This document shows, piece by piece, positions 1 to 64,000 of a stretch of DNA of 64,000 nucleotides. This DNA is from a virus. Its lineage: Duplodnaviria > Heunggongvirae > Uroviricota > Caudoviricetes. The number at the start of each line of letters is the position of its first letter. Positions within the stretch are counted from its first letter, which is position 1. The stretch is from IMG/VR virus record IMGVR_UViG_3300021387_000076. The stretch is one strand, 5' to 3'. The position numbers and the translations under genes were made by a program. The notes below the pieces were generated by a model. The model ran no database searches and was not told where the DNA came from. It worked only from the letters and a program-made list of their open reading frames with translations.

Positions 1-3000
1 CCAGATGTTTCCTCAGTATTCATATGGTATTCGTGGCAACATTTCTGATATCGAACTTCAGGATCTCAGAGCTTTGAGAAGTAAAGCAATAGCTTCTGTT
101 GACAGAAAGATAGCAGAAAGAAGAGCAAAAGAAGGTCTCTCCGAAACGGCTGCTTACTTTAAGGGTCCAAACGGTGAAAATATTGCGAAGTATCGCAGTG
201 AGATGTTGGGTAAATACTACATCGATGACGATCCAAAACATCCATCAATTAACGTTGTGGATAACATTGGTGACTTTGGTTTCACTACAAGGAACCTTGA
301 AAACGCACTGAAGGAAGATGCCCTTCATAATTTCTATAACGATCCCAATGTTTACCTCGTAGGCCGTAATCAGACGATGATGCAGCAGATGAGAGAAACA
401 AAACGAATTGCAGAAGATGCAATGGCGAACTCTGAACAGGAAGATCTTCAGGCAATAGAGGCATTTGATTCACAACCTGTAGATAACAGTGCTGCTCAGA
501 AAGCAAATAAAGAGGCAAACAAGGCTGAAACCGAAGCAGTCAAAGCTGAGGTGGAAGCCGCTAATGCAAGAAAAGAAGCAGCTGAAGCAAGGAAGCAGGC
601 AGCTGAAGCTCAGAAAGCTACGGAACAAACTGCTGAACAAGCTGTAGCCAAAGCTGAAAAAGCTACAGAACAACAGGCACGTCATGCATTGGACTATGCC
701 GAATATACGGTTACAAGAACAATGCCGTGGATGGATACCGATACCGTTGACGAACATGGAAATCCTGCTGTTGGTCTTGAAAACATTTATGTTACCAAGA
801 AGAATGGAAAGACCGAAAAAGGTAATCTTCCTGTAAGTCTTGCTCCTTATACCCCCAGAGGCCAGAAGAAAAGGACTATGGAAGAGGGCAGAAAAGAACA
901 GGCTTCTAATGAAAAATATGGTTCGTCTTCTTCAGGTGCTGATGCTTTAATTGGCAGCTCTATCAGTCATGTTATGGATCAGCTTGGTCCGACTGCGTTG
1001 ACGAAAACCATATATGGTGAAGGCTTGCACGGCATTGAAAAGCTTGCTTATCAAGGTCTTAAAGAGTATTACACAAATCACGAAGAAGAAATGAAACAGC
1101 TTGGAATCACATTCAATGATGCAGACATGTCTGCTTTCGATCCAAGCAAAACTAATTTCAGTTATTCAGGTAAAGATGCAAAAATACTTGATAAGCTCAA
1201 TGCTTTAACTCCTGCAAAACTTGCAAGATATTTTGTTGATGATATTGTCCACCAAGACAGAGATCGCAACGGAGTACTTTCTGCTAAAGATGATGCCAGA
1301 ACTATTATTTCTACTGAAGGCAAGATCTATGATCCTATCATGGGTAATGTGCTCAATGAAAGCACAATGGTTTCAGGTCCTTCTGGCGGAGAAAAGGAAA
1401 TTGGATACACACTCAAAGGAATCAAGAATTCCAAAGGTGAAGATGTTGTTACCAGATTTGCTCCTGACTATATTGTAAGAGACGGCAAAACTGGCAAAAT
1501 AGTTATAGGCGACCACAAGTCAAGTCCGCATGGCGCAGACAAGGGCATCATACAGGGGTCTGTATATGCTGCATGGCTCGATGATCTCGCTGAAGAATAT
1601 TATAAAACAACAGATGAGAACAGGAAAAGAGAACTTGATCCATATAAAATATTTGGTCAGCTGAATGACAAAGGCGAGTATGAATCAAATATCGTTGGCA
1701 TTGAAACAAGAGACTTTTTCACAGGGACTACTGACAGGAGAGAATATAATCAGGAAATAAGACGTCTTGAATCAGAGCGCATAAGAAAAGCTCAGGAGAA
1801 AAAATACGCTGAAGCTCAAGGAAACTTTGGTAAATATGGTCTTAATGATATTCCTGTTGTTACTACGGCAGGTGAAGAACCTCCTGCCGGCAGCAATCCT
1901 CCTTCTTCGCCTAATAGTAATCCTCCGGTAAATGCACAGGCAGCTGCAGCGGATAAGCGAAGAGAAGGTTTCTTCCAGGAATATCAGTTGCTTATCAACA
2001 GATATTCCAAACTGAACGAGTCTTTCGGCAACTTCACCTCTGGAATGACAGGTGAACTGTATAAAGATCGTGAAGGAACATATGCTGATAATTACTTCAG
2101 AAGAAGTCGTCATTCCAGAGATAATGTAGTTAGCGACACCAATCTTCTCAAAAATAGCTTTATAGATCTTTATGATAGAGCAGGTTGGCCAGACACAAAC
2201 GATCTTATTAACACGTTAGAGGCAAACAAGACTGCAGCCATTAACGCTTACGATGTCGGCACGAGAGCCTGGGCTCAAAACAGATCAAAACGTCTTCTTG
2301 AAAATGCTGAAAATTTCAGCCTTCGTAAGCAGGATCCGTTCTACAAACAGAGAGAAGAAATAGAGAATCAAAAGAATAATGTCAAAGAAATGGAATCTAC
2401 GCTTGACAATTTTATTCTTTCAAGGTTCGAAAAATCGGAGATAAGCAGAGACGAAAACACTGGTGCGATAAATGGTATTTTGCAGGATGGAAAAATTGTT
2501 GCCATTAGAGACGCTGTACTGAACGGAAAAGAAAACAATGATACTGTTGAATTGATGAAGACGCGTCTCGAATCATTAAAGACTGCATCCGATGAGAACA
2601 TTAAACTTATCAATGAGCAGATAGAACGCGATGTTGACAGGGAAATTGCTGACATGCAGGAAGCAAGCGATGCTGTTACAAAAACACATCAGACATCTGG
2701 TCAGCAAAGAGAGAATTACTGGAATAAAAAAAGAAGAAAACTGAGTGAATCAATAGAAGACAGAATTGTTGCACGCGATGCTTTAGACAAAATGCTGGAA
2801 GATACTGAGACGTACAAAGAAGACAATCCAAAGAGAAAACAATTGGAGCGTCTGCGTGATCAGTATAACAAATCTATAGATCAGGAATCTGAATATCTCA
2901 ACAATGGCGGCTTTGACAAAGACAGTCAGGATGATCTTCAGGCTCTAAGGACGAGCAGGTTAAATCAGCTTAGACATTATTTCAGTGGAACAAGAGAAAG

Positions 3001-6000
3001 CCCTATTGCTCAAATGGTTTCCAATGGAATGCTGTCACTGAAAGATCTTGACAACAATGGTGACATTTTAAACGCCGGAAGTCAATTCTATCAGGGCATG
3101 TTGGGAATGCTTGATGAAAGCATAAGCGGACAAAAAGCCAGGTATACAAACTTTGTTGACGATCTTTCAAGAACAGGCAACATGTCTGTTACGGAGAGAA
3201 TAAACAGAAGTTATCAAAGCAAGCGTATGCAGTCTCTTGCATCTATAAAGCAGATGCAGCAGGAAGCTATCGATCTTGATAAGATGCTGACGACCGGAAA
3301 AGATCTTGACGGTCGTGAGATGTTTGATGTTAACGATACTTCTGAAACAACTCAGGGCATAAAAAACAGAATCGAAAAATATAGAGACTTTTTAAAAGAT
3401 ATTTCAAAGCAGGCGCAAGATGCTCTTGACAAAACTCTTCCTGATCAAGAAAGCAAAGAAATTGCCAGAACTCTCGAAGATGTAAAAACGCAGAGCGAGA
3501 TCCAGACGGATAAATATCAATATGGCGCTAATCAGATTCAGAGATCTGAAGCTGCTCGCAGACGTCAGCTTGATATGCATTCGCGTGGTTATCGAAGTGC
3601 ATTCGGACAGGAACTTGAATGGAGAAGAAATCAGTACGATAATGCTGTTTCTCGTGAAGAAAGTTATTCTTTAAGAAGAAAGCAATTGAATGCTGAAAGA
3701 ACAAGACTGCAACGTCAGCTTGATGACGATGACGCTAATGAAGAAAAACTTAGCTCCGAAGAGAGAAGTGGCATCGAAGGTCAGCTTGCAGCTGCGACCA
3801 ACGAATACGAAGCTCTTGGTGAAGCAATCGTCAAAGCAAGGCAGGAGCAGACAGAGTTTGGGGCATCAGGCCAGGCAGTTGCTGCTGCATTGACTGTTAT
3901 TGGCGGGGCAGTTTCAAAAGTCGCCAAGCAGTTTGGCACCCGCATTTGGCATATGGCTATGCAGGAAACGATGCAGTTTGTTAAATCGTATGATGCAGCT
4001 ATGACTGAAATTCAGATGGTTACACTTAAAACAGACACCCAAATATCAAACATCGGTAAAGGTTTAATTGATTCGGCTATTCAGCTCAAAGCTCCAATTG
4101 CTGACGTTACAGCGGCGGCTACCGCGCTGTACCGTCAAGGTCTCGGAGACGAAGATGTTCAAACGAGACTTCAGGATGTTATAAAATTCTCTACTACTGC
4201 AGGTGTTAAAGCTGCAGATGCAGTAAAACTTATTACAGTTTCTCTCAACTCTGGTTTAGTTAGCAGCTCCCAAGAGGCGATGGATGTTATATCGGCTCTT
4301 GGTGATTCAGCCGCAACCACAGCGGCTGAGATCACCAAAGGTCTTCAGAAGTCTGTTTATGCAGCAAAAGATGTCGGTGTAAGTTATAACGAACTTGTTT
4401 CAATGCTTACCGCAATTACTGCCGGCACTCAGCTTGGTGGCAACATAGCAGGTACTGCAATGCAGACATTTATGAGCCGCTTCTCCAAAATCGGAACAAA
4501 CGAACTCGTCTATGATGAGAATGGAAATCAGATGAGTGGATCCGCACTTGCAAGTGTTCTCCAATCTGTTGGTATAAAAACATATGAAGGCGGAGAACGT
4601 AGAAGGTTTACAGATGTGCTCAGTGAGCTTGCTGGACAATGGGATAGCTTATCAGATGCAAGAAAGAGTCAGATCTCTTATGCGTTTGGTGGAACACGTC
4701 AGTACTCAAACCTTAACGCGTTGCTTACTGCATTTGGCGAGGTTGATGAAAACGGACAGACAGCAATAGAGAAGTATCTTGGTATTGCTAAAGGCTCGGA
4801 AGGTATGACTGATGCAAAATATCAAAGCTACACCGAAAGCCTTGCTGCGTCTATCAATACATTAAAAAATAGCTTTGATGGCCTTGTTGAGTCGCTTACA
4901 AATACTAATGTGTTAACTGGTTTTATTGACTTTATATCAAATGCTATTACAGGAATAACAGAATTGAACACGGCTCTCAGTGGTGTTCCGGCTATACTTG
5001 TAGCGATAGGTGCAGCATTAACAGTTTTAACGTCTTCGAATCCGATATTGTTAGGAATTGCTGCAGCAATTGCTGGAGTGGCAGCGGTTGGCAATATTGC
5101 CCACAATATTGCAACATCTTCTAAAGTAAACTCAGATCCTCTCCATAATTTGAATTCATCAAAGAGTTCAATTGAAAAAGATAACGCAGCAAGAGTATCA
5201 CAAGTAAAAGAAAATCTGGGCATTGCAAGACAGCTTAATAAGAAAAGACTGTCTGGTCAGGAGTTGTCACAGGATGAAAGCAGCAGACTTGTTGAATCTT
5301 TAAGCAAACTGCAAAATCTTGGAGTCGATAGCATCAAAGCATCGACTGATATTAATGCCCTTGCGGCAAGCGCTCAGGCTACAGCTAAAGCGTTAGACGG
5401 AGTAACTACAGCTGCTACTGCTTTAAGCGACAGACAGGTTAAAGAACTTCTTAATGCATTCCTTACTGATGTAGATAACAATAAAGAACGTTTTCAGGAA
5501 GACAAAGATAAAATAAGTTTGTCTGATGAGGAACGCGAAACTGCTAGAAATGCAATAGATAAAGCAAAGAATAAACAATATGGCAGTGCGCTTGAATTTT
5601 ATGAAGATATTATTCCTGTTTTAAATGCTATGGATTTGTCTGGGCTTGACCGCATAACAGTCAATAGAAAAACAAATACTCCAAGTAAATTTTCTCCGCA
5701 GGAGTTGGCAGGTGTTTTATATACTGCTTACTCAAACACCCAAGAAGATCTTGAAGACTTAGGCATTGATGACTTTAACATAAGTGAATACTCTCAGTTA
5801 ATGGATGTCATTGAGTCTGTTCTGAGTAACGGTGACAGCTTGAATCGTTTAAAGAATACATTTATGTTCGGTGAAAGCAATAGAGCTGGAATAACAGAAC
5901 TTGTAAAACAAAGTCTTGCAGGTACAGCACATCAGGATATTACTGACGCTATCATCGAATCAATAATAGCGGATGCAAATCAAGCAGAAAATTTTGACTT

Positions 6001-9000
6001 CCTCAATGGTGATGTTCGAGGATACGCATCATTATATGCCGCACGTAATAAAAAAAACGTTGTCACCAACAGATCTAAAAATGGTAATTTGCTTGGATCT
6101 GCTGCATCTGCTTTGGTATTAAGCGGGGATTTAACTGGAAGTTTTGATAGTCTTTATGAGTGGCTTGGAAGCCGTAGAGGCAAAGCAAAGAATGATGTAC
6201 TGATAAGAGCATTGAATAGACAGTTGCAACTTGGAGCTGAAGGTTCTTTTCCTATGCTTGAAAGCATGTTGCAGGATCCAGACTTTGCAAAAGCATTATT
6301 ACGCTTTGGTACATTAAATGAAGACGGTACATACACATTTAATGAATATGATGAAACAGATGAAAACAATAACGGTATTCCAGATGTCGAAGAGACAGGA
6401 AAAGTTAATGGTGTTTCTGATGAAGATCTCGATTACCTTATGCGAATCATTGCATCCAAAGGCAAAAAATACAAACTTGCAAGTTACAGAAGCAATGCCG
6501 ATATACTTTCTTCTGCACAGAATGCAATTACTTCACTTGGTCAGGGAACAAAATGGAAAGATCTTACAGATGATGCCTTACAAGATGTTGCTGCTGTACT
6601 TGGTGAAGAATATTATTCAAAACTTGCAAACGGACAAACCTTGGATGATGCGCTTCTGAATAATTTGTATTCTAGATATTTAAACAATGTTTCTTCTTAT
6701 TCTCAGACAGGCTATGCAAAACTAGGACAAAACCTGTTATCAAGCATTGGTACTTCTGGTTACACTTTAAAGGGATGGCAGGATGAGAATAATCTTACTC
6801 AAGCTGATATGGATTCAATATTCCAGCTTTATGATGGACTCAAAGAGGTAGCGTCAATGACGGACGCGGAACTCGAAGCTGGTGGTTATAATCCAGAAGA
6901 AATCAAAAAAGGTGCAGAGAAGACTTTAAATCTTATCACTACTCTTGCTAACATTGGAGAATCAGATTGGTCTGATATGTCCAAGAATGCAATAACAAAA
7001 TTCAACGGTACATATGCCGAACAACTTTCTGAATATAGTGATCTTATTTCTCAAAATGATAGGTTTAATGAAGCAAAGAAAGCTATTGAAAGAGTGAAAG
7101 AAGGCGAGTGGCTTGAAACAGATCTGAGTACATTACAAAGTCTTACCGGAATCAAGATAGACTTCAAGAATGTTGACACTGCAATTGATGATGTTGAATC
7201 TGTTTACAATACGCTTGTGACAAATTTCAGTAATGGTTTGAATGAAACATTAATGAATGTTGTATCCGAAGAAACAATAAGCGATATAAAGATAGAAAAG
7301 CCAACACTGAATACTTCAGAGTTAGTTGGATATCTTGGAAATTCTGTTGAAGAATGGGTAAAGCGTGCAATAGAAGATCTGGGTATCGCAATGCAGAACG
7401 GTGAGTTTGTTTATGATGTAGAAAACCTTAATCAAGTTACTGCAACAACTGTTGCTGGAATAATGAGCGGTTATAACAACAATCAGACAAGCAAAAATAT
7501 TAACATTCTTTCAGGAATCAGAAATGCTCTCAAAGATGAAGGAAACACATCTTTAGATGAAGAGCTTTCTGGTTTCAGTGCTGATGATTTAATGGAATGG
7601 TTTAAAAACAATCCAGTCGCTTCTGAGCTTGCGAACAGAGTTGGTTCTGAATATTCGGGTTTCTATTCAAGACTGATTGATGGCATGATAAATCCTCAGG
7701 AAAACAAAGGCGTTGCATATAATCAGGACTTGCTTAGACATTACATTGACAGAATGAATAAAGGTCAATCGTTCGATATTGTTAATGATGCTGTTGATAA
7801 ATTCATTTACGATGAACTTACTTCTGCGTATGGTGCAGACTTTACCAACATGTTCAGAAACGGATATAACGAAACAATTGCCAACAACCTGCTCACTGGA
7901 GTAAGTTCGTTTAGAACGAGACAGCAAGCTGTCGATAATGTAAGAACTATTGTTAGTGATATTATTGGTGGGAGAAAAGACTTTGCATCTCTTAGTGAAA
8001 ACAGTACCGATCTTAATGATCTTAATGCTATTATCCCGGAGAACATAAGAGGCGGATTGTTTGGAGAGGGTAGTGTTTATACAGCGGAAAATAGAGACGC
8101 TATACTTGAGCGCCTGTATTCTCAATATCTCACTGGTCAAGGTATGAATAATTATGATATCGCAAACTATGCCAAGACAATGCTGGATGACTATGAGAAT
8201 ATCAGAACAAACGGATTGCAGCAATGGGGCATTGACAATGGTTTGCTCGACAGTGAAATTGATACCATATTAAACGCGTACCAGGGCCTCAGAGAATTTG
8301 TTACTGGCCCGGCTTCAAATATTAATGATGCAATAACAAAGAGAGCTCTTACTTCGCAGATGCTTTCGAACATGGTTTCAGAATCTGACTACAGTGATCT
8401 CACGAAAGCGTACATTTCTTCGCTTAACGGAAGTGAAAGCGAAAAAGATGCATTGCTTGCCGAAAGACAGGTAGAAATGGAAACCTACGATGAAGTGGAT
8501 GAAGCCATTAAAAGAATAGAATCTGGAAATTACAGTGACACTGATCTTGCAACAGTAAACAAACTGTCTCCTTATGCTCTTACGATGGATAATGTTGGGT
8601 CATATCTCGGCCTTGCTAAATCATCAATTACCCGCACGAGAACAAATAAACAGTCTGCATTAATTGAAGCCCTTAATACTTTATATCCAAATGCTAATGT
8701 TACAGATGAAACTATTCTGAATAACCTTAAAGCACTTGGGATAAAAATAGTAGATGGCAAATTTGTAACAGATGAAGCAATACAGAATCCTTCTATTTCT
8801 TCTCTTAGTTCACGGTCAAGCGCACAATACAACAAAGAAGCTGTTGACAGAAACAGTATACTGAGTCAGATTTCAACGCTTGTTAATCAGTCTTTCTTTA
8901 AAGAAGACTACGAAGGATCTCTCTTTGATCTTCTTCCTGATAACAGTCAGTTCAGAGACTTCTTTAAAAATCAACAGGCCAACGGACTCATTAATGAACT

Positions 9001-12000
9001 GTTGGTTGCTGCAAATAATAAAACAATTGATCAGGGACAGTTCAATAATCTGTTCGAAGGTTTTATTAATCCTAATGGCAAAAAATCTGCTGATTACTAT
9101 GCCTCTGCTTTTAAATACTACAGAGATCAGATAGCTAATCAGGAAACTGTACTTGAAGGAAGTTTCAACGACTACATTGTTGATATGCTTACCGGAACCT
9201 TTGGCGAAACTTTCACAAAAGGTAGAACGGACAGCAAGCTTACAGCAGAGGATACATTCTTTGATATGTATCTTGAAATAGCGAAGAAACGCATGGATAA
9301 GTATTCAAATAAAACTGCCTATAGCAAAGCTATGAGTCTGCTTGACAGTTATGCGAATGCTCCAGAAACTTTACTTCAAAGTGATATTGAAGATCTGACA
9401 AGGCCTATTGCCAGAGCCAAAGAAGAATTCAATAATTATGATGCACGACAAAACACGAGTGCAATTGCTTCTGTTCTTGGATGGAGTCAGGATACGGTTA
9501 AAGAAAAAATGCAAACAGATAAAGGTCGCGCCGAAGTAGAAGAAGCAATTAAGAAAACAGAAGAGACTACAACGGAAGCCATAACTATGCTGATCGACAC
9601 GTTGAGAAGCAGCATAGCATCTGCTTTCAACGTATCTGGGGACAGTGTTGAAGAAGTTGACGGCAAGATAGCTGAAGTTGCCGGAGAAATAGGACAACTG
9701 TTTTCTCAGCTTGTTGAAAAATATGGTCACCTCGTCATTACTCCAGAAGCCGATCAGACATATTCAGAGTTGTATGATAATTTTATTAACAGCCGCAATA
9801 CAGGAAGTCAGCGCGATATCTTTGGTTTTGCAAAACGAATGAAAGAAAATGGTCAGACTTTCAGTAATGTTACTGCAACAGCAGGTACAAACGAAGATGC
9901 ATATATAAGAGCTCTTCTTGGCGACAAAGCTTACATGAATATGTTTGAAGCCAATCAGCGTAACATTTTATCTGACAGCGCATTTGATACTTATTTATCG
10001 AATCGGCAAAACGGTACTGACAATCAATACTCTGTGTATAGCAATATCCTTGATAACTTACTTGGTGGCGGAGTTGAAGGTGGTTTCCTTGGAAGTCTTG
10101 AAAATGGAACCATAAGTGCAGACACAATAACAAATACTCTTTCTGCACCTGATAATACGTGGATCAGAGACTATATTGAATCGCTCAATGGCGGCAAAGA
10201 AGCGCTTGAAGACATTAGCAAAGGCGGGGAAAATGCCAAGAATGGTATTGATCAGTTGGCTGCTGCAATGAGAAATGCAGGTGCCAGTGCTGCTAGTGAT
10301 TACAGAAACGATCTTACCGAAATGACGAACATTCTGAACAATCTTAAAAAAGGCGGGCAGGATGCTGGCAAAGCGATGGGTCAGCTTTCGAAAAAACTTT
10401 ACGATGCCTACGATAATGTGCTTGCTTCTAATAGAATCCGTGGAAAGTCTGGCAAGCAGGTTGACAAAACAACCAGAGGTATTGTCGGAGAATTTCTTGG
10501 TATAAGTGATGACAAGCAGATTCAGAAGATGACAAAAAAACAAATGGACCACGTTGCTGATCTTATGGAGTCATCTGGTAAAGATGCCATAGACAATGGT
10601 TTTGTTAATTCTTTTGAAGAAGAATTAAAGAATGCTCTTAATGCACTGCAGCCCGGAAGCGAACAGTACAAATTAGTTAATAGTATTCTACTCAAAGCAG
10701 TTGCTGATGGCGAAGTTGATACCTCTGAACTTGATGCCGTCATTGCCGCACTGCAGAACGATGTTCTAAGCTCAATGAATGCTGCTATTGGTCCGATTGG
10801 CACTCTCATGTTGAGCATTTTTGCAGCAGGAAATTCTATTACGGCTGCATTAACAGGTGGGGCACAGCTGGGTACTGCTCTTTTATCTGGTGCAAAAGCT
10901 AACGTAAATCTTAACACAGGCAACAAAGCAAAATACCAAAGCCACGGCGGTGGTGGAGGTGGCGGAGGCGGTAAATCCGAATCTGCTGCTGAGAAGCTTG
11001 TCAACCGTGTTAAGAAAGGCAGCGAGCTTTATAACCACCAGCTTAAGATGATCCAGTATCAGGAGACAAAACATCAGAACGCTGGAGAACTTACCATGTA
11101 TGGCAACGAACTCCAGAGAGAGATTGATCTTGAGAAGGCATATCAACCTGCACTTCAAGAAAATATCAAAGCTCTGAAATCTCAACTTAACAGTGTGTCT
11201 AAAGGTTCTGAAGACTGGTATAAACTTCGCGAAGCTTTATTCAGCGCCGAAGAACAATACGACGATATTACGAATACCATCGAAGAGAATGAAAGAAAGC
11301 TGAAAGAAAACCGTGAGGCTATTCGTCAGACCAGAACTGCTCTTGAAGATCTTCTCACTTCTCAAATAGAAGAAAGAATCAAGAAGCAGCGTGACATGCT
11401 TGCTGGCACTGTAGACATGCAGTCCATTATTCTTGATGCTATCAGGCAAAGATACCAGGATGAATGGGATCTTATAAAGAAAGATATCGAGAAGAAAAAA
11501 CAGGCGCTTGAGCAGGAGAAGTCTCTTATTGACGAGCGTCTCAATCTTCGTAAGAACGCTGCAGACGAAGCGAAGAAATATGAAGAACTTGCTGAACTCA
11601 AGTCTCAGCTTGCCCGTGTTTCCATGGACAGCACCCGTACAAAGGATGCTGCGGCTCTTCGTGAGCAGATTGCAAAGATTGAAGAAGAGATCGGCTGGGA
11701 TATTGCTGATCAACAGGCTGAATCTGAAAAGCAGCAGATTGATGACCAGATCAAAGGTTATGACGAGTTTGTTGCTCAGGGTGACGAGGATCTTTCCAAG
11801 TTCCTCGAGGACACAAACAACTTTGCTCAAGAGATTACTACAGTTCTCGGCATGAGCCATGATGAGCTCTTCGCGTGGCTCAAGAATAACGTGACAGACT
11901 TCAAGAATAGTCTCGACGAAGTCCAGCAACAGATGATAGACAGCTGGGAAGATACCTACAAACAGATGTTTGGTATCACGGATACTTATTGGGAACAGGT

Positions 12001-12994
12001 TAACGCAATTCTCAGTGATAAAGATACCTTCCTTAACTTCATGCGCGAAAGCGATGAATATGTCAATGCTTCTGAAACTGAGAAGCAGTCTCTTATTTAC
12101 GAATGGGAGAAACTGTATGACGACTACGTCAAAGCTCGTCTAAATGGGCCAGTAGGTTCTCATAGTGACGAAGGCTATGGTGACTGGTACGGTTCCGAAT
12201 ACACCGGCGCTGATGGCGGTGGCGGTGGAGGCGGAGGATCTGGTGGATCCAGCGGTGGCCCTGGTACTTCAACAAGCAATGAAGATGAATGGCTTTGGTA
12301 TGCTGTTGATCAGCGTGGCAAAGTTATATCTGCTGGATATGCGAAAAAAGAAGATGCTGAAGCAATAGCAAAAAGAGAACAAGGCGGAAGAGTAATGCGG
12401 CTGCATAAATCCAACGCATCGACAGAAGCTAAAGTTAATACTGCTGTATATTCTGTCACAGATCCAATCAAGTCTACAGTCAATTCTGTGGCAAATTCTG
12501 CTATTGGCTCAACAATTGGAAGTATCGCAAAAACAGTAGGCAACGCTACGTCGAATGCATTAAGTGCAATAACAAATTCAATTGGAAAACTTTTTAAACC
12601 TGCAAAAGCTGACACAGGTGCATATACTGGCAATCAGGAAGGTTTAATCTACGTTCATAAAAAAGAACGTATCCTGAATCCTCAGCAGACTGAATCATTC
12701 GAACGTTTGACTCGTGTTGCTGAATCTATGGACAGAACAAATGCTTTTGATGGTATTGTTTCCAAGATGAATGACTGGTCCAGCAATACTGTTGTTCCTA
12801 TCGACATGCCTTCGTTCAGTCCTTCTGACTTTAAGAACTCTACCACTACGACCATTGGTGATATCATCATTACTCTCAATGAAGCCAAGCTCGAGAACGA
12901 TGCTGATTACGAAGCGGTTGCTCAGAGAGTTGGCGAGAAGTTCGTCAAGGAACTTACCAAACAGGGACTTGGTGTTTCTGCTTTTGGCTTCTAA
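1..12994 (+). CDS. Tail tape-measure protein, 5'-truncated by the window edge (at least 4329 aa). It has a TP901-family TMP core domain at about nt 4000-4750, long coiled-coil Ala/Glu/Lys-rich regions and two poly-Gly linkers.
   Basis: Single uninterrupted ORF. The frame is open back to position 2. The stretch AIQLKAPIADVTAAATALYRQG...GTAMQTFMSRFSKIG...ISYAFGGTRQYSNL matches the conserved TP901-family phage tape-measure core. It lies immediately upstream of Dit-like and Tal-like genes. Confidence 0.8.
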   Translation, partial: QMFPQYSYGIRGNISDIELQDLRALRSKAIASVDRKIAERRAKEGLSETAAYFKGPNGENIAKYRSEMLGKYYIDDDPKHPSINVVDNIGDFGFTTRNLENALKEDALHNFYNDPNVYLVGRNQTMMQQMRETKRIAEDAMANSEQEDLQAIEAFDSQPVDNSAAQKANKEANKAETEAVKAEVEAANARKEAAEARKQAAEAQKATEQTAEQAVAKAEKATEQQARHALDYAEYTVTRTMPWMDTDTVDEHGNPAVGLENIYVTKKNGKTEKGNLPVSLAPYTPRGQKKRTMEEGRKEQASNEKYGSSSSGADALIGSSISHVMDQLGPTALTKTIYGEGLHGIEKLAYQGLKEYYTNHEEEMKQLGITFNDADMSAFDPSKTNFSYSGKDAKILDKLNALTPAKLARYFVDDIVHQDRDRNGVLSAKDDARTIISTEGKIYDPIMGNVLNESTMVSGPSGGEKEIGYTLKGIKNSKGEDVVTRFAPDYIVRDGKTGKIVIGDHKSSPHGADKGIIQGSVYAAWLDDLAEEYYKTTDENRKRELDPYKIFGQLNDKGEYESNIVGIETRDFFTGTTDRREYNQEIRRLESERIRKAQEKKYAEAQGNFGKYGLNDIPVVTTAGEEPPAGSNPPSSPNSNPPVNAQAAAADKRREGFFQEYQLLINRYSKLNESFGNFTSGMTGELYKDREGTYADNYFRRSRHSRDNVVSDTNLLKNSFIDLYDRAGWPDTNDLINTLEANKTAAINAYDVGTRAWAQNRSKRLLENAENFSLRKQDPFYKQREEIENQKNNVKEMESTLDNFILSRFEKSEISRDENTGAINGILQDGKIVAIRDAVLNGKENNDTVELMKTRLESLKTASDENIKLINEQIERDVDREIADMQEASDAVTKTHQTSGQQRENYWNKKRRKLSESIEDRIVARDALDKMLEDTETYKEDNPKRKQLERLRDQYNKSIDQESEYLNNGGFDKDSQDDLQALRTSRLNQLRHYFSGTRESPIAQMVSNGMLSLKDLDNNGDILNAGSQFYQGMLGMLDESISGQKARYTNFVDDLSRTGNMSVTERINRSYQSKRMQSLASIKQMQQEAIDLDKMLTTGKDLDGREMFDVNDTSETTQGIKNRIEKYRDFLKDISKQAQDALDKTLPDQESKEIARTLEDVKTQSEIQTDKYQYGANQIQRSEAARRRQLDMHSRGYRSAFGQELEWRRNQYDNAVSREESYSLRRKQLNAERTRLQRQLDDDDANEEKLSSEERSGIEGQLAAATNEYEALGEAIVKARQEQTEFGASGQAVAAALTVIGGAVSKVAKQFGTRIWHMAMQETMQFVKSYDAAMTEIQMVTLKTDTQISNIGKGLIDSAIQLKAPIADVTAAATALYRQGLGDEDVQTRLQDVIKFSTTAGVKAADAVKLITVSLNSGLVSSSQEAMDVISALGDSAATTAAEITKGLQKSVYAAKDVGVSYNELVSMLTAITAGTQLGGNIAGTAMQTFMSRFSKIGTNELVYDENGNQMSGSALASVLQSVGIKTYEGGERRRFTDVLSELAGQWDSLSDARKSQISYAFGGTRQYSNLNALLTAFGEVDENGQTAIEKYLGIAKGSEGMTDAKYQSYTESLAASINTLKNSFDGLVESLTNTNVLTGFIDFISNAITGITELNTALSGVPAILVAIGAALTVLTSSNPILLGIAAAIAGVAAVGNIAHNIATSSKVNSDPLHNLNSSKSSIEKDNAARVSQVKENLGIARQLNKKRLSGQELSQDESSRLVESLSKLQNLGVDSIKASTDINALAASAQATAKALDGVTTAATALSDRQVKELLNAFLTDVDNNKERFQEDKDKISLSDEERETARNAIDKAKNKQYGSALEFYEDIIPVLNAMDLSGLDRITVNRKTNTPSKFSPQELAGVLYTAYSNTQEDLEDLGIDDFNISEYSQLMDVIESVLSNGDSLNRLKNTFMFGESNRAGITELVKQSLAGTAHQDITDAIIESIIADANQAENFDFLNGDVRGYASLYAARNKKNVVTNRSKNGNLLGSAASALVLSGDLTGSFDSLYEWLGSRRGKAKNDVLIRALNRQLQLGAEGSFPMLESMLQDPDFAKALLRFGTLNEDGTYTFNEYDETDENNNGIPDVEETGKVNGVSDEDLDYLMRIIASKGKKYKLASYRSNADILSSAQNAITSLGQGTKWKDLTDDALQDVAAVLGEEYYSKLANGQTLDDALLNNLYSRYLNNVSSYSQTGYAKLGQNLLSSIGTSGYTLKGWQDENNLTQADMDSIFQLYDGLKEVASMTDAELEAGGYNPEEIKKGAEKTLNLITTLANIGESDWSDMSKNAITKFNGTYAEQLSEYSDLISQNDRFNEAKKAIERVKEGEWLETDLSTLQSLTGIKIDFKNVDTAIDDVESVYNTLVTNFSNGLNETLMNVVSEETISDIKIEKPTLNTSELVGYLGNSVEEWVKRAIEDLGIAMQNGEFVYDVENLNQVTATTVAGIMSGYNNNQTSKNINILSGIRNALKDEGNTSLDEELSGFSADDLMEWFKNNPVASELANRVGSEYSGFYSRLIDGMINPQENKGVAYNQDLLRHYIDRMNKGQSFDIVNDAVDKFIYDELTSAYGADFTNMFRNGYNETIANNLLTGVSSFRTRQQAVDNVRTIVSDIIGGRKDFASLSENSTDLNDLNAIIPENIRGGLFGEGSVYTAENRDAILERLYSQYLTGQGMNNYDIANYAKTMLDDYENIRTNGLQQWGIDNGLLDSEIDTILNAYQGLREFVTGPASNINDAITKRALTSQMLSNMVSESDYSDLTKAYISSLNGSESEKDALLAERQVEMETYDEVDEAIKRIESGNYSDTDLATVNKLSPYALTMDNVGSYLGLAKSSITRTRTNKQSALIEALNTLYPNANVTDETILNNLKALGIKIVDGKFVTDEAIQNPSISSLSSRSSAQYNKEAVDRNSILSQISTLVNQSFFKEDYEGSLFDLLPDNSQFRDFFKNQQANGLINELLVAANNKTIDQGQFNNLFEGFINPNGKKSADYYASAFKYYRDQIANQETVLEGSFNDYIVDMLTGTFGETFTKGRTDSKLTAEDTFFDMYLEIAKKRMDKYSNKTAYSKAMSLLDSYANAPETLLQSDIEDLTRPIARAKEEFNNYDARQNTSAIASVLGWSQDTVKEKMQTDKGRAEVEEAIKKTEETTTEAITMLIDTLRSSIASAFNVSGDSVEEVDGKIAEVAGEIGQLFSQLVEKYGHLVITPEADQTYSELYDNFINSRNTGSQRDIFGFAKRMKENGQTFSNVTATAGTNEDAYIRALLGDKAYMNMFEANQRNILSDSAFDTYLSNRQNGTDNQYSVYSNILDNLLGGGVEGGFLGSLENGTISADTITNTLSAPDNTWIRDYIESLNGGKEALEDISKGGENAKNGIDQLAAAMRNAGASAASDYRNDLTEMTNILNNLKKGGQDAGKAMGQLSKKLYDAYDNVLASNRIRGKSGKQVDKTTRGIVGEFLGISDDKQIQKMTKKQMDHVADLMESSGKDAIDNGFVNSFEEELKNALNALQPGSEQYKLVNSILLKAVADGEVDTSELDAVIAALQNDVLSSMNAAIGPIGTLMLSIFAAGNSITAALTGGAQLGTALLSGAKANVNLNTGNKAKYQSHGGGGGGGGGKSESAAEKLVNRVKKGSELYNHQLKMIQYQETKHQNAGELTMYGNELQREIDLEKAYQPALQENIKALKSQLNSVSKGSEDWYKLREALFSAEEQYDDITNTIEENERKLKENREAIRQTRTALEDLLTSQIEERIKKQRDMLAGTVDMQSIILDAIRQRYQDEWDLIKKDIEKKKQALEQEKSLIDERLNLRKNAADEAKKYEELAELKSQLARVSMDSTRTKDAAALREQIAKIEEEIGWDIADQQAESEKQQIDDQIKGYDEFVAQGDEDLSKFLEDTNNFAQEITTVLGMSHDELFAWLKNNVTDFKNSLDEVQQQMIDSWEDTYKQMFGITDTYWEQVNAILSDKDTFLNFMRESDEYVNASETEKQSLIYEWEKLYDDYVKARLNGPVGSHSDEGYGDWYGSEYTGADGGGGGGGGSGGSSGGPGTSTSNEDEWLWYAVDQRGKVISAGYAKKEDAEAIAKREQGGRVMRLHKSNASTEAKVNTAVYSVTDPIKSTVNSVANSAIGSTIGSIAKTVGNATSNALSAITNSIGKLFKPAKADTGAYTGNQEGLIYVHKKERILNPQQTESFERLTRVAESMDRTNAFDGIVSKMNDWSSNTVVPIDMPSFSPSDFKNSTTTTIGDIIITLNEAKLENDADYEAVAQRVGEKFVKELTKQGLGVSAFGF

Positions 12995-13003
12995 TACTTT
13001 TAC

Positions 13004-13040
13004 GCGACGCGGGCTTTTACCGGCCCGCGTCGCTTCTTTA
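13004..13040 (+). terminator. GC-rich hairpin (11 bp stem GCGACGCGGGC/GCCCGCGTCGC) followed by TTCTTTA, between the tape-measure and Dit genes. Candidate partial terminator or attenuator.
   Basis: Perfect inverted repeat read directly from the sequence, with a T-rich tract 3' of it. Confidence 0.4.
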
Positions 13041-13053
13041 AGGCGGTGACTTT

Positions 13054-14124
13054 ATGCAAGGTGGCTTTAGCTTTTGCGGTGTTGATATTGCAGAGTTTGG
13101 CATGGAATATGTGCCGCCATTGCAGTCAACTTACGTATTTGGAAATGGTGGCTATCAGATAAACGAACAATTATATGAAGGCCATCATGGCGGCTATTTC
13201 TATGGAGCTACAGTGCCGCCAAAACAATTTACATTGCGATGTATGTTTGAAGACAGTGAAATAATTCGAGGCAATATCACACGCCTCGAAGGCTTTTTTT
13301 ATGTCGGCAGAACAGGCAGGCTTGTCTTCAACAACAGAGACTGGCTGTATTACACAGCAACCGTAGTTTCTGTATCGCCTCCTGAACTTACGAACAGAAA
13401 GAATGGTTTCATCACAATAGGGTTAAAGGCATATTACCCATTCGGCAGATGTGAGAAATTATATCTGACTGATGACGGTCTGTATGATTACTGGCTTGCG
13501 GATAACAGCGGCATGATGGAAGAGGAATATACCCCTGTGATGTCGTTTGCTGATGTTGATGAAAGTAAAAACATTCTTCTGTATAACGGCGGCACAGCGC
13601 CAGCTGAAGTGGCTGTCGCTGTTGCCGGCGATGCCGGTGAAGGAGTAACAATAAAGAACAACTCAAATAAAACAGAAATGAAACTTGTGGTATTCGATAA
13701 AGCCGGCACGACTGACGCTGGCAAATATGTTTTATGTGACAGTTTGAATCATAAGACAATTCTTACTGACGGAACCGATGACAGCAAACTTTATTTTGTT
13801 GCTCACGATCATGGCTTCCTCAGGCTTGAACCGTCATGTCCTATCAGGCGCGACGTATATGTTGATACCACACTTAATTCAAAAGAAGTGTACGGCTTCA
13901 ACCTTTTTAATGAAGGTATGATAGGTCACTATATTTATCTCGAAGGCTCATGGCAGAAGATAGTTGGACTGAAAGACAACAGCACAGCCATTCTTGAAAA
14001 GCCGATGCAGCTTACGAATTATTGCATGACAAACATTGTCAGAATGAATGAGATAAGTATTGAGCTTGGCGTAGGATGTAAACTAGACAAGCTTGACTTT
14101 ATATATAAGCCTACGTTTATCTAA
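13054..14124 (+). CDS. Distal tail protein (Dit)-like / phage tail family protein
   Basis: 356 aa ORF with RBS AAGGCGGTGA. Position directly after the tape-measure gene and before the Tal-like gene is typical for siphovirus Dit. Function assigned mainly by synteny. Confidence 0.5.
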   Translation: MQGGFSFCGVDIAEFGMEYVPPLQSTYVFGNGGYQINEQLYEGHHGGYFYGATVPPKQFTLRCMFEDSEIIRGNITRLEGFFYVGRTGRLVFNNRDWLYYTATVVSVSPPELTNRKNGFITIGLKAYYPFGRCEKLYLTDDGLYDYWLADNSGMMEEEYTPVMSFADVDESKNILLYNGGTAPAEVAVAVAGDAGEGVTIKNNSNKTEMKLVVFDKAGTTDAGKYVLCDSLNHKTILTDGTDDSKLYFVAHDHGFLRLEPSCPIRRDVYVDTTLNSKEVYGFNLFNEGMIGHYIYLEGSWQKIVGLKDNSTAILEKPMQLTNYCMTNIVRMNEISIELGVGCKLDKLDFIYKPTFI

Positions 14125-14136
14125 GGAAGTGACGTT

Positions 14137-17100
14137 ATGGCTGACAACAGAGTATTACATTTAGACTTATATGATTACTCGGGCAATAAAATATGTCCGA
14201 TATACGATAACTATACACCGGTGCTCGGAGAAGCTGTTAACGTTTACATTCAGGATGAACGGAACGGATGGAGAGAACTGTACTTCGATATGCCAACTGT
14301 TATCCAGAGCGAAGAAGGTAACCTTGAGAACTTCAGGATAGACCTTCTGAAGGCTGAATACCTTATCGAGGCTACAGAAACAAAAGGCAAGGACTGGTTC
14401 TTTATTTCCGAACCAAAGATAGTACATAATGCCTTCAACAAATCCTTGTCAATTACTGCTCCTCATGTATCACAGTGGCTTAAATACAAGAACCTTGGAA
14501 TGGAATTCTCAGACAACGAAGGCAATAACATCGGCACAGCAGAAGAACTTCTTCGTACCATACTCGAAGGAACAGGCTGGAAAGTTGGCAATGTATATCC
14601 GTTTGCAGAAAAGGATGGCTCAACTAAATACAGATCATTGAAGGCTTCCGCAAAAACGGGAGCCTTCAAGCTTATCACTTCGATGTGTGAACTGTTCGAT
14701 GCCCGCCCTGTATTTCATGGAGATACAAGAGAAATAGACATCGTTCCTCTTAACCCATTCTCTGAAGTGGCGCCGGGTGAAGTTCCAGCATATGCCAAAG
14801 AGAATGGAGTTATTGAACTTAACTACGGTTCTTCTTTAAAGAATGTTACCCGTGTCATCAATACAGACAACATAGTTACAAAGCTTTATGCTTACGGTGC
14901 ATACGGCGACAAGACATATGGATATTGTGCAATTGATGAATGTGTACACACTGAGTATGTTTTTACTACGAATCAGAGACTTGAATCAGGACATGAGTAT
15001 TTCTTCGAGGTTAATGATACATCCGGTACTTTAACAAGTTTTTCATTCACAGTTACAGAAGATCTGGAAGCTGGAGAGACTCTTATTTACTCGTTGCTTG
15101 ATCCGTGCTCAATGAGCTACATCTGGAGAGAACCAAACGGAAAAGCTTACTTTGTCAAACAGGGCAAGCGAGGCGAGCAGTTGGACGCTTCGATTGAAAC
15201 CAAAGAAGAAGTTCCTAATTGGTTTGGTTTTCTGCTTGACTTCAACTACTATATTACCATTGGCTTGTTTGACGACGAGATGCTCCAGCAGGTGGCAAGG
15301 TATCAGCGTGAAGCCCCGGCTCTGTATGAAAGAATATCTCAGGCCTCTCTTGCAATGTCTGAGGCTGTTACCGAACTGAGCAAAACGGCAGGTGTTTTTC
15401 CTTACTGTAAGCTTGCAGTAAAAGAAAAGCTTGACGGTTTTGCTGACGGTTATTTGACTCTTAGGCTTGACTATGAGAATTATGACCAGGGTGTTATCTA
15501 TCGTACAGATTACGACAGCACAAAGGATACCTATTTTAAATGGGTCGTAACAGATGAAGTTGACCCAAAAGGTGACCCAATTAATACAGGCTGTTCGAGG
15601 CTTTACATTATGCATCCCGCTGATGCAAGTAAACCTATAACGTGGGATGTGTTGTGCCTCAAGAAGGTCTATGATGATCTCGTCAACCCAAAAGCTATTA
15701 CGCTGTGGGCAAACGAGAACGATATAAAGATAGACTTTGAAAAGGATCAATTCTTCCTGCTGCAGAGTCTCAGTACTGCAGGCTATCTCGGTTATCTTGA
15801 ATCAAGGGATGAAGCGGCAGTCGAGTCACTCGACGACGCTACGACAATAGCTACAAATACACACAAGGTTATTTTCATTGATGAAGATCCTCATTACGTT
15901 CAGACACCCGGAGGACAGACACCTTTCCCGGGTATAGATGTGCAGACATATGACTGGATGAAAGTAAATTCATATGGCTGGCTATGGAGGTATTATCCTG
16001 TAGAGCGTGACGGAGCTTTTACCGAATCTGACTTCTACTTCTGCAATAAAGCTTACGACACTGAAGATGGAAAAGTATCATGGAAGCGTGTGGCTTTCAC
16101 CGACAAGATGCCAACTGATGCCCGTGCCGATTACTGGTATAACTGGAGAACGAATACGCTGTCCAGAAGCAATGGAACTGTATGGAATTCACTTGACTCA
16201 TACACAGATGAAAACATTGCCAGTTACTTTGGCACTGTATATTACTTCGGAAAGATAAGAGACATGCTTTATCAGGGTGTAAAGAGAAAACAGATATACA
16301 CTCTTGGCGATGACTCTTCTCTGACTGAAAAAGTTATTCCTGCAGGCAACTATTATTTCGAGAATGGCTATGGCAGCTTCTGGGCTTTTACTCTCAATGA
16401 ACCTGTTGAAGGATCCAATTCTTCAATAACATATGACGTCTATAACAACTGGATTACAGTGAGACGCAACGGAGTGGACGAGTCCATCAAAGGAAAAACA
16501 TATCGTTTTGACGGAGTCAAGTATCACCCAAGTGATATCATCACTGTAAGGAATGCAACGCCTGGACTTATAGACATAACAAACGGAAACGTATATGACG
16601 AATACGACGCAAGCGTATACACGAACTGTAAATACAATGACGTATATCTTCCCGTACTGCCAGACACAACATATCAGTTTTCCAAGCTTGTCTATAATAC
16701 TTATATCCTTTATTACAACGACAAGAAACGGTGGATATCTTCCGGACCGGCATCATCCACCTACTTCACCACACCTGCAAACTGTTTTTATATCAGGCTC
16801 TTGGGTTACGGCTTGAGCGGCGCTGCCAACACTTCTTCTCTTATCGATGAGTTCGAAGAAGGATACAGCGGCGAAAGAACGACAATTTCTGTAACCCAGC
16901 CTTTTGGATCTGAACTTATAGGCACATGTGACAACACAATTATCTTGAGTGACATGACGTATCTCAAGCTGAACGTCACCTCAACTGACGGAGAAACAAT
17001 TGGTCTGCTTGCGTGCATGCAGAAGTTTGTCGATGACTCCAACTATATCTATACAGATCTCTATGCGAATCTGAAGTCTGCACAGGATGCCGTAAAAGAA

Positions 17101-19101
17101 CTTGAAAATGCGCTGACTGATAAATGCGGTGACATTTACAGGGAAGGTTACTGGCAGGATTCCAGCTACGTAGACGGCGACGAGAAGAAACTTTACGAAG
17201 ACGCCTGGGAGAACCTTGAAGAAATATCCAAGCCTGAGACGACATATAATATTTCTTTCCTTGACCTGTATACTTCGAATGACGAGAACAAAGATTTCGG
17301 AAATACAGAACAGTCTGCAGCCATATCTTGGCCTAACATAGACATCTCTTCTGCGGTTCATTTAATAGACCAAGAGCTTGACATTAACTGCTGGGCCTAT
17401 GTAGACAAAATAAAGAAGTGTTATGACAAGCCGTGGCTCACCACTCTTGCAATCAACACGAAGCTTTCCACAATTGGTCAGCATACCTTTACGGATGTTA
17501 TGACGCATATAGCCGATGTTGCAAGCGAGATGAAAGGGAAGGCTTCCAAGTATGATAACGCAGCAAACAAAGCAATTGCCGCGCTGAACATGAACCTGAC
17601 AGGAGCAAACGTCTCTATAACTGAACAGGCTCTGACTTCTGTCTACAACAAGATGGATGTTATAGACAACAAGCTTATCTCACATGAGTCAAGTATTACA
17701 CAGACGGCTGAAGAGATAACCACAGAAGTAGCGAGGTCTATTGAATCTGACAGACAGTTGACTACCAGAATCAAGCAGACAGCAGACAGTATTCGTACTG
17801 ATCTCTTTGGCAAGAATGGATCCGGTAACATCATCCAGAATGCAGATGAATTCTCTTCTACGTATCAGAATAACTATACTGCAGCAATCGAAACGAAGCA
17901 GCAGATAGCAAGGGCTCACACCATAAATGAAAACAGACCAGACGGTGTTAACTTTGCAAGCGAAGAAGAACGCACAGAACTTGTTAACCTGATCACAGCT
18001 CTGCAGAATAAAGGATATATCAACAGCACTTACAACCCTGAGACGCTTGTCAATGACAAGACGGGTATTACTTATGTTCTCAATCAGATACCTGAATTAA
18101 AAGAAGACAACTTAATGTCGAACCTGAAACAAACAATGTACGGCCTGTACCTCAGCATTTATGGCACTGACAGCAACGGTCATGTCATAACAAGTGCTGA
18201 CGAGTTCAGGTCTGTTTTTGCGTCTGCCGACGCACAGAAACAGACCGAGATGACACAGACCATGTATGGCATAACGAACATCGTTGAATCTAAAGACGGC
18301 AAGTCTTTGATCACTCAAGATGATCGTTCTATTATGGCACAGGTTCGCAGTGCCAATGCTGATCCCAATGGCGGCAACGCATTCAATACGAGCAGCATTA
18401 ATATCACTGATGACAACATCCATGTATCAAGCACTGGTTCTATCAATATCGATGCCGGTGGTAAGTTTACAGTAGACTCTGATAACTTTGACGTCGACGA
18501 GAACGGTATCATGACGACAAACGAAGCTGTTCTCACAAACGCTACGGTCGTCGGAAATATTTACAAGAACGGTTATCCGGTGCTTGCAATAGGTGATGAC
18601 ATTATCGTGTCGACTACAGAGCCTGCTGGCGTGGCTGGACGTATATGGATTAAACCTGGTACAGGTGAAGGCGGCGGTTCTTCAACGCCTGGATCTACAG
18701 GTACTGTGACATACACAGGATCCTACGCATTCAGTATCAGGTCTTATGAAAACCTGCATAACTTCTCTACTTCTCTTACAGGAAATGGCTTTGCTTCCAG
18801 TTCTACTAACTGTACATACAGAATACAGTTTAATTTCTTTATGCCTTCTTCTGAGGGAAAACAGAAGCCTGGTGGAGGCAAGATCAGAGTTGTGCTTGGC
18901 AATTATCTTGCCGCAGAAACTGGGCTTTATACAGGATCAGGTAACAAGAGTGTTGATATTACTTTCAGTGCAGAGACATGGCTTGGCAATTCAAATTCTC
19001 TTTCTTTTACCATTCAGGTTATCGGTGTGTCTGGATACAATGGCACATATTTGAACAATGCTTCTTCTTCGAGCATTACTGTTACATGTACAGCTAACTA
19101 A
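14137..19101 (+). CDS. Tail-associated lysin / prophage tail endopeptidase (Tal)-like protein with a long fiber/receptor-binding extension (1654 aa)
   Basis: RBS AAGGAAGTGA. N-terminal MADNRVLHLDLYDYSGNKICPIYDNY... resembles the siphovirus Tal/prophage-tail N-domain. Size and position after Dit fit Tal. The C-terminus is beta-rich and lectin-like. Confidence 0.55.
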   Translation: MADNRVLHLDLYDYSGNKICPIYDNYTPVLGEAVNVYIQDERNGWRELYFDMPTVIQSEEGNLENFRIDLLKAEYLIEATETKGKDWFFISEPKIVHNAFNKSLSITAPHVSQWLKYKNLGMEFSDNEGNNIGTAEELLRTILEGTGWKVGNVYPFAEKDGSTKYRSLKASAKTGAFKLITSMCELFDARPVFHGDTREIDIVPLNPFSEVAPGEVPAYAKENGVIELNYGSSLKNVTRVINTDNIVTKLYAYGAYGDKTYGYCAIDECVHTEYVFTTNQRLESGHEYFFEVNDTSGTLTSFSFTVTEDLEAGETLIYSLLDPCSMSYIWREPNGKAYFVKQGKRGEQLDASIETKEEVPNWFGFLLDFNYYITIGLFDDEMLQQVARYQREAPALYERISQASLAMSEAVTELSKTAGVFPYCKLAVKEKLDGFADGYLTLRLDYENYDQGVIYRTDYDSTKDTYFKWVVTDEVDPKGDPINTGCSRLYIMHPADASKPITWDVLCLKKVYDDLVNPKAITLWANENDIKIDFEKDQFFLLQSLSTAGYLGYLESRDEAAVESLDDATTIATNTHKVIFIDEDPHYVQTPGGQTPFPGIDVQTYDWMKVNSYGWLWRYYPVERDGAFTESDFYFCNKAYDTEDGKVSWKRVAFTDKMPTDARADYWYNWRTNTLSRSNGTVWNSLDSYTDENIASYFGTVYYFGKIRDMLYQGVKRKQIYTLGDDSSLTEKVIPAGNYYFENGYGSFWAFTLNEPVEGSNSSITYDVYNNWITVRRNGVDESIKGKTYRFDGVKYHPSDIITVRNATPGLIDITNGNVYDEYDASVYTNCKYNDVYLPVLPDTTYQFSKLVYNTYILYYNDKKRWISSGPASSTYFTTPANCFYIRLLGYGLSGAANTSSLIDEFEEGYSGERTTISVTQPFGSELIGTCDNTIILSDMTYLKLNVTSTDGETIGLLACMQKFVDDSNYIYTDLYANLKSAQDAVKELENALTDKCGDIYREGYWQDSSYVDGDEKKLYEDAWENLEEISKPETTYNISFLDLYTSNDENKDFGNTEQSAAISWPNIDISSAVHLIDQELDINCWAYVDKIKKCYDKPWLTTLAINTKLSTIGQHTFTDVMTHIADVASEMKGKASKYDNAANKAIAALNMNLTGANVSITEQALTSVYNKMDVIDNKLISHESSITQTAEEITTEVARSIESDRQLTTRIKQTADSIRTDLFGKNGSGNIIQNADEFSSTYQNNYTAAIETKQQIARAHTINENRPDGVNFASEEERTELVNLITALQNKGYINSTYNPETLVNDKTGITYVLNQIPELKEDNLMSNLKQTMYGLYLSIYGTDSNGHVITSADEFRSVFASADAQKQTEMTQTMYGITNIVESKDGKSLITQDDRSIMAQVRSANADPNGGNAFNTSSINITDDNIHVSSTGSINIDAGGKFTVDSDNFDVDENGIMTTNEAVLTNATVVGNIYKNGYPVLAIGDDIIVSTTEPAGVAGRIWIKPGTGEGGGSSTPGSTGTVTYTGSYAFSIRSYENLHNFSTSLTGNGFASSSTNCTYRIQFNFFMPSSEGKQKPGGGKIRVVLGNYLAAETGLYTGSGNKSVDITFSAETWLGNSNSLSFTIQVIGVSGYNGTYLNNASSSSITVTCTAN

Positions 19102-19104
19102 GGA

Positions 19105-19536
19105 GTGTTTGTAATGAACATTTATGAAATAATTTTTGTCAGCATTATTGCTGTTCTCTTTGCTGTTTTCCTGATTGATATCTTCACGAAGCATGCTATC
19201 ACGAGGAAGATCTTCCAGTGGAAACCTGCACTTGCAGCGGCTACTGCGCTGGCAAGTGCGGTTGCAAAGGTGCTTCCGTCTTCCAAGTTTGCAATAGTTG
19301 CTACCGTGCTTCAGGCCGCAAGCGATGCAACGCAGCGGGCCGAAGCACTCTATATTGATGCTATGCTCGATAAGGAAGACCGCAATGCGTATGCAAAGGA
19401 TCTTATTAAGATAGCTTTGGAAAATGCACACATTGACATGACTCCTCAGATTCAGGAAGTTGTCAACGGCTGTATCGCAGTTATATGTATGCTTATGCCG
19501 CATGATGTAGTGGTCAATGAGATGACAAACGAATAA
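19105..19536 (+). CDS. Small membrane protein (143 aa, N-terminal transmembrane helix). Function unknown.
   Basis: RBS AAGGAGTG. Hydrophobic N-terminus IIFVSIIAVLFAVFLIDIF. Confidence 0.4.
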   Translation: MFVMNIYEIIFVSIIAVLFAVFLIDIFTKHAITRKIFQWKPALAAATALASAVAKVLPSSKFAIVATVLQAASDATQRAEALYIDAMLDKEDRNAYAKDLIKIALENAHIDMTPQIQEVVNGCIAVICMLMPHDVVVNEMTNE

Positions 19537-19587
19537 AACGCACTTTGTCAACATGGCAAAATATTGACAATACGCACGAATAAAAAA

Positions 19588-19618
19588 GGGGCCTGTCTTT
19601 TTTCGGACAGGCCCCTTT
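19588..19618 (+). terminator. Rho-independent terminator (GGGGCCTGTC...GACAGGCCCC plus TTTAATT), bidirectional in form
   Basis: 10 bp perfect GC-rich stem with A-run upstream and T-run downstream. Lies between the structural block and the integrase. Confidence 0.6.
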
Positions 19619-19635
19619 AATTATAGGAGATAAAT

Positions 19636-20802
19636 ATGTTTGACAATGATAATTTAATTTCGTACACTGAGAATGATATCGTGAAGCTTGACAACTGTAT
19701 AGATAAGTGCAACGGAGAAGATATGAGATACAGTGAAGTTTACACGTATGTGAATAGAAATGGTGTAAAAGAAAAGATAAGACTGTTTGGACCAGATAAA
19801 GATGCAACTGACTACAAGTTCCAGATGTTTCTTCTGCATGTGAACGATGCGCCGACATTAACTTTGGAAGAGTTTATAAACTCTGTATATTACAAAGGTT
19901 TTTTACCGAAAAAGGCATCTGCAGTTACGAGCTATAAGTTCTTCCTGAGTAAGTATATCCTGCCTAATATAGGTAAAAAACTACTCACAGATATAACAGT
20001 TTTTGATATTCAAAACCTTCTTGACTGGATGGCTAACGGATCAAAGAATGGACTGAGAAAAGATATTGCCGAAGGTACGATCAGCAGAGTCAAAGGTTTG
20101 ATATCACATATATTTAATATCGCTGTGGATATGAAGTATGTTGAAGACAACCCTGTAAAGAGCACGCTGCTTAAGAACAACGGTGCTGAATCTGAACATC
20201 ATGAGGCTTTATCCGACGAAGATATAGCTTTGGTTAAGAGCAAGATACCGAAGCTTAGGAAAGAAACAGACATGGTTTGTATTGGGATCATTGCCTATAC
20301 TGGCATGAGACCTGAAGAAGTTCGTGGACTTATGTGGGATAACATTCACTTGGACCAGCAATATATAGAGGTCAAGCGTGCTGTCACTTATGTTGGAAGT
20401 GACAGGCACGCGAACATAGATACTCCAAAGACAAAGAAGTCTATCAGGACTGTATACATGCCGAAGCCGCTGTGTGATATTCTGACTGCAGTAAAAGAAA
20501 AAGAAGGATACCTTGTTCACGGAAGAGATCCTTCGAAGCCTATAGCCTGCGCATCATGGACAAAATTAATCAGTAGAATATTTAAAGAGCTCGGAATAGA
20601 AGGAAAGTATGTTCCTTATGACTTCCGCGCTACGTATGCAACTCAGTTTAAGGAAAGCGGAATGAGCAGTGCTCTGGTCGCTGACCTTATGGGACACGCC
20701 GATACCAGAATGGTTGAAACAATTTATGCTAGAACCAGGCATCAGAGTATCATGAAGCAGGCTGACAAAATTGAAGAATTAAACAGGATGTATGTGCACT
20801 AA
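19636..20802 (+). CDS. int: Tyrosine-type site-specific integrase
   Basis: RBS TAGGAGATAAAT before ATG. C-terminal catalytic region PYDFRATYAT...GHADTRMVETIYARTRH fits the R..HxxR..Y motif set of phage integrases. Confidence 0.85.
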   Translation: MFDNDNLISYTENDIVKLDNCIDKCNGEDMRYSEVYTYVNRNGVKEKIRLFGPDKDATDYKFQMFLLHVNDAPTLTLEEFINSVYYKGFLPKKASAVTSYKFFLSKYILPNIGKKLLTDITVFDIQNLLDWMANGSKNGLRKDIAEGTISRVKGLISHIFNIAVDMKYVEDNPVKSTLLKNNGAESEHHEALSDEDIALVKSKIPKLRKETDMVCIGIIAYTGMRPEEVRGLMWDNIHLDQQYIEVKRAVTYVGSDRHANIDTPKTKKSIRTVYMPKPLCDILTAVKEKEGYLVHGRDPSKPIACASWTKLISRIFKELGIEGKYVPYDFRATYATQFKESGMSSALVADLMGHADTRMVETIYARTRHQSIMKQADKIEELNRMYVH

Positions 20803-20904
20803 AACAGCCTTTTGTCTGTTGGGCCGCAACAGGTTGAGTGAAAATGCGTGTGCACTTTTCCCGGTTTTGAGTGCTTCAGCCTCATGAAAACAAAAAGAAA
20901 AAGT

Positions 20905-20940
20905 CGTCGCAACCTCTTACACCGCAACGACTTTTGGAGA
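20905..20940 (+). terminator. Terminator hairpin AAGTCGTCGC...GCAACGACTT followed by TTTGG, downstream of int
   Basis: 10 bp inverted repeat with one G-U wobble and a 13 nt loop. Confidence 0.45.
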
Positions 20941-21012
20941 AGTGGGGTTTAATGGACTCGAACCATCGACCTTCACGATGTCAACTTTAATACAGGGCAC
21001 TTATCTATCAGT
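20935..21012 (-). other. tRNA 3'-end-like segment (T-arm GATGG-TTCGAGT-CCATT plus acceptor 3' strand) with no matching 5' acceptor strand. Putative attP core / integration target identity segment.
   Basis: Reverse complement reads ...GGTCGATGGTTCGAGTCCATTAAACCCCA with a canonical T-loop. The 5' acceptor complement GGGGTTT is absent. The segment lies just downstream of int. Confidence 0.35.
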
Positions 21013-21067
21013 TGTTTATAAAAGAATTTATACGGTAAGTTTTTCTATAAGCATCTGCGAAAATAAA

Positions 21068-21101
21068 AGGGGATTACCTTCAATAGGTAATCCCCTTTTT
21101 T
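21068..21101 (-). terminator. Bidirectional rho-independent terminator (GGGGATTACC...GGTAATCCCC, flanked by A-run and T-run). Ends the long minus-strand transcription block.
   Basis: Perfect 10 bp stem with TTTTTT on the + side and AAAA on the other. Confidence 0.6.
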
Positions 21102-21117
21102 ATTCTACCACTTGTAA

Positions 21118-21372
21118 TCATATTAAGTTCTCCCAGTCAATATCTTTAGGACTTTTATCTGGTTGATTCATTATCCATCTCACGCTGGCATAGACACGTT
21201 CGCCGCACTTTGGACAGTGTTCCCGTACGTTGTTTTTAAAGTCAGTTTGAAAACTTCTGATGCCCGGATTGTACCAGCCAGTCTCGTCGCCGCAGTACGG
21301 GCATTTTGTATAACAAAATCCGTAATGAGAAACATCCTGCCAGCGCCTTGGTTCTTTATCTATATCATTCAT
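21118..21372 (-). CDS. Small zinc-ribbon protein (CPYCG...CPKCG)
   Basis: 84 aa ORF with two CxxC pairs. Confidence 0.4.
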   Translation of the reverse strand: MNDIDKEPRRWQDVSHYGFCYTKCPYCGDETGWYNPGIRSFQTDFKNNVREHCPKCGERVYASVRWIMNQPDKSPKDIDWENLI

Positions 21373-21373
21373 T

Positions 21374-21538
21374 CTTTTACCTCAACAGTACATGCTTCGA
21401 TCCTGACTTCTGCATGCAGTGCTTTGCTTATTGTCTGTTGTAACCACCTGATATATTCAGCTGTTTCGACCAGATCATCGGTTAATACATCACAAGGTAA
21501 ACAAGCTGACAATGTGAACCTGACTTGAACTTTCATAT
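21374..21538 (-). CDS. Small ORF (55 aa) whose SD GGAGGTGG lies inside a 14 bp perfect hairpin
   Basis: ATG at 21538 is preceded by GGAGGTGGAAAT. Not in the supplied ORF track because it is under 60 aa. Confidence 0.3.
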
Positions 21539-21542
21539 TTCC

Positions 21543-21583
21543 ACCTCCATGGATACTTTACACCATGGAGGTGGAAAAACAGT
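21543..21583 (-). promoter_or_regulatory. Perfect 14 bp inverted repeat TTCCACCTCCATGG-N11-CCATGGAGGTGGAA that sequesters the SD of the downstream small ORF. It could also act as an intergenic terminator.
   Basis: Read directly from the sequence. Confidence 0.35.
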
Positions 21584-21615
21584 ATACGCCAGTAAACTTT
21601 ATAGTTATTTTTATG

Positions 21616-21888
21616 TCAGTTTTCTCCATCGATGATAGCTTGTAGTGCACGGCACAACTCTCTGCACGGGAAGTCAGGACACTGTTCACATTCTTCAAAT
21701 GATTTGATGATCATACCTATTTCATTATGACATTCGTCTCGCATTCTTTTTCTTTCTCCTTTAAGATGTCGTTTAATCAACCATGGAACGAGAAACGGAC
21801 AAACTAGCTCAAAGATTACCACGGCTAGCAAAAACATACCAACTGTAGAATAAACGATAAGGCAATTAATAAAATACAAAATGTCCAT
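21616..21888 (-). CDS. Small membrane plus Cys-rich protein (90 aa)
   Basis: N-terminal transmembrane helix and C-terminal CxxC motifs. Upstream TTAAATAACA motif and GGAGAT SD. Confidence 0.35.
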   Translation of the reverse strand: MDILYFINCLIVYSTVGMFLLAVVIFELVCPFLVPWLIKRHLKGERKRMRDECHNEIGMIIKSFEECEQCPDFPCRELCRALQAIIDGEN

Positions 21889-22176
21889 TTGATCTCCATT
21901 TTTCAGAATGTGTTATTTAAGTTACACTTTGCTTTTTCTTCTGGATTGTTATGCAGGCTGCATCAAGATATGACCACATTACAGGACAGTTGTCATGCCA
22001 TTTACATTCTGAGCATTTGATAAAGTCATTTTCTTCCATATTTAATGACCTCATGTTATTTAAAATATATGGTGGCGAGTGCCTATACCGTCATCTTGCA
22101 TATCTGTTTCGCTCATCTTCTGCCGTACTCCGGAATACAAACAGAGTTCAGCTTAACGGCTCACCTAATGTGTTAT

Positions 22177-22395
22177 TTAAGTTACTTCGACATCCGTAAT
22201 TATATAATCATAGTTCCAGCCAATCTGATTCTCTGCTATCCGCAAATCTTTTTCAATTTCTTCTGCGGTAAGATCATATGGACTTGATAACTCCAATTCG
22301 ACTGTGATCTTCATGGCTTCACCTCGTGTTTTTTTTAACTTAAAATCCATCTTTTTCAGCAAGCACCAAAAGCACAACGATGCCACCAAATCCAA
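22177..22395 (-). CDS. Hypothetical protein (72 aa)
   Basis: ORF in the minus-strand early-like block. Confidence 0.3.
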   Translation of the reverse strand: MDLVASLCFWCLLKKMDFKLKKTRGEAMKITVELELSSPYDLTAEEIEKDLRIAENQIGWNYDYIITDVEVT

Positions 22396-22491
22396 CAGTA
22401 ATAAGCAATGGGACTATCCACATATCTAAACTCCTAATTAACTCATTTTTTTAAAATACAACTCAACTGTTCATTTATTATGGGTTTGGAT

Positions 22492-22707
22492 TCACAGCAC
22501 AATACAGTTTGGATTGAGCCCATTACTGTAAGTAATTTCCACATCATTGCTATACGGAATACTCGTCCCTTTGAACGATGCCATTATCGGGCTATCAATC
22601 ATTTCACCACCAAAATATGAACCACCGCTATCACGATATTGAACTACACATTGCATATCTTGTGCATTATGCTCCATGATCCAGTTAATAAGTTCTTGCC
22701 CTGTCAT
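22492..22707 (-). CDS. Hypothetical protein (71 aa)
   Basis: ORF with GAAGGAG SD and the upstream TTAAATAAC motif. Confidence 0.35.
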   Translation of the reverse strand: MTGQELINWIMEHNAQDMQCVVQYRDSGGSYFGGEMIDSPIMASFKGTSIPYSNDVEITYSNGLNPNCIVL

Positions 22708-23186
22708 TATGTTCTCCTTCTAAGATGTTATTGCGTTATTTAACTTACTTTGTTTCTCGTTCATCAAAGCAGTTATGGACTTCTCTCGCATCGACTTCAC
22801 AATTCCATTTTGTGCATTTGTCCCAGTACCATTTAAAACACTTGCAATTATCACAGCACTTCCCGGTCATTGATATCGCCTCCTTAAATGTTATTTAAGC
22901 ATAAAATCAATGACAGCTTTGATATAAAATATTGTACCAAGCAGCGCCCATCCACCGAAGAAAATACAGCCAAAAAACTTTGTTATTCTGTTCATGGTGT
23001 CTCCTTTACAGTCCTGTTCTTTTTTTTGTGTTAATTAAGGTGTAGAATACATCTCGCCTATGATAGACAAAAGCATGGTTTTTACCGTATCTTTATCGAT
23101 ATCATCACTAGATATTTCTTCAAGCTGTGACAGCAACCACTTAATATACTCCGTCAAATTTTCTTTATCCATATTACACCTCAGCG

Positions 23187-23729
23187 TTATTTGATGATTG
23201 CGTAAATATCGCAGTACGTGGAGTCAAATGGATCGTCAACCTTTTCGATAAACCACGGCTGGTATTTAACTTCTGCTCCATAATAGGACCAGTTTCCTCC
23301 GCCTATACGTGCATGGATGTACAGAATATTTGTTTGACCGCAGTATTTATTGAATGTTTCGTAATTATTAAGCACTCTTTTTCTGGCTGACTTCATAATG
23401 TACTTGAACAATTTGCGTTTCTTTCCATGAACTTTGTCCCATCGAACACCTGTGGGTATTCCTTTATTGTCATATACAATATACTTACGCCTCAGTTTGT
23501 CAGTCGCATCGCACATTATGTACCCAGTCGGATGATATTCAAAGTTTGATTGGCACGCACGTTCGCATCTATCGAGAGCAAGATCTATTGTTGCTTGTTC
23601 GATCTCTTCTGCAGAAATACGTTCTTCTTCTGACATCAATCTGATTCCGCGAAGCCTCGGAACATAGATATTATTTTCAGTCATTATTTGCTGCAGAGTA
23701 TCTATTTGTGCATAAGCTCCAAGATCCAT
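23187..23729 (-). CDS. Hypothetical protein (180 aa)
   Basis: Compact ORF. No recognisable motif. Confidence 0.4.
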   Translation of the reverse strand: MDLGAYAQIDTLQQIMTENNIYVPRLRGIRLMSEEERISAEEIEQATIDLALDRCERACQSNFEYHPTGYIMCDATDKLRRKYIVYDNKGIPTGVRWDKVHGKKRKLFKYIMKSARKRVLNNYETFNKYCGQTNILYIHARIGGGNWSYYGAEVKYQPWFIEKVDDPFDSTYCDIYAIIK

Positions 23730-23855
23730 ATTGTTAGTTTCCTTTCATTTATCATCATATGCATATTAATTTGTGCAGGAAGGTAAGTCCCTATTACATC
23801 GTTCCGACTTGCATACGGTTAGGACGCTCCGCTGCGTATGCCGAAAACCAGCATG

Positions 23856-24068
23856 TTATGCTGTGTGATATCCAACCCATCCGCAGTCACATTCATACTG
23901 GTACTGACACGGATAAGAAGTAAGAATAATATCCATGCGCTTCCATATTCTTTTGCCGCATATCGGACATTCAATATCTGTTTCAATCCGAGAAACAGTA
24001 TTATTAATAGGAAGCTCGCGCTTAATGTAGTCATTCCACTTCATTACTTTCACCTCTGTGGTACACAA
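23856..24068 (-). CDS. Small zinc-finger protein
   Basis: CPICG...CDCGW motifs. Confidence 0.3.
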   Translation of the reverse strand: MCTTEVKVMKWNDYIKRELPINNTVSRIETDIECPICGKRIWKRMDIILTSYPCQYQYECDCGWVGYHTA

Positions 24069-24795
24069 GATCTTCTATATATTCAGGCTGATCATGGAAC
24101 GATGGGATCTGATAATCAATGAACCATTTGCGGTCTTCACCTTTTTTGACACATATACCAAGTCTGTTTTCAGCCAATACATTGTCCCAGTCTATTCCTT
24201 TAGCCAGAAGCATTTCTTTGATATTGTTGCCTTTCTTTGCATACAATTCCTTTTGTGTGAAATGCATTCTTGCTAAAGTCTGAATTGAATTCTTTTCACA
24301 GTCTCTCTGCCGCCAGAGAAAATAGTTAAGTACTTCTTCGCGAGGCAGAGTAAATGCACGGGAGTCGAATATCGCCGGCCTGAAAGTTTCAAATGCTTTT
24401 GCGAGTCCGTTGCTTGCAAACCCACATTCAACTGCGATCTTCATCGCGTGATTGAAGTGCAGTGTAGCCATCGCAGCGGAGACACTTGTAATTTTCTGGA
24501 GGTTTTTATCAAACCATGGTTGTGTCTCATAGGTATCGTCGTCCATAACAAGCAGGCTTATTTCATCCGACTGAGTGTATGCAAGCTTTGCTCCCATGAT
24601 ATCTCTGCAGAGCTGCCTTGCCGTGTCAGCCATACAACTGCTGAGCGACATATCAAATGGACGGTCAAAGTCTTTTGTAAAAGTATGGAAGTGACATCCG
24701 TCAATGCGGATGATCATCGGAGTTCTTTTGGTAAGGTATTTTCTTTCGATGTTTTCGTAACCTTTCATCCTGTCACCAAGAGAGGTTTTATCCAT
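24031..24795 (-). CDS. Thg1-like protein (tRNA-His guanylyltransferase-like 3'-5' nucleotidyltransferase)
   Basis: Strong SD AAGGAG 9 nt before the ATG at 24795. Motifs IIRIDGCHFHTFTK, AYTQSDEISLL and FDSRAFTLP line up with Thg1 family motifs (RIDGxxFHxFS, ESDEYSF, FDSR) recalled from yeast Thg1. Confidence 0.65.
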   Translation of the reverse strand: MDKTSLGDRMKGYENIERKYLTKRTPMIIRIDGCHFHTFTKDFDRPFDMSLSSCMADTARQLCRDIMGAKLAYTQSDEISLLVMDDDTYETQPWFDKNLQKITSVSAAMATLHFNHAMKIAVECGFASNGLAKAFETFRPAIFDSRAFTLPREEVLNYFLWRQRDCEKNSIQTLARMHFTQKELYAKKGNNIKEMLLAKGIDWDNVLAENRLGICVKKGEDRKWFIDYQIPSFHDQPEYIEDLVYHRGESNEVE

Positions 24796-24994
24796 TGTTA
24801 ATATCTCCTTGCAGAAACTCATATGTTATGACAGGCGATGCTGTCGCTGCTGTCGCAAGTCTTATTGTCTTAAGTGCATCAACAGCCATCATGAGAGCCT
24901 GTCTGTATTTTCCACTGAGATAGTCATGATGAAGTTTCATGTCATTCTCAATCATCGCAATTGCTTCGTCGATAGTCATTTTCTGCTGATACAC
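24788..24994 (-). CDS. Hypothetical protein (68 aa)
   Basis: ORF only. Confidence 0.3.
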   Translation of the reverse strand: MYQQKMTIDEAIAMIENDMKLHHDYLSGKYRQALMMAVDALKTIRLATAATASPVITYEFLQGDINNG

Positions 24995-25221
24995 CTGTTC
25001 TCAAATTTCTTATAGGCGTCAAGATACCATTCGTTCTTGTCGCCGTTGAAAGTCATTTCATAATACATTCCGTCAGGCAATGTGGAACTGATCAGATATT
25101 TCCAATTCTGTAAAGCCTTGCATTTCCACACAATGAATGTTTCGAAAGACTGTACGGGATCCGTTTTATCAAGATGTTCTTTGATATAACTTGTTACAAC
25201 CATTAAAGCTTCGTTATCCAT
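24976..25221 (-). CDS. Hypothetical protein (81 aa)
   Basis: ORF only. Confidence 0.35.
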   Translation of the reverse strand: MDNEALMVVTSYIKEHLDKTDPVQSFETFIVWKCKALQNWKYLISSTLPDGMYYEMTFNGDKNEWYLDAYKKFENRCISRK

Positions 25222-25237
25222 ATGTTTTCACCCTTTA

Positions 25238-25274
25238 TCAAATAAAAATAGGAGCGGCGCCGGAACGTCGCTCC
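25238..25274 (-). terminator. Terminator hairpin GGAGCG-N12-CGCTCC followed by TATTTTTATTTG on the minus strand, downstream of the tRNA region
   Basis: Inverted repeat plus T-run. Confidence 0.4.
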
Positions 25275-25448
25275 CTAAAACCAAATAAGGTTTTGCACTC
25301 TCCTGCTAGCTGGAACATTCGGATGCCATCCACGACTTGTTCTTACGACCTCGGAGCATGTAAGAAGCGCAGGCTTGTCCGATGAAGTTATCTGTTGGCT
25401 TCAGATATACCACTCGGACTCCCTTGGTACGCTGTACGGTCTGATACG

Positions 25449-25519
25449 CTGAGATGGCAGGAATTGAACCTGCAATAGGGGAGTCAAAGTCCCCTGTTAT
25501 TCCACTTAACTACACCTCA
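25449..25519 (-). tRNA. tRNA-Gln (anticodon UUG), 71 nt, CCA not encoded
   Basis: Hand-folded cloverleaf. Acceptor TGAGGTG/CATCTCA with U1:A72 and one G-U. D-arm GTTA-AGTGGAA-TAAC. Anticodon arm GGGGA-CTTTGAC-TCCCC with U33 and A37. T-arm GCAGG-TTCAATT-CCTGC. Confidence 0.8.
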
Positions 25520-25714
25520 TCGCCATAGCAATCCAACAATAGTTGGAAGAGTAACAACCATAAATGTTGCCGTCATTCCTTCTTTGAGTGATACGGCAAG
25601 ATGTTCTTTACCATACTTCTTGCAGTTCTGCCGCCAAGAGAAGTATTGCCAGATGTATGCAGCTGCGTTTAACACTACAGCAAAGATAATAACGTATATC
25701 ATTTTGTTCTCCTA

Positions 25715-25933
25715 TTACCAATCGACAGTCTTCGTTACTTTTATCGTAGGTTCATGCGGGCCCCAATCAAATAGGATACCGCAGTGCACACAACCGCTCT
25801 CGGCTGCATATGCCCGAAGCGGTCTGTGGCACTGCGGGCAAAAGTATTTTATAGTGTCCCAGCAGCGGTACCCATCATCGTTATATTGCTCCTGAATTGT
25901 AGCTATTGGTCTTACCAGTTCCATTGGCATCAC
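25715..25933 (-). CDS. Small zinc-ribbon protein
   Basis: CPQCH...CVHCG. Confidence 0.3.
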   Translation of the reverse strand: MMPMELVRPIATIQEQYNDDGYRCWDTIKYFCPQCHRPLRAYAAESGCVHCGILFDWGPHEPTIKVTKTVDW

Positions 25934-26123
25934 CGTCTATAGACATAATATCTTCAGGAAGGTTTTCGAAAACTGATATGAGCAGCGTATAGAACTCTTC
26001 CAGCTCGTTGTCTTCCTGAACAAGACTGCACCTTCCGCAATCTCTGTTACATTCATTGTGTGAATTTCTTCTCACACATTCACGTTCAGTTTTTAGTAGT
26101 TCGATCATCCTGTTGTTTGTCAT
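25881..26123 (-). CDS. Small Cys-rich protein
   Basis: ORF only. Confidence 0.3.
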   Translation of the reverse strand: MTNNRMIELLKTERECVRRNSHNECNRDCGRCSLVQEDNELEEFYTLLISVFENLPEDIMSIDGDANGTGKTNSYNSGAI

Positions 26124-26423
26124 TATGTTTGGCTTCTTTCCATCTTATTATCGCAGGTACAATCAGCGACGGCAAAATGTCGAAGACTACAATGACCAAT
26201 ATGAATGTCAGAAAAAGATACATTTTAACCACCTCTGTTAATAAACCTTTGCGCCTGTTGGGGAGAAGTCAGGCTCCTCATCTTTGTGACTGTCATCTTT
26301 ATGTGTGTATTCATAACAGGCATTGAGATACCCGGCTTTCCATTCTTTTGACATACATGCTCGAAAAGGTTTGTGTTCCACAAAAGCATTGAAGCCTTCT
26401 CTATATTCACTGTTCTTCATATG

Positions 26424-26723
26424 TTACTCCCACTTCACCGCCGCCCCGCAATGTTCACAATATTTTGGATAATCGAATTTCATATTCAGTTTTTTATTGT
26501 CCATCGTAAGATATTTTTTACAATTACCGCAAAAGTATTCTGTCCATCCATCGTTATCCAGTCTTGATATTGGACGGAATGTCTGCCTGGAAGACTGAAA
26601 GATGGAATATCCTTCGTTTACATATTCAAGGATCCCGCGATAATCATCTCTTGGCAATTGTAATTCATTGACAAATGCTTCGAAGTTATCTTTCCATTTA
26701 GTCATCTTTTTATTGTAATCCAT
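26424..26723 (-). CDS. Small zinc-ribbon protein (99 aa)
   Basis: CGNC...CEHCG. Confidence 0.35.
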   Translation of the reverse strand: MDYNKKMTKWKDNFEAFVNELQLPRDDYRGILEYVNEGYSIFQSSRQTFRPISRLDNDGWTEYFCGNCKKYLTMDNKKLNMKFDYPKYCEHCGAAVKWE

Positions 26724-26738
26724 TTTTTCACCTGTTTT

Positions 26739-26921
26739 TTACAAGTAGTTCAGCTGCCATTTACTTGGCTGGTTCATTCCGTCGTCTTCATCTTTTACAA
26801 TCGGCTTCCAATAACTGATGAACTCTGAATATGCCTGTTTCGTATATTCTTTCGGAAGCTCTACACACATTCGCTTCGCTAAATACTTTGCATATTCTTC
26901 CTGTTTCTGTGTGGGAGTCAT
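26739..26921 (-). CDS. Hypothetical protein (60 aa)
   Basis: ORF only. Confidence 0.3.
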   Translation of the reverse strand: MTPTQKQEEYAKYLAKRMCVELPKEYTKQAYSEFISYWKPIVKDEDDGMNQPSKWQLNYL

Positions 26922-26922
26922 A

Positions 26923-27183
26923 TCAGGATCTCCTTGTATATTTCTTTTTATTGTACAGTTTGCAAAAGCGGCGCCATTTGCGGATGGCGCCGCTTACAGT
27001 AAAGGCTCGGTTGGCAGCACTATAGCAATTCGTACAAGCCATCAAGTAGCGTTTAAATTTTCTGTTACGTGACTTCCAGAGAAATATTCTCTTGGCACCG
27101 CACCATGGACATTTAAACGCTTTTTGTTTTGACTTGTCCCAATACATTCTAACAACCTTATCGTCAATATTCTGCAACATTGT
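26923..27183 (-). CDS. Basic zinc-ribbon protein. The true start is probably the internal Met at 27183.
   Basis: CPWCG...CTNC motifs. The N-terminal extension of the 133 aa ORF would translate through a tRNA-like hairpin. Confidence 0.35.
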   Translation of the reverse strand, partial: TMLQNIDDKVVRMYWDKSKQKAFKCPWCGAKRIFLWKSRNRKFKRYLMACTNCYSAANRAFTVSGAIRKWRRFCKLYNKKKYTRRS

Positions 27184-27197
27184 TTTCACTTCACTTG

Positions 27198-27383
27198 AAT
27201 ATGTGGGTAAGGATTTGCACCTTACATAATGTCCTCTGTCTTTTGACACCGTAGGAGCGCGAAACCTACGAATGGGGACATCGAAGTTTGTCTCTACGTC
27301 TACTGTTACTGAGCGTCTCGCCACAGTTTTACCATCCTTTCGCCGTAGCCATTGGGATGTCTATTCCGCCACCACAAAATTGG
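27198..27383 (-). ncRNA. tRNA-like unit 1, degenerate (D-arm motif damaged, long insert). Possibly a pseudogene.
   Basis: T-arm hairpin GTAAGG-ATTTGCA-CCTTAC at 27207-27225. D-like motif at 27359-27373 lacks a pairing stem. Confidence 0.25.
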
Positions 27384-27480
27384 TATTTGCCTTTACTCAC
27401 GCATGAGTGTTTGCTGCTGCCGATACCTCGATGGAAGTGGTTTTCATCCTTCCTGCTCTCCGAAGAAAGCAGCCGCTATT

Positions 27481-27612
27481 AATATGTGGGTAGGGATCTG
27501 CACCCTACATGAACGCTTGCAATTAATGCTATCTATCTGTGGAATCAATTGCTGTGCAATATCTTCGTGCGTTCGTATTGTTAACTGTGTCTATCTATTC
27601 CACCACCACATG
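27481..27612 (-). ncRNA. tRNA-like unit 2
   Basis: Acceptor CATGTGG/CCACATA (6 of 7 bp, position 1 mismatched). D-arm GTG-GAATAGATAGA-CAC. T-arm GTAGGG-TGCAGAT-CCCTAC. Insert between D-arm and T-arm of about 80 nt. Confidence 0.4.
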
Positions 27613-27613
27613 A

Positions 27614-27730
27614 ATATGCGGGTCAGGATTTGCACCTGACATAGGCAGGATTGCTGTTTTTGCATGCTCGGATGGATGCGTCTGCCGCCCTACCGATACT
27701 GGCTGTGTTTACCTATTCCACTACCGCATA
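27614..27730 (-). ncRNA. tRNA-like unit 3
   Basis: Perfect 7 bp acceptor TATGCGG/CCGCATA. D-arm GTG-GAATAGGTAAA-CAC. T-arm GTCAGG-TGCAAAT-CCTGAC. 64 nt between D-arm and T-arm. Confidence 0.45.
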
Positions 27731-27897
27731 AAAAAACACATGGCCCAACCGAATCGAACGGCAGGATTAAGCCCTGTAGTGCTGTCCATAAGGATGACTT
27801 TGCAGAGAACCAGGCACCATGTAATTGTGATCTAAGGCGTCACAAGACCTCACTCTTGAACCTCAGGAACTCCGAGTGAATCAGTTTCATACGATGT

Positions 27898-28009
27898 GAT
27901 CTCTGGCGAGGATTTGCACCTCACATGAATACCGTTGCCGCTTTTCCTCATATACGTTTCGGAAATCGTATTCTTACAGTGTAGCGTCTACCTATTTCGC
28001 CACAGAGAT
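27898..28009 (-). ncRNA. tRNA-like unit 4
   Basis: Perfect acceptor ATCTCTG/CAGAGAT. D-arm GCG-AAATAGGTAGA-CGC. T-arm GTGAGG-TGCAAAT-CCTCGC with one G-U. 60 nt insert. Confidence 0.45.
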
Positions 28010-28011
28010 CA

Positions 28012-28130
28012 TTATACGGGTCAGGATTTGCACCTGACATGTCGGTTTTGCCGAACACCGTAGCTCCGACAACCGTTAGCCATGTATTGGCATCTTAATT
28101 TTTTGCGTCTACCTATTCCGCCACCGTATA
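28012..28130 (-). ncRNA. tRNA-like unit 5
   Basis: Perfect acceptor TATACGG/CCGTATA. D-arm GCG-GAATAGGTAGA-CGC, which differs by 1 nt from E. coli tRNA-Leu. T-arm GTCAGG-TGCAAAT-CCTGAC. 65 nt insert. Only 2 nt from unit 4. Confidence 0.45.
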
Positions 28131-28290
28131 TTTAATTGCCGTCTAACTAGCGCCTAAAAGATGTCAACCTTCTCGGAGCTTACAACCACGACAATCGCCT
28201 GAAGCCCGGGTCGATCTGTTTATGCTCGGTCTTGGGTGTTGACAGCACCCGCCGCCTAGCCGTCTCCCAAGTGTGCTGTGCGGTTAATGA

Positions 28291-28392
28291 AGATGCGGGT
28301 CGGGATTTGCACCCGACATAACGCATACAGGAATATGCGTTCAGCGATATGGCCAGTATCTTACCTGTGTCTACCTATTCCACCACCACATG
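28291..28392 (-). ncRNA. tRNA-like unit 6
   Basis: Acceptor CATGTGG/CCGCATC (6 of 7 bp with a G-U, position 1 mismatched). D-arm GTG/CAC. T-arm GTCGGG-TGCAAAT-CCCGAC. 49 nt insert that includes an 8 bp hairpin. Confidence 0.4.
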
Positions 28393-28501
28393 TACGGGTG
28401 AGGATTTGCACCTCACATAAGTACGTTAATCTCCGTATGCCAGCGGCTCTTCCCGTACTCTTTTGCTGGCTTCCAGCGTCTACCTATTCCGCCACCGTAT
28501 C
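28390..28501 (-). ncRNA. tRNA-like unit 7, overlapping unit 6 by 3 nt
   Basis: Acceptor GATACGG/CCGTACA (5 of 7 bp, positions 1-2 mismatched). D-arm GCG-GAATAGGTAGA-CGC. T-arm GTGAGG-TGCAAAT-CCTCAC. Confidence 0.4.
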
Positions 28502-28785
28502 TGACAGACCAAGCCTTCTCCCAACAGTCTGCCGTGAGCCACGCCTTCCGTTATTTAGCCACGGACCAGGGCTTTAACAAGGTGGCTCGTCCCCAATTAA
28601 ACTACTGAGGTATAGTCCATCGTTCATTAAAATTATAAGCAGAGGTCATTCGGCATCACCTTCTTGCTTTGCTATAGCGGCAAGGTCTTTCTCTATCTTT
28701 TCCAATGTGGAATAAATATTAGAAAGAGAAACACCAAGGCTAAAATTTATCAGACCAAGCAGGATGGCTATAATGTTAAGTTCCG

Positions 28786-28974
28786 TCATTCTTGTTCCTC
28801 ATCTTTTATTTTGTGACATTTATTTCCGTTGTTCATCATGCAGTATAAACATTGAGTACTGCATCCCGAATAAAAGTCAGGACATATCTTTGGTCTGCCT
28901 TGACAATTCCAGAATTTATCATGATAGTAACTACAGAGTTCTTTACATTCTTTGCAAACATCTGAAGTATTCAT
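28786..28974 (-). CDS. Small Cys-rich protein (62 aa)
   Basis: Multiple CxxC motifs. Confidence 0.3.
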   Translation of the reverse strand: MNTSDVCKECKELCSYYHDKFWNCQGRPKICPDFYSGCSTQCLYCMMNNGNKCHKIKDEEQE

Positions 28975-29640
28975 TGTTATTCCTCGTCATCTTTATGTCT
29001 GTCGTCGTAATAATTGAAGAGAAAACGCCACAGAATAGGGGAGATGATAAACAGATACCATCCAACAGCGGCGAACAATTCAATACTCATGTTACCACCA
29101 TCTTTTGACATAGTCTTTGCCAAGTATCATTCTTGTCTTGTTGTAATTGTCTGAAAGCCTGTTGACTATTTGTCTGTCGTGGATTTCTGTGGGGTTCATA
29201 GTGTACAACATAAGTTCACTTAAAGCTGAAAGCATTATTTCCTGATTCTCAAGGATCTGTCGTTCGATATCTGTCATTATCTTATCTCCTAGAATACCCA
29301 GTTATTTTTGACGGCTTTCATTGTGTCATACGGTATGGCGACAGCATTCATAGATCGTCTGCTGATGTAATACCTGCCATTCGCTTCGAAAAACCAGAGC
29401 TTGTATTCTTCACCGGTACGAAAGCCCATCGAACCATTTGTACCTATGAATATTGCAGTAATTGTTTTCATCATTACTTCTCATCGCCGCAAAGAAATGG
29501 ATCATACGGACAAGTTAATTCAAAAGAACGTTTGTAGCACTTGCCGTTCAATCTGTAACGGCAAGTGCCGCTATTGATATAGCTGCAGTCTAAGCCGAGG
29601 TCACGCATGATATATTTACGATATAAAACTTTTAATTTGA

Positions 29641-29865
29641 TCATGTTTGTATCAGTTCAAAATGTGTGCTGTAATGTGAACCACACATTTCACATGTCCC
29701 TTCACCATATTTCAGCTTTAGTGGATGACCACAATTCTTGCATTTGATCTCTTTGACTTCTACGATACATGCTTGTAAGCCATAGACCTTACCATTAGGC
29801 ATTTGTATCTTATGGACAAATCCGTCAACGTACTCTTCGCCCTTCAACGTCTTAATATATGGCAT
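29641..29865 (-). CDS. Small zinc-ribbon protein (74 aa)
   Basis: CKNCGH...CEMCG. Confidence 0.35.
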   Translation of the reverse strand: MPYIKTLKGEEYVDGFVHKIQMPNGKVYGLQACIVEVKEIKCKNCGHPLKLKYGEGTCEMCGSHYSTHFELIQT

Positions 29866-30838
29866 TCATATTTACCTCTTTTTGTAATTCTTCATACCAT
29901 TTTCCAGAGCCTGTGTTGCTTCTGAATGAATCTTACTCTTATAGAGTTCAATCCATCTTCGCTCCACACCACGGACAATATACATACAGCGGACGCTTTG
30001 AAAGCCAATCTGTTTCAACAAATTCATTGCATTCAGAACATTTAAACATACAGGCATAGCCATATTGATTGGGGTCTTCGGCTATCCATTGTCCATGCTT
30101 TTCTTCAGCCATGGCATTTACCTCTTGTTAATCGTAGTCTTTGAGAGTTTCCAGAATGTTGTTTTTCAGTTGTTCAAACTGGTCACAAGATAGCTCATTT
30201 AAAGCTGAATCCATTAATTCTATAAACTCTGCATTGTAATCATAGAAATTTTTATTCATGATATATACTCCTCAAGTGGTACTTGCTTCACAAAGAGTCT
30301 TCATATGGTTTCCGTGTATGTTGCAATAATTGTCTTCGCCTACGAAGGCTATCTTTGTTACATTGTTTGTCTTATCATAAAAGAATTCAGTTATCAGGTC
30401 CATGTTGATATATTTCCCGTTGAGTTCTATAAACTTCATTTCTTCTTAGGCTCCCGCTTTCCGCAATTCTTGCAGATGCCATTTTCATATTCGTGTCCAA
30501 CAACAGCTCCGCATTTTATGTGTTTTATGCCGCGATAGAGCCATCCGTTATATCTCAGACGACATACTTCCACTTCGGCGAACAACCATATTATGATTGG
30601 AATGGCAACAACGACCAGGCACACAACAATCATTATAAAATTAATTATCATAAGACTCCTCTTTATCATCGTCGAGAATTTTAGGATGTGCGTTGACATA
30701 TTGTTCGAACAAACTTTTTACAAACTGCTGCCGGCTTGTCTTGCACGGCTTTCTGCAGTATGGTTGGCGGCGACACTTGTTGCAGTCGCCGCCGTATTTC
30801 CACTGTTCATTTTCTTTGATATTCATAATGTGTCTCCA

Positions 30839-31246
30839 TTATTGCGAGAACTTCATTTTGATCGTATACTTCTTAGCCTTACCGCTAAGGTCGAAACGAT
30901 ATTTGGATGTGCCAATATAAGCTTCGACCCATGCGTGATACTGCCCGTCGGCGTATCCTATGCATACATATGATCTGACTCCAACAGCTTTCAGCATATT
31001 ATGAACCAAAGCTGCTGTGTCCATACAGACCCCCATATGCTTAGCCCAGCATCCTTTTATGTCTGGACGCTGGCCTTTAAGCTTTGCAATTTTTATTGCT
31101 CTGATATAGTCATAGCAGAATGTACGGGAAATATAGTTTGTAATAAGACTATATTTCTCAAGCTGCGTTTTTGCATTCTTACACAGCTCTTTAGCAAACT
31201 TTGCCGACTCTTCATGATATGGTGTATATATACTCATATCAATCAC
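30839..31246 (-). CDS. Transglutaminase-like cysteine peptidase domain protein
   Basis: Apparent Cys...His...Asp core: GCWAKHMGVCMDTAAL ... GYADGQYHAWVEAY. Confidence 0.5.
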   Translation of the reverse strand: MIDMSIYTPYHEESAKFAKELCKNAKTQLEKYSLITNYISRTFCYDYIRAIKIAKLKGQRPDIKGCWAKHMGVCMDTAALVHNMLKAVGVRSYVCIGYADGQYHAWVEAYIGTSKYRFDLSGKAKKYTIKMKFSQ

Positions 31247-31255
31247 TCCTTTGCT

Positions 31256-31510
31256 TTATCGGTCTTCTATGTAACCAATTACCGCTATGGAAGTACCGAG
31301 AATTACAAATGACAACAGTGTTGCTATCAGTATCCATGTACTGCTGATCGTATCAGAACAGTAATTTGCAAAGTACAGGTTCGTCAAAAGAATTCCTGTC
31401 AGGATAGCCGAAACAATTTCCACAGCCCTGAGCGTAGAGAAGAATAACTTCTCGTCATGCGTCCAGAACAGACTGTGTCTCATTTCTATAATGTATCGAA
31501 TGATATTCAT
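31256..31510 (-). CDS. Small membrane protein (2 transmembrane helices) overlapping the SPFH gene end
   Basis: Hydrophobic segments. Possible NfeD-like partner of the SPFH protein. Start is uncertain (31510 or 31615). Confidence 0.3.
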   Translation of the reverse strand: MNIIRYIIEMRHSLFWTHDEKLFFSTLRAVEIVSAILTGILLTNLYFANYCSDTISSTWILIATLLSFVILGTSIAVIGYIEDR

Positions 31511-31523
31511 TCCAATTACTCCA

Positions 31524-32462
31524 TTACTTAAGCGTCTGCTCAAGCATGAAACCGGAACCTGCAGATACAGTTGTCGGCAGAACTCCATTCCATTTGCTGA
31601 TCTTTTCATATTCAAGCATCAGTTCGTTCAGGCTTTCTGCAATCAGCTTGTTTGCCTTCGCCTGCGCCTCCGCTGTGATGCGGATGCGCTCGGCTTCGGC
31701 TTCAGCGGCGATCTTTGTCTGCTGCGCCTTTGTCTGAGTGTTTATCTTTTCGAGCTCTGCATCTGCTTCCGTCCGCTTGCGCTTTGCTTCAATTTCTTTT
31801 TCTGTTTCAATTGCAGCAATTTTCTTTTCTGCTTCTGCTTTTTCGATTGCTACCTGGTTTGCAATTTTCTCCTGTTCGGCCTGCTGTGACGCGATAGACT
31901 TAGCCTGAATAGCCTGGTTGTATGCGTCTTCGAAGTCCATCTGATCAATGGTAACTTTCTTGACGATAACTACACCTTCGCCATACTTGTCATTGAGGGA
32001 CTCAGCGAGCTTTTGTTTCACAAGCGGCTCAATCTTTGCTCTGTTTGTTGAGTCTTTTGGAGACAGTTCAACAAGTGCAGACTTGGTTGCCGAAGCAACA
32101 ACTCCGAATGAAATCAGGTTCTTGTTGTAGTCGGCAACATTCGTATAAATCCATACGGACTTATCTGCCGGAATCTGATATGTTACATTGACGCCTTCTG
32201 CGTACACTGGTGTGGCATCATTTGTTTCACCCCAAATTCTTTCGGTAGCTTTGATGTCACGCTGCCTGTTGTCAACAAAAGCAACATCGTCGACAAGAAG
32301 CTGATGGAAGATAAGTTTGCCGCTCTCCACTGGTTCCTGTTGGACTTTACCGTAATGAATCAATATACCAGTATGTCCTGTAGGCACTGTATCAATGCAG
32401 CACGCTGCGATAACTCCACCAACTACCATAATAATTGCAATAATTACTGCTGCTACTCTCAT
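31524..32462 (-). CDS. SPFH/Band-7 (prohibitin/HflK-like) domain protein with N-terminal transmembrane anchor and coiled-coil C-terminus
   Basis: N-terminal transmembrane helix, the stretch PTGHTGILIHYGKV..., and an Ala/Glu/Lys-rich heptad tail. Confidence 0.65.
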   Translation of the reverse strand: MRVAAVIIAIIMVVGGVIAACCIDTVPTGHTGILIHYGKVQQEPVESGKLIFHQLLVDDVAFVDNRQRDIKATERIWGETNDATPVYAEGVNVTYQIPADKSVWIYTNVADYNKNLISFGVVASATKSALVELSPKDSTNRAKIEPLVKQKLAESLNDKYGEGVVIVKKVTIDQMDFEDAYNQAIQAKSIASQQAEQEKIANQVAIEKAEAEKKIAAIETEKEIEAKRKRTEADAELEKINTQTKAQQTKIAAEAEAERIRITAEAQAKANKLIAESLNELMLEYEKISKWNGVLPTTVSAGSGFMLEQTLK

Positions 32463-32467
32463 AAGCC

Positions 32468-32800
32468 TTACTCCTTAAGGTCATATAATTGATCGACGTT
32501 ATCCTGAAGGAACTGATAGAAACCACGGGAGAATAATTCACACAGAGTTTCCTCGTCTTTCGGGATCCTTGAATCATACCCGAGTCCTTTGATGTCATTC
32601 TCATAAAGAATGGCATGGCAGACTTCGTGCAGCATTGTTCTGCACTGGTTCTGAAACTCCTGATTGTGTGTATTAATTTTTATCGTTTCTTCCTGGTCAT
32701 CGAACAGTCCATAGAGAATATTCTCGCCGTCATTCAGACCGCTAACCTTTTCAATTTTGTAGTCAATACCATTAATTTTCACTGACTTGGGTATCTTCAT
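32468..32800 (-). CDS. Small protein with HExxH zinc-metallopeptidase motif (MLHEVCHAIL), ImmA/SprT-like
   Basis: HEVCH motif with a downstream Glu. Confidence 0.35.
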   Translation of the reverse strand: MKIPKSVKINGIDYKIEKVSGLNDGENILYGLFDDQEETIKINTHNQEFQNQCRTMLHEVCHAILYENDIKGLGYDSRIPKDEETLCELFSRGFYQFLQDNVDQLYDLKE

Positions 32801-33275
32801 TTGATAACTCCTCGTCTGTCAGAACATAGAATGTGCTCCAACTTCCATAGTCAAAATAATAAGAGCCATCTGGAAATGGCCCGTTAATTCTGATGTAGTG
32901 TTGCTGCTCTCTTTTTACAATGATTGCAAACGCAGCATCTACATCCATGTTGTCGGCTATAAACTCAGCCTTCTTGGGATACAAGCCGACAGCGCAAACG
33001 CCTTTATACAGCTTCATTCTTTTTCTCCCTCGCGGATCGCAGCGCTTCCGCAAGCGCTGCTTTCCGCTCGTCGCTGATCTTCTTTGGTGGTTTGATCTTT
33101 ATCCAGCTGACAGGAACAGTCATATACAGGCATCCCCAGTTTTCGTTCGGAGATTTGATGATCTTCACATCATCTGGATATTCTTCAGCGTATTTCAATA
33201 AACGGTTTCGAACTGCAACTTCATCAGTTGAAACCCACGCTGTCTTTTTGTCTGTGTATTCAATTGTGGTTTCCA

Positions 33276-33479
33276 TTAAGAATCTCCAACTCTATTCTTG
33301 AAAATGTTCAGGTAGATGTCCAGTGTTGCATTGCACTGCGGACATGAAATGTAGTATGTCTGTGAGCCTGTGTATTCATATCTGTTGATACGAACATCAT
33401 TCTTCTCAAAGCTGAACTTGCATCCGCATTTCGGACATGTCTTGATTGCTTTGGGACCGCGCTGAATAATTTCAATCAT
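33276..33479 (-). CDS. Small zinc-ribbon protein
   Basis: CPKCGC...CPQCN. Confidence 0.35.
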   Translation of the reverse strand: MIEIIQRGPKAIKTCPKCGCKFSFEKNDVRINRYEYTGSQTYYISCPQCNATLDIYLNIFKNRVGDS

Positions 33480-33886
33480 GCATGTGTCTCCTTTGACAGG
33501 CTGAGCATCTGGTTCAGTCTCTCTGTAAGCGCATTGACATTAGCCTGGAATTGTTCGACGCTGACCCATTCATCAGTCTTGGGATCATATATAATTGTTG
33601 TGTTCGGCTTGATCTTAGTTGTGTCAACGCTTGAATCCACCCAGCCATATATCATATCTGCAGCGTTGTCAAGATCTTCTTCGTTTGAATCGCCCGCAAC
33701 AATACAATAAACATTGGAATATGTGTTGCTCGAGTAATTATCTTTTGTGATCTCATGCATATCTATGTCGAAGATCCTGATATTTGCTTTCTTCAGCGCA
33801 TACTCTGTTTCGTAGTTGTATGCATCTTCTTCATACTCAAAAGTGCTTCCATCACTGGTCTTATATAAAGATACTTCTTCAATCAT
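33476..33886 (-). CDS. Hypothetical protein (136 aa)
   Basis: ORF only. Confidence 0.35.
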   Translation of the reverse strand: MIEEVSLYKTSDGSTFEYEEDAYNYETEYALKKANIRIFDIDMHEITKDNYSSNTYSNVYCIVAGDSNEEDLDNAADMIYGWVDSSVDTTKIKPNTTIIYDPKTDEWVSVEQFQANVNALTERLNQMLSLSKETHA

Positions 33887-34297
33887 TTAATGATCTCCAT
33901 TCATGTATTCCGTAGTTGATAAGGTCTTCCGGGGTGGCCCACTCCTCGACGCGAACTATGAGTTCAAAGAATTCATCTTTGCTTGACTTTTTCCGAACGA
34001 CAACCGACATGTCAACAGGAGGCATTACATCCTTAACTTTTTTCCACATTTCAATAGCTCCAAAAAGGAGCCAGCGCAATGCTGGCTCCCACCTCGTTTA
34101 GATACCCAATGCCACACGGTCAGTGTCAACAATGAGATCGGGATCAATCGGTTCAGAGCTGACACTCATGCCTTCATGTGTCACAGGGTCGCCTGCCACA
34201 AAGTCAGGCACAGGTTCGGTAAAGAAGAATTCATCATTTTGGGTCATAATAACCCCTCCAATAAATAAGATATATCATCCGCGACAAGCAGTTGATA

Positions 34298-34675
34298 TCA
34301 ATAGTTTACACACTGTGCTTCGTTTCTGGCACAGTCGTATGCGAACATTGTACGCATGATAGCGTGGGCAAGATGATCGTCTGATTCATCGCCGGCAAGA
34401 TACGCATACAGGTGTGCAATTGCATGGTTTACATGTTCAATTGCGCTGATCTTGGTATAGTTTCTGTTGTTAAAGTCTTCACCGTATTTATCAGCGCCAT
34501 ATTTTGCTGTTTCTGCAGCGGCGAACATAGCACTTATCGGAAGCAGGTGGAAAGCATACGGCGAAGACGACTGCTTTCCACCAAGTTCATTCTCTTCAAT
34601 AGGCTGATCTGGATCCATACCTTTTACAAGATGCAATTCCTTTTCCATAATATACTCCTTATATGTGACAGTCAA
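34298..34675 (-). CDS. dATP/dGTP diphosphohydrolase-like domain protein (tentative)
   Basis: ETAKYGADKYGED...W and DESDDHLAHA motifs resemble the phage dATP/dGTP pyrophosphohydrolase N-domain. Confidence 0.3.
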   Translation of the reverse strand: MTVTYKEYIMEKELHLVKGMDPDQPIEENELGGKQSSSPYAFHLLPISAMFAAAETAKYGADKYGEDFNNRNYTKISAIEHVNHAIAHLYAYLAGDESDDHLAHAIMRTMFAYDCARNEAQCVNY

Positions 34676-35342
34676 TTGAAATAATTAAGTCTTCAGGATC
34701 GGCTTCTCTCAGGATGCGTTTGCATTCTCTCATCCATGCACCGGCTGAGTACGAATCATCAGAGCATCCAAACCAGCCCATTTCTCCCTGTGCGTGCCAT
34801 TCGCCATCTGAAGTAACGATGGCGTATGGCACTTGTGAAGAGCAATATGATGCGAAGGTTTGTTTGTTCTTATATCTTTCAAGATAATATTCTTTTTTGT
34901 AGAAAGCAATAAAGTCTTTTTCAGTCTCACCAGGCTTTAAAGGCTGCCCTTCTATTGCAACGTCCCAAAACCTGATCGAATGCTTATAACGTTCTTTATT
35001 TTCTTTCAGTTTGAAGTCCTTGACTTTGATCTCTTGTTCATCATCAGATATCGAACCAAACCTTCCGCCTTCTTCATACCAGTCCCATTTTGAGTCTGGG
35101 TTATAGGTGGTGTATATATTGCCATCGTCGTCTGTTATTGTGTAGTCCTCGGCTATATAATTCCAGCATTCATCGTCGGATTTATCCTGCATGCCATCAA
35201 AGTTTCTTCTGGCATATTCGATGGCCTGCTGTCTTGTATATTCAATGCGTGGTTCTGTTTCGAGGTTTTCATCGTATCTCGCAAGGAGATCTTCGTAATT
35301 CTGTTCAGGTTTGTGAATTACAAATACTCTGAAATGACTCAT
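34659..35342 (-). CDS. Hypothetical protein (227 aa)
   Basis: ORF only. Confidence 0.4.
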   Translation of the reverse strand: MSHFRVFVIHKPEQNYEDLLARYDENLETEPRIEYTRQQAIEYARRNFDGMQDKSDDECWNYIAEDYTITDDDGNIYTTYNPDSKWDWYEEGGRFGSISDDEQEIKVKDFKLKENKERYKHSIRFWDVAIEGQPLKPGETEKDFIAFYKKEYYLERYKNKQTFASYCSSQVPYAIVTSDGEWHAQGEMGWFGCSDDSYSAGAWMRECKRILREADPEDLIISIDCHI

Positions 35343-35344
35343 CT

Positions 35345-35836
35345 TTACGTTTCCTTTCTTTGAAACCTGTATGTTATATTTGATATGCTCATTCCGTCAT
35401 CGTATCTTTCGATATGAAACATCTGCTGGTTTGTTTCAGGACTATCAAGTCCACCAAGGTCTTTAATGTATGGCCCGGCTTTGAAGTAATCGAAGCTTGA
35501 TGTTACCATGTCGAATGATTCAAGAATGGAATAGAACAGCATGCCTGTATATAGTGCGGTATTCAAATTGTGTTTATCTTTTATGTATTTTGCAAAGTCG
35601 CATGCCTCAGCGAGGCTTTCGCCTTCACCCATGAAACATACACAGGTTATTGCATCTCGATACCTGTTGACGAGATCGTCAATATATTCCTTTGTGATGA
35701 CTTCACCTGTCTTCTCCCAGAGTTCGGGTGAATGACATCCTTTGCATTTATGTTTACAGTCAGACACAAGAAGTACCAGACTTACCTCGTCTGGTACTTC
35801 TTGGAATGATACTGTATAGCCGGCACAATAAAGCAT
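35345..35836 (-). CDS. nrdG: Anaerobic ribonucleotide reductase activating protein (radical SAM)
   Basis: SD GAAGGA. CKHKCKGCHSPELW fits the CxxxCxxC cluster. Size about 160 aa. Adjacent to nrdD. Confidence 0.7.
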   Translation of the reverse strand: MLYCAGYTVSFQEVPDEVSLVLLVSDCKHKCKGCHSPELWEKTGEVITKEYIDDLVNRYRDAITCVCFMGEGESLAEACDFAKYIKDKHNLNTALYTGMLFYSILESFDMVTSSFDYFKAGPYIKDLGGLDSPETNQQMFHIERYDDGMSISNITYRFQRKET

Positions 35837-35856
35837 TTATTACATCCTTCGTTTTA

Positions 35857-36480
35857 TTATTTAATACGATTGAGTTCAATTATGCCGACATTACGTGCAG
35901 CATAATAAGCATTCATTGTAGCTTTTCTGTCCATATATTGCAGATACGAAAGATCATCACCGAACAGTTCAAATTTTCCAGATTTATTTATCCCAGGAAT
36001 TGCACCAAAGTGATCTCCGTCAATAGTTTCGAAATTAAACTCATAAAAATTAAAAGCTTTATTTTTATCAGTAAAGTCAGTTACTACAGGGGTATACGCT
36101 CTGTTGGAAATATCTTCAATGATGTCATCTATTGTCTCGCCATCTGGAATATTTGCAACAAACAATGTCGGAGATAGTGTTGGAGGCAGAAATTCTCTAC
36201 GATCCGATGGGTATATTATTTTTGTAAGATGCTCTGCTGTTTCTTCTGTAACAACTTCAAGATTCAATGTATCTCCACTACGACCACTAACATTATGAAT
36301 GATAAAAATGTAGCGGTAACGACTGTTACCATTTTTATCTTTGTAGTATTGTCTTACTTTGGAATAATTTGTTCTGCAGCATCTTAGAAATTGCTCCCAT
36401 TGTATTTCAACAGGGCTGCAATAGGTATCATCGGTATCAATCTGATTCCATATATCTTTTCTATATCTTTTTATATTCAT
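35857..36480 (-). CDS. Hypothetical protein (207 aa)
   Basis: ORF only. Confidence 0.4.
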   Translation of the reverse strand: MNIKRYRKDIWNQIDTDDTYCSPVEIQWEQFLRCCRTNYSKVRQYYKDKNGNSRYRYIFIIHNVSGRSGDTLNLEVVTEETAEHLTKIIYPSDRREFLPPTLSPTLFVANIPDGETIDDIIEDISNRAYTPVVTDFTDKNKAFNFYEFNFETIDGDHFGAIPGINKSGKFELFGDDLSYLQYMDRKATMNAYYAARNVGIIELNRIK

Positions 36481-36501
36481 TATTTTCTCCTCGAATTGTT
36501 G

Positions 36502-37583
36502 TTAAACAACATTTGCTGGAGCGTAGAAACGTTTTTTCTGTTCAGCTTGTCTGTCTTCAGACCACTTGGATACACGGGTGAGATAACCAATGACTCTTGT
36601 TGCATAGTCAAGGTTGTCTGATCCGCATTTAGGACATTTCTGCAGCTTGTGTTTGCTAATATGCCCGCAGCTGTTGCAAATAGTATTCGGAATGTTAAAT
36701 GTAAAGTAGTTGCAGCCAGTCTTGATTGCATACTTAAGCAGCTGCTTGTACTGTGTTTTGCTCAGATGCTCTTCGAGGTTGCAATGAAGAGCGGATCCTC
36801 CGTCAAGATACTGAGTAAACTCTTTGCCGTGCAGCTGGAATTTATCTACAGGATTTGTCGTCTCGTCTTCTACAATATAGAAGTAGGAATTATAACATGG
36901 ACGAGGTACAAAGTACCCATCTTCTTTGTCCCATCTGGCATTCTTAACTCCCAGATTTTCCGCAGGCACAAATTCCGTATTAAACATTTCTTTTTCTGAT
37001 TTGTGAAGCTTGTTCATGAGATAGATCGGCTTAAGCACAGCGTTAATGTAACTGCAATATTCGTCGTTATTTCCAATTTTGATACTTAAATATTCGGCAC
37101 CTTCGACTGCGCCGTTAATACCGACAGTAAGATATTCCTTTTCAGGACTGATGAAGCCGGCATCATAGATAGGTATCATGTGATTGCGAGTCATATCAAG
37201 AAGGATCTCATTATATGCATGGAGGTACATATGAATAAGTCTTGTCTGATCCTGTACGGCTGCGCTTATCTTTTTGAGCTTGTCTTCTAATGAACATTCT
37301 TCCGCATCACGACAGGTATTCTGCACGAGACGGTTCACGTTCATTGTAATTACACATTTGCTTCCGGTAGCAATTCCACCAGCGCCAAGTGTATAACTGA
37401 ACTGGTTTTCCGTAATACCATTGCGGAGCCGGCAACAGCTTGCAAGCGAATCAACGCTGTCACTCGTGTAAGTGAAGAAACTGTGACCTTCTGCATACAT
37501 CTCTGCTGCAAAGTCAGCCCATTCCTGGTCGCAGAAATCGTTGCCATCGTTTAATAAAGATAACGTTTCACCTTTATACCCTC
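36502..37583 (-). CDS. nrdD: Anaerobic ribonucleoside-triphosphate reductase, C-terminal exon (glycyl-radical domain)
   Basis: GGSALHCNLEE, CNSCGH...CPKCGS zinc ribbon and RVIGYLTRV glycyl-radical motif align with T4 NrdD. The frame is open upstream of the first Met (LLNDGNDF...) back to a TAA near 37583, with no start or SD there. Confidence 0.7.
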
Positions 37584-38635
37584 GGTTTTCCGATATTTAT
37601 TAGGGGAGTAGACCATCTCTTCATCCAATTGTTTCTGGATGCAAGGCACTTCGCTACATGAATTTCACATGATAGCTACGTCTTTCGACTGGTCGTTACA
37701 CCTTTTTAGACGCATCGTCTAAACTTGGCACGGTATTATCATGAATGACTTGTATTATTTCATTCAGTTTTAATTCTATGTTGTCAGTATGTTTTATTTC
37801 GTACAACTTAATATCATTGGCAATGCAATATTGTTTTTTTAAAAGATCAGTGTCTTCTCTTTCTCTTTTACCAAACCACGAATCACCTATTGCATAATGT
37901 TGTTCACCTTGATATTCTAATAAACCAACTAGTTTTCCATCAATAAATAAAGCAAAGTCAAAACGCAACGGAACATTGTTCTTTGAAACAAGATCTGCAA
38001 AAGAATATTGTCTTTTATAAGCAATGTTGTTTTCTCTCAACAATGAGGCGATAATGCTTTCATATTTGCTTACAATGCAACCACAACTTCTATTGTTTCC
38101 TGAAATTAAATCACCTGTAGTTACAAAACAAACTTCTCCGCAATCGCACAAACATTTCCATGTCTGTCTTTTCTTGTTGTGACTGCCAACCTCTATGACA
38201 GGTCCACGCTCAAGCACGAATAATCGATCGAATCTTGTACCTGTTAGGTCTGGGTTATTTGATTTATTATGTTGTACGAAACCTTGATACTTTAAACATC
38301 CACAAGATGGCATTTTATTTTCTTTATTCACGTGCCATCTAGCCATAAATAATTTCTTCTGAGACATTCTTACAGTCTTACTACATGCTGAACAATAACA
38401 ATCATACTCTCTTATTTCGTTATCATTCTCATCAAAGTAATCATATTCTTTTCCAACATGAATATAACCGAATGTTTCTCCAGTGAGTGACACTTTCTTC
38501 TTGGGTCTTCTTATCATATTATTCACCCACTCCAAGTTCAATTTTAGATTTTCACCGTTAGCCGATGTTACGCATCGACACCGTATATTTATACGTTCAC
38601 CTTGTTTTCTAAACATATTACTATGTTAAGCCGCT
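37565..38635 (-). mobile_element. Intervening sequence splitting nrdD. Most likely a self-splicing (group I-like) intron that carries a homing endonuclease gene. Boundaries are approximate.
   Basis: The two nrdD halves are in different frames, separated by about 1.07 kb. The second half has no start signal. Phage nrdD genes (T4) are known intron hosts. Confidence 0.5.
37696..38616 (-). CDS. Intron-encoded homing endonuclease-like protein (Cys-rich N-terminus, Vsr/PD-(D/E)xK-like C-terminus)
   Basis: 306 aa. Many CxC/CxxC clusters. C-terminal FDFALFIDGKLVGLLEYQGEQHY resembles Vsr-like/EDxHD-type nuclease cores. Located entirely inside the nrdD interruption. Confidence 0.45.
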   Translation of the reverse strand: MFRKQGERINIRCRCVTSANGENLKLNLEWVNNMIRRPKKKVSLTGETFGYIHVGKEYDYFDENDNEIREYDCYCSACSKTVRMSQKKLFMARWHVNKENKMPSCGCLKYQGFVQHNKSNNPDLTGTRFDRLFVLERGPVIEVGSHNKKRQTWKCLCDCGEVCFVTTGDLISGNNRSCGCIVSKYESIIASLLRENNIAYKRQYSFADLVSKNNVPLRFDFALFIDGKLVGLLEYQGEQHYAIGDSWFGKREREDTDLLKKQYCIANDIKLYEIKHTDNIELKLNEIIQVIHDNTVPSLDDASKKV

Positions 38636-39462
38636 ATTTTGTTAACGGGGAAAGTTAATATTTCACGAAGTCTTTCTTTATTAAACCACTTCATGAACCT
38701 TTTCTGCAGCCAACTGACTGACTCCCACTGCATAGACGTTCCATCTGGAAATACAAAGTCTTCGAATAAAGAATTAAAGTAATATTTATCGAAGTATGAA
38801 AAATTTAGGAACACTGATTGAGATCCACGGGCAGCGGCGGGCTGATTTAAACTATAAACCACCTGCTGGAAGTGATCGGTTATCACTGTATCAATGGTTG
38901 CATGTCTCGCAGAAAGGTCTACAACCTTATCTGCATGCAGATAATAGTCATTACCATATTCTTTACGCAGGAAATAGTCCATGTATGCAAGAAATTCAGG
39001 CGTTGCCACAGCTCCTTTGAGCTGTGCGGCAACGGCAAACACAAGGTTGATGAAGCCTCCGCAGAACGAGTCAAGGTTTTTCGGCGCAATAGTTGTACCG
39101 GAAAGCTTCGTCATCCCGTCAAACAGGAACGGATACAGCGTAATCGATGCACAATAAGGCACACCTGCGAACGGGAACGTGCTCTCGTCGTGTGTATAGA
39201 TCTCATGTCTTTCAAGCTGCTCAATATACAGGTCTGCTATTTCTTCATCATACAATTCAGTCAGCTTGTCGTGCATCATCAGTCTGTTGATCTTGATGTT
39301 ATCCTTCTTGTGTACTTCGGGTGCCATTGTTGCAATGTTCTTTCCTGAAACATTCGAATTGGAGTCAACCTCACTGCCTGTAGCAGTATTCTGTGCATCA
39401 ATAAACTTGTTTATAAAGTTGATATTTTTCCTGTGAACCGTGTACTTATTTGCAAGTGCCAT
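38626..39462 (-). CDS. nrdD: Anaerobic ribonucleoside-triphosphate reductase, N-terminal exon
   Basis: FPFAGVPYCASI, GGFINLVF, LNQPAAARGSQSVFLNFSYF and TFPV align with the T4 NrdD N-half. Likely start ATG at 39462 with SD GGTGA. The ORF runs into a stop just inside the intron. Confidence 0.7.
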   Translation of the reverse strand: MALANKYTVHRKNINFINKFIDAQNTATGSEVDSNSNVSGKNIATMAPEVHKKDNIKINRLMMHDKLTELYDEEIADLYIEQLERHEIYTHDESTFPFAGVPYCASITLYPFLFDGMTKLSGTTIAPKNLDSFCGGFINLVFAVAAQLKGAVATPEFLAYMDYFLRKEYGNDYYLHADKVVDLSARHATIDTVITDHFQQVVYSLNQPAAARGSQSVFLNFSYFDKYYFNSLFEDFVFPDGTSMQWESVSWLQKRFMKWFNKERLREILTFPVNKIAA

Positions 39463-39676
39463 GATCTTCACCGCTTTCGATAGAATTAATGTATCCGATA
39501 GCGTTCTGAAGATTCATAAGCGAGCCGTCAACGCTGAGTACTGGAACATGCGAAATACCAAGGTTTTTCATCTTATTCATATCCATGCATACTTCGTAGT
39601 CTATTTTTGCACTGTCAAGTCTTCTCTTAAGCATCTTGCACATCGGACAGGTTTCTGTTGAGTACAAAACTATCAT
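39446..39676 (-). CDS. nrdH: NrdH-like glutaredoxin
   Basis: YSTETCPMCKMLK thioredoxin-fold CxxC. 76 aa. SD AAGGA. Immediately upstream of nrdD. Confidence 0.5.
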   Translation of the reverse strand: MIVLYSTETCPMCKMLKRRLDSAKIDYEVCMDMNKMKNLGISHVPVLSVDGSLMNLQNAIGYINSIESGEDHGTCK

Positions 39677-39858
39677 TGAGTATCATCCTTTATATACATG
39701 CCGCACGGACAGTCATCCCAGTCGCGGCAGCATTTATCGCATTTGTTTTTCTTGTTTCCTTTTTCGGCATAAAGACAATAACCTCCATTGTCTTTAACCC
39801 TATACTTTATATCTTTAACCATTTCTTCAATTGGATTAATTACAAAACCGGGTTTCAT
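39673..39858 (-). CDS. Small Cys-rich protein
   Basis: CDKCC...CPCG. Confidence 0.3.
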   Translation of the reverse strand: MKPGFVINPIEEMVKDIKYRVKDNGGYCLYAEKGNKKNKCDKCCRDWDDCPCGMYIKDDTQ

Positions 39859-40511
39859 GTCTCCACCTTCTCAAACAGTTCTGGAAAATACTCCTCGAAT
39901 GCAGCCTGTATCATAGCGGCAAGCTTATGCATTTCAGGATAAGCAGCATTGCTGTTCCTGAGTTTGAGTATATGAAGCCATTCTCTTATATTTGCTTTCA
40001 TCATGATCACGCATGCGGTGCTGTTGGGCAGCACCTTGCGTGCATCCTGATTGACAAGCCCATGTTCATTTTTTAAAGCATTATATTCCTGCTCGGAAGT
40101 CTCCATTGCATGAAGCCAGTATCCGTATGCGGATCCATTTTCATCAGCAAAGAGAGGTTTGATGAAAGCAATTCCATCTTCACTTACATCAATATAGCGC
40201 TGGCTTTCGATGCAGAAATTTGCGAGCCTGTGTCTGGTAAGTTCAGCCATTACATCCCGGCTTGTCACAATTCGAACAGTGACATCAAAAAATTCCATAG
40301 GGGAGTAATGTTCACGCTTCATAAGGTTATAAATAAACTTCTTGTAACTGTCTTCTGTTATCTTATCCTGAGACGCATAACAGTTCCTGCCGGCGTATTC
40401 GATGAGCTTCAGTCCTTTGACAGCTTCATCTCTTGAGGTCGGCGAAATAATAGTCACACTTTGATCAATTATTCTCATAGTAGAACTTGATCCTTTCACA
40501 CAAATTTGCAT
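39855..40511 (-). CDS. thyX: Flavin-dependent thymidylate synthase (start may be 40478)
   Basis: ThyX signature RHRLANFCIES (RHR-x7-S). Confidence 0.7.
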   Translation of the reverse strand: MQICVKGSSSTMRIIDQSVTIISPTSRDEAVKGLKLIEYAGRNCYASQDKITEDSYKKFIYNLMKREHYSPMEFFDVTVRIVTSRDVMAELTRHRLANFCIESQRYIDVSEDGIAFIKPLFADENGSAYGYWLHAMETSEQEYNALKNEHGLVNQDARKVLPNSTACVIMMKANIREWLHILKLRNSNAAYPEMHKLAAMIQAAFEEYFPELFEKVET

Positions 40512-40650
40512 ACGGCATGTTCATTTCATAGTTGACACTGCCGCATCTTTTGCAGACATACCGCAATGAATGCCTTGTGCGAAACAGTCTACTGGCAGAT
40601 AAGCAATTACAGTCCAAACAATAACAATGTTTTTGCATTACAACATCCAT
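40465..40650 (-). CDS. Small zinc-ribbon protein (61 aa from the internal Met)
   Basis: CYCLDCNC...CKRCG. SD GAGGAA. The longer ORF N-terminus would translate through the terminator hairpins. Confidence 0.3.
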   Translation of the reverse strand: MDVVMQKHCYCLDCNCLSASRLFRTRHSLRYVCKRCGSVNYEMNMPYANLCERIKFYYENN

Positions 40651-40669
40651 TGTGATATTCCTCAACTTT

Positions 40670-40790
40670 AAAATAATAAAAACCCTCCGTGCGTATAGCA
40701 CGGAGGGAAGGAGAGAAGCGGGGTGTGCCTCAGCGGAGCACACCCGCACCGCGTATCAACCCTCGCCATGCGAGGGTATCGAGCGACAAA
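40670..40790 (-). terminator. Three consecutive GC-rich hairpins. The last one (CCCTCCGTGC-TATAC-GCACGGAGGG plus TTTTTATTATTTT on the minus strand) is a strong rho-independent terminator after dut.
   Basis: Perfect 10 bp stem followed by a T-run. Two further 7-8 bp hairpins lie upstream. Confidence 0.6.
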
Positions 40791-40795
40791 GGAAA

Positions 40796-41350
40796 TTACG
40801 CACCGGTAGAACCGAATCCGCCACTGCGTTCTGTAGTTACCTCGTCTTCTTCAGCCAAATAGTAGGGAAGGAAGATACCCTGAATGAATCTGTCGCCGGC
40901 TTCAAGATTAAGATCTATTGCCGATGCCTTAACAAGAATGTGTCCTTCATTTTTTGAATTATAATAATCCGAATCAATGATACCTGTAGTATTTGCAAGC
41001 GCGAAAGCATGTTTGAATCCAAGACTGGACCTAGGATAAAGCATAAGCACGTAACCGGGTTTAATATTGCATCTGATTCCAGTAGGAATAAGCTTATAGT
41101 ATTTTTCACTAAGATAAGTGTCTTCAGGAAGGTAAAAGTCATATCCAGCAGATCCATTTGTTGCCCTTGTTGGAAGTTTTATATTGTCATACACATAAGT
41201 GCACATCGTTAAAAATAAATTGTAATTCAAGAGCTCATCATTATACATTGAGTTAACCTCTTCTTCTGTTGGAAAATGATCTGTTTCATTCCAGCAGTCT
41301 TTACAAAACTGTTCGAAGCTTACTTTTTCAAACTTTGCAATTGCTTCCAT
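40796..41350 (-). CDS. dut: dUTP diphosphatase
   Basis: dUTPase motifs PRSSLGFKH, GIIDSDY, GDRFIQGIF and RSGGFGSTG. Confidence 0.8.
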   Translation of the reverse strand: MEAIAKFEKVSFEQFCKDCWNETDHFPTEEEVNSMYNDELLNYNLFLTMCTYVYDNIKLPTRATNGSAGYDFYLPEDTYLSEKYYKLIPTGIRCNIKPGYVLMLYPRSSLGFKHAFALANTTGIIDSDYYNSKNEGHILVKASAIDLNLEAGDRFIQGIFLPYYLAEEDEVTTERSGGFGSTGA

Positions 41351-41352
41351 AG

Positions 41353-41916
41353 TTAATCATCCTTTTCATCTTTTATGTAGTTGTTTTTTAGCAACCATGT
41401 CAAAGCTACTGCAGTAGCATCAGACTCGTCATCATTCTTGAACTCAATTCCGTTCACATATTTAAATACAGCAGCGGCAACGGCCTGCTTATCGGCGCGT
41501 CCGTTGCCGCTTACTTCCTTTTTTATTGTCGAAGGATAGAATTCTTCCCATTCTTTTTTTGCTTTTTGCCAAAGCACCAGATCCATCACGCCGACCACCT
41601 CTGATAAACCAGTTCGCGTCGAAGCTGCGTTCAACGGAGAATGGGATCCGTTGTTAACGACAGCTTCGCGCACAAAATAGCACTGTTTATCTAGGTCATC
41701 TTTTACAAAATTGTAGAAAGCCTCGGCTATCTCGTTAAGTTTCTGTCCTCTGGTCTTCTTTTTTGTCTTATTATCAACACTCATCACACTGACAGAGTTT
41801 ATAGAGTATTTTTCGGCTTCTTTTTTTACCTTAATACGGCAAAAGCCAGGCCTGTTCAGGCTTAAATCCGCTCCAAAAACTATGATACTGTCTTGAAATT
41901 CATCCATATTCGTCAC
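41353..41916 (-). CDS. RuvC-like Holliday junction resolvase (phage type)
   Basis: IIVFGADLSLNRPGF and DESDATAVAL acidic catalytic motifs. Confidence 0.6.
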   Translation of the reverse strand: MTNMDEFQDSIIVFGADLSLNRPGFCRIKVKKEAEKYSINSVSVMSVDNKTKKKTRGQKLNEIAEAFYNFVKDDLDKQCYFVREAVVNNGSHSPLNAASTRTGLSEVVGVMDLVLWQKAKKEWEEFYPSTIKKEVSGNGRADKQAVAAAVFKYVNGIEFKNDDESDATAVALTWLLKNNYIKDEKDD

Positions 41917-42254
41917 CCGTTTTCGCCAGCATCCTCCACTACTTCTTCATCGCTGCTTTCGTCCTCTTTTTCGTCGGGGAAGATGACTTTTTCAACTTTC
42001 TTCTGCAATTTTTTATCATATGCGGAGTGCGCATAGTAACCACTGGAAGTTGCAATAGCGATAGCAGATGAACTGGTAATAATATTAGTTGCTAAGGACA
42101 TTAATGTCTCTGTCACATTATTTTCGATGCTGCCCATCACCCAAATAAAGACGAGACATGTTCCGGCAATCAGAGACCACTGGGCTATTCCGAATACAGC
42201 AATCCTTTTGCTGTATCTCATGTATTTACCGAGAAGATCTTCAGGTTTCTGCAT
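41913..42254 (-). CDS. Putative holin (hydrophobic core, highly acidic C-terminal tail)
   Basis: Transmembrane segments plus DEKEDESSDEEVVED tail. Adjacent to the endolysin. Confidence 0.4.
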   Translation of the reverse strand: MQKPEDLLGKYMRYSKRIAVFGIAQWSLIAGTCLVFIWVMGSIENNVTETLMSLATNIITSSSAIAIATSSGYYAHSAYDKKLQKKVEKVIFPDEKEDESSDEEVVEDAGENG

Positions 42255-42582
42255 GGTTCCTGTCCTCTATTTTTGTGGGCAGTGCATCTATTTCTCTTTT
42301 AAGAAGTTTTACCGGACCGTTGCCGCCGAGAGCAAAATACTCATCAAACAATTCATCCATAATCTTTCTGTCATGCAGTGTAATGTAGCCGTTATCAAGG
42401 TGAAGCTTGGCCTCTGCTTTGATTTGCATGCGGAGATTGCCTCGCACGCCTCCGACAAGAGCGTTAACCTGCTTGTATAAGTTTTTGATCTGCCTCCAGA
42501 GTATTCCAAAAAGCGCGATGATAATGGCAAACAATTCCTGAGTCCAGTATTTCACGGCGATATCTATTATTTTGTCGATCAT
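42241..42582 (-). CDS. Small membrane protein (N-terminal transmembrane helix). Possible second holin or antiholin.
   Basis: Transmembrane helix and position in the lysis cassette. Confidence 0.35.
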   Translation of the reverse strand: MIDKIIDIAVKYWTQELFAIIIALFGILWRQIKNLYKQVNALVGGVRGNLRMQIKAEAKLHLDNGYITLHDRKIMDELFDEYFALGGNGPVKLLKREIDALPTKIEDRNHAET

Positions 42583-42585
42583 TTG

Positions 42586-43947
42586 TTAACTCACCGCCTT
42601 GTAAACCGGCGAGCCGCCCGCTTTTTTAATTGCATCGAGTACTGTGTCGCGGATTGCTTCGTCTACAGTGACGGTGATCGAGTATTTTTGGTTCGGAATA
42701 TCTCCCAACATGACGAAATCAGCGTCTGCATATAAAGTTCTTCCTTCGTGTTTGACCTTGTACCATCCTTGACATTTATCAAGTACCTGAAGCTTTGTTC
42801 CACTTGACACACGCGTGATAATGGCGCCGCTTTTGTCAGGTTTGTTACGCAGGTTCAGCTTTCCGTTCTCTGTGCGTACAGTTCCGTACACAATATGTTC
42901 GTCTTCCTGACCTTCTTCGACATCATATATTGTGTATTTCAGTTTGCTTGCGTAGTCCCATGTGGAGATATTGCTTTCAACCACACCATATTGTGTACCC
43001 TTTGCTTCAATACACTTTCCATTGCCGATATACATACCGACATGCTTGAAGTTGCCAAGACCGTCTTTCACATATGCGTCAGGCATTTCTCCTGAGACGG
43101 CTTTCTTCCAACGGTACACAGCCATGCCTGGAACGAGTTTGATTTCGCCAATTTTACCTTTTTCTGTTGAGTACTTTCTATACATTGTATTGCTGCCGTG
43201 ATACATATAGCTTCCTGCCTGCTTATACCAGTAGGTAAAAGCACCGGAGCAGTCAACTTTGCCGTATTCAGCAGCATTCGCCACATATTTCCAGTTATTC
43301 TCTTTCATCATCTTAAACTTATCAATGAGATAACTGGCTTTAACGTTTTTGTACGCAGCCATATCGTCATCTCCTTTGATAAACCCAATATGTGTACCAG
43401 GATAATAAAAAGACAGGATCTGCTTGTAGTCATAGCCAAGGTCGGCGGCGTGCTTCGCGCCGACCTGACTCATACCTACGCCATGTCCCGTCTTCTTTCC
43501 GTGTGTTTCGGCAAAGTCCCATGGATCTTCCTGACTGATTAGCCATGCACGTTCTCCGCCCCATCTCTCTTTCGAAGAAATGGTTCTTCCTCCGTTCGAA
43601 GCAGAAAAAGAACACGGTGAACAAATATCTTTTCCGTAGTAGAGTATTTGTCCGGCAGTTTCTTTTGCGGCAAGATGTGCATTATTGTAACCAGTGAGGC
43701 GCGAGGCATTGAATGCCTGCGCCGTGGATCCACTGTCTGATATTACTTTGTTTTTCTGTACATACAAACAGGCAGTCGTCCTGGCGGCGACTGCCTGTGC
43801 TTTACATGCTTCTACCGGTGCGTTGCCTATTTCCGAGGCAACGACACCGGCAACATACTGTTCAAGCTCAACATCTACCATGTCTCCGATTGAGCAGTTA
43901 TAGTATAAAGCATTTTTATTCTTTGAGATCTTTACCTGAATGATCAT
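42586..43947 (-). CDS. Endolysin with SpoIID/LytB-like, NlpC/P60 cysteine peptidase and SH3b cell-wall-binding domains
   Basis: YVAGVVASEIGNAPVEACKAQAVAARTTA (SpoIID motif). VDCSGAFTYWY...HVGMYIGNG (NlpC/P60 Cys/His). C-terminal GTVRT..LNLRNKP...GWYKV fits SH3b. Confidence 0.75.
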   Translation of the reverse strand: MIIQVKISKNKNALYYNCSIGDMVDVELEQYVAGVVASEIGNAPVEACKAQAVAARTTACLYVQKNKVISDSGSTAQAFNASRLTGYNNAHLAAKETAGQILYYGKDICSPCSFSASNGGRTISSKERWGGERAWLISQEDPWDFAETHGKKTGHGVGMSQVGAKHAADLGYDYKQILSFYYPGTHIGFIKGDDDMAAYKNVKASYLIDKFKMMKENNWKYVANAAEYGKVDCSGAFTYWYKQAGSYMYHGSNTMYRKYSTEKGKIGEIKLVPGMAVYRWKKAVSGEMPDAYVKDGLGNFKHVGMYIGNGKCIEAKGTQYGVVESNISTWDYASKLKYTIYDVEEGQEDEHIVYGTVRTENGKLNLRNKPDKSGAIITRVSSGTKLQVLDKCQGWYKVKHEGRTLYADADFVMLGDIPNQKYSITVTVDEAIRDTVLDAIKKAGGSPVYKAVS

Positions 43948-44213
43948 TCTTCAGTGGCTGCAGTTGTAACAGGATGCACATAGCACTGACTCGTAATCAT
44001 TCTGCCATCAGACAGGAGCAGAGTTGCTGAGTGCTGAGGAAGCTTGGATACTGCGGCAGCGGCAAGCACTTCGTGATACTTTGCTTCTGCCTTGAGACTA
44101 GCCCATTCAGGGTCATCGTCGTATGCAAAATGGACAATGTGACCATATTCGCCGTTGTCGTATTTTTGGATTTCAAGAATATAGTATTGAGTAAACTGAT
44201 CCATAGGGGTCAC
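43944..44213 (-). CDS. Hypothetical protein (89 aa), start overlaps the endolysin as ATGA
   Basis: ORF only. Confidence 0.3.
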   Translation of the reverse strand: MTPMDQFTQYYILEIQKYDNGEYGHIVHFAYDDDPEWASLKAEAKYHEVLAAAAVSKLPQHSATLLLSDGRMITSQCYVHPVTTAATEE

Positions 44214-44226
44214 CCTTAATTTTTAA

Positions 44227-45993
44227 TTATGTTGCACTTGAGCTATATGATGGATATTGACCTCCACCATCGCAATACCACCATTTTCCATCAGCAGTTA
44301 ATATATATCTTTTATTATTAGCAGGAGAAAAGCCATGTCCAGTTATATAGGTAACATACATTCCAGAGCACACTGGAATAAAATTCCCAGTTGATAATGC
44401 TGCTGTTATTTCATTATAGGTTTTATTTAAAGTTTCAACATTATTTGATGTGGTAGAAGTTATGAACGTCGGATTAGTTATATTTTTTAACTGTGCTGCT
44501 GTTATTGTTGTTTCATCAGTTGTGCCAAGACCGAGCGTTAAACTGCCCGCAAGCTTTTCATTGCCGCTCCAATCAAGCGTGCGACCATTTTTGCGAGCGC
44601 TTTCTGCAGTGCCGATACCAATAATTTCTGCATAAGTATTATTGAGATCTTCGACGTTATATTTACCAGCAGCATGTTGATATTGGCCACTAGCTTTTGT
44701 GTAGCCTCCTTCTGCATGCGAATTATTACCAGCAGCAACAGTATAAGAACCTTCTGAATGAGAATAAAAACCGCTGGCAATAGTTGTAAAGCCTTCTGCA
44801 TGAGAAAAGCTGTTTTTAGCAAGCGTGCCGCAACCTTCTGCGTGAGAATTAACTCCATATGCAGAAGAAGAATTATATACATAACAGGAGTTCGAGTTGA
44901 GATTACCAAGAGAAGAAGAAACTGTAATTGTTTTGTTTGTAATATCTATAGATGTTATGATAGCTTTTGTACCAAACGACTGTATTATTTTTCCCAAATA
45001 ATAATCATATAATGCTGAACTGCTTGTATAAGTAGTACCAGAACCAGTCAAATAAATTCTAGGTGAACTATTATATCCACCTTCTGCATGGGAATAATTA
45101 CCATAAGCAACTGTATAATAACCTTCTGCATGAGAAGCGCTTCCATAGGTTATTGTGTAGCCTCCTTCTGCATGAGACGTACCGCCTTGACTTCTTGTGT
45201 AAGAACCTTCTGCATGAGAAACACCTCCGTCAGCGATTGTATTACTTCCTTCTGCGCGAGAATAATTTCCGATTGCTTTTGTATAATTTCCTTCTGCATG
45301 AGAACTGATACCAGTTGCTTGTGTATCTACGCCTTGCGCAACAGCATATTCTCCAGTTGCTATTATGGATGTATCGTTTTTAGCTTGTATTGAATATTCT
45401 CCTCCTCCTTTTACAAAAACGTTTGCTGGAAGTAAAGAAGAATCAATTTGTTTTACAGATGCTACATAACCAATAATAGTAACGTGGTCTCCGTTTGAAA
45501 TAAAAGTATCGTAAGCGCCCATATGTATTTGGTTACCACAAAGTCCAACACCATATTCAAGACCATTGTTTTCTGCGAAATCGTCCGAAAACCGTGGATT
45601 TCCAAAGTTTATTGAATTGTTAATTGGATTTGCATAAGTTATTTCAGAAGTTACATCATGGTTGTTTTCTCCGTTGATAATAAGTCTTATTTTGTTTACC
45701 GAATCAGGAGATACATTTTCTGGTAAAATTATTCTTGTATCAGACCATAGTATATTTCGACCATTTTCATCAGCAACCCAAGTTATAATTCCTTCATATA
45801 ACGTAATCCATTCGCTTTGTGTATATCCATATCCAGACTGTTCTTCATATTGTCCATCAATCGCTACGTACGCAGTGCCATCTTCTTCTTTTGTTTTCTT
45901 TGACAATTTATTGTCAATTAAATTTTTGTAATTAATTTCTTTCACAATACCAACCTCCTTTAATTGAAAGACCCTTGAACGAATACTAACCAA
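44227..45993 (-). CDS. Tail fiber protein with about 12 tandem SHAEG-type repeats (Hep_Hag/phage fibre repeat-like)
   Basis: Repeated xxSHAEGxYTxAxG units, mirrored by a DNA-level periodic repeat ccttctgcatgagaa. Confidence 0.55.
   Translation of the reverse strand: MVSIRSRVFQLKEVGIVKEINYKNLIDNKLSKKTKEEDGTAYVAIDGQYEEQSGYGYTQSEWITLYEGIITWVADENGRNILWSDTRIILPENVSPDSVNKIRLIINGENNHDVTSEITYANPINNSINFGNPRFSDDFAENNGLEYGVGLCGNQIHMGAYDTFISNGDHVTIIGYVASVKQIDSSLLPANVFVKGGGEYSIQAKNDTSIIATGEYAVAQGVDTQATGISSHAEGNYTKAIGNYSRAEGSNTIADGGVSHAEGSYTRSQGGTSHAEGGYTITYGSASHAEGYYTVAYGNYSHAEGGYNSSPRIYLTGSGTTYTSSSALYDYYLGKIIQSFGTKAIITSIDITNKTITVSSSLGNLNSNSCYVYNSSSAYGVNSHAEGCGTLAKNSFSHAEGFTTIASGFYSHSEGSYTVAAGNNSHAEGGYTKASGQYQHAAGKYNVEDLNNTYAEIIGIGTAESARKNGRTLDWSGNEKLAGSLTLGLGTTDETTITAAQLKNITNPTFITSTTSNNVETLNKTYNEITAALSTGNFIPVCSGMYVTYITGHGFSPANNKRYILTADGKWWYCDGGGQYPSYSSSAT
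44600..45330 (-). repeat. Coding tandem repeat of about 33-36 nt period (ccttctgcatgagaa...) inside the fiber gene
   Basis: Read from the sequence. Also produces the FCMR-repeat artefact ORFs on the + strand. Confidence 0.5.
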
Positions 45994-46730
45994 TACCTAG
46001 TATTACCCATAACTGTAGTATTCATTAACGCGGCGCGTCCCGCTTCTGTTGTTAATATGGAGGTTGTCGAATCGTCTGCTATATAAATTGGTATTTTGTC
46101 GCTGCCCATATCATAATAGTCTGTAATATCATATATAGATGCAATATCATTATCCCATGACTCATTTGTAATAATATCATAAAGACTTGTACCATTTGTG
46201 ACTTCAATTGTTTTTGAAGGGTCATCAGCATCTGGATCTTCATAAAACTTAACCGTAACTGTCTTTCCCGTCTTTTCCCAAACGGCATGTAAGTTTCTAT
46301 CTGATGTTATATTGTTTTGAGCATTAGCATTAACCGTTTCTGGACTTTCATCAGTTGCCCAGCCAAGGAATGTATAAGTAAAATATTCATCTTCTTTTGC
46401 AGCTGACATCTCATTCCACGTAGCATTCTGTCCGCTGGTCCATATCTCCTCAGTATGTAAAAGTTCTTCTCCATCGTAATAGTCAACGTCAAACCAGTTG
46501 TCGCCTTTCCTTACAATGAGAGAGCCTTCATCATCGATATATAATTTAAAATATTTATTACTGTTTGGTGTACATGACTTTATTTTTAAAAAGTCAAGTC
46601 CGTCCAGCGGATCTGTCCAGGTGCCATCATCTCTGAGAAAAGTATTTTCTTCATTTGTCAGAGCCGGAATGCGAGCATCTTTTAAATTATATATCGTACC
46701 ATTTACTTGAATCTTTTTTATATCAGCCAT
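45960..46730 (-). CDS. Fiber/adhesin-like protein with Listeria-Bacteroides (Flg_new) repeat-like segment
   Basis: YTFLGWATDE motif. N-terminus MADIKKIQVNGTIYNLKDARIP is shared with the neighbouring 62 aa ORF. Confidence 0.4.
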   Translation of the reverse strand: MADIKKIQVNGTIYNLKDARIPALTNEENTFLRDDGTWTDPLDGLDFLKIKSCTPNSNKYFKLYIDDEGSLIVRKGDNWFDVDYYDGEELLHTEEIWTSGQNATWNEMSAAKEDEYFTYTFLGWATDESPETVNANAQNNITSDRNLHAVWEKTGKTVTVKFYEDPDADDPSKTIEVTNGTSLYDIITNESWDNDIASIYDITDYYDMGSDKIPIYIADDSTTSILTTEAGRAALMNTTVMGNTRYWLVFVQGSFN

Positions 46731-46741
46731 ATGATCACACC

Positions 46742-46930
46742 TTATCCAGGAATAATAACAAGCAGATGATCATCGTTGTCGACAAATTGAACGCCTTCGT
46801 CAAAAGTTGGGACAGACCATTGTCTGTCCCCACGTAAAAACGTAGTTGTTGAGTTCGTCAAATTCGGAACTCTGTAGTCTTTGATGTCATAAGTTGTATT
46901 ATTCACCTTAATATGATAGATATCCGCCAT
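46742..46930 (-). pseudogene. 62 aa ORF homologous only to the N-terminus of the adjacent fiber gene. Likely a duplicated fiber N-terminal module or remnant.
   Basis: MADIYHIKVNNTTYDIKDYRVPNLTNSTTTFLRGD parallels MADIKKIQVNGTIYNLKDARIPALTNEENTFLRDD. Confidence 0.3.
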
Positions 46931-48093
46931 TAGGATACAGTAATGGTGGCAGAAGTACCGGTGAATGTCGGCTGAGAAACATCGCCGGTCGGAGTGCCAG
47001 ACACGCTGACGTTAACTTCATCACCAGTAAATGTGGGCTGAGATACGTTGCCTGTAGGAGTGAACTTGCCGGTAGAACTGAGAGCAGTGCCGGCGAACTT
47101 GAGGTTAACCCCAGTGCCGGAGAATGTCGGCTGAGAAACAGTACCTGCAGGAGTGCCAGATACGCTTATATTTCCTTCGCTGCCATTGAATTCAAGGTTG
47201 ACACCAGTACCCGTAAAGCTAGGCTGTGTGGCAGTTGCACTCTTAATGCCGGTCGCAATGACCTGACTTGCGAAAGTGGGAAGCGTGACAGCAGTAGGCC
47301 TGTTCGCAGTAAAGCTTCCTTCGGTCCACGAAAGAGTCAGCGTTTCGTTTTCGACTGTCGTGCTGAGAGTCGGCATGGTGCACGAAGCAGCAGAGCCAGC
47401 AGTCACAGCGCCGCCACCAGTCGTAGAGGAAGCAACATATTTGGTAGCAGTATTCGGCGTAACCGTGATCGTAGGTGTGCTGACTGTTCCAGCGGGAGTA
47501 TAGTTGGCAGTGCCCGTACCAACGGCGATGCCGCCAGCAGGAGTGAAGCTGCCGGTGGAAGTCAAAGCAGAACCACTGAATGTGGGCTGAGAGATCGTAC
47601 CGGCAGGAGTATAGTTTGCAGTGCCTGTACCGACACTGATGTTGCCTGCAGGAGTACCTGAAACAGTAATATTTCCTTCAGTGCCCGTGAAAGTAGGTTT
47701 GGAAACAGTACCTGTCGCTGTCACCGCACCTGTAGAAGTCATCGGATTGCCTGTAAACCCAGGTTTGGAAACAGTACCTGCAGGTTTATACGTTGTAGTA
47801 GCACTGTCTTTGTAGGCAAGTGCGCCAAGATCAGTTGTGTCACCGATCTCATGCCACTTGTTGTCAGTCGTGGAATAAATAAATTCCTTATTTCCACTGA
47901 TGACAATGCCGCCATTCACAGCATCTTTCTGTTCAGTTCCGATAGTAACCTTAGCGGTATTACCTCCGTCTGTGAGGGCCGTAGAAGTAACGCCCATAAA
48001 CGTGGTGCCGCCAGCAATAAGTTCTCGCGCTGTAGCGTCTTTCAGTTCGTATGTTATACCAGAAGGTAACGTAATTTTGCTGATTTCTGCCAT
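46930..48093 (-). CDS. Repetitive Thr/Gly/Ser-rich fiber protein (VSQPTFTG...VSGTPAG repeats)
   Basis: N-terminus MAEISKITLPSGITYELKD, followed by many short beta-rich repeats. Confidence 0.45.
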   Translation of the reverse strand: MAEISKITLPSGITYELKDATARELIAGGTTFMGVTSTALTDGGNTAKVTIGTEQKDAVNGGIVISGNKEFIYSTTDNKWHEIGDTTDLGALAYKDSATTTYKPAGTVSKPGFTGNPMTSTGAVTATGTVSKPTFTGTEGNITVSGTPAGNISVGTGTANYTPAGTISQPTFSGSALTSTGSFTPAGGIAVGTGTANYTPAGTVSTPTITVTPNTATKYVASSTTGGGAVTAGSAASCTMPTLSTTVENETLTLSWTEGSFTANRPTAVTLPTFASQVIATGIKSATATQPSFTGTGVNLEFNGSEGNISVSGTPAGTVSQPTFSGTGVNLKFAGTALSSTGKFTPTGNVSQPTFTGDEVNVSVSGTPTGDVSQPTFTGTSATITVS

Positions 48094-48114
48094 AGTAAAT
48101 CATCACCTTTAATT

Positions 48115-48480
48115 TTATGTAAATATAAGTATTTCTCCGTTTATGGTGCAATTGAGCTTTGCATTCCACGATGAACGTTCAGCCTCTGTAATGTGAATCT
48201 GTTCATTATTCACATGATCGTCGAGTCTTTCAGTAAGTCTCTGAACGTCTCTGTCTTTTATAAACGGAAGATCTGCAATCGGAGTACTTCCATCTCCAAT
48301 TTTTAAAGTATTGCTGTCAACATATAAACAGAATTCACCTTTTTTTGGTACATATTCCGGTTTATTTGCCCAGCCGCTTGATGTATTTTCAGATACGATG
48401 TCCGCCTTTTCCGAGAGCAATGCTTTTATCTTGCTCCATGTATAAAGCAGGCCATCGGAATCAAGAAATTTAGCACTCAT
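48115..48480 (-). CDS. Fiber paralog A (121 aa) with conserved N-terminus MSAKFLDSDGLLYTWSKIK
   Basis: N-terminal 30 aa nearly identical to the next gene. Confidence 0.4.
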   Translation of the reverse strand: MSAKFLDSDGLLYTWSKIKALLSEKADIVSENTSSGWANKPEYVPKKGEFCLYVDSNTLKIGDGSTPIADLPFIKDRDVQRLTERLDDHVNNEQIHITEAERSSWNAKLNCTINGEILIFT

Positions 48481-48513
48481 GATAACATCGCCTCGAAAAA
48501 TAGTTTGTTTTTA

Positions 48514-49080
48514 TCAGGTAGCAAATATTGCATCAATGTCAGAGTTCGTCATTGTGTCAACCGCAAACGAACCACCGAGTGCATCCCATGCTGTACCAGT
48601 CCATGCATAATTCATGCCGTCAGCTTCAACGTTGTACACGTCACCATTGGCAGCATTGGAAGGAAGCAGCGACATATTTGCAACGCTTCCCTTGTATACA
48701 TATGTATTAACGACATCAGACTTAAGCACATAAGAGGATGCAGAAGAGAATGCATCAAGCTTTGCTTTATCAGTGGAACTCATAAGACCCGCATCAGAAC
48801 TGGTTGCTTCTTCGTATTCAACAACATCAGCGCTCAAAACACCATCGCCGTTCACTGTAAGGTTTCTTCCGATGATGACTCCGCCAAGCGTACTGGTTGT
48901 AGCCGGCGTAAGCGTAAAGTCGCCTTCGCTTAGCGCCGCAAGTTTCTGCTTCTCCTCATTGGTATAGTCGTTTGTCGAAAGCTGCTTGCCTGCCACAGCA
49001 TCGACCTTACCGGAGAGTGCGGTCTTTATTTTGTTCCACACGTAAAGTAAACCATCCGAATCAAGAAATTTCTTGCTCAT
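48514..49080 (-). CDS. Fiber paralog B (188 aa) with conserved N-terminus MSKKFLDSDGLLYVWNKIK
   Basis: Shared N-terminus with paralog A, divergent C-terminus. Confidence 0.45.
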   Translation of the reverse strand: MSKKFLDSDGLLYVWNKIKTALSGKVDAVAGKQLSTNDYTNEEKQKLAALSEGDFTLTPATTSTLGGVIIGRNLTVNGDGVLSADVVEYEEATSSDAGLMSSTDKAKLDAFSSASSYVLKSDVVNTYVYKGSVANMSLLPSNAANGDVYNVEADGMNYAWTGTAWDALGGSFAVDTMTNSDIDAIFAT

Positions 49081-49361
49081 GTTAACATCGCCTCAATTTC
49101 TGAATTGCTTATAGTAGGAAGTCCTGCAGGATCAAAGGAACCAGAAGAAGAGGACGAATTTGCTTTTACTTCCTGCCAAACACAGTTTGTGTCCAGCACG
49201 TAGATCTTGCTTCTGTCCGCAGTATATGCAACAGAACCGCATGATAAATCTGAAACATCAAAAGAGTTTACATCCTCATTTTCTCCAAGCATAATTTCAT
49301 ACTGTCCGCTTGTAACAGGTCTTCCGTTTATTTTTATGACTTTCATAGGTATCACCACCAT
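49077..49361 (-). CDS. Hypothetical protein (94 aa)
   Basis: ORF only. Confidence 0.3.
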   Translation of the reverse strand: MVVIPMKVIKINGRPVTSGQYEIMLGENEDVNSFDVSDLSCGSVAYTADRSKIYVLDTNCVWQEVKANSSSSSGSFDPAGLPTISNSEIEAMLT

Positions 49362-49831
49362 AATTTATAACGAGGCTCTTCTTCGTCAAACAGCCGCCAT
49401 CTAAGCCAGTCGTCTAAATAGATAGCCGCCATAGATAAAGGCATCCATAGCAGTGTAAACTGCGGACAGATTTGCCCTAGTATATTCATCGGCAAATGCG
49501 AGTAATCCCATACATTAAGTCCAAGCCAGATGTTCAATATGCATCCAGATACAAACTCAACCATTGTAATTATCGCTGTACCGATAAATGTCTGCAGCCA
49601 GACAGGCACATCCCAGTCGATATATTCGTTGATGCCTCCGACTGCAAGAAATGCCGCACCGCCGACGAGCACCATGAGAGGGCTCGCCGGCTTGTGCGAA
49701 ACAAGTAATTTAAACAATAATTCACATAACATGTACGCAGAACCGCCAAACAAAAACAGCAGAATATTCTTACGCATTCTGCTGCTCCAGATAGTGCAGT
49801 ACATCAGACTGATATTCTGTTGGTATTTCAT
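49352..49831 (-). CDS. Polytopic membrane protein (159 aa) embedded in the fiber cluster
   Basis: At least 4 hydrophobic helices. Confidence 0.4.
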   Translation of the reverse strand: MKYQQNISLMYCTIWSSRMRKNILLFLFGGSAYMLCELLFKLLVSHKPASPLMVLVGGAAFLAVGGINEYIDWDVPVWLQTFIGTAIITMVEFVSGCILNIWLGLNVWDYSHLPMNILGQICPQFTLLWMPLSMAAIYLDDWLRWRLFDEEEPRYKLWW

Positions 49832-50498
49832 CGCCGTAATTGACCGCCAGTAGTTCGGCTTTTGTCTGCATTGACTTAATCCAGTTCTTCAAACTGTTGA
49901 AGTAAGTTGTGTGATATGTTTTAAATGCTGCAGCGGCCTGTAAGATACTGTTGATATCACTGATCGAATAATATGTGCATAGTTCTCCGTCTGCATGATA
50001 GGGGACAACTCCGTCTGCCTGAAAATTCTGCAGTGAAATAAGATTGATTTGATCTTCCAGTGTCAAACCGAAATGTTTTGTTGTGCCGTCAGACAGTGTG
50101 ACATCGACGCCGGCTTTTATTGCTTCATTGCATGCTCTCGACATTGCTTCGATGATAAAAGCTCGAAGCTCTTCAAGATTGACATCAGGATATACAGGTT
50201 CTTCGGCAGGCTCTTCATGAACAAGTTCATTTTCATTGTTCACTTCGCCGCCAAGATCCATGATCTTCTGTATTTCTTCGGCTTCTTCGTCGGAGATCTG
50301 AATTACAATTGTATCTTCAGCATACAGATCACTTTTTTCCATACCATTTATGTGGTATGCAATAGATCCATCAGATGAAAGAACTCCAGTCGCTTCTTCC
50401 GGTTCACATACAACAAGCATGTTGTTATACGGCATAAGCCAAAGAGGGTTATCAACAATATCAACGACCGTATTATCTTTGACTATTTTGTATTTCAT
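49770..50498 (-). CDS. Hypothetical protein (242 aa)
   Basis: ORF only. Confidence 0.4.
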   Translation of the reverse strand: MKYKIVKDNTVVDIVDNPLWLMPYNNMLVVCEPEEATGVLSSDGSIAYHINGMEKSDLYAEDTIVIQISDEEAEEIQKIMDLGGEVNNENELVHEEPAEEPVYPDVNLEELRAFIIEAMSRACNEAIKAGVDVTLSDGTTKHFGLTLEDQINLISLQNFQADGVVPYHADGELCTYYSISDINSILQAAAAFKTYHTTYFNSLKNWIKSMQTKAELLAVNYGDEIPTEYQSDVLHYLEQQNA

Positions 50499-50553
50499 AA
50501 TACGTCATTCCTTTAAAGCCAAGGCGGCTTTTGTGCGCCGCCTTGGCGTATAA

Positions 50554-53500
50554 TTAAATTGCAAAACCAAAACAAATATAGAGCAGCGTGTTGGCATACT
50601 GCGTATAGTTCGATCCATTGGAATATCCGTTGGACGTTACATAATGGAACTGGTTCGACCTGTAGTCGTAATCGCCATACGTATAGTTGCCTGGACTTCT
50701 CAGCCACCAGGAATTATTCGTATTTGTTCCGTATATATGCTTCGTGCGCGACGTCTGCGTGGTGAAGTAGGAGATCAGACCTTCGGACTCAATGGAATAG
50801 ATTGAGCCGTAGCTGCTGGAATTGCTTGTCACTTCGGAGAAAGAAGGTATAAACATATAATCGGAGCTTTCAACAGTCTGACTTGTTACACCGCTGCCGG
50901 GAAGAGACTTGACCTGTACCTGTGATATTACTGCTCTCCATGCACCGTTCATGCAGTAATACAGCCTGCTGTTCAGGAACTTTCGTACAAGCGATGCCTG
51001 CCATCCGTTCTGGTTTGTCGCAGTGGAATTCATATACAGACCTCTGGACAGAAGCTCAGAAGAATACAGGTTGATGCCGGCATAATTGTCGGATCCTGTC
51101 TTCTGATACATACGGAAGTTCGTTGAGCCAAGACCTGAAGCAATGAATGTATATGTTTCGAAAGGCCACATTGCGAGGCTTGAACACATATCATCACCGA
51201 GATCATCTTCCCAGTACTTCATCTTATAAATGGTACCGATAGCTTTATTGTTTGTATATCCATCATTGACATAATACTGACCGCCTACGGCAAGCTCAGA
51301 ATTGTTAATGATAGGTGCCTGTCTGCTAATCGTACCTTTCCGAATATCCATATTGTTTTCGTTTGTTATGCTGTGCGTATCGGACGAATAGATATACAGC
51401 GTCGGATCGCCCTTCTTGTGACGGATTACAACGACATCTCTCGTGGTGTATTCACTGGAGCTCGAAGTGTTCGTCTTCAGGTTGAACGTATCTCCGCAGT
51501 ACGCAATACGCGGTCCGTATGAGCTCTGGATCAGAGATATACCAGCCGTATCATTTGTACAGGAGACGAGAGTCGGAGTCGAATCACTGGGCTTAAGCTG
51601 ACCAAACTTGTAGTCAATCAGAAGCGTGAAGGACTTGTCCGAATCAAACAGTTTCTTTCCTGTTAAGGCGACATTGTTTCCGTCAAACTGTGTAGCGCTG
51701 TTATATAAGACAGTACTTGCGACATTCGTATAGTCGATATCATTTCCGAGCGTGATGTTGATTGTATCGCCGCTCTTGATTGTGCCGTAATATGTGGAGT
51801 TTGAATCAGCATTCTGACCACCGCTGCTTGCAAGTATGCCAGTCTTTGTCATTGCATAGATCTGCATCGGAGTCATATCAGCAAGATTTGTTCCGGCTGC
51901 AGGCACAGTACCTTCATACCATGTTGCGTATACGTCCATATCTTCGGTGACATTTGCAGTGTTTTTGTCCCATGCCTTGAACAGCCTGTAAACACCAATG
52001 GCATCTCCGCTTGTGTTTGTCGGCAAAGCTCCATTATATACTGCATTCTCACCATATCCGACTGTCTGTGTGCTTAACAGAGTAGATCCGTTATACCATC
52101 TGATGGTATAAGACTTGGTTTCCTGAGCATACACAGCTGTGTAGGATGCACCAGAGACAGTAACTCTTTCGAGTGCACGGTCCCAGCCCGTGAAAGTATA
52201 TACGGCTTCTGCAGTAGTCGGCCTTGTCGGAGTAGGAATAAGTCCAGTAGCAACAGGATCTACAGGGGTATCACCCTGAGAAACATACTGCGTGTTCAGG
52301 ACAGTGCCATTCCAGTCATAGAAGTTTACGGCAAACTCAGAAAGCGTGCTATCATATTCAATAGTCAGGTTCGGATATGCAGCCTTCAGCTGTTCATACA
52401 GAGAAGAACCGATATTCGACACATGAATTGTACCGGAGATCTCAGGATAAGCAGTCGTGCCCTGAGGCTTCTTGCCGTCAGCATCGACATACTTGCCCCT
52501 GGCTTTGTCTGTCAGTAGATCTTTGAGGATCTGCGTATCAGAGCCAATGTTCGCCGTGATGCCGACAAGCCTGATGTTCTCAAGCTGGTCAAGCTTATCC
52601 ATGAGAATACCCATCGCGTCAACGCCGGGAACATTTTCAATTATGAGAGTCTTCAGGTTATCAAGAGAGTCATAAGAGAAGTTACTGAGCTTGTTCATAT
52701 TTTTCATGACAAGAGAGACCGGCGAACCGAGTTCAAGCGTTTCAAGCGGAGAACCGTCTGCAAAGGTGAATCCTGTGATAGCAGGAGTGTTCTTCGCATA
52801 GATTTCACGGATGAACTTGTTATTTGAAAGGTTAATATTGCCACTCAGGTTGACACAGTTCTCAATGTTCAGAGATTCAAGCAGCCTATTGCCCGTAAGC
52901 GACAGGGAAGACAGGAGTGTATTTGTATACCCGGCTTCATGTGAACCTATAGTAATGCTCTTGAGTTTTGCAGCTCTGCTGAGGTCAATATTGTACGGGT
53001 AGAACTTGGATATATCTCCAAGCAGAACGATGTCAGACGCGCCATGAATGTACACAGTGTCAGTATTTCCAACATACGTGTTGTACTTGAGCGTTACGCT
53101 CTCGTTCGCGTCAAGCATATCGGAACTGACAGGTGTGCCTGAGTCACCATAAGAGACAGCCAGCTTCATGCGCTGCACAGGTGCAACCGTGATGGCAGTG
53201 TTTGCCATGGAGACCTGTCTGCCTGCACGGAAATAGATATAGTCGTTCTTGAACTGGTCACAGAAGTACTTGCTGTAAAGCATTCTGGAACGCTTATAGA
53301 TAAAGCTTTCTTTCTGTTCTGTTCTCGAACCTCTCTGCAGATACTTATACTTTGACGTATAAACAAGTGCCTCAGGAGTATTCGAAGAATAGTCATGATA
53401 ACCTTTTGTTACGGCATCCTGATACTTGTAATCCATATCCCTGTTGATGACTGCAGGACATACAAGCTCTGCATTCTCTGCGATATGGACTTTGTTCAGC

Positions 53501-56500
53501 ACGGTGTGATCCAGATATCCTGTGCCAGTGCCCGTATCCCTTGTAAGGGTACGTGCCCTGGCAGTGATCTCGGAAGCGAATGCTTCTTCAAACATCTTCC
53601 AGAAATAACTGTCATGACCGGAGAACATATACGTCCCATCCCCGCCGCCACGTTGGTAATCCCAGTCTGCGTAGTAAGGAATGCGGAGGAAGCCTACATT
53701 GTCCACGCCAAAGCAGGAGTCGAGATCATAGGGATCCGTGTACCAGATACCAAAGGAAGACTTATTCCAGTCGATAGCATCTACATTCAGACTGCCATCA
53801 GCTTTTCTGATCTGCGAAACAGATGTTGCGCCATTGGTAAACACAATGTTTTCTGCAGTAACATCTTTGCATGAAAGGAACAGGTTCTTAGCACGGTTAT
53901 CACACAGTGCTATCCATTCCATGAACAGGTAATACACGAGCGTATGTTCGAGATTGAAGTGCTTTTCAAATTCATTCTTGAAGATAGCTTTCTTTGCGGC
54001 CCTGGTTGTAGGATCAGTCGCTGCCCAGAAGTTGGCCCTCTGACACACCCATGTGTAAAGCACATGAATGTAATCATAGTTCGGTTCCAGTCCTGCATCT
54101 TCAAGGTCACCTTCATCAGGATAACATGACTCGAGTGCGTTCTTGACATTCAGGATAGAATTGCCGTCGTCATCTTCGATAGTCGAATAAAAAGCATCCG
54201 ACTTGAAGAAACAGATCGGGTTGGAGTTGTTCTTGTACTCCCACTTCTGCTGCTTGGTTACATTGCCGGAGTCGCCTTCGCTCTCAAGACCGAAACTCTT
54301 GGAGTTGCTCTTGTCGTTATTCAGACAGCCGTCGCCAGAGAATATGAATGCATCATCCGGGTAATTGGAGAAAACCTGACCGTTAACATATCTGTCAGCA
54401 GGCATATTAAAAAGCAGGCAGCGGAAACCATAAATAGTATTCTGCACAAGAGAGCCTGCTTCCTTATCATTGAAGAGCGTGTCAACAATGTTTGCATTGA
54501 AAGTATTTGCATGGTCTGTAGACATGTAGTCAATCTTGAAACAGAGAGTGGACTCGCCAATGGAAAGATCGTTTCCATTCTTATCTTTACCCTTGAGTGC
54601 ATACTTGACTTTTGATTTCTTTTCCTTGCCGTTTTCAATAATGATGGCCTGATTGTCATCTCTTGCGTACTTTGCAAGCGAAACCTTATAGTTCTTGCGG
54701 ATGTACTGCTGAGAAGATGTTCCCTGTACGTTTGTCTGGCAGGCAAACACGCCGTCATCATTCCTGTCAAGGAGCGAGAACTCAACAGTGTAGCCGCCTT
54801 TACCGTCAGGCTTTGTCAGCACTGCGCCACAGGGAAGCTTATTGCCTTTCCACTTTGACAGCTCACCTATGATAAGCAGACAGGGATACATATACAGGGC
54901 TTTCTTATAACTGATATCACGAAGAGAACTGCCGTCGAAGAGGACGTCGTTCTCTTCATTCATTGTAATACGATCCTTGATATCTGCAGGAGCATTCATA
55001 TAGTTCTGAAGAATGTCTTCGTTGGAAAGGTTTCTGTTGTACATGCGGACATCATAAAGCTTTGTAATGCAGCCATCGGATCCAAGCTCAACAGTAGCGT
55101 TTGAGTCATAGTCTGCGCCGGCATCATACAGGTAAGAGTTTGCATACTCGCCGTTGACATAAATGTTAACGCACTGAGTATTCTGCCCGCTTGCCTCGTC
55201 CACCGTTACAGGCTGGACGACAAAGCTGATACGCAGTCTTTTGTTATCCTTCAGGTATGCACACGGAATGGATTCCTCGTTGAGGATAAACCCATCGGCG
55301 TCAAGATCAAGGCTCTGACCTTTGGCTAAGAAGTAGCAAACCTGAGGTGTAATAACAAACTGCGGACCGTTCTCTGAGATACATCTCACGACACTCTTTG
55401 TTTCATCAGTCACATAATTCATCGACAGCTCGAACTCAATGGTTCGACCGGTCGATGTAACGTGAGCATTATTATTGCTGTCAAGCATGACGGTTTCTCC
55501 GTCCCTGTTCGTAAAGCTGGAATACAGGATCGGAATTTCAATGTTCATGCGTGCGTCGCCCGAAAGCGTAAGCACGCCCGTATCAACATAGCCGTCAGTG
55601 GACCAGTTAAAGCCGGTAAAGGAAGCGTAAATATTCTTCTTGCCGGTAGGACTGTCGTATTCATAGACATATGTGTCTCTGTCTGAACTGTCATTCGTTT
55701 TACCGGTCGGTCTGAAAGAGTACACAAGTCCAGTCGTTACCTGATTCACATCGTAATCATATGTTATTTCCTGTACGTTGAAGTTCATCATGGAAGTGCC
55801 GTTCATGTCGCTTGTGACAAGCCGGACAATCGCATCACCTGAGGCAGGATAGGATCCTTCTGAAAGTTCAAGCGTATTGATCACGTTATTTCTGATGTTA
55901 TTCAGCGTGCCGCTGTAATAAGTCGCCTCGAATACACCGTTTGCATTCAGGTTGCCGACAGCAATATTCAGTGTAGACATTCTTTCTTTGCCGGGAGAAT
56001 AAACCACGTATTTAACACGAAGCGTGTCTCCATATTTGATTGTGCTGTTCTCAAGATAAGCTCCAACCATTTCATAGTTGTCACCGGATCCGTTATCAAA
56101 CAGAATAGGGAAGATAACATGGTTGGATTCAGTTGCATCGGAAGCAACATAGTAAAGGTCTGCGATATGAGCGCCATATGCAAGGCCAGAAGTCTGCAGC
56201 GTGAGCTGTCTTACGACATTGTGTGCGGTTCCGATATCAGCAGACACAACAGGAGTCGGATTGTTATCAAGCCTGAGGTAAACAGTCTTGCCAATATTGT
56301 AACCGACAGGCGTAAACGAGATCGGAATATTGCCGGTATAAACAGATGTGCTGTCAAACGTAGTGGAGATACTCATCTCGACGCAGGAAATAGAGAACTC
56401 GAGAGGAGCCTCAAGGACTTTCTCTTCGCCATCCTGTGAAACAGTAGTAGACACAGTAATGCGTACCTTTGTTACAGCCCCGACAGTTAGATAATTCGAC

Positions 56501-57570
56501 ACATCGACAGCCTGTGTTTCTCCGCATGCCACTTCACGGTCGGAGATGATCGTCACGTAATCTTCAGACGAAGCAGACTTGTATGCAACAGTCATAAGAC
56601 CGGACTGGTTCTCCACAGACGTCCCGTAATACAGATAATATGCAAAGCGAAGCACGCACTGAGAATTCTGTGTGGTGTTAATGGTTCTTGATCCCATCTG
56701 GTTACTGAGTCGCACACTGTAGGTGGCGGCTCCGCCACCGCCGCCACCGGTGATCGTGATGGGAGCGGACCTCTCATTGTTGGCTGTGATAAACGTAAGC
56801 GTATGCTCCGTATCGTCATAGTCATAGCCGACGTAACTGTCGCTGACATTCGCCAGTGCATTCTGTGCGTCCATCGAAGCAGTCTCAGCTGTAGTCTTTA
56901 TCTTTTCAATGGTGTTTACTGAGCCGCTCAGACCGATGCCTTCGTTCTGAGCGAGCGTAGACAGGTCAATGTTTGCAGAAGGATCTATGTTTTCCAGATC
57001 TGAAAGTGTTGCATATGTTTCCGATGCTTCATCCTTTGTCAGATATCCTTCCGCGTCAGTCTTTGATACGTAGGAAGTCTCAGCATCTGCTTTGGACAGG
57101 TATGTATCCTGTGCAGAAGCTTTTGATACATATGTTTCGGACGCCGCTTCCTTCGTTTCATACGTGGAAGCCGCGTCCTCCTTACTGAGTGCTTCAGTTT
57201 TAGTGTAGTAATTTGTAAGATCAACAGAGTTTACCGCCTGTGCTAACTGCTCAGAGGTGACATAGGCGTTTAATTTCTGATCAATCTCCTGTTTATTGTA
57301 GAAATTTGTCAAATCAATAGTGACACTTGCACCGTTGATGGGCGTTCCGTCAGCTTTCCGAAGCTGAAGGACGCCTGTATTCGAGTCATAGGAAAAGCCA
57401 GCTGCCGTTTCATTGCACTTGGCTTCAAGCGTCTTGAGCTCTGCGTCAATGATATTCATTGCGGAAGTCTGATCTGTTCCGTTAATCAGAGTCCTCCATT
57501 CAAGGAACGTCATAACGCGTTCGTCTCTCGGTACAAGCGGCAATCTATAATTTGTAGTATACTGAGCCAT
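50554..57570 (-). CDS. Giant multidomain adhesin/fiber protein (about 2338 aa) with N-terminal fiber-like heptad repeats, LRRs, Listeria-Bacteroides repeats and lectin-like regions
   Basis: Likely start ATG at 57570 with SD AAGGGG. xTYxSKxDA repeats near the N-terminus. LRR block LLGDISKF...LSLTGNRLLESLNIENCVNLSGNINLSNNKF. PTTAEAVYTFTGWD...YTIRWYNG Flg_new-like repeats. Confidence 0.65.
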   Translation of the reverse strand: MAQYTTNYRLPLVPRDERVMTFLEWRTLINGTDQTSAMNIIDAELKTLEAKCNETAAGFSYDSNTGVLQLRKADGTPINGASVTIDLTNFYNKQEIDQKLNAYVTSEQLAQAVNSVDLTNYYTKTEALSKEDAASTYETKEAASETYVSKASAQDTYLSKADAETSYVSKTDAEGYLTKDEASETYATLSDLENIDPSANIDLSTLAQNEGIGLSGSVNTIEKIKTTAETASMDAQNALANVSDSYVGYDYDDTEHTLTFITANNERSAPITITGGGGGGAATYSVRLSNQMGSRTINTTQNSQCVLRFAYYLYYGTSVENQSGLMTVAYKSASSEDYVTIISDREVACGETQAVDVSNYLTVGAVTKVRITVSTTVSQDGEEKVLEAPLEFSISCVEMSISTTFDSTSVYTGNIPISFTPVGYNIGKTVYLRLDNNPTPVVSADIGTAHNVVRQLTLQTSGLAYGAHIADLYYVASDATESNHVIFPILFDNGSGDNYEMVGAYLENSTIKYGDTLRVKYVVYSPGKERMSTLNIAVGNLNANGVFEATYYSGTLNNIRNNVINTLELSEGSYPASGDAIVRLVTSDMNGTSMMNFNVQEITYDYDVNQVTTGLVYSFRPTGKTNDSSDRDTYVYEYDSPTGKKNIYASFTGFNWSTDGYVDTGVLTLSGDARMNIEIPILYSSFTNRDGETVMLDSNNNAHVTSTGRTIEFELSMNYVTDETKSVVRCISENGPQFVITPQVCYFLAKGQSLDLDADGFILNEESIPCAYLKDNKRLRISFVVQPVTVDEASGQNTQCVNIYVNGEYANSYLYDAGADYDSNATVELGSDGCITKLYDVRMYNRNLSNEDILQNYMNAPADIKDRITMNEENDVLFDGSSLRDISYKKALYMYPCLLIIGELSKWKGNKLPCGAVLTKPDGKGGYTVEFSLLDRNDDGVFACQTNVQGTSSQQYIRKNYKVSLAKYARDDNQAIIIENGKEKKSKVKYALKGKDKNGNDLSIGESTLCFKIDYMSTDHANTFNANIVDTLFNDKEAGSLVQNTIYGFRCLLFNMPADRYVNGQVFSNYPDDAFIFSGDGCLNNDKSNSKSFGLESEGDSGNVTKQQKWEYKNNSNPICFFKSDAFYSTIEDDDGNSILNVKNALESCYPDEGDLEDAGLEPNYDYIHVLYTWVCQRANFWAATDPTTRAAKKAIFKNEFEKHFNLEHTLVYYLFMEWIALCDNRAKNLFLSCKDVTAENIVFTNGATSVSQIRKADGSLNVDAIDWNKSSFGIWYTDPYDLDSCFGVDNVGFLRIPYYADWDYQRGGGDGTYMFSGHDSYFWKMFEEAFASEITARARTLTRDTGTGTGYLDHTVLNKVHIAENAELVCPAVINRDMDYKYQDAVTKGYHDYSSNTPEALVYTSKYKYLQRGSRTEQKESFIYKRSRMLYSKYFCDQFKNDYIYFRAGRQVSMANTAITVAPVQRMKLAVSYGDSGTPVSSDMLDANESVTLKYNTYVGNTDTVYIHGASDIVLLGDISKFYPYNIDLSRAAKLKSITIGSHEAGYTNTLLSSLSLTGNRLLESLNIENCVNLSGNINLSNNKFIREIYAKNTPAITGFTFADGSPLETLELGSPVSLVMKNMNKLSNFSYDSLDNLKTLIIENVPGVDAMGILMDKLDQLENIRLVGITANIGSDTQILKDLLTDKARGKYVDADGKKPQGTTAYPEISGTIHVSNIGSSLYEQLKAAYPNLTIEYDSTLSEFAVNFYDWNGTVLNTQYVSQGDTPVDPVATGLIPTPTRPTTAEAVYTFTGWDRALERVTVSGASYTAVYAQETKSYTIRWYNGSTLLSTQTVGYGENAVYNGALPTNTSGDAIGVYRLFKAWDKNTANVTEDMDVYATWYEGTVPAAGTNLADMTPMQIYAMTKTGILASSGGQNADSNSTYYGTIKSGDTINITLGNDIDYTNVASTVLYNSATQFDGNNVALTGKKLFDSDKSFTLLIDYKFGQLKPSDSTPTLVSCTNDTAGISLIQSSYGPRIAYCGDTFNLKTNTSSSSEYTTRDVVVIRHKKGDPTLYIYSSDTHSITNENNMDIRKGTISRQAPIINNSELAVGGQYYVNDGYTNNKAIGTIYKMKYWEDDLGDDMCSSLAMWPFETYTFIASGLGSTNFRMYQKTGSDNYAGINLYSSELLSRGLYMNSTATNQNGWQASLVRKFLNSRLYYCMNGAWRAVISQVQVKSLPGSGVTSQTVESSDYMFIPSFSEVTSNSSSYGSIYSIESEGLISYFTTQTSRTKHIYGTNTNNSWWLRSPGNYTYGDYDYRSNQFHYVTSNGYSNGSNYTQYANTLLYICFGFAI

Positions 57571-57586
57571 TTGCAATTGCCCCTTT

Positions 57587-58441
57587 TTATGTCAGAATAA
57601 AGTCCGACATGGCCATCCAATCGACATCAGGTAACAGATGACCAGTGTACGTATCTATAGATTGTGTCCTATAGTACGGTGTATAAATGTTGAATTCCTG
57701 TAACTGCATTCCGTCTATGCTGCCTTCGAACATGAACGCATTCATTTCATTGCCGTCCATATCCAGAAGCGTGTTTTCATCATACGTATACAGAACATAC
57801 GAGCTCATTGCATTCAGGGAATAGTAGTCGTAATAATACAGCGGTACAGAACTTGCCAGGCATATCTCGCTCGGTATGTTATCGACAATCGATAAAGCCG
57901 TGGCGGTTGCATAAGACTCTGTGAACTCATCAAGAGTCATGCCTTCGAATATAAAGATCTGGTTGTTGTCCATGGATCCGATTCGTCCATATATACCACC
58001 GTTTCTTGCCGGGGAAGCATAGATATACTTCTTGAATTGATCGGCTTTCGAACTGAGAGCAGCGTCTGTTTCGAGTTCAAGGTGTACCTTTTTGAGTACA
58101 TGATTGGAAAGCCAGTCGATCCTGAAATCATCAAGCCTTGAAAGCTGCATGACATCCAGTTCCCAGAGTGACTTGAATTCTCTTAAGCGCGATTGTAGGA
58201 GCATCGGCTTGTTGAACAATTCGAAGAACCTGTGAACCATATATCCTTTGACAACAAGGTTGAATTTCTGGTCATTGTTTATCGGAAAAAGATATCTTAC
58301 TTCTTTCGGTGTATCTACTGCATCATTTAAAAGGAACCTGATGTTAACAGGTTCCGGCTCTGCTGTATTGTTTTTATACAGGAATGGTATTGTGAATTCA
58401 GCATTGTCGTAATTAAAGTTTGATCTGATCACGACGCTCAC
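57587..58441 (-). CDS. Hypothetical structural protein (284 aa, GTG start coupled to the upstream stop)
   Basis: ORF in the fiber/baseplate-like cluster. Confidence 0.4.
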   Translation of the reverse strand: MSVVIRSNFNYDNAEFTIPFLYKNNTAEPEPVNIRFLLNDAVDTPKEVRYLFPINNDQKFNLVVKGYMVHRFFELFNKPMLLQSRLREFKSLWELDVMQLSRLDDFRIDWLSNHVLKKVHLELETDAALSSKADQFKKYIYASPARNGGIYGRIGSMDNNQIFIFEGMTLDEFTESYATATALSIVDNIPSEICLASSVPLYYYDYYSLNAMSSYVLYTYDENTLLDMDGNEMNAFMFEGSIDGMQLQEFNIYTPYYRTQSIDTYTGHLLPDVDWMAMSDFILT

Positions 58442-58448
58442 CTACTTG

Positions 58449-58868
58449 TCAAGCGATTGCATCGTAGTCAAGAAGTGTAATCGTCAGCAATCCTGCAGGT
58501 ATTGTTATAATTGTATTTCTCTCTATGTAGTGCGGCGTATCAAGAGATCCTCCTGATAAAGCAGTCGCCCCTTCATATTCTCCATCAAATAAAACCCAGT
58601 ACGCTGCCTGTACCTGTCCGTCCCACCACGATGCTGTGCTTTCCGGGAAGATGATGTCATCAAGATTGACAATGATACCATTTTCAGCATTGGAAAGTTC
58701 ACCGATATTAACCCGTCTGTATCCAGTCAGGTCAGTTGTCGGTTCAAGATACTTGATGGAACCGTCTTCATTCTTCTCAAGAATGGAAGACAGGCCAATA
58801 TAGAACGTCGTAGCCGGGTTATGATACACTGTATCCATTGCTCTGTTCAGCCATTGCGTTGAATTCAT
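58449..58868 (-). CDS. Hypothetical structural protein (139 aa)
   Basis: ATG with SD GGGGGTGA. Confidence 0.45.
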   Translation of the reverse strand: MNSTQWLNRAMDTVYHNPATTFYIGLSSILEKNEDGSIKYLEPTTDLTGYRRVNIGELSNAENGIIVNLDDIIFPESTASWWDGQVQAAYWVLFDGEYEGATALSGGSLDTPHYIERNTIITIPAGLLTITLLDYDAIA

Positions 58869-59570
58869 TTAATCACCCCCGGTGTTGTAGTTCTTAAGTA
58901 TGGTCAGATTGCCTTGCTGTGTTTTGCAGTACGCTTCAGACCGCATTTCGATCTGATAAATGTACTCACCTTCAAGGCTGATCGTGTCGGCATAGGCAAA
59001 TGAAAACTGCACAGTCGCGTCTTCACCCTGATTGGTAATCAGCCGTCCTGCTTTTGTCAGTACAGGTTCCGCGTCTTCGGTGCCGGCAGGCACAAGAAGA
59101 AGCGTATAGTTGAAGCTGTCAAGCTGTTCAGTCGTAAAAGGTATGTTGCGTTCTGAGAATAATACGATCTGCCATGTGGTTGTATCGCCTGCATACATCT
59201 GTAATGACGGACATGTGTAGTCGATAGAGTTTCCAAATCCATTCGGCTTAACTCTCTTGGTCACAGCAAGTGTGATATGATAGATTGTCATGCCGGAATA
59301 TGAATCTGTAATGTATACATAGCAGTGTACATCTCTGCCTCGTTCGAGTGCTTCATTCGGAATGGCTGACACCCATTTGTCAGCTTCCATATACGCAACA
59401 TTTGTAATGGTTTCTTTCATGCCGTCAACAGCATATTGTATCTGTACAATACGAGCTGTCTTAAGTCCTGAAAGACGCAGCTTTAAGCCTCTGTCATATT
59501 GGTAAATGTCGCTTACTGTTTTCTCACTGATGGAAGGACCCAATTCAACATCGACGTATTCATTTCTCAT
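58869..59570 (-). CDS. Hypothetical structural protein (233 aa from the internal Met with SD AGGAGG)
   Basis: CAGGAGGGATAACATG start context. The longer listed ORF start lacks an SD. Confidence 0.45.
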   Translation of the reverse strand: MRNEYVDVELGPSISEKTVSDIYQYDRGLKLRLSGLKTARIVQIQYAVDGMKETITNVAYMEADKWVSAIPNEALERGRDVHCYVYITDSYSGMTIYHITLAVTKRVKPNGFGNSIDYTCPSLQMYAGDTTTWQIVLFSERNIPFTTEQLDSFNYTLLLVPAGTEDAEPVLTKAGRLITNQGEDATVQFSFAYADTISLEGEYIYQIEMRSEAYCKTQQGNLTILKNYNTGGD

Positions 59571-59732
59571 GTTATCCCTCCTGTTGTCAGAGCCACCTTG
59601 TTCCATCAAAATAATGAACAGTACACGGAAGCCAGCGTTCACCGTCAAAGTAGTAAACTTCTGCTTCTTTATATGAGCCGTCATAGTAAACTTTTACTGT
59701 GCTCATAATATCACTGCCTTTCGTGGCAGATA

Positions 59733-60149
59733 TTATTCTTCTTCTTCATCTTCGGATACCTCGGCTGTCATTTCAGGAACAGGCGTATCAATATCCGGTC
59801 TCGGCTCTTCATCTGCCACATCATATACTTTCAATCGTCTGGTGTGATATGCAGTCTCTCCTTTGATATTGCTCTTTTCTATCGAAGCAACGAGCCTGTT
59901 GTGGTCAATAGGGGAGGATACAATAGCACCATTATCCATAAAAATTGCTGTCTTTGCGGCCTTCGTGCCGCATGCGTTGATCAGCGTGCCAGCTTTTCTT
60001 TCCTCTTTGAGGGTTTCTCTGGCCTGATAAGTCTTCGTGCTCATCATGACAATGATTCTTGTCGCACAAATATCTACATCTTTCGATGCCTTTATAAATC
60101 TAAGTGGTATTTGATACAAGATACCACCTCCATGTTCATCAATATACAA
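59733..60149 (-). CDS. Hypothetical acidic-tailed protein. Start codon unclear (the listed start is TTG).
   Basis: The start abuts the upstream terminator and has no SD. Confidence 0.25.
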   Translation of the reverse strand: MYIDEHGGGILYQIPLRFIKASKDVDICATRIIVMMSTKTYQARETLKEERKAGTLINACGTKAAKTAIFMDNGAIVSSPIDHNRLVASIEKSNIKGETAYHTRRLKVYDVADEEPRPDIDTPVPEMTAEVSEDEEEE

Positions 60150-60173
60150 AAGCCGGCCTCAATGGACCGGCTT
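60143..60173 (-). terminator. Rho-independent terminator (AAGCCGG-N10-CCGGCTT plus TTTTGT on the minus strand)
   Basis: Inverted repeat plus T-run, downstream of the MORN-like gene. Confidence 0.5.
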
Positions 60174-60214
60174 CCTATTATCCTTACTCATCCGCGCTGG
60201 ACAGCGGGCGGCCT

Positions 60215-60529
60215 TTAGAAGCCGCCATCGTCCAGCTCGGTGTCGTAACCGAACATACCTGTGACCGTTGTTCCCATATATCCGTCAGAGTCGTAATGGT
60301 TGAGTGTTCCAAACATACCTTCGTGTGAGCTTGCTACAAATTCATTGTGGTCATCATACGTTACACGGTCTGCAATAAAACCTCTGTCTGTGTAACCTTT
60401 GTAATTTCCGTCAGCGTCATAGATATTGTACGATCCTTCAAACAAACCGGGCCAGACTTCTCCGACCTTTTTACCGTCCTGATAGTTGATATACTGTCCA
60501 AATAAACCTCTTTCAGTTCTGATGTTCAC
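60215..60529 (-). CDS. Small MORN-like repeat protein (G[LM]FG...Y.G repeats)
   Basis: Four roughly 22 aa repeats. Confidence 0.35.
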   Translation of the reverse strand: MNIRTERGLFGQYINYQDGKKVGEVWPGLFEGSYNIYDADGNYKGYTDRGFIADRVTYDDHNEFVASSHEGMFGTLNHYDSDGYMGTTVTGMFGYDTELDDGGF

Positions 60530-60547
60530 AGATATGCTCCTTTCTTT

Positions 60548-63500
60548 TTAAGCTGCATCAGCGCATTCTTTCTTATCTTTCTTCCTGTCTGGCGGGCAGG
60601 CTATGATATCATAGTCTGCAAGCCAGCTTTCTTTTTCTTCGGAAGGTATACGCTGACCATTCACATAATTCATCTTCGGTCTCAGGTTCCATTGTTTCAA
60701 AGCAAACACAGTATTTTCTTCCAATTTCTTCTTACTGTAAGCGTTTTTGAGTACGCGCATTATCCCTGAGGTACCTCTTTGAAGAGAATATATGCTGATA
60801 TTAACTCCGTATTTATCGTCCAAATCCTTCACAATGTAATAGTTTTCCGGAGCGTCTTTGTCGTAGGAGATACAAAGACCCAGATACTCATTCTCATCCT
60901 GAACGGTTTCTTCGATAGACAAAGTTTCATCTGGTGTCTCTCTCTCGAGCTTTTTCAATTCTTCGAGGCGAGCCGGGAAGGACTTCAAGGACTTTGTTAT
61001 CCTGTTCTTCCCATTGTAGAATTCATCGGCAAGAGTCAGTAACTTCTTTGTCTTGCCAAATTGTGAGAAGTATCCGATGCGTATCAGTACTTCCACCTGG
61101 TTCTTCTTGATGCTTGTGTTCTTCAGTATATAGAACAGAAGATCAATGAAGTATTCAAACTGCATATCTTTCATGGCGGTCAGATCATTTGACACGTTCT
61201 GACCTATGCCCTTTACTGAGGCAAGGCTTTGGGATATGCGGCTGTTTTCTTTGTCGATATACCAGTCATTGTTATCATGACCGAACCTTGCGGCTTCAAG
61301 TTTTATACCTTTATATCTGTTCATCTCTTCGATGAGCAGAGACACCTTCTTCTTGTCGCCCTTTTCGGTATAGATGTTAAGGACTGTTGCATAGAATTCA
61401 TACGGGTACATATACTTCAGGTATGCTCCGTACAATGAGTCCAGTCCGTATGCATAGGCATGAGCACAGCAGAACAGATATGATGCCGAAGCAAGGATAA
61501 CTGCCCACACATCTCCTGCTGTTTTCTTTGCAAGCTCTTCATCAACGTTTTGTTTATCAATGAGGTATGCTGTAAAGCCGGGGATGAACTTCTCTTTATA
61601 GCTTTCAACCTTTGCGAGCTTCTTTTTCTTGATCGCCTTGATCAGAAGATATGCGTCACTCGGTTCAATGCCTGCTGCCTGTGCAAGGCTCAGGATCTGT
61701 TCGTCATAGAACAGATATGAACTCTTGCCAGTTACACCTGTTGCTCCGTTCAACTTCAGCATCTCATCCATTGCCGGGATCTGGTAGTTATGGAACGACC
61801 TTGATACAAAGGAATCCACAAGGCTCTTTGCACCAGGTCGAATAGCCGCCACGAACGCGGCTAATTCGACCGTGTTCTTTGGCTTAAACTGCATAGCTCT
61901 CTGTGTGGTCTTCGGTCTTTCAAACTGATTGACACATTGAGTGAAGCCATCCTTGTAGATATCATATACACCGGGATTCATTTCTGATTCGGCTATCAGT
62001 TCGTTCGCTGACAGCATCTTTTTACCGGCACGTTTGAATACCTTGTTGATGATGTCAACCACTGTTACTGTAAGCAGGTCAATCTTACAGTAGCCGTATG
62101 CGTCTGCTGTAGCTCCGTCAATGTACACCGTGTACACCGGTTCGGTGCTTCCTTTTTTCGGCTTCTGTCTGATGATGCCAAACTCCCGTCGCAGGTCCTT
62201 GTGATAGACAAGGAACGCGCACGGGTGAGGGCTCAGACTTGTGATGATCTGCATGAACTGCTTGCTGTCATTAACCAGGTCTATATACTTCGGTTCAATA
62301 AACTGTTCAAGTGTCACATAGTCATCCACGTTGTAATCAGGATCATCCTGATTGTTTTCAATCGCATGCTTTCTCTTGAGTTCATACGTTGAGATCTGTT
62401 TTGATACTTCATTTGCAATATCAAAGTCGATGTTCCTGACGCTTGCCAGCATCTTGAATGCTGACAGCGTCTGCAGTTTGCCGTATGCAAGCATTGGAAG
62501 GCATCCGTATTCTCCGAAGATCTCCTTGCCGGCTCTGGCAAACGGTTCCTGATCCGCAACGTTTGTGTCAATATCAGGCATGCTTCCTGAAGAAAGCTTT
62601 TCTGCTGAGATAAATCTCGCAGGATACATTTTGACGGGCGTCTTCAATCTGTTGATTGAAGTAAAGCCAAGCCCGTAGTTGGTAGAGAAGCTGCATGCCG
62701 AACCTCTTGAGGTTGTAGTCATTACGCCGCCGTTCTCTATTCCTTTCTGAACAAGGTCGTGTAATCCGATAAAGTAATCAGCACTGTTCGTGTCGACAAT
62801 TGTATTCATTTCCTGCCGCAGTTCCGCCGCCTCTTCAGGAGTCGGCGTTCCTGCCTGTGCTATATAGCCATCGCAGACCATCTTCTGGTACAGGTAATTT
62901 CTTTCTTCCTGTGTGAGATCAGGTCGTGATACAGGGAACTTCCTTCTTTTGTCGAATGTTACGCCTTCAAATGTACCAAGGATATGTGTATTCTCAAATG
63001 CTTCTTCAATCTGCGCCTTGGAGAAGATGTTCTGTGCGTTCATCATCCGCCACGCTTCTTCATTGGTCGGAAGATACAGATCGAAGTCGTCATCTTTTGT
63101 CTCATCTTCATCAGGTTTTGCTACTTTCTTCTTGGCCCACAGCAGTTCCTGTCTTTGAACTTTATCTTCTTTGTTAATGTAATGACTGTCTGTTGCGTAG
63201 ATCAGAGGCCATCTGTATTTCTTGTACAGTTCAAGGATCTTTGCATTGTGCTGCAGCTGAATTTTTTGCGGATGATGCTGTATTTCCAGATAGAAATTCT
63301 CCTTGAACATTTCGTGGAGCGTATTGCATATCTGGATACCCTGGTCTTCATCGGACAGCGGCCCGCCAACACAGGCGGTTGTTACAAGGAAATGGTTATA
63401 GTCCAGCTGAGAAAGCAGATCGAAGTCAACTCTTGCTTTCTTATAAAAGCCTGTTTCGTTTGCCCTTGAAAGCATGAAGTTAAGTTCTTCAAGTCCTGTG

Positions 63501-63811
63501 TTATCCTTTGCTATAACAATCAGGTGGAAGTTTCTTCCATCTTTCAGTTCCGGGTTTCTGTCCGGTACAAAGTAACACTCAGCTGCGGCTATAGGTTTCA
63601 TTTTGAAGTTTTCATCATTGTATTTATCGCACAGGTCTGCCTGTTCATAGATGTTGCTTCTGTTTCCGTGTTCGGAAAGACAGAGTACAGGTATGTTCCT
63701 GGCTTTCATCTGTTTTGCATAGTCATCTATTGAGGCAGGCGAGTCATTGCGTGTGAATATATTCGAATAATATGTGTGACAATGATATGGATAATAGATA
63801 GGAACACCCAT
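60548..63811 (-). CDS. dnaE: DNA polymerase III alpha subunit (DnaE-type, N-terminal PHP domain), 1087 aa
   Basis: SD AAAGGAGTGA. N-terminal YYPYHCHTYYS...LSEHGN fits PHP metal-binding motifs. Size and layout fit a DnaE family C polymerase. Confidence 0.75.
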   Translation of the reverse strand: MGVPIYYPYHCHTYYSNIFTRNDSPASIDDYAKQMKARNIPVLCLSEHGNRSNIYEQADLCDKYNDENFKMKPIAAAECYFVPDRNPELKDGRNFHLIVIAKDNTGLEELNFMLSRANETGFYKKARVDFDLLSQLDYNHFLVTTACVGGPLSDEDQGIQICNTLHEMFKENFYLEIQHHPQKIQLQHNAKILELYKKYRWPLIYATDSHYINKEDKVQRQELLWAKKKVAKPDEDETKDDDFDLYLPTNEEAWRMMNAQNIFSKAQIEEAFENTHILGTFEGVTFDKRRKFPVSRPDLTQEERNYLYQKMVCDGYIAQAGTPTPEEAAELRQEMNTIVDTNSADYFIGLHDLVQKGIENGGVMTTTSRGSACSFSTNYGLGFTSINRLKTPVKMYPARFISAEKLSSGSMPDIDTNVADQEPFARAGKEIFGEYGCLPMLAYGKLQTLSAFKMLASVRNIDFDIANEVSKQISTYELKRKHAIENNQDDPDYNVDDYVTLEQFIEPKYIDLVNDSKQFMQIITSLSPHPCAFLVYHKDLRREFGIIRQKPKKGSTEPVYTVYIDGATADAYGYCKIDLLTVTVVDIINKVFKRAGKKMLSANELIAESEMNPGVYDIYKDGFTQCVNQFERPKTTQRAMQFKPKNTVELAAFVAAIRPGAKSLVDSFVSRSFHNYQIPAMDEMLKLNGATGVTGKSSYLFYDEQILSLAQAAGIEPSDAYLLIKAIKKKKLAKVESYKEKFIPGFTAYLIDKQNVDEELAKKTAGDVWAVILASASYLFCCAHAYAYGLDSLYGAYLKYMYPYEFYATVLNIYTEKGDKKKVSLLIEEMNRYKGIKLEAARFGHDNNDWYIDKENSRISQSLASVKGIGQNVSNDLTAMKDMQFEYFIDLLFYILKNTSIKKNQVEVLIRIGYFSQFGKTKKLLTLADEFYNGKNRITKSLKSFPARLEELKKLERETPDETLSIEETVQDENEYLGLCISYDKDAPENYYIVKDLDDKYGVNISIYSLQRGTSGIMRVLKNAYSKKKLEENTVFALKQWNLRPKMNYVNGQRIPSEEKESWLADYDIIACPPDRKKDKKECADAA

Positions 63812-63815
63812 TTTG

Positions 63816-64000
63816 TCACTCCTTTATCTTGTTGCGTGACCATTCGGGCAGATCTTTCTGCAGCTGCAAATTTCTGTACAGAAGAAGTCTGACTTCTTGG
63901 TCTCGAAGAAATCCATTAATTCATATTTTTCGATACGTTCTATTGCGTCTGTTGCCCATGTATAAGCTTCAACAAAGTCTTCCTTCGTAAAAGGCCTTGA
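63816..64000 (-). CDS. 3' end of an upstream minus-strand gene that continues beyond the window (...CTEICSCRKICPNGHATR stop)
   Basis: Open frame across the last 185 nt, ending TAA at about 63816 just before the dnaE RBS. Confidence 0.35.

Follow-up and report, generated by a model that had tools for sequence, protein, structure and literature searches.

A giant TP901-type tape-measure protein of a rumen phage with nuclease-like and RNA-polymerase-like sequence signatures

The DNA analysed here, a stretch of 64,000 nucleotides (IMG/VR record IMGVR_UViG_3300021387_000076; referred to hereafter as the window), belongs to a large siphovirus-type phage of the sheep rumen. It begins inside a giant gene for a TP901-type tail tape-measure protein (TMP), of which it encodes the C-terminal 4330 of 5649 residues (Table 1). 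Frame +2 was free of stops from nt 2 to a TAA/TAG codon at 12992-12994; within the first 14 kb, the remaining two forward frames carried 465 and 231 stops. The ORF listing begins the gene at an ATG at nt 5, which is not its true start. An ENA contig (ERZ12302816 NODE_1546) was 100% identical over 3312 aa, and the gene was called there at 5649 aa, placing ~1319 residues upstream of the window. This confirmed the original prediction of a TMP of at least 4329 aa whose 5' end lies outside the window. The length is exceptional, as had been claimed, when set against the 5002 and 5006 aa of the P23-45 and P74-26 TMPs.

Table 1. Features of the giant TMP gene and its downstream neighbours (residues numbered from the first codon in the window)
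Feature	Residues	Nucleotides	Strand	Basis or remarks
Giant TMP gene, 3' 77%		2..12994	+	4330 of 5649 codons plus stop; 5' end beyond window
Conserved segment continuing the upstream RNA-polymerase-like module, QMFPQ[Y/F]S.G.RG...	1-120	2..361	+	alignments
Ala/Glu/Lys/Gln-rich low-complexity helical linker	121-226	362..679	+	74% helix formers, 1.9% Pro+Gly
Predicted PD-(D/E)xK (RecB/Cas4-like) nuclease domain	305-548	914..1645	+	conserved motif residues; Pfam matches of homologues
Pro/Ser/Asn-rich linker	600-660	1799..1981	+	23% Pro+Gly
Conserved helical region before TMP core	661-1300	1982..3901	+	68% identity to P0001 and to L001
TP901-type tape-measure core	1326-1676	3977..5029	+	TIGR01760, PF10145, PHROG 4211 E=1.3e-34
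Two adjacent hydrophobic, transmembrane-like helices	1655-1704	4964..5113	+	Kyte-Doolittle 19-residue mean <=2.2
Long variable region	1705-3598	5114..10795	+	no family match; diverged tandem duplication ~475 aa
Third hydrophobic segment	3599-3617	10796..10852	+	
Poly-Gly tract 1 (G9), module boundary	3649-3657	10946..10972	+	same position in all full-length homologues
Conserved 411-aa helical module	3660-4070	10979..12211	+	60-92% family identity; strong heptad signal
Poly-Gly/Ser tract 2 (GGGGGGGGSGGSSGG)	4072-4086	12215..12259	+	
C-terminal module, 241 aa	4090-4330	12269..12991	+	98% identity to P0001
Distal tail protein (Dit)		13054..14124	+	PHROG 33 E=2.2e-13; Pfam Sipho_tail E=2.4e-4
Tal-like minor tail protein, 1654 aa		14137..19101	+	Prophage_tail E=2.5e-13; YOMG_N E=3e-7; PHROG 6211

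Homologues of 4565-6777 aa were recovered from independent assemblies. P0001 (5632 aa) and the IMG/VR ORF L001 (5192 aa) were colinear with the window TMP at 76.5% and 49% identity, respectively. Further colinear proteins from other assemblies had 6777, 4565, 5714 and 5428 aa, and the L006 gene was called at 5271 aa. An unbroken architecture was common to at least seven independent sequences sharing 25-77% identity, and an identical Dit gene lay beside the TMP gene in five different assemblies. Scans of IMG/VR, JGI metagenome and GTDB contigs with several queries returned a single related contig, and neither a prophage nor a host. The host is probably a Firmicute.

That the ORF encodes a TMP, as originally predicted, was supported by its core, its hydrophobic helices and the Dit and Tal genes downstream. 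The core matched TIGR01760 over profile positions 14-347 of 349 (E=1.5e-27; 96.6 bits, curated cut-off 28.8) and, at aa 1360-1559, PF10145 (E=1.9e-17; 64.3 bits, curated cut-off 33.2). Similarity to known phages, among them Bacillus phage PBC2 and SPbeta (YomI), was confined to this segment; searches of 50,697 phage records by megablast and tblastn gave no match outside it. All full-length homologues retain the paired hydrophobic helices in this position. The Sipho_tail match of Dit scored 21.7 bits, slightly under the gathering cut-off of 24.2 bits. The TMP-Dit-Tal gene order was also found in the phage carrying L001, in which two small overlapping ORFs without a family match (4815-5273 and 5230-5703) lie just ahead of the giant ORF, where a G/GT-like pair of tail assembly chaperone genes would be expected, and in SPbeta (yomI-yomH-yomG). 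Lytic transglycosylase and peptidase domains, which are common in TMPs, were not found in the rumen protein. The core had been placed about a third of the way in, which is correct for the part within the window (31-39%) but not for the whole protein, where it lies in the middle (~47-53%).

The order of DxDGD motif, nuclease domain, TMP core, two hydrophobic helices, poly-Gly tract and helical module was identical in every full-length member of the family, and the C-terminal module was detected in all of these except P0007. The region directly before the core (aa 661-1300) had no family match, and the Pro/Ser/Asn-rich linker ahead of it was variable in length and poorly conserved in the homologue. 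The long region after the helices was the least conserved part of the protein, with 12-29% identity to L001 and ~25-30% to L006. Its tandem duplication comprises aa 2185-2616 (nt 6554-7849) and aa 2661-3073 (nt 7982-9220); phmmer self-matches reached 1.3e-16 at an offset of ~475 aa, and one L001 segment aligned to both copies. Exactly at poly-Gly tract 1, identity to L006 rose to 96%. In L006, with its middle region of unrelated sequence, the C-terminal module is inherited together with an identical Dit. This module presumably contacts the tail-tip complex. Poly-Gly/Ser tract 2 showed a 3-residue indel between proteins otherwise 96% identical.

Both glycine tracts had been noticed at the outset and both exist, but they lie at 10946-10972 and 12215-12259 rather than at 10946-10975 and 12216-12260. 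They do bracket a module, the 411-aa helical one, but the terminal module of 241 aa is separate and follows the second tract. The description of the rest of the protein as mostly coiled coil was not confirmed. Strong heptad periodicity was limited to certain stretches (around aa 1100-1300, 1400-1700 and 3400-4000), and aa 305-548 correspond to a mixed alpha/beta, nuclease-like domain. Searches of Pfam, NCBIfam, PHROGs and PDB sequences with all remaining segments gave no match. PDB profile matches to the NHL repeats of TRIM proteins were rejected as short repeat-motif artefacts.

Cysteine was absent from all 4330 residues of the TMP encoded in the window. It was likewise absent from P0001, P0002, L001 and P0006, and occurred once in P0004 and four times in P0007. 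The P74-26 TMP and YomI also lack cysteine. The other proteins encoded in the window contain 0.85-3.9% cysteine.

The nuclease-like domain was recognized from conserved residues. Motif I, of the form IIGSxxSHVMD, contains H323 (nt 968-970) and D326 and is conserved with substitutions. The further motif residues are E439-G440, P488-D489 (nt 1463-1468), D504-x-K506 (nt 1511-1519) and Q518...Y522-A523 (nt 1553-1570); the corresponding E-G, P-D, D-x-K and Q-xxx-Y-A were invariant in 8-9 sequences sharing only 26-64% identity. Motif I represents the G-x-x-x-H-x-x-(D/E) helix before the core of the domain, and the Q-x-x-x-Y following the (D/E)xK strand is also present. When the homologues were scanned singly, the top Pfam matches were PDDEXK_1 (best E=1.7e-5), Cas_Cas4 (3.3e-4 to 9.4e-4) and L_protein_N. 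These matches came from the homologues only, the window's own segment giving none in Pfam. A PDB profile search placed a PD-(D/E)XK entry, 9iab, on the same motif at E=0.64. A stand-alone homologue of the domain, P0003, has 144 aa. An AlphaFold2 model of aa 226-600, built from the single sequence, reached a pLDDT of ~37, too low for fold comparison. The four-cysteine Fe-S cluster of Cas4 proper is absent, there being no cysteine in the domain or the whole protein, and the domain is therefore not a Cas4 in the strict sense. The motif residues suggest that aa 305-548 have PD-(D/E)xK nuclease activity.

A second signature lies ~250-300 residues upstream of the window, where it was read from the homologues and the gene call. 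The pair R-[S/N]-P...G and G-x-D-x-D-G-D was invariant in all seven homologues, with DxDGD at aa 1043-1109 in each and a spacing of 39-88 residues between the two motifs; in P0001, DxDGD lies 295 residues before the first residue of the window. Its residues (R433/P435/G439 and D521/D523/G524/D525) account for 7 of the only 20 columns that are invariant over a 900-position alignment of sequences sharing 17-35% identity. The same pair occurs in P74-26 and TSP4 gp96 ('FRNPVMGHGG...TGVDFDGD') and in SPbeta YonO ('LRSPHLFREHG...FDNDGD'), and cellular beta-prime carries 'RAPTLH...NADFDGD'. In a sliding-window hhalign scan of the Thermus protein against the rumen slice, the two overlapping windows containing DFDGD scored 28.3 (P=6e-4) and 24.7, as compared with 8.6-14.6 for the remaining 23 windows. 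The match spans only 49 columns around the motif, and when the polymerase regions were aligned globally, hhalign returned a probability of 2.6%. BLAST, HMMER, Pfam and PDB searches did not recognize the upstream region as a polymerase through any profile or family, and the whole protein showed no similarity to the P74-26 TMP by BLAST. No second ORF bearing DxDGD, as might encode a non-virion polymerase, was present in the 64-kb window. A candidate for the second barrel ('DGxGF...QxR...K' compared with 'GDGALG...VQVR...KG') was rejected, as sliding-window hhalign did not support it. AlphaFold2 modelling of P0001 aa 523-1422 from a 6-sequence alignment gave a pLDDT of ~37, again too low for fold comparison. 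Because both AlphaFold2 models were unusable, the assignment of the N-terminal module as a two-barrel RNA polymerase draws on motifs and architecture, which point to such an enzyme.

A precedent for this arrangement is provided by P23-45 gp96 and P74-26 gp95, each of which combines a TMP and a virion two-barrel RNA polymerase in one chain (Chaban et al., 2024, PMC10770324). P23-45 gp96 was shown experimentally to be a virion RNA polymerase, and virions contain it at full length (PMC10770324); its minimal active fragment ends ~345 residues after the DFDGD motif. The P23-45 TMP has 5002 aa and the tail measures 800 nm, and the tails of P23-45 and P74-26 have been described as the longest known. 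We consider it reasonably probable that the rumen TMP is likewise both a ruler and an enzyme delivery vehicle, consisting of a polymerase-signature N-terminus, a nuclease, the core, a spacer and C-terminal modules. The original prediction had allowed for large non-measuring decorations, and this reservation was borne out by the nuclease-like domain in the window and by the N-terminus with its two-barrel polymerase motif signature.

A mechanism can be proposed by analogy with P23-45 and, more broadly, with siphophage TMPs. The N-terminal module of ~1300 aa, outside the window, would contain the catalytic double-psi beta-barrel whose signature it shares with P23-45 gp96. The ~1900 aa after the core would serve as a fast-evolving, duplication-prone spacer, with poly-Gly tract 1 as a hinge. 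The C-terminus would nucleate tail assembly on the Dit/Tal tip, and the tube would polymerize along the extended, cysteine-free TMP and halt at its end. At infection the TMP would be expelled, with the hydrophobic helices helping to build a channel, and the N-terminal enzymes would enter the host together with the DNA. The polymerase might then transcribe the first phage genes, and the nuclease might act on host or incoming DNA. Counting 0.15-0.16 nm for each residue, a tail of ~0.85-0.9 micrometres is predicted if the whole chain counts, and one of ~0.45-0.6 micrometres if only the part after the enzymes measures. The P23-45 precedent makes a length between 0.45 and 0.9 micrometres plausible. 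A term search of one rumen-virus review returned no electron microscopy reports of very long-tailed rumen phages.

The shorter estimate corresponds to an alternative in which the enzymes are excluded from the ruler. The part lying in the tube would then begin only at the core, or where the nuclease ends, and run to the C-terminus, and the N-terminal 1900-2650 residues would be folded at the head-tail junction, housed in the capsid or cleaved off. Folded polymerase and nuclease domains would be too big for a tube lumen ~4 nm wide, the modules are separated by Pro/Gly-rich or low-complexity linkers (aa 121-226 and 600-660), and the core sits mid-protein, all of which fit this arrangement. In P23-45, however, the polymerase part stays within the full-length virion protein and the tail length works out at 0.16 nm per residue when all 5002 are counted; leaving out the first 1200 would give 0.21 nm per residue, more than the rise of an alpha-helix. 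The enzyme modules of the rumen protein are, moreover, as free of cysteine as its ruler part. On balance we regard exclusion of the enzymes as unlikely, if far from negligible.

Two alternatives concern the enzymes themselves. The DxDGD module might belong to a different class of Mg-dependent nucleic-acid enzymes, for example the primase-polymerases or nucleotidyltransferases. This would agree with the presence of motifs from one barrel only, the second-barrel comparison and the low-confidence model of the region having lent no support to a two-barrel fold. It is nevertheless quite unlikely, as the motif pair is shared with gp96, TSP4 and YonO and its N-terminal place in a giant TMP copies P23-45. 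Alternatively, the protein might be a purely structural giant ruler in which DxDGD and PD...DxK are structural or metal-binding remnants without catalysis. Although no family or structure search found a polymerase, and the nuclease segment of the window itself lacked a direct Pfam match, the invariant columns concentrate precisely at positions that are catalytic in two enzyme classes, among sequences of 17-35% identity, and the nuclease domain exists as a stand-alone protein; we consider this reading very unlikely. The possibility that the ORF is an assembly artefact or a frameshift fusion of several genes, which the original prediction had itself raised, is negligible: colinear homologues in independent assemblies exclude it, as do the identical contig and the five assemblies with the same Dit.

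The reading of the TMP as a ruler carrying enzymes has wider consequences. Virion RNA polymerases fused to a TMP have to date been described from no more than a few Thermus phages (PMC10770324) and were represented by 10 records among 50,697 phage genomes. Tentatively, and with the balance slightly against us, we suggest that the rumen family, whose TMPs have 4565-6777 aa, represents a second, sequence-unrelated lineage of TMP plus virion RNA polymerase, with a nuclease in addition. If this were true, TMP-polymerase fusion would be a recurrent strategy rather than a thermophile oddity, giant TMPs would offer siphoviruses a general way to inject enzymes through their tails, and the nuclease would be a new passenger of TMPs. 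The puzzling TMPs above 5000 aa would be tied to enzyme delivery, and extremely long tails, of up to ~1 micrometre and perhaps surpassing the record set by P74-26, would either follow from the enzyme cargo or be required alongside it. The TMPs of 5649 and 6777 aa are candidates for the longest viral tails, as compared with 5002 aa and an 800-nm tail. Whether a folded enzyme counts as part of the ruler becomes testable in a second system.

Among known systems, TP901-1-type TMPs (TIGR01760/PF10145) share with the rumen TMP the core, which it matches nearly end to end; these proteins are typically 600-2000 aa long and lack polymerase or nuclease modules, whereas the core accounts for only 6% of the rumen TMP. 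SPbeta YomI (a TMP of 2285 aa) was the best database match of the core, with 27% identity over 350 aa. SPbeta shares the order of the tail genes (YomI-YomH-YomG), the YOMG_N domain in Tal, a cysteine-free TMP and, in YonO, the same R-S-P...G / D-x-D-G-D pair. It differs in that YonO is a separate protein of 839 aa, a single-subunit RNA polymerase unfused to the TMP. Several SPbeta-like records annotate YomI as a lytic transglycosylase; the rumen TMP, in which no such domain was detected, is 2.5 times as long. The crAss-like phi14:2 gp66 and the N4 vRNAP embody the same concept, as virion polymerases within very large injected proteins that transcribe the first genes (PMC10770324). Both phages are podovirus-type, however, and the protein is stored in the capsid rather than serving as a tail ruler; the N4 enzyme is, in addition, T7-like rather than two-barrel.

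The P23-45 and P74-26 TMPs differ from the rumen protein in that similarity is detectable only over the ~49 columns around the motif, and DxDGD is found at ~aa 1043-1109 in the rumen family as compared with 779 in gp96. The rumen TMP has an added PD-(D/E)xK nuclease-like domain and a recognizable TP901-type core, and no metallopeptidase domain was found in it. Its phage comes from the mesophilic sheep rumen and probably infects a Firmicute rather than Thermus, and it has an integrase and SPbeta-like Dit and Tal. What the rumen and Thermus proteins have in common is their giant size (5649 as against 5002 and 5006 aa), the N-terminal R-N-P...G and DFDGD motifs, hydrophobic helices in the TMP part, the lack of cysteine and a gene located in the tail module.

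The reading frame that opens the window (frame +2) runs without a stop codon from nt 2 to the stop at 12992-12994, a total of 4330 codons; within the first 14 kb, 465 and 231 stops interrupt the remaining forward frames. The distal tail protein (Dit), looked up as an exact sequence, occurs on seven contigs in ENA and Logan assemblies. At the fetched locus of one of these, ERZ12302816 NODE_1546 (46.6 kb), the tape-measure protein (TMP) was 100% identical to that of the window over the 3312 shared residues and was called at 5649 aa, indicating that about 1319 residues lie upstream of the window. This confirmed the original prediction of a TMP of more than 4329 aa with its 5' end outside the window. 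A 113-kb IMG/VR contig (L001) carries a 5192-aa ORF colinear with the window TMP at 49% identity, in which residue 1400 aligns with window residue 1, and the same set of genes follows it (products of 355, 1854 and 140 aa). A full HMMER search of 1.84 billion representative proteins, queried with residues 226-600, revealed six more giants, of 5632, 6777, 4565, 5714 and 5428 aa plus an 1893-aa fragment, as well as a 144-aa stand-alone protein. The 5632-aa homologue (P0001) is 76.5% identical across all 4330 window residues. The frame is thus kept uninterrupted in colinear homologues despite such divergence, which excludes a frameshift fusion or assembly artefact, one of the eventualities that would have undone the prediction.

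The expected TP901-type tape-measure core was recovered by NCBIfam TIGR01760 (near full profile, E=1.5e-27) and Pfam PhageMin_Tail (E=1.9e-17), and the ORF was matched by PHROG 4211 ('tail length tape measure protein') as well. Both predicted poly-Gly tracts are present, with coordinates shifted by 1-3 nt. The order of parts is identical in every full-length member of the family: an N-terminal module whose DxDGD motif lies at residues 1043-1109 (full-length numbering, as for the next two parts), a DxK...QxxxY domain (1776-1941), the TMP core (about 2500-3850), two hydrophobic helices, a long variable region, a poly-Gly tract, a roughly 410-aa conserved helical module, a second poly-Gly tract in four of the six full-length members, and a C-terminal module. 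Among full-length members the C-terminal module went undetected in P0007 alone; that sequence stops just past the helical module.

Features of the window; residues are numbered within the in-window part of the TMP
Feature	Nucleotides	Residues	Strand	Remarks
Predicted nuclease domain		305-548		Motif I, IIGSxxSHVMD; E439-G440; P488-D489; D504-x-K506; Q518-xxx-Y522-A523
TIGR01760 match		1326-1676		
PhageMin_Tail match		1360-1559		
Two adjacent hydrophobic helices		1655-1704		After TMP core
Third hydrophobic stretch		3599-3617		
Poly-Gly tract 1	10946-10972	3649-3657		
Poly-Gly tract 2	12215-12259	4072-4086		
Dit	13054-14124		+	Directly downstream of TMP
Tal (minor tail protein)	14137-19101		+	1654 aa; Prophage_tail and YOMG_N domains
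143-aa protein				After Tal, before integrase
Tyrosine integrase	19636-20802		+	Directly after tail genes
Thg1-like tRNA-His guanylyltransferase	24031-24822		-	PHROG 4717, E=8.7e-81
tRNA-Gln(TTG)	25448-25519		-	
tRNA-like array	27195-28505		-	Seven units, about 105-150 nt each
NrdD (anaerobic ribonucleotide reductase)	36502-39471		-	Two ORFs, 38626-39471 and 36502-37500
HNH homing endonuclease	37696-38616		-	Separates the NrdD halves
Endolysin	42586-43947		-	SpoIID, NlpC/P60 and SH3 domains
Second giant ORF	50554-57576		-	2340 aa; PHROGs 14959 and 24896, function unknown
PolIII-alpha	60548-63811		-	

The Thermus phage P23-45 combines a TMP of 5002 residues with an 800-nm tail (0.16 nm per residue), and P74-26 a TMP of 5006 residues with a tail of 'nearly 1 um'. 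Calculated at 0.15-0.16 nm per residue, the predicted tail would measure about 850-900 nm if the whole chain of 5649 residues served as the ruler, about 560-600 nm if only the part after the nuclease did so (about 3730 residues), and about 450-480 nm if the ruler began at the TMP core (about 3000 residues). The whole chain of the 6777-aa relative would correspond to about 1.0-1.1 um.

The region just upstream of the window carries, in the homologues, a signature of RNA polymerase. An alignment of 900 residues around DxDGD in six homologues, which are 17-35% identical, contains 20 invariant columns, seven of which form R-x-P-xxx-G and D-x-D-G-D ('TRSPAAFGAF...SGADVDGD' and 'TRNPSTMGT...NTGDFDGD' in two homologues). 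This motif pair is shared by two enzymes that experiments have established as two-barrel RNA polymerases, that of Thermus phage P23-45 and YonO of SPbeta ('LRSPHLFREHG...FDNDGD'). The P23-45 enzyme was itself found by seeking DxDxD in virion proteins; RNA polymerase activity was shown for residues 327-1124 of the 5002-aa TMP gp96, virions contain the enzyme as full-length gp96, and the remaining sequence has no detectable similarity to known polymerases (Chaban et al., 2024; PMC10770324). In a sliding-window profile-profile scan, the motif slice of the homologues picked out solely those windows of the Thermus protein that contain DFDGD (28.3, P=6e-4, and 24.7 in two overlapping windows, as compared with 8.6-14.6 in 23 others), the match spanning 49 columns only. 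Searches of the motif region against Pfam, PHROGs and PDB gave no matches, and its AlphaFold2 model (pLDDT 37) was not interpretable as a fold. A candidate second barrel found no support when tested. We consider it moderately probable, judging from the motifs, that the N-terminal module is an RNA polymerase. In P0001 the motif lies 295 residues ahead of window residue 1, and the first ~100 window residues are probably the end of this polymerase-like module.

The window TMP is also predicted to carry a PD-(D/E)xK nuclease domain. Its motifs, invariant or near-invariant across 8-9 sequences whose identity is otherwise 26-64%, form the set known from RecB/Cas4-type PD-(D/E)xK nucleases. In searches of 24,736 Pfam models with single members, the families that recurred in the largest number of members were all PD-(D/E)xK (PDDEXK_1, best E=1.7e-5; Cas_Cas4, best E=3.3e-4; also the bunyavirus L-protein endonuclease), and the PD-(D/E)XK entry 9iab in PDB matched the same motif at E=0.64. 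The window's own copy, scanned alone against these models, gave no match, so that the assignment is transitive through the homologues. Cas4 proper was ruled out, as the domain lacks cysteines.

There is no cysteine among the 4330 in-window residues, nor in P0001, the 6777-aa homologue, L001 or the 5714-aa homologue; P0004 has one and P0007 four. The P74-26 TMP (5006 aa) and the SPbeta TMP YomI (2285 aa) are likewise free of cysteine. Nine other proteins of the window contain 0.85-3.9%. Ruler part and enzyme-like modules are alike under this constraint, an argument for handling of the entire chain as a single protein, which we infer to be ejected and probably extended or metastable. Lack of cysteine may generally mark proteins that are stored in, and ejected through, phage tails.

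The best conserved parts are the TMP core with the helical region preceding it, the 411-aa module and the C-terminal module; residues 1705-3135 are the least conserved (12-29% identity to L001). The latter contain a diverged tandem duplication with a unit of about 475 aa (residues 2185-2616 and 2661-3073). A single L001 segment aligns to both copies, suggesting that L001 probably has one. A second rumen contig (L006, ENA ERZ12302851 NODE_618) encodes an identical Dit and a TMP called at 5271 aa. As compared with window nt 3056-12991, the last 682 residues of this TMP are 96% identical and its middle about 25-30%, and identity changes precisely at the first poly-Gly tract; a 3-residue indel distinguishes the second tract in the two proteins. 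By this alignment the L006 TMP is a mosaic with its recombination boundary at the first poly-Gly tract, indicating that the tract is a conserved module boundary and that, Dit being identical, the C-terminal ~680 residues are co-inherited with the tail tip. TMP C-termini act at the tip complex, which fits such co-inheritance.

One Dit-bearing contig comes from run SRR873601, a sheep-rumen metagenome (Shi et al., 2014; PMC4158751). The endolysin domains suggest that the host is Gram-positive, perhaps one that forms spores. Together with the SPbeta-like tail genes and PolIII-alpha, whose best matches (about 33% identity) are in Geobacillus/Bacillus siphophages of 140-170 kb, they are consistent with a large phage that infects a Firmicute. 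The query used retrieved neither a host genome nor a prophage copy from 185,579 species-representative genomes. The integrase and the phage's own PolIII-alpha suggest a temperate large phage, possibly polymerase-carrying. The second giant ORF has a C-terminal DUF6273 as its sole domain match and lacks the DxDGD motif. NrdD is probably interrupted by an inserted homing element, such as a mobile intron.

In each unit of the tRNA-like array, a 6-bp stem and an invariant 7-nt loop form a T-arm-like hairpin (GGGTNRGG-ATTTGCA-CCYNAC on the + strand), the stems varying by compensatory changes; the pattern has seven matches, with 0.01 expected. At least five units contain a D-arm-like box, GGTGGYGGAATAGGTAGAC, resembling type-II tRNA-Leu, and minimum free energy folds gave an acceptor stem and T-arm in several. 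ARAGORN (default settings) and Rfam returned no matches to the array. The adjoining Thg1-like gene and tRNA-Gln(TTG) suggest a phage tRNA repair/maturation module.

A tblastn search of 50,697 phage genomes with the polymerase part of the P74-26 TMP retrieved only 10 Thermus records, and we found no literature report of a fusion of TMP and polymerase outside Thermus phages. By function, the closest known system is the TMP-polymerase fusion of P23-45 and P74-26; by sequence, it is the tail module YomI-YomH-YomG of SPbeta, a phage in which the related polymerase, YonO, is encoded separately. The rumen family differs from the Thermus proteins in having no sequence similarity to them outside the motif, in its predicted nuclease and TP901-type core, and in its rumen origin, and some of its members are longer than any characterised TMP.

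Follow-up and report, generated by a model that had tools for sequence, protein, structure and literature searches.

A bacterial-type Thg1-like protein encoded by a phage near an array of tRNA-Leu-derived genes

The virus record IMGVR_UViG_3300021387_000076 (Caudoviricetes) contains an open reading frame resembling Thg1, the enzyme that extends tRNA in the 3'–5' direction, in the neighbourhood of a tRNA gene and of an array of tRNA-like genes, some of which overlap or are mismatched at the 5' end of the acceptor stem. The locus raises the question of what the protein does for the phage and, in particular, whether it acts on the RNAs encoded beside it. We addressed this in the 64,000-nucleotide stretch of DNA available to us, referred to below as the window, and by comparison with other phages.

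The frame lies on the minus strand and, as listed for the window, spans 24031..24822 and 263 aa. The N-termini of its homologues coincide with the second methionine, and the sequence AAGGAG precedes the ATG at 24795; on these grounds, we take the coding sequence to run from 24795 to 24031, giving a Thg1-like protein (TLP) of 254 aa. An earlier note on this DNA, made from the letters alone, had arrived at the same boundaries, and to these we add the strand, which it did not give. The features of the gene and its surroundings are as follows.

24031..24795, minus strand: TLP coding sequence, stop codon included, 254 aa, placed by homologue N-termini and the Shine–Dalgarno sequence
24805..24810, minus strand: AAGGAG as Shine–Dalgarno sequence, seen by inspection of the DNA letters, 9 nt upstream of the start codon at 24795
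24679..24708, minus strand: motif RIDGCHFHTF, aa 30–39, in which R30 and D32 correspond to R27 and D29 (a metal-binding carboxylate) of human Thg1
24550..24573, minus strand: motif QSDEISLL, aa 75–82, in which S76-D77-E78 correspond to S75-D76-E77 of human Thg1 (second carboxylate pair)
24352..24369, minus strand: motif FDSRAF, aa 143–148, in which R146 corresponds to R133 of yeast Thg1 (nucleotidyl transfer)
23856..24044, minus strand: small Cys-rich open reading frame, 62 aa from the ATG at 24044, with the Cys motifs CPICGKR and CDCGW
25448..25519, minus strand: canonical tRNA-Gln(UUG), found by ARAGORN and matching the Rfam tRNA model with 64.4 bits

Profile searches and structure prediction agree on the identity of the protein, which the earlier note had recognised from its motifs. 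The Pfam Thg1 profile PF04446 matches it with 108.3 bits against a cut-off of 29.2 (E = 3.4e-31) over profile positions 2–130 of 130; the second profile proposed in that note, PF14413 (Thg1C), gave no Pfam match at E ≤ 0.01. The phage family PHROG 4717 is matched with E = 8.7e-81, and BtTLP (PDB 4KGK) over its full length with E = 1e-58, followed by MaTLP (2e-11), Candida Thg1 (7e-11) and human Thg1 (4e-7). The C-terminal half of the protein aligns with BtTLP up to residue 246. An AlphaFold model (pLDDT 86.5, pTM 0.86) has the polymerase-like palm fold of Thg1 and TLP structures, which account for all of the top 32 matches in a Foldseek search of the PDB. The best of these is BtTLP (4KGM), on which the model superposes with TM scores of 0.80/0.89 and 44% identity. 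We conclude that the gene is an intact TLP of the bacterial type, belonging to the class of templated 3'–5' RNA nucleotidyltransferases; catalytic activity and substrates in vivo are predicted for it from homology.

All three motifs listed above, as named in the earlier note, are present, and RIDGCHFHTF and QSDEISLL are invariant in a 19-sequence alignment, as are the individual residues R30, D32, S76, D77, E78, K101 and R146. In yeast Thg1, activation and nucleotidyl transfer depend on R27, K44, K96 and R133 (PMC6471195). Counterparts of these are present as R30, K101 and R146, and the position of K44 is occupied by Arg45; the consensus of the clade at this point is FxRPFD. The catalytic residues are identical to those of BtTLP except that Arg45 stands in place of the ATP-activation residue Lys43. 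The phage protein differs from BtTLP also in a 13-residue insertion in a helical region (at about aa 122–134), and in being encoded by a phage within a module of tRNA and tRNA-like RNA genes. By analogy with BtTLP, Watson–Crick templated repair of 5'-truncated tRNAs would be expected of it.

With eukaryotic Thg1, the protein shares the fold and the two-metal catalytic core, but the identity in structural alignments is only 20–22% and the eukaryote-specific HINNLYN motif, which recognises the GUG anticodon and includes the anticodon contact H154, is absent. The site of this motif is occupied by WRQRDCEKNS (aa 161–170): WRQRDCEKNSIQ aligns with WRQ(V/A)DCHINNLYN of Candida and human Thg1, so that CEKNSIQ stands where HINNLYN is, and BtTLP has a sequence of the same KNS type there, ASKNSIS. 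This bears on the classical role of Thg1, the addition of G-1 (or a templated N-1) to tRNA-His, in this case one encoded elsewhere in the phage genome. Databases do label the family tRNA-His guanylyltransferase. However, the anticodon-recognition motif is missing, bacterial and archaeal TLPs favour 5'-truncated tRNAs over full-length tRNA-His (PMC6471195), and ARAGORN finds no tRNA-His gene in the window. Among three tRNA-His genes in TLP-linked loci, two (L143 and L167) encode G-1 opposite C73; the third, in the array of L157, has A73 opposite its encoded G-1, which bacterial RNase P might not retain. As the window is without a tRNA-His gene and those near other TLPs mostly encode the G-1:C73 pair, we rejected G-1 addition as the main role of the protein, and we consider this explanation of the gene very improbable.

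The remaining genes of the window include those for tail proteins, an integrase, a DNA polymerase, NrdD/NrdG, a dUTPase and a thymidylate synthase, from which it follows that the TLP is phage-encoded. No near-identical DNA was found among GenBank phages. To judge from the sources of the most closely related contigs, the most likely host of this large, integrase-bearing phage is a Firmicute of the gut or rumen. The Cys-rich open reading frame shares its first 14 nt with the end of the TLP gene and is kept only in the close relative L010. A 180-aa frame downstream of the TLP gene matches no PHROG or Pfam family. When the seven open reading frames flanking the TLP gene were compared by tblastn with other TLP loci, only L010 was matched, one small frame excepted; the gene neighbourhood is not preserved from one TLP locus to another.

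When 34 distinct open reading frames, drawn from the larger ones in the 64-kb window, were scanned with PHROG and Pfam, the matches included no RNA ligase, polynucleotide kinase or CCA-adding enzyme, and neither these scans nor the tblastn comparison of neighbours revealed a TLP-linked gene for a nuclease able to create recessed 5' ends. These observations are pertinent to a role in counter-defence, in which a host anti-phage nuclease or toxin would nibble or cut the 5' acceptor strand of host or phage tRNAs and the TLP would mend the damage. A jumbo-phage survey places phage Thg1 under RNA repair on the basis of comparative genomics, grouping it with other RNA-repair genes (PMC7824862), TLPs are frequent among large phages with tRNA sets of their own, and a large number of tRNA-targeting defence systems have now been described. 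Against this, none of the defence nucleases met with in our literature search is described as producing a recessed 5' end on the acceptor strand: cleavage is placed in the anticodon arm by one paper, and other reports describe cleavage of tRNA tails and pyrophosphorylation of the 3'-CCA end. The lack of conserved neighbours and of accompanying repair genes points the same way, and we regard counter-defence as unlikely. The suggestion in the earlier note that the enzyme might counter anticodon nucleases fits particularly poorly, since TLPs extend recessed 5' ends and do not reseal anticodon loops. Phage T4 repairs tRNA with Pnkp and Rnl1, which counter the PrrC anticodon nuclease. The parallel is that a phage enzyme is proposed to restore damaged tRNA (a related discussion is found in PMC7824862); the T4 enzymes, however, heal ends and ligate breaks in the anticodon loop, in contrast to templated 5' extension by a TLP, and the 34 frames scanned in the window include neither a ligase nor a kinase gene of this kind.

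The earlier note held that a phage-borne system for tRNA 5'-end repair or editing would be unusual, but phage TLPs are not. Of 50,697 GenBank phage records, 162 have a homologue, which goes under the name 'tRNA-His guanylyltransferase'; most of these genomes exceed 100 kb. In IMG/VR, the number of stretches with such a gene is at least 590. They make up PHROG 4717, which includes Bc431v3 gp143, and the identity of our protein to those of Bacillus phages is 43–46%. Phage genes of this type have been discussed since 2013, for Bc431v3 gp143 (PMC3601020) and also for phage BM10 (PMC6292376), the assumed role being modification of phage or host tRNAs (PMC3601020, PMC6292376, PMC7824862). Taken by itself, the gene studied here adds an unexceptional case to a phage family annotated before.

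A tRNA gene is found within 10 kb of the TLP gene at 36 of 96 loci, within 2 kb at 18 and within 500 nt at 8; at 13 of the 96 there are four or more tRNAs within 10 kb, and the tRNAs are nearly always on the TLP strand. The nearest tRNA is no more than about 120 nt away in L154, L161, L167 and L182 and about 670 nt away in L156. TLP genes are thus often situated within phage tRNA arrays. Our gene and those of many gut and rumen phage contigs lie within or beside such arrays, unlike those of Bc431v3 and Fusobacterium phage FNU2, which have neither a tRNA nor a tRNA-like unit within 5 kb. Neither a tRNA nor a tRNA-like unit of the kind described below occurs within 10 kb of the TLP gene in the five closest IMG/VR relatives (L284–L288, 56–61% identity), or near it in L011–L013 within the sequence covered.

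The many TLP loci lacking a nearby tRNA would accord with a role unconnected with tRNA, such as lengthening some other RNA at its 5' end or transferring nucleotides in an unrelated reaction, or with a passenger gene devoid of selected function, and TLPs can use oligonucleotides supplied as external templates in vitro (PMC6471195). The retention of every catalytic residue across a large phage clade, the wide retention of the family and the recurrence of its genes inside tRNA arrays argue to the contrary, and these possibilities seem to us the most remote of those considered. The canonical tRNAs near TLPs have no excess of 5' acceptor defects (pair 1 defective in 2/174 versus 3/130).

In the window, tRNA-Gln lies 653 nt upstream of the TLP start on the same strand, in accord with the 650 bp given in the earlier note. 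The array of tRNA-like genes is real and consists of seven minus-strand units, the first starting at 28502 and the last ending at 27199, the nearest of which ends 2.4 kb from the TLP start, the distance previously reported. Bit scores below are for the R1 covariance model unless stated otherwise.

28390..28502, minus strand: U1, 79.5 bits, acceptor pairs 1 and 2 mismatched, 3' end overlapping U2
28291..28393, minus strand: U2, 62 bits with filters off, pair 1 C.C
28012..28131, minus strand: U3, 86.8 bits, perfect 7-bp acceptor stem
27898..28010, minus strand: U4, 79.6 bits, perfect acceptor stem, 2 nt past the discriminator of U3
27614..27731, minus strand: U5, 71.9 bits, perfect acceptor stem
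27482..27613, minus strand: U6, 69.6 bits, C1.A72 mismatch, 1 nt past the discriminator of U5
27199..27379, minus strand: U7, 51 bits, pair 2 mismatched, 57-nt insertion in the D-loop

There are no minus-strand terminator-like sites between the array and the TLP gene, and it is possible that the two are co-transcribed; the promoter and terminator scan does not define a transcription unit because its counts equal the chance expectation.

The units are anticodon-less and derived from tRNA-Leu. Their acceptor, D and T arms are retained and covary strongly, and they have a 13-bp acceptor/T stack (7+6 bp). In the family alignment, 96.7% of positions are paired, 13 of 16 pairs have changed on both sides and none of 500 shuffles reached the observed score. 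The 1:72 pair, most commonly G:C, covaries throughout the family, which implies that the encoded nucleotide 1 is normally kept. Rfam searches of the array and of units from other phages matched only the true tRNAs, so that no curated family fits the units, nor were the units called as tRNAs when ARAGORN was run on their loci; a literature search with unit sequence strings, and with 'tRNA-like' combined with phage names, found no description of them. They nevertheless belong to a widespread RNA family, found on contigs of about 36–62 kb and in small phages of 28–40 kb.

A 3-nt overlap between two adjacent units, mentioned in the earlier note, was located at U1 and U2. The 3' acceptor strand of U1 (28397–28391) and the 5' strand of U2 (28392–28386) have 2 nt in common, and with the U1 discriminator, the first three nucleotides of U2 are shared. 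A single transcript cannot therefore give both RNAs complete. The 5' acceptor mismatches reported there are likewise genuine, but they affect four units and not three: U1 (pairs 1 and 2), U2 (pair 1), U6 (pair 1) and U7 (pair 2). In the phage's own lineage, comprising the window, L010 and L220, 5 of 9 distinct units are mismatched. The mismatches, in the four units above and in unit a of L220, are confined to pairs 1–3 with none in pairs 4–7, and C1.A72 of U6 is kept in L010 and L220, that is, in three diverged copies.

This arrangement is reminiscent of mitochondrial tRNA 5'-editing in Dictyostelium (DdiTLP3) and Acanthamoeba, where a TLP is likewise found with tRNA-shaped genes that are mismatched in the first three acceptor pairs (PMC6471195) and that overlap or are tightly packed. 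The array may be served by a dedicated editing or maturation system, in which units mismatched as encoded (U1, U2, U6 and U7), or cut short when overlapping or abutting neighbours are processed (U1/U2), would lose their first 1–3 nt and the TLP would re-synthesise them on the 3' strand, with U1 as a candidate substrate. For U2, such filling in would restore U and A at positions 3 and 2 and turn C1 into G1, producing the G1:C72 pair that is commonest in the family. The absence of an anticodon would be no obstacle, as TLPs act independently of it, recognising the acceptor and T arms and contacting the latter through phosphates (PMC6471195). Furthermore, in several independent lineages outside this one, units share the strand of the TLP gene and are at most about 8 kb from it: L048 (424 nt), L181 (19 nt) and L072/L353/L337, and also L152, L153, L156, L343, L344 and L313.

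Comparison across phages weakens the case. In raw counts, units linked to a TLP show an excess of 5' mismatches over other units (p = 0.0015). With orthologues collapsed, the comparison becomes 7/20 against 16/114 (p = 0.047), and with the present lineage removed, 2/13 of the TLP-linked units are mismatched (p = 1.0). We therefore discarded a general enrichment of mismatches in TLP-linked units; the excess comes entirely from this phage's lineage, and mismatched units occur also at loci where no TLP was detected. The family, 1:72-mismatched members among them, extends to the contigs of about 36–62 kb and to the small phages; at least one of the latter, Leuconostoc phage Ln-9 (28.5 kb, with 48 features annotated), falls outside the genera in which TLPs were matched. 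Only 2 of 120 unit loci have a TLP and only about 5–6% of TLP loci have a unit, so that most phages with units appear to do without the enzyme. Moreover, L220, whose TLP is 98% identical, is without U1 and U2, and the family-wide covariation of 1:72 runs counter to routine replacement of nucleotide 1. The candidate substrates also differ from the mitochondrial ones in being anticodon-less tRNA-like RNAs instead of decoding tRNAs. No nuclease linked to the TLP was found for removal of the 5' nucleotides, although a host enzyme such as RNase P might serve. Nothing in our analysis demonstrates a need for the TLP in the maturation of the array RNAs; editing is a minority hypothesis, which we hold to be doubtful.

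Overall, we favour, as probable but by no means assured, a general role in which the TLP repairs or matures the 5' ends of tRNAs, and of tRNA-like RNAs, that are produced or employed in the course of infection. Both BtTLP and MaTLP prefer 5'-truncated tRNAs, to which they add nucleotides by Watson–Crick templating (PMC6471195), and templated repair of this kind is also described for BtTLP (PMC3061083). By homology with these enzymes, the phage TLP would grip a tRNA-shaped RNA through the acceptor stem and T arm, leaving the anticodon unread. A recessed 5'-monophosphate end would be activated with ATP or GTP, and NTPs would then be added singly, each selected by Watson–Crick pairing with the overhanging 3' acceptor strand, until the 5' end is no longer recessed. 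Potential substrates encoded on the TLP strand would be those of the small-RNA module, the seven tRNA-Leu-derived units and tRNA-Gln; the arms kept in the units appear compatible with the substrate shape.

Some observations count against this general role: many TLP loci are without a nearby tRNA or unit, Arg45 replaces the activation lysine, canonical tRNAs near TLPs show no excess of 5' defects and no nuclease was identified that would make the recessed ends.

A more specific version of the general repair role, which we think decidedly unlikely, is that in this lineage the TLP completes the maturation of the anticodon-less RNAs with their 13-bp stack. A 1:72 mismatch or a gene overlap would cause RNase P, or processing of the neighbouring RNA, to leave the 5' end of a unit recessed by 1–3 nt, and the TLP would rebuild this end on the 3' strand. 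Were this true, the locus would show bacterial viruses to have an equivalent of mitochondrial tRNA 5'-editing, or of the addition of G-1 to tRNA-His, and would provide the first physiological substrate for a TLP of the bacterial type. To our knowledge, the only activity known for such TLPs, characterised in 2010–2011, is repair of 5'-truncated tRNAs in vitro. Phage TLPs are very common and often embedded in tRNA arrays, which directs attention to phage infection as a place to look for their substrates. With its TLP beside overlapping and 5'-mismatched tRNA-like genes, this phage offers a concrete test case.

The minus-strand open reading frame at 24822..24031 encodes 263 aa. Its closest homologues are 252-255 aa long and start at its second methionine, and AAGGAG with a 9-nt spacer precedes the ATG at 24795. 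On these grounds we assign the coding sequence to 24795..24031 (254 aa), which bears out the coordinates of an earlier note; the three motifs quoted there are present at residues 30-39, 75-82 and 143-148. Membership of the Thg1 family, also proposed there, is upheld by matches to Pfam PF04446 (Thg1; E = 3.4e-31, 108 bits against a cut-off of 29) and to PHROG 4717, 'tRNA-His guanylyltransferase' (E = 8.7e-81), 243 of whose 250 profile positions are covered. The Pfam model PF14413 (Thg1C) fell below significance; the C-terminal half nonetheless aligns with the Thg1-like protein (TLP) of Bacillus thuringiensis (BtTLP), the best solved relative (4KGK; E = 1e-58, residues 5-246 on 3-239). Scores for archaeal MaTLP and for fungal and human Thg1 are far below that for BtTLP.

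An AlphaFold model built with 19 homologues is confident (pLDDT 86.5, pTM 0.86), and every one of its 32 best matches in the PDB is a Thg1 or TLP structure, with 4KGM (TM 0.80/0.89) ranking first. R30 and D32 align with R27 and D29 of the human enzyme, S76-D77-E78 with S75-D76-E77, K101 with the conserved lysine and R146 with R133 of yeast Thg1, and all are invariant in 19 clade members. Family, fold and catalytic residues are thereby established. At the site of HINNLYN, the anticodon-reading motif of eukaryotic Thg1 (PMC6471195), the phage protein has CEKNSIQ and BtTLP has ASKNSIS; because of this replacement we class the protein as a TLP and not as a tRNA-His-specific Thg1. The addition of G-1 to tRNA-His is a very unlikely role for it, since the HINNLYN motif is absent and the 64-kb window contains no tRNA-His gene. 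In BtTLP, K43 serves specifically the ATP-dependent activation, whereas the aligned residue here is Arg45 (24661-24663), an arginine throughout the clade (consensus FxRPFD). Judged from this alignment, the substitution may alter the choice between ATP and GTP in 5'-end activation.

Such a gene in a phage had been thought unusual, which is not the case: TLP genes are of a kind already known and annotated in phages. Homologues occur in 162 of 50,697 GenBank phage records, and a scan of IMG/VR confirmed at least 590 relatives. The GenBank phages, found by tblastn, include those of Bacillus, Prevotella (Lak), Caulobacter, Mycobacterium, Erwinia and Vibrio, among others; almost all have genomes above 100 kb, and most of the genes are annotated as tRNA-His guanylyltransferase. 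The gene of Bacillus phage Bc431v3 was called unusual in 2013 (PMC3601020), another is mentioned for phage BM10 (PMC6292376), and a survey of jumbo phages places the gene among RNA-repair functions (PMC7824862). Our literature search turned up no work on the function of a phage TLP.

The window is phage DNA, encoding tail proteins, a tyrosine integrase, DNA polymerase, a split NrdD with NrdG, dUTPase, thymidylate synthase and a RuvC-like resolvase. Two metagenomic copies of the same phage aside, the closest TLPs are 56-63% identical and come from viral contigs roughly 41-186 kb in length. On either side of the TLP lie small genes with no assigned function, conserved only within the same phage lineage. 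Of 34 distinct ORFs selected from the larger ones in the window and scanned with PHROG and Pfam, none matched an RNA ligase, a polynucleotide kinase-phosphatase or a CCA-adding enzyme. Three ORFs are very large (5-12994, 14137-19101 and 50554-57576; 4329, 1654 and 2340 aa); that of 1654 aa matches a minor tail protein PHROG, and a protein of >3200 aa with phage fibre repeats occurs in relatives. The gene for anaerobic ribonucleotide reductase, nrdD, lies in two pieces (36502-39471, minus strand):

38626-39471, minus strand, N-terminal part of nrdD
37696-38616, HNH or homing endonuclease ORF between the two parts
36502-37500, minus strand, C-terminal part of nrdD

This arrangement points to an intron or a comparable mobile insertion; no group I intron was called by Rfam at its gathering score.

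The sole tRNA gene of the window detected by ARAGORN and Rfam, tRNA-Gln(UUG) at 25519..25448, shares the strand of the TLP and is located 653 nt upstream of it, in keeping with the distance first noted. Among 96 TLP loci (viral, genomic and assembly), a tRNA gene lies within 10 kb in 36, within 2 kb in 18 and within 500 nt in 8; 13 loci have at least four tRNAs, and the tRNAs nearly always share the strand of the TLP. In several gut or rumen contigs of Clostridia type the distance from the TLP to the nearest tRNA gene is at most about 120 nt (L154, L161, L167, L182) or about 670 nt (L156). Neither tRNA nor unit (see below) was found within 10 kb of the TLP in L284-L288 or within the sequence examined in L011-L013, nor a tRNA within 5 kb in Bc431v3 and FNU2. 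Linkage to a tRNA module is established as a consistent association, not a universal one, and is descriptive, having no matched random control. In L167 (a Ruminococcus sp. YE282 contig) an array of 14 tRNAs, with an ARAGORN tmRNA call at 882-1281 inside it, ends 51 nt upstream of the TLP gene. A phage tRNA-His adjoining the TLP in L157 (19876-19949) has an encoded G-1 opposite A73, not the bacterial C73; the G-1 of such a precursor might not be retained by bacterial RNase P. The 3' CCA is encoded by 124 of 174 tRNA genes in TLP-linked loci (L137-L216) versus 39 of 130 in unit-only loci (L014-L133), a difference that different host clades may simply explain.

The tRNA-like array described in the earlier note is real. 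It comprises seven minus-strand units (U1-U7) spanning 28502-27199, the nearest ending 2.4 kb from the TLP start as reported:

28291-28502, minus strand, dimer U1U2
27898-28131, minus strand, dimer U3U4
27482-27731, minus strand, dimer U5U6
27338-27379 and 27199-27328, minus strand, U7

Within the tight dimers, units overlap by up to 3 nt or are up to 2 nt apart, and about 160 nt separates one dimer from the next; the arrangement recalls dimeric tRNA precursors known from phage T4. The overlap of adjacent units was confirmed: U1 and U2 share 2 nt of acceptor stem, 3 nt with the U1 discriminator. Mismatches in the acceptor stem are likewise genuine and fall in pairs 1-2, in four units (U1, U2, U6 and U7) and not three. 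U7 and a unit of an unrelated phage (L181:10853-11069) carry insertions of 57 and 82 nt, respectively, at the same D-loop spot, between GGAAUAG and UAGACG; these may represent an expansion segment or an intron-like element.

Each unit consists, in order, of:

Parts 1-3: a 7-bp acceptor stem; 'UG'; a tRNA-Leu-type D arm (GCGG-AAUAGGUAGA-CGC)
Parts 4-5: a single-stranded linker of ~10 nt; one long variable hairpin domain of 49-133 nt
Parts 6-8: 'AU'; a 6-bp T stem with loop UGCAAAU; the 3' acceptor strand

CCA is not encoded. A pattern made from two conserved boxes matched >120 IMG/VR contigs. In a 69-member alignment 96.7% of positions are paired and all three helices covary strongly, 13 of 16 pairs having changed on both sides; none of 500 shuffles reached the observed score. 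The covariance model built from it (R1) also detects genuine tRNA-Leu genes at 20-37 bits, and we therefore derive the family from tRNA-Leu. Rfam 15 holds no family for the units, found in the window and in loci L014-L136, and this tRNA-Leu-derived family appears to be undescribed. Phages of Leuconostoc, Listeria, Enterococcus and Lactobacillus in GenBank carry units that their records leave unannotated. In a Bacillus SPP1 fragment the match was confined to the 5' box, which also occurs in true tRNA-Leu genes. Units are embedded among tRNA genes, separated by 0-4 nt, and position -1 is mostly U or A; their processing is probably tRNA-like. Most phages have one copy, compared with seven here.

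That the TLP is a dedicated editing enzyme of this array seems unlikely. The U1/U2 overlap and the 5'-terminal mismatches do resemble mitochondrial 5'-editing substrates, TLPs read the acceptor and T arms and not the anticodon (PMC6471195), and units occur on the TLP strand, 19 nt to ~8 kb away, beyond the phage's own lineage of the window, L010 and L220 (in L048, L072/L353/L337, L152, L153, L156, L181, L343, L344 and L313). However, a TLP is present in only 2 of 120 unit loci and a unit in only ~5-6% of TLP loci. The unit-rich GenBank taxa (Enterococcus, Lactobacillus, Listeria, Leuconostoc) barely overlap the TLP-rich ones, and a 28.5-kb Leuconostoc phage has a unit; Leuconostoc is absent from the TLP-positive genera. 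Pair 1:72 is the weakest family-wide (unpaired in 12 of 69) yet covaries, so nucleotide 1 is normally kept, and the canonical tRNAs beside TLPs have no excess of 5' acceptor defects. Mismatches in pairs 1-3 are more frequent in units near a TLP (10/21 versus 17/116, p = 0.0015; 7/20 versus 16/114, p = 0.047, with orthologues merged), but the excess disappears without the phage's own lineage (2/13, p = 1.0). Moreover, L220 keeps a 98% identical TLP, with flanks 93-99% identical, while its array turns over: L220 (1194-2146 versus window 28596-27199) lacks U1 and U2, carries another unit at the U3 position, and its U4 combines the same acceptor stem with a different variable domain. In its behaviour the array resembles a cassette-exchange hot spot, and a link between TLP and array is a possibility specific to this lineage, not a general rule.

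What we infer for the activity and substrates is a generic role, which we consider the probable one: the TLP would fill in recessed 5' ends of tRNA-shaped RNAs in the 3'-5' direction, Watson-Crick templated and dependent on ATP or GTP, its substrates during infection being phage tRNAs, the tRNA-like units or host tRNAs. Counter-defence, in which 5'-damaged tRNAs are repaired, is rather improbable, as we found no defence nuclease described in the literature as making a recessed 5' acceptor lesion. It is most improbable that the TLP has a non-tRNA role or no selected role. The window TLP offers a testable setting for the in vivo role of bacterial-type TLPs, and interest extends to its neighbourhood, with a seemingly undescribed family of tRNA-like RNAs.

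What the first reader, a model, noticed from the sequence alone, without database searches (positions are those of the whole stretch)
27198..28505. Tandem array of seven non-canonical tRNA-like genes with long internal inserts and compensatory stem changes
Seven minus-strand units, each about 102-132 nt (unit 1 about 186 nt), share four tRNA-like parts. The first is a D-arm nearly identical to bacterial tRNA-Leu (G-GCG-GAATAGGTAGA-CGC), with GCG/CGC changing to GTG/CAC in some copies. The second is a T-arm hairpin whose 6 bp stem varies (GTCAGG, GTAAGG, GTAGGG, GTCGGG, GTGAGG, GCGAGG) with matching compensatory changes on the 3' side. The third is a T-loop that is always TGCAAAT, so position 55 is G rather than the near-universal U. 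The fourth is a 7 bp acceptor stem, perfect in units 3, 4 and 5. Between D-arm and T-arm lie 50-65 nt (and about 130 nt in the degenerate unit 1), against 31-39 nt in any standard tRNA, and I could not fold a canonical anticodon arm there. Units abut within 1-2 nt, and units 6 and 7 overlap by 3 nt. Units 2, 6 and 7 have mismatches at acceptor positions 1-2. The covariation argues for a functional structured RNA. The architecture points to intron-containing or insert-containing tRNAs, or a new phage tRNA-like ncRNA family.
Basis: seen in the sequence. Interest (0 to 1): 0.85.

Follow-up and report, generated by a model that had tools for sequence, protein, structure and literature searches.

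The report
Anticodon-less tRNA-Leu-like phage RNA array
The seven repeats are real members of a widespread, unannotated phage RNA family that keeps the acceptor, D and T parts of leucine tRNA but swaps the anticodon arm for a hypervariable structured insert, so it cannot decode and its job is still unknown.

Summary
Seven minus-strand units (27199-28501) each have a 7-bp acceptor stem, a tRNA-Leu-type D-arm, a 49-130 nt variable core, and a 6-bp T-stem with a UGCAAAU loop. ARAGORN and Rfam 15 recognise none of them.

They are not a local oddity. The loop motifs hit more than 120 IMG/VR contigs, 95 bacterial genome contigs (mostly Bacillota) and many cultured phages of Listeria, Enterococcus, Lactobacillus and Leuconostoc. 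None of these copies is annotated.

Across 126 members, 98.4% of stem cells pair, against 36-45% in slid controls, with 552 double-sided changes. A covariance model scores the window units at 49-80 bits and genuine phage tRNA-Leu genes at 31-44 bits, so the family derives from tRNA-Leu.

No anticodon arm or intron-like exon pairing exists. The cores fall into 152 unrelated but internally covarying modules. Trailers are U-rich and lack CCA, which fits RNase P/RNase Z maturation.

- The units sit in pairs separated by three conserved spacers of 104-168 nt.
- The "degenerate" unit is a recurring subtype with a D-loop insertion.

My best reading is a non-decoding tRNA chassis that displays variable RNA modules. 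The function is inferred, not shown.

The parts
28391..28501 (-). Unit 1 of the tRNA-Leu-like RNA array. Acceptor GAUACGG/CCGUACA (5/7 pairs), D-arm GCG-GAAUAGGUAGA-CGC, 59-nt core, T-arm GUGAGG-UGCAAAU-CCUCAC.
   Evidence: Parsed. Covariance model R1 scores it 75.6 bits, E=3e-18.
28292..28392 (-). Unit 2. It overlaps unit 1 by 2 nt. Acceptor 6/7 pairs, D-stem GUG/CAC, 49-nt core ending in the hairpin AACGCAUA-uuccug-UAUGCGUU, T-stem GUCGGG/CCCGAC.
   Evidence: Parsed. It is part of seed alignment A1. cmsearch suppressed it only because it overlaps unit 1.
28013..28130 (-). Unit 3. Perfect 7-bp acceptor UAUACGG/CCGUAUA and a 66-nt core closed by GUCGG/CCGAC.
   Evidence: 79.6 bits. The orthologue at L234 5371-5486 is 89% identical and has a compensatory U-A to C-G change in the core's closing helix.
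27899..28009 (-). Unit 4. Perfect acceptor AUCUCUG/CAGAGAU, D-loop AAAUAGGUAGA, 59-nt core closed by GAAUAC/GUAUUC.
   Evidence: 75.7 bits. L080 carries a homologous core whose closing helix is the covarying GGAAAC/GUUUCU.
27615..27730 (-). Unit 5. Perfect acceptor UAUGCGG/CCGCAUA, D-stem GUG/CAC, N8N9 = UA, 64-nt core.
   Evidence: 67 bits. The orthologue at L234 4483-4597 is 94% identical in the core, while its acceptor has changed compensatorily from C-G to U-A.
27483..27612 (-). Unit 6. Acceptor 6/7 pairs, D-loop GAAUAGAUAGA, T-loop UGCAGAU, 78-nt core closed by GAACGC/GCGUUC.
   Evidence: 62.6 bits. Parsed.
27200..27378 (-). Unit 7, a subtype with a second, 57-nt structured insertion inside the D-loop between GGAAUAG and UAGACG. 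It also has the usual variable core.
   Evidence: 49.2 bits. The D-loop insertion is homologous to those in L228 2079-2297 and L229 970-1172, and its hairpin arms differ in sequence in the window copy yet still pair.
28131..28291 (-). Spacer 1, a conserved non-coding block between unit pairs. Its nature is unknown.
   Evidence: 79% identical over 154 nt to L234 4147-4296, in the same position relative to the units. The pairwise fold shows 5 compensatory pairs and 0 broken pairs, but the MFE z-score is +0.6, so the evidence for structure is weak.
27731..27898 (-). Spacer 2. It contains a canonical T-arm-like hairpin (GCCG-UUCGAUU-CGGU) and ends in a stem followed by a U7 run, which looks like a terminator.
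   Evidence: Read directly from the sequence. Its 3' half is 80% identical to L003 9125-9056. The MFE z-score is +0.3. The consensus scan did not call it a terminator.
27379..27482 (-). Spacer 3, a highly conserved multi-hairpin non-coding block.
   Evidence: 95% identical over 95 nt to L234 4599-4693. z = -1.5, with 2 compensatory and 0 broken pairs against L234.
28505..28595 (-). Conserved non-coding block upstream of unit 1 ('spacer 0').
   Evidence: 71% identical over 98 nt to L234 4699-4795. In L234 this block ends in a hairpin followed by a U-run.

Best explanation
Each unit encodes a stable, non-decoding RNA that evolved from phage tRNA-Leu.

What it keeps:
- the 7-bp acceptor stem and U8;
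- the Leu-type D-arm (3-bp stem, loop GAAUAGGUAGA with A14, A15, G18, G19);
- a U in the position of U48;
- a T-arm with U54, C56, A58 and G53-C61.
These are the parts that build the tRNA elbow and the end recognised by tRNA-maturation enzymes.

What differs:
- the anticodon arm is gone;
- between the D-arm and the T-arm lies a 37-140 nt core that differs from phage to phage but is itself folded;
- the T-stem has a sixth base pair, giving 13 stacked acceptor/T pairs instead of 12;
- T-loop position 55 is G.

Inferred mechanism. The units are transcribed as part of a polycistronic precursor, here a roughly 1.4-kb non-coding operon that also holds four other conserved blocks. RNase P cuts each unit out at the 5' end and RNase Z at the 3' end, and CCA is then added. 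The product is an L-shaped RNA that cannot read codons. The 13-bp helix and G55 probably keep it away from EF-Tu and the ribosome. The tRNA body would then act as a host-compatible chassis, providing processing, stability and docking to tRNA-binding factors. It would display interchangeable structured modules that bind or decoy host or phage factors. The array of seven units would deliver seven different modules at once.

What is shown: structure, ancestry, modularity, distribution and processing signals. What is inferred: actual processing, exclusion from translation, and the decoy or effector role.
For: Family and structure:
- The motif pair hits more than 120 IMG/VR contigs, 95 genome contigs and many cultured phages.
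- In 126 members, 98.4% of helix cells pair, against 36-45% when partners are slid. There are 552 double-sided changes, and 0 of 500 shuffles reach the observed value.
- The sixth T-stem pair covaries: GC 109, AU 10, CG 2.
- 125 distinct acceptor sequences occur, and 192 of 227 are perfect 7-bp stems.

Ancestry:
- Model R1 scores family members at 46-85 bits and neighbouring genuine tRNA-Leu genes at 31-44 bits.
- The D-arm is identical to that of real phage tRNA-Leu. The real genes have a 5-bp T-stem, a UUCAAGU loop and an anticodon arm.

Tertiary-core residues:
- They are invariant even in members found independently of the search motif.
- The residue 5' of the T-stem is U in 227 of 227 members, although it was not part of the search pattern.

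No anticodon arm:
-.

Modular cores:
- 152 unrelated modules occur among 194 cores, with no shared motif.
- Recurrent modules have 2-5 compensatory pairs each.
- The same core occurs with different acceptors, and the same acceptor with different cores.

Processing signals:
- U at position 74 in 63% of members, against a 27% background.
- U at -1 in 45%.
- CCA encoded in 4 of 209.
- Units abut like genes in tRNA clusters and lie inside tRNA clusters in phages Lenus and EFDG1.

No dedicated partner protein:
- The recurrent neighbours are only the late activator, HNH and TerS. The RNA must therefore work with host or universal phage factors.
Against: - No expression, end-mapping or binding data exist, so everything after 'it folds like this' is inference.
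- The D-loop and T-loop are extremely invariant, more so than in real tRNA-Leu genes. This suggests a specific sequence-reading partner for the conserved part, which a pure 'chassis' model does not explain.
- The cores might be selected only to fold stably without binding anything.
- The three pair-separating spacers and the upstream block are also conserved, so the functional unit may be larger than a single tRNA-like RNA.
- The idea that EF-Tu and the ribosome exclude the RNA because of its 13 stacked acceptor/T-stem base pairs is an analogy with tRNA-Sec. It was not tested.
Confidence: 0.55

Rival explanations
1. Leucyl-tRNA synthetase ligand. The RNA keeps exactly the parts that bacterial LeuRS reads (acceptor end, Leu-type D-arm and elbow; not the anticodon). 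It would either be leucylated, acting as a non-ribosomal leucine donor or sink, or bind LeuRS as a competitor. The conserved core would be the business end and the variable core only a spacer.
For: - The D-arm is identical to real phage tRNA-Leu, and the model cross-hits tRNA-Leu genes.
- The D- and T-loops are near-invariant.
- The discriminator is A in 56% of members.
- From established knowledge: E. coli LeuRS identity rests on A73 plus the tertiary core, not on the anticodon or variable arm.
Against: - The discriminator is not conserved: A 56%, U 31%, G 6%, C 7%. In this window it is A in only 1 of 7 units.
- The first base pair is unconstrained: GC 39, AU 38, UA 30.
- G55 and the 6-bp T-stem depart from every real tRNA-Leu.
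- The cores show their own purifying selection, which a spacer would not need.
Confidence: 0.15
2. Processing punctuation. The tRNA-like units mainly serve as RNase P/RNase Z cleavage signals that release or stabilise flanking RNAs, namely the conserved spacers here and the late-operon mRNA in temperate phages. This would resemble tRNA punctuation in mitochondria.
For: - The spacers between unit pairs are conserved in a related phage at 79-95% identity.
- In temperate phages the unit sits between the late-activator gene and the HNH/terS genes, at the head of the late operon.
- RNase Z/RNase P-type leader and trailer biases are present.
Against: - Punctuation needs neither a hypervariable structured core nor invariant D- and T-loop sequences.
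- Most loci carry a single unit with no conserved flanking RNA.
- The spacers show no thermodynamic signal (z from -1.5 to +0.6).
Confidence: 0.12
3. True tRNAs that carry introns or inserts which are removed to give a decoding tRNA.
For: - The acceptor, D and T parts are complete and the genes lie in tRNA clusters.
- ARAGORN at an 80% threshold with introns allowed emits calls over some units.
Against: - Those calls assign a different amino acid and intron position to every unit and vanish at default thresholds.
- No conserved anticodon-stem halves flank the core.
- No group I, group II or bulge-helix-bulge signature or Rfam hit is found.
- The T-arm is non-canonical in all members.
Confidence: 0.04
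4. Base-pairing small RNAs. The variable core is an antisense seed carried on a tRNA scaffold and targets phage or host mRNAs.
For: The cores are hypervariable and modular, as seeds would be.
Against: - None of the seven window cores has complementarity to the 64-kb window beyond shuffled controls. The longest matches are 10-13 nt, with P of 0.08-1.0.
- The cores are mostly internally paired.
- Host targets could not be tested because the host is unknown.
Confidence: 0.07
5. Not an RNA gene. The units would be decaying tRNA-Leu pseudogenes, att-site remnants, or DNA-level recombination or packaging signals near cos.
For: - In small cos phages the element lies close to the genome end and to HNH/terS.
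- The conserved ends could promote cassette exchange.
Against: - 552 compensatory double changes keep three helices paired in 98.4% of cells. That is selection on a folded single strand.
- Both halves of the acceptor stem are always present, unlike att remnants.
- The element also sits in tRNA clusters far from any packaging genes (and this window).
Confidence: 0.03

Closest known systems
Bacterial/phage type II tRNA-Leu (Rfam RF00005 tRNA)
   Same: - 7-bp acceptor stem and U8.
- An identical 3-bp D-stem and 11-nt D-loop (GAAUAGGUAGA also occurs in real phage tRNA-Leu).
- U before the T-stem, G53-C61, U54, C56 and A58.
- Location inside tRNA clusters.
- CCA-less, U-rich trailers.
- My model cross-hits tRNA-Leu genes at 31-44 bits.
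   Different: - No anticodon arm, hence no anticodon.
- T-stem of 6 bp rather than 5.
- T-loop UGCAAAU, with G at position 55, instead of UUCRANU.
- The discriminator and first base pair are unconstrained.
- A 37-140 nt hypervariable core.
- Not detected by ARAGORN or RF00005, even at E<=10.
Phage T4 stable RNAs rnaC/rnaD (species 1 and 2 RNAs)
   Same: - Small stable RNAs of unknown function, encoded inside a phage tRNA cluster and abutting tRNA genes.
- rnaC ends in a T-arm plus an acceptor-like stem with a long non-tRNA interior.
   Different: - Not homologous. rnaC scores 8.8 bits, E about 0.9, with model R1, and rnaD is not hit.
- rnaC has a canonical UUCGAAU T-loop and no Leu-type D-arm.
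- They are known only from T4-like phages of Proteobacteria.
tmRNA tRNA-like domain
   Same: An acceptor and T-arm with the anticodon arm replaced by other RNA. It is charged by a synthetase that ignores the anticodon (established knowledge).
   Different: - tmRNA has a degenerate D-loop, pseudoknots and a tag ORF, and needs SmpB.
- ARAGORN's tmRNA search finds nothing here.
- The cores are too short and too variable to hold a conserved tag frame.
YrlA / bacterial Y RNAs (tRNA-like module)
   Same: A non-coding RNA with a tRNA-like elbow made of D- and T-arm mimics. It is also found in some phages (my recollection of Chen et al. 2014).
   Different: - As I recall, the RNA ends in YrlA lie in the Ro-binding stem and the acceptor-like stem is capped, so it is a permuted topology.
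- No Rfam hit at E<=10.
- No rsr/Ro60 gene was noted nearby.
Engineered 'tRNA scaffold' for recombinant RNA (Ponchon & Dardel) and gammaherpesvirus tRNA-miRNA chimeras
   Same: A tRNA body used as a processing and stability chassis for an unrelated RNA inserted in place of, or next to, the anticodon arm (established knowledge). This is what the family 'works like' in my reading.
   Different: The first is artificial and the second is eukaryotic-viral. There is no homology, and a natural prokaryotic counterpart was not found in my literature searches.

Membership tests
Canonical tRNA (RF00005 / ARAGORN model) | Cloverleaf with a 5-bp anticodon stem and a 7-nt anticodon loop | tested here: not met
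   ARAGORN finds only tRNA-Gln at 25448-25519. Rfam finds no tRNA hit in 26900-28800 at the gathering threshold or at E<=10. Constrained folds show no consistent stem-loop after the D-arm.
Canonical tRNA (RF00005 / ARAGORN model) | 7-bp acceptor stem formed by the 5' and 3' ends | tested here: met
   All 7 pairs covary and 97.4% of cells pair. The window units have 5-7 of 7 pairs.
Canonical tRNA (RF00005 / ARAGORN model) | 5-bp T-stem with a T-loop U54-U55-C56-R57-A58 | tested here: not met
   The T-stem is 6 bp, with a covarying sixth pair, and the loop is UGCAAAU with G at position 55 in 224 of 227 members. Real neighbouring tRNA-Leu genes have 5 bp and UUCAAGU.
Type II tRNA-Leu | Leu-type D-arm: a 3-bp stem and an 11-nt loop with A14, A15, G18 and G19 | tested here: met
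   GCG-GAAUAGGUAGA-CGC is identical to the real phage tRNA-Leu of L011 and L072 and is invariant in independently found members.
Type II tRNA-Leu | Discriminator A73, the major LeuRS identity element (established knowledge) | tested here: not met
   A 56%, U 31%, G 6%, C 7%. In the window it is A in 1 of 7 units.
Type II tRNA-Leu | Leucine anticodon (NAG/YAA) | tested here: not met
   There is no anticodon arm.
Type II tRNA-Leu | Aminoacylation by LeuRS | not testable with these tools
   This needs an in vitro charging assay or an acid-gel Northern blot.
Intron-containing tRNA | Exon halves that restore an anticodon stem-loop once the insert is removed, or a recognisable group I or bulge-helix-bulge intron | tested here: not met
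   No conserved pairing links the ends of the core. ARAGORN -i gives calls only at an 80% threshold, each with a different amino acid and intron position. No intron family is found in Rfam.
tmRNA | tRNA-like domain plus a tag ORF and pseudoknots | tested here: not met
   ARAGORN's tmRNA mode finds nothing. No Rfam tmRNA hit.
T4 rnaC/rnaD stable RNAs | Sequence and structure homology to T4 species 1 and 2 RNAs | tested here: not met
   R1 with filters off gives 8.8 bits, E=0.9, on rnaC and nothing on rnaD.
The family defined here (model R1) | Acceptor, UG, Leu-type D-arm, variable core, AUG, 6-bp T-stem, UGCAAAU loop, acceptor 3' strand | tested here: met
   Six window units score 49-80 bits. 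The seventh is in the seed alignment. More than 200 members elsewhere score 46-85 bits.

The most novel reading that the evidence does not exclude
Phages of many bacterial phyla carry a natural 'tRNA scaffold' system. A frozen tRNA-Leu chassis hijacks host RNase P, RNase Z and CCA-adding enzymes to produce abundant, stable L-shaped RNAs. Their exchangeable, rapidly diversifying cores act as decoys or inhibitors of host factors, for example tRNA-directed immune nucleases or tRNA-modifying toxins. Multi-unit arrays like this one would be polyvalent counter-defence cassettes that evolve by swapping cores between conserved ends.
Probability: 0.2. Interest if true: 0.9.

Novelty: new variant of a known kind. 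Interest (0 to 1): 0.75.

Why it matters
tRNA-like non-coding RNAs are known, for example tmRNA, Y RNAs, the T4 stable RNAs and viral 3' tRNA-like structures. This one differs in several ways:
- It is a distinct, very widespread and sharply defined family.
- It is missing from Rfam 15 and from the annotation of every cultured phage I checked.
- It occurs in small lytic phages that carry no tRNA genes at all, so it is unlikely to be dispensable.
- It pairs an almost frozen tRNA elbow with one of the most variable RNA segments one could imagine, which suggests a conserved docking function coupled to a diversifying one.

Cultured, genetically tractable phages carry it: Listeria LP-101, Enterococcus EFDG1, Lactobacillus Lenus and phiJL-1, and Leuconostoc Ln-9. 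The question is therefore directly testable.

It also matters for annotation. These genes are currently invisible to tRNA finders, and spurious ORFs are sometimes called over them.

Tried and rejected
- **Known RNA family:** Rfam 15 at the gathering threshold on the window and 16 loci, and at E<=10 on the region, gave nothing relevant.
- **Hidden canonical tRNA or tmRNA:** ARAGORN default, intron, relaxed and tmRNA modes gave nothing credible.
- **Nucleotide homology to GenBank phages:** searches with the whole region and with 24 kb of context gave no match. Homologues were found only through the short loop motifs.
- **Functional link to the neighbouring Thg1-like tRNA-repair gene:** ten phage loci with the Thg1 homologue lack the RNA within 10 kb. 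Only 2 of about 215 RNA loci carry Thg1. Rejected.
- **Dedicated partner protein:** clustering of 3867 ORFs around 217 elements found only late-activator, HNH, TerS and YopX families.
- **Shared motif in the cores:** k-mer enrichment found none apart from the YCAU junction.
- **Antisense targets in the window:** none beyond chance.
- **T4 rnaC/rnaD homology:** rejected.
- **Literature:** seven full-text searches, including literal sequence motifs, found no description. The hits were unrelated PCR primers, or generic mentions of tRNA-like candidates in a 2023 catalogue.
- **Spacers as strongly structured RNAs:** the thermodynamic z-scores are unremarkable. Their conservation remains unexplained.
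Full report
**Observation.**

The T-arm core GGTGCAAATCC occurs six times exactly and once with one mismatch, all in this region. The D-loop core GGAATAGGTAGAC occurs six times with 0-1 mismatch, all in this region.

The parsed units are listed below.

| Unit | Coordinates | Acceptor pairs |
|---|---|---|
| 1 | 28501-28391 | 5/7 |
| 2 | 28392-28292 | 6/7 |
| 3 | 28130-28013 | 7/7 |
| 4 | 28009-27899 | 7/7 |
| 5 | 27730-27615 | 7/7 |
| 6 | 27612-27483 | 6/7 |
| 7 | 27378-27200 | not parsed; found by model R1 |

Each unit has a 3-bp D-stem, a 6-bp T-stem and a 49-78 nt core; the core is about 130 nt in unit 7. ARAGORN finds only a tRNA-Gln at 25448-25519. Rfam 15 finds nothing in the region, at either the gathering threshold or E<=10. 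ARAGORN with intron and relaxed options gives nothing until the threshold drops to 80%. At that point it emits mutually inconsistent calls.

**It is a large family.**

It also matches 95 contigs from species-representative bacterial genomes. Most of these are Bacillota (Lactobacillaceae, Bacillus, Paenibacillus, Clostridia, Lachnospiraceae), with scattered other phyla.

BLAST with a common variant, and with the two conserved halves, finds it in cultured phages:
- Lactobacillus phages Lenus, LP65, phiJL-1, Sha1 and ATCC 8014-B2
- Enterococcus phages of the EFDG1 group
- Listeria phages LP-101, LP-114 and LP-037 (B054 matches only the conserved T-arm half, 24 nt at 91.7% identity)
- Leuconostoc phage Ln-9 (LN34 and phiLNTR2/3 match only the conserved T-arm half)
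- Weissella, Brochothrix and Paenibacillus phages

In every listed record the feature under the match is 'none', a hypothetical protein, an uncharacterised ORF (orf80, gp75), or the record has no annotation.

**Structure.**

I parsed 226 instances. They carry 125 distinct acceptor sequences, and the 7-bp stem is perfect in 192 of the 227 parsed candidates (one of which was a chimera joining units 1 and 2). N8N9 is UG in 226 of 227. The residue just 5' of the T-stem is U in all 227, although it was not part of the search pattern.

On a MAFFT alignment of 126 diverse members (A1), I counted pairing in the three helices:
- 98.4% of cells pair, against 36-45% when partners are slid by 1-3 columns.
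- There are 552 double-sided changes.
- 0 of 500 shuffles reach the observed value.
- All seven acceptor pairs, two of three D-stem pairs and four of six T-stem pairs show compensatory changes.
- The sixth, outermost T-stem pair covaries (GC 109, AU 10, GU 4, CG 2).

The acceptor/T stack is therefore 13 bp, not the 12 bp of a normal tRNA.

The seed set was ascertained with exact loop motifs, so I aligned 32 members found in other ways: through arrays, through the window and through cultured phages. The loops remain near-invariant in them, as GUGGnGGAAUAGGUAGAC ... AUGnnnGGUGCAAAUCCnnnCC.

**Ancestry.**

Covariance model R1 scores the window units at 49-80 bits. Family members elsewhere score 46-85 bits.

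R1 also hits genuine tRNA-Leu genes in the same loci, at 31-44 bits. Those real genes share the identical D-arm. They differ in having a 5-bp T-stem, a UUCAAGU or UUCGAAU loop, a normal anticodon arm and a short variable arm.

The family is therefore a derivative of phage tRNA-Leu. The anticodon arm has been lost, the T-arm altered (U55 to G, plus one base pair), and the central region opened to insertion.

From established knowledge of tRNA architecture, the following residues build the tRNA tertiary core, and all are present: U8, A14, A15, G18, G19, the U in the place of U48, G53-C61, U54, C56 and A58. That an L-shape forms is inferred, not shown.

**The core.**

Constrained folding shows no constant stem after the D-arm; the unpaired lead ranges from 0 to 26 nt. 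In about half of the members a helix closes exactly 2 nt (AU) before the T-stem. That is the geometry of a type II variable arm, not of an anticodon arm.

Clustering 194 unique cores gives 152 unrelated modules. The only enriched motif is the 3' junction YCAU. Modules that recur in several phages keep their own helices, with 2-5 compensatory pairs each.

The same module occurs with different acceptor stems, and the same acceptor/T-arm occurs with different modules. Acceptor sequence tracks host clade; for example, GTGCTTG occurs in Lactiplantibacillus and Levilactobacillus phages. The picture is one of conserved ends with cassette-like exchange of structured cores.

**Genomic context.**

I clustered 3867 ORFs from within 2.5 kb of 217 elements. 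The only recurrent neighbours were:
- a late-activator gene (annotated DUF1492 or RinA-like) 200-290 nt upstream, in 64 loci;
- an HNH endonuclease (45 loci) or small terminase (21 loci) downstream.

All are on the same strand. In large lytic phages the element sits inside tRNA clusters: between two tRNA-Arg genes in Lenus, and after two tRNA-Leu genes in EFDG1. In the 28-kb Leuconostoc phage Ln-9 it lies beside the genome end.

No RNA-binding or RNA-modifying gene travels with it. The Thg1-like gene at 24031-24822 in this window is not linked to it.

**This window's array.**

The seven units form three abutting pairs plus one single unit.

| Element | Arrangement |
|---|---|
| Units 1 and 2 | overlap by 2 nt |
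| Units 3 and 4 | 3 nt apart |
| Units 5 and 6 | 2 nt apart |
| Spacer 1 (between units 2 and 3) | 28291-28131, 161 nt |
| Spacer 2 (between units 4 and 5) | 27898-27731, 168 nt |
| Spacer 3 (between units 6 and 7) | 27482-27379, 104 nt |

Tandem junctions are rare, occurring in 13 IMG/VR loci. Arrays of three to five or more occur only in large contigs of 70-165 kb. Seven units is the largest array I saw.

One such contig, L234 (IMGVR_UViG_3300021399_000152), is partly syntenic with this window:
- It has homologues of spacer 1 (79% identity) and spacer 3 (95%).
- It has a homologue of a block upstream of unit 1 (window 28595-28505, 71%).
- Its unit 5 orthologue is 94% identical in the core, with a compensatory C-G to U-A change in the acceptor.
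- Its unit 3 orthologue is 89% identical, with a U-A to C-G change in the core's closing helix.

The spacers are thus conserved elements of unknown nature. Their folding energies are unremarkable, with z-scores from -1.5 to +0.6.

The insertion lies inside the D-loop, between GGAAUAG and UAGACG, and its hairpin arms differ in sequence in the window copy yet still pair. Unit 7 is therefore a recurring subtype and not a decayed copy.

**How it probably works.**

Several signals fit maturation by the tRNA pathway:
- The first trailer nucleotide is U in 63% of members, against a 27% background.
- Position -1 is U in 45%.
- CCA is encoded in 4 of 209.
- Unconstrained MFE folds recover the acceptor stem in 197 of 211 and the T-arm in 169 of 211.

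From established knowledge of Bacillota tRNA maturation, CCA-less precursors are cut by RNase Z, which favours U after the discriminator. CCA is then added. The family matches that class.

I infer excision by RNase P and RNase Z followed by CCA addition. The product would be a stable L-shaped RNA that cannot decode. By analogy with tRNA-Sec, the 13-bp helix and G55 probably keep it out of EF-Tu and the ribosome.

Charging by LeuRS is possible for members with A73, but it cannot be the general function. The discriminator is A in only 56% of members, and in 1 of 7 units here.

The cores show no antisense complementarity to the 64-kb window beyond chance. No shared core motif and no partner gene exists.

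The reading that fits most observations is a conserved tRNA chassis that displays exchangeable structured modules, acting on host or general phage factors. A counter-defence role is a plausible guess. The only local hints are that the gene just downstream (26923-27186) has a sub-threshold match to the Lar restriction-alleviation family (19.9 bits against a cutoff of 28.6), and that L234 has small CxxC ORFs among its units.

The extreme invariance of the loops suggests the chassis itself is read by a specific partner. That observation keeps the LeuRS-ligand and other core-centred rivals alive.

**Comparison with known systems.**

The family works like an anticodon-less tRNA mimic or scaffold. 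It is not a member of any of the following:
- Canonical tRNA: no anticodon arm and a non-canonical T-arm.
- tRNA-Leu proper: no anticodon and a variable discriminator.
- Intron-containing tRNAs: no exon pairing.
- tmRNA or YrlA: no hits and a different topology.
- T4 rnaC/rnaD: these are the closest functional analogues, being stable RNAs of unknown function in a phage tRNA cluster, with rnaC ending in a T-arm and an acceptor-like stem. They are not homologous (8.8 bits).

Seven literature searches found no description of the family. A 2023 catalogue of about 10,000 candidate phage RNAs may contain it anonymously, but that paper discusses only candidates that ARAGORN recognises.

**Verdict.**

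- The 'new tRNA-like ncRNA family' interpretation is supported. The 'intron-containing tRNA' interpretation is not.
- The family is a new variant of a known kind, tRNA-derived non-coding RNAs.
- It is widespread, sharply defined and experimentally approachable. Its function remains open.

Noticed in passing
window 28131-28291, 27731-27898, 27379-27482, 28505-28595 (minus strand): Four non-coding blocks interleaved with the tRNA-like units are conserved in the related contig L234 (71-95% identity), or in L003 for part of spacer 2. They match no Rfam family and show no strong folding-energy signal.
   Followed up: partly
window 27731-27800 (minus strand, 3' end of spacer 2): A canonical T-arm-like hairpin GCCG-UUCGAUU-CGGU is followed by GGGCCAUGUG and a run of seven U. 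This could be a different tRNA-like remnant that doubles as an intrinsic terminator in the middle of the array. The consensus terminator scan did not call it.
   Followed up: partly
window 26923-27186 (minus strand): The gene immediately downstream of the array encodes an 85-aa zinc-ribbon protein with a sub-threshold match to the Lar restriction-alleviation family (19.9 bits against a cutoff of 28.6). The mechanical ORF call (GTG at 27324) overlaps unit 7 and is probably too long.
   Followed up: partly
L234 4800-5370: In the syntenic relative, three small CxxC zinc-ribbon ORFs sit between tRNA-like units. One of them ends in ...AIEAWNQR, which from my recollection of the family looks Lar-like.
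   Followed up: no
window 24031-24822 and 25448-25519 (minus strand): A Thg1-like tRNA-His guanylyltransferase gene (PHROG 4717, E=9e-81) and a tRNA-Gln(UUG) gene lie 1.7-3.2 kb downstream of the array. Thg1 homologues in ten other phage loci are not accompanied by the RNA family.
   Followed up: yes
L007 3449-3554 and L021 230-335: A 'drum' RNA (RF02958, 72 bits) lies about 115 nt downstream of a family member and just upstream of tRNA-Trp. Two orphan phage RNAs therefore share the same tRNA-cluster niche.
   Followed up: no
L063 11630-11737, L212 7368-7516 and 7637-7784, L231 4363-4506: Some cores contain canonical T-arm-like hairpins, for example GGGGUUCGACUCCCC and GGGUUCGAUUCCC. These look like fragments of ordinary tRNAs nested inside the family's variable region.
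   Followed up: no
L045 6153-6200: A half-unit is present: an acceptor 5' strand and a perfect D-arm, followed directly by a sequence complementary to the acceptor, with no T-arm (33 bits). It may be a truncated or minimal variant.
   Followed up: no
window 24976-25221 (minus strand): A DUF6275 protein (E=7e-29) is encoded here. Its homologue also lies next to a family member in L003, which suggests L003 is another distant relative of this phage.
   Followed up: no
window 5-12994, 14137-19101, 50554-57576: There are very large ORFs of 4329, 1654 and 2340 aa. The 2340-aa protein matches only PHROGs of unknown function. The phage has no nucleotide-level relative in GenBank phages.
   Followed up: partly
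GenBank OP650937.1 (Hujiaoplasma phage zrk29-2) 37992-38099: This record contains a unit 100% identical to the common Lactiplantibacillus-phage variant. That is unexpected for a phage said to infect a Tenericutes host. It could reflect contamination or very recent transfer.
   Followed up: no
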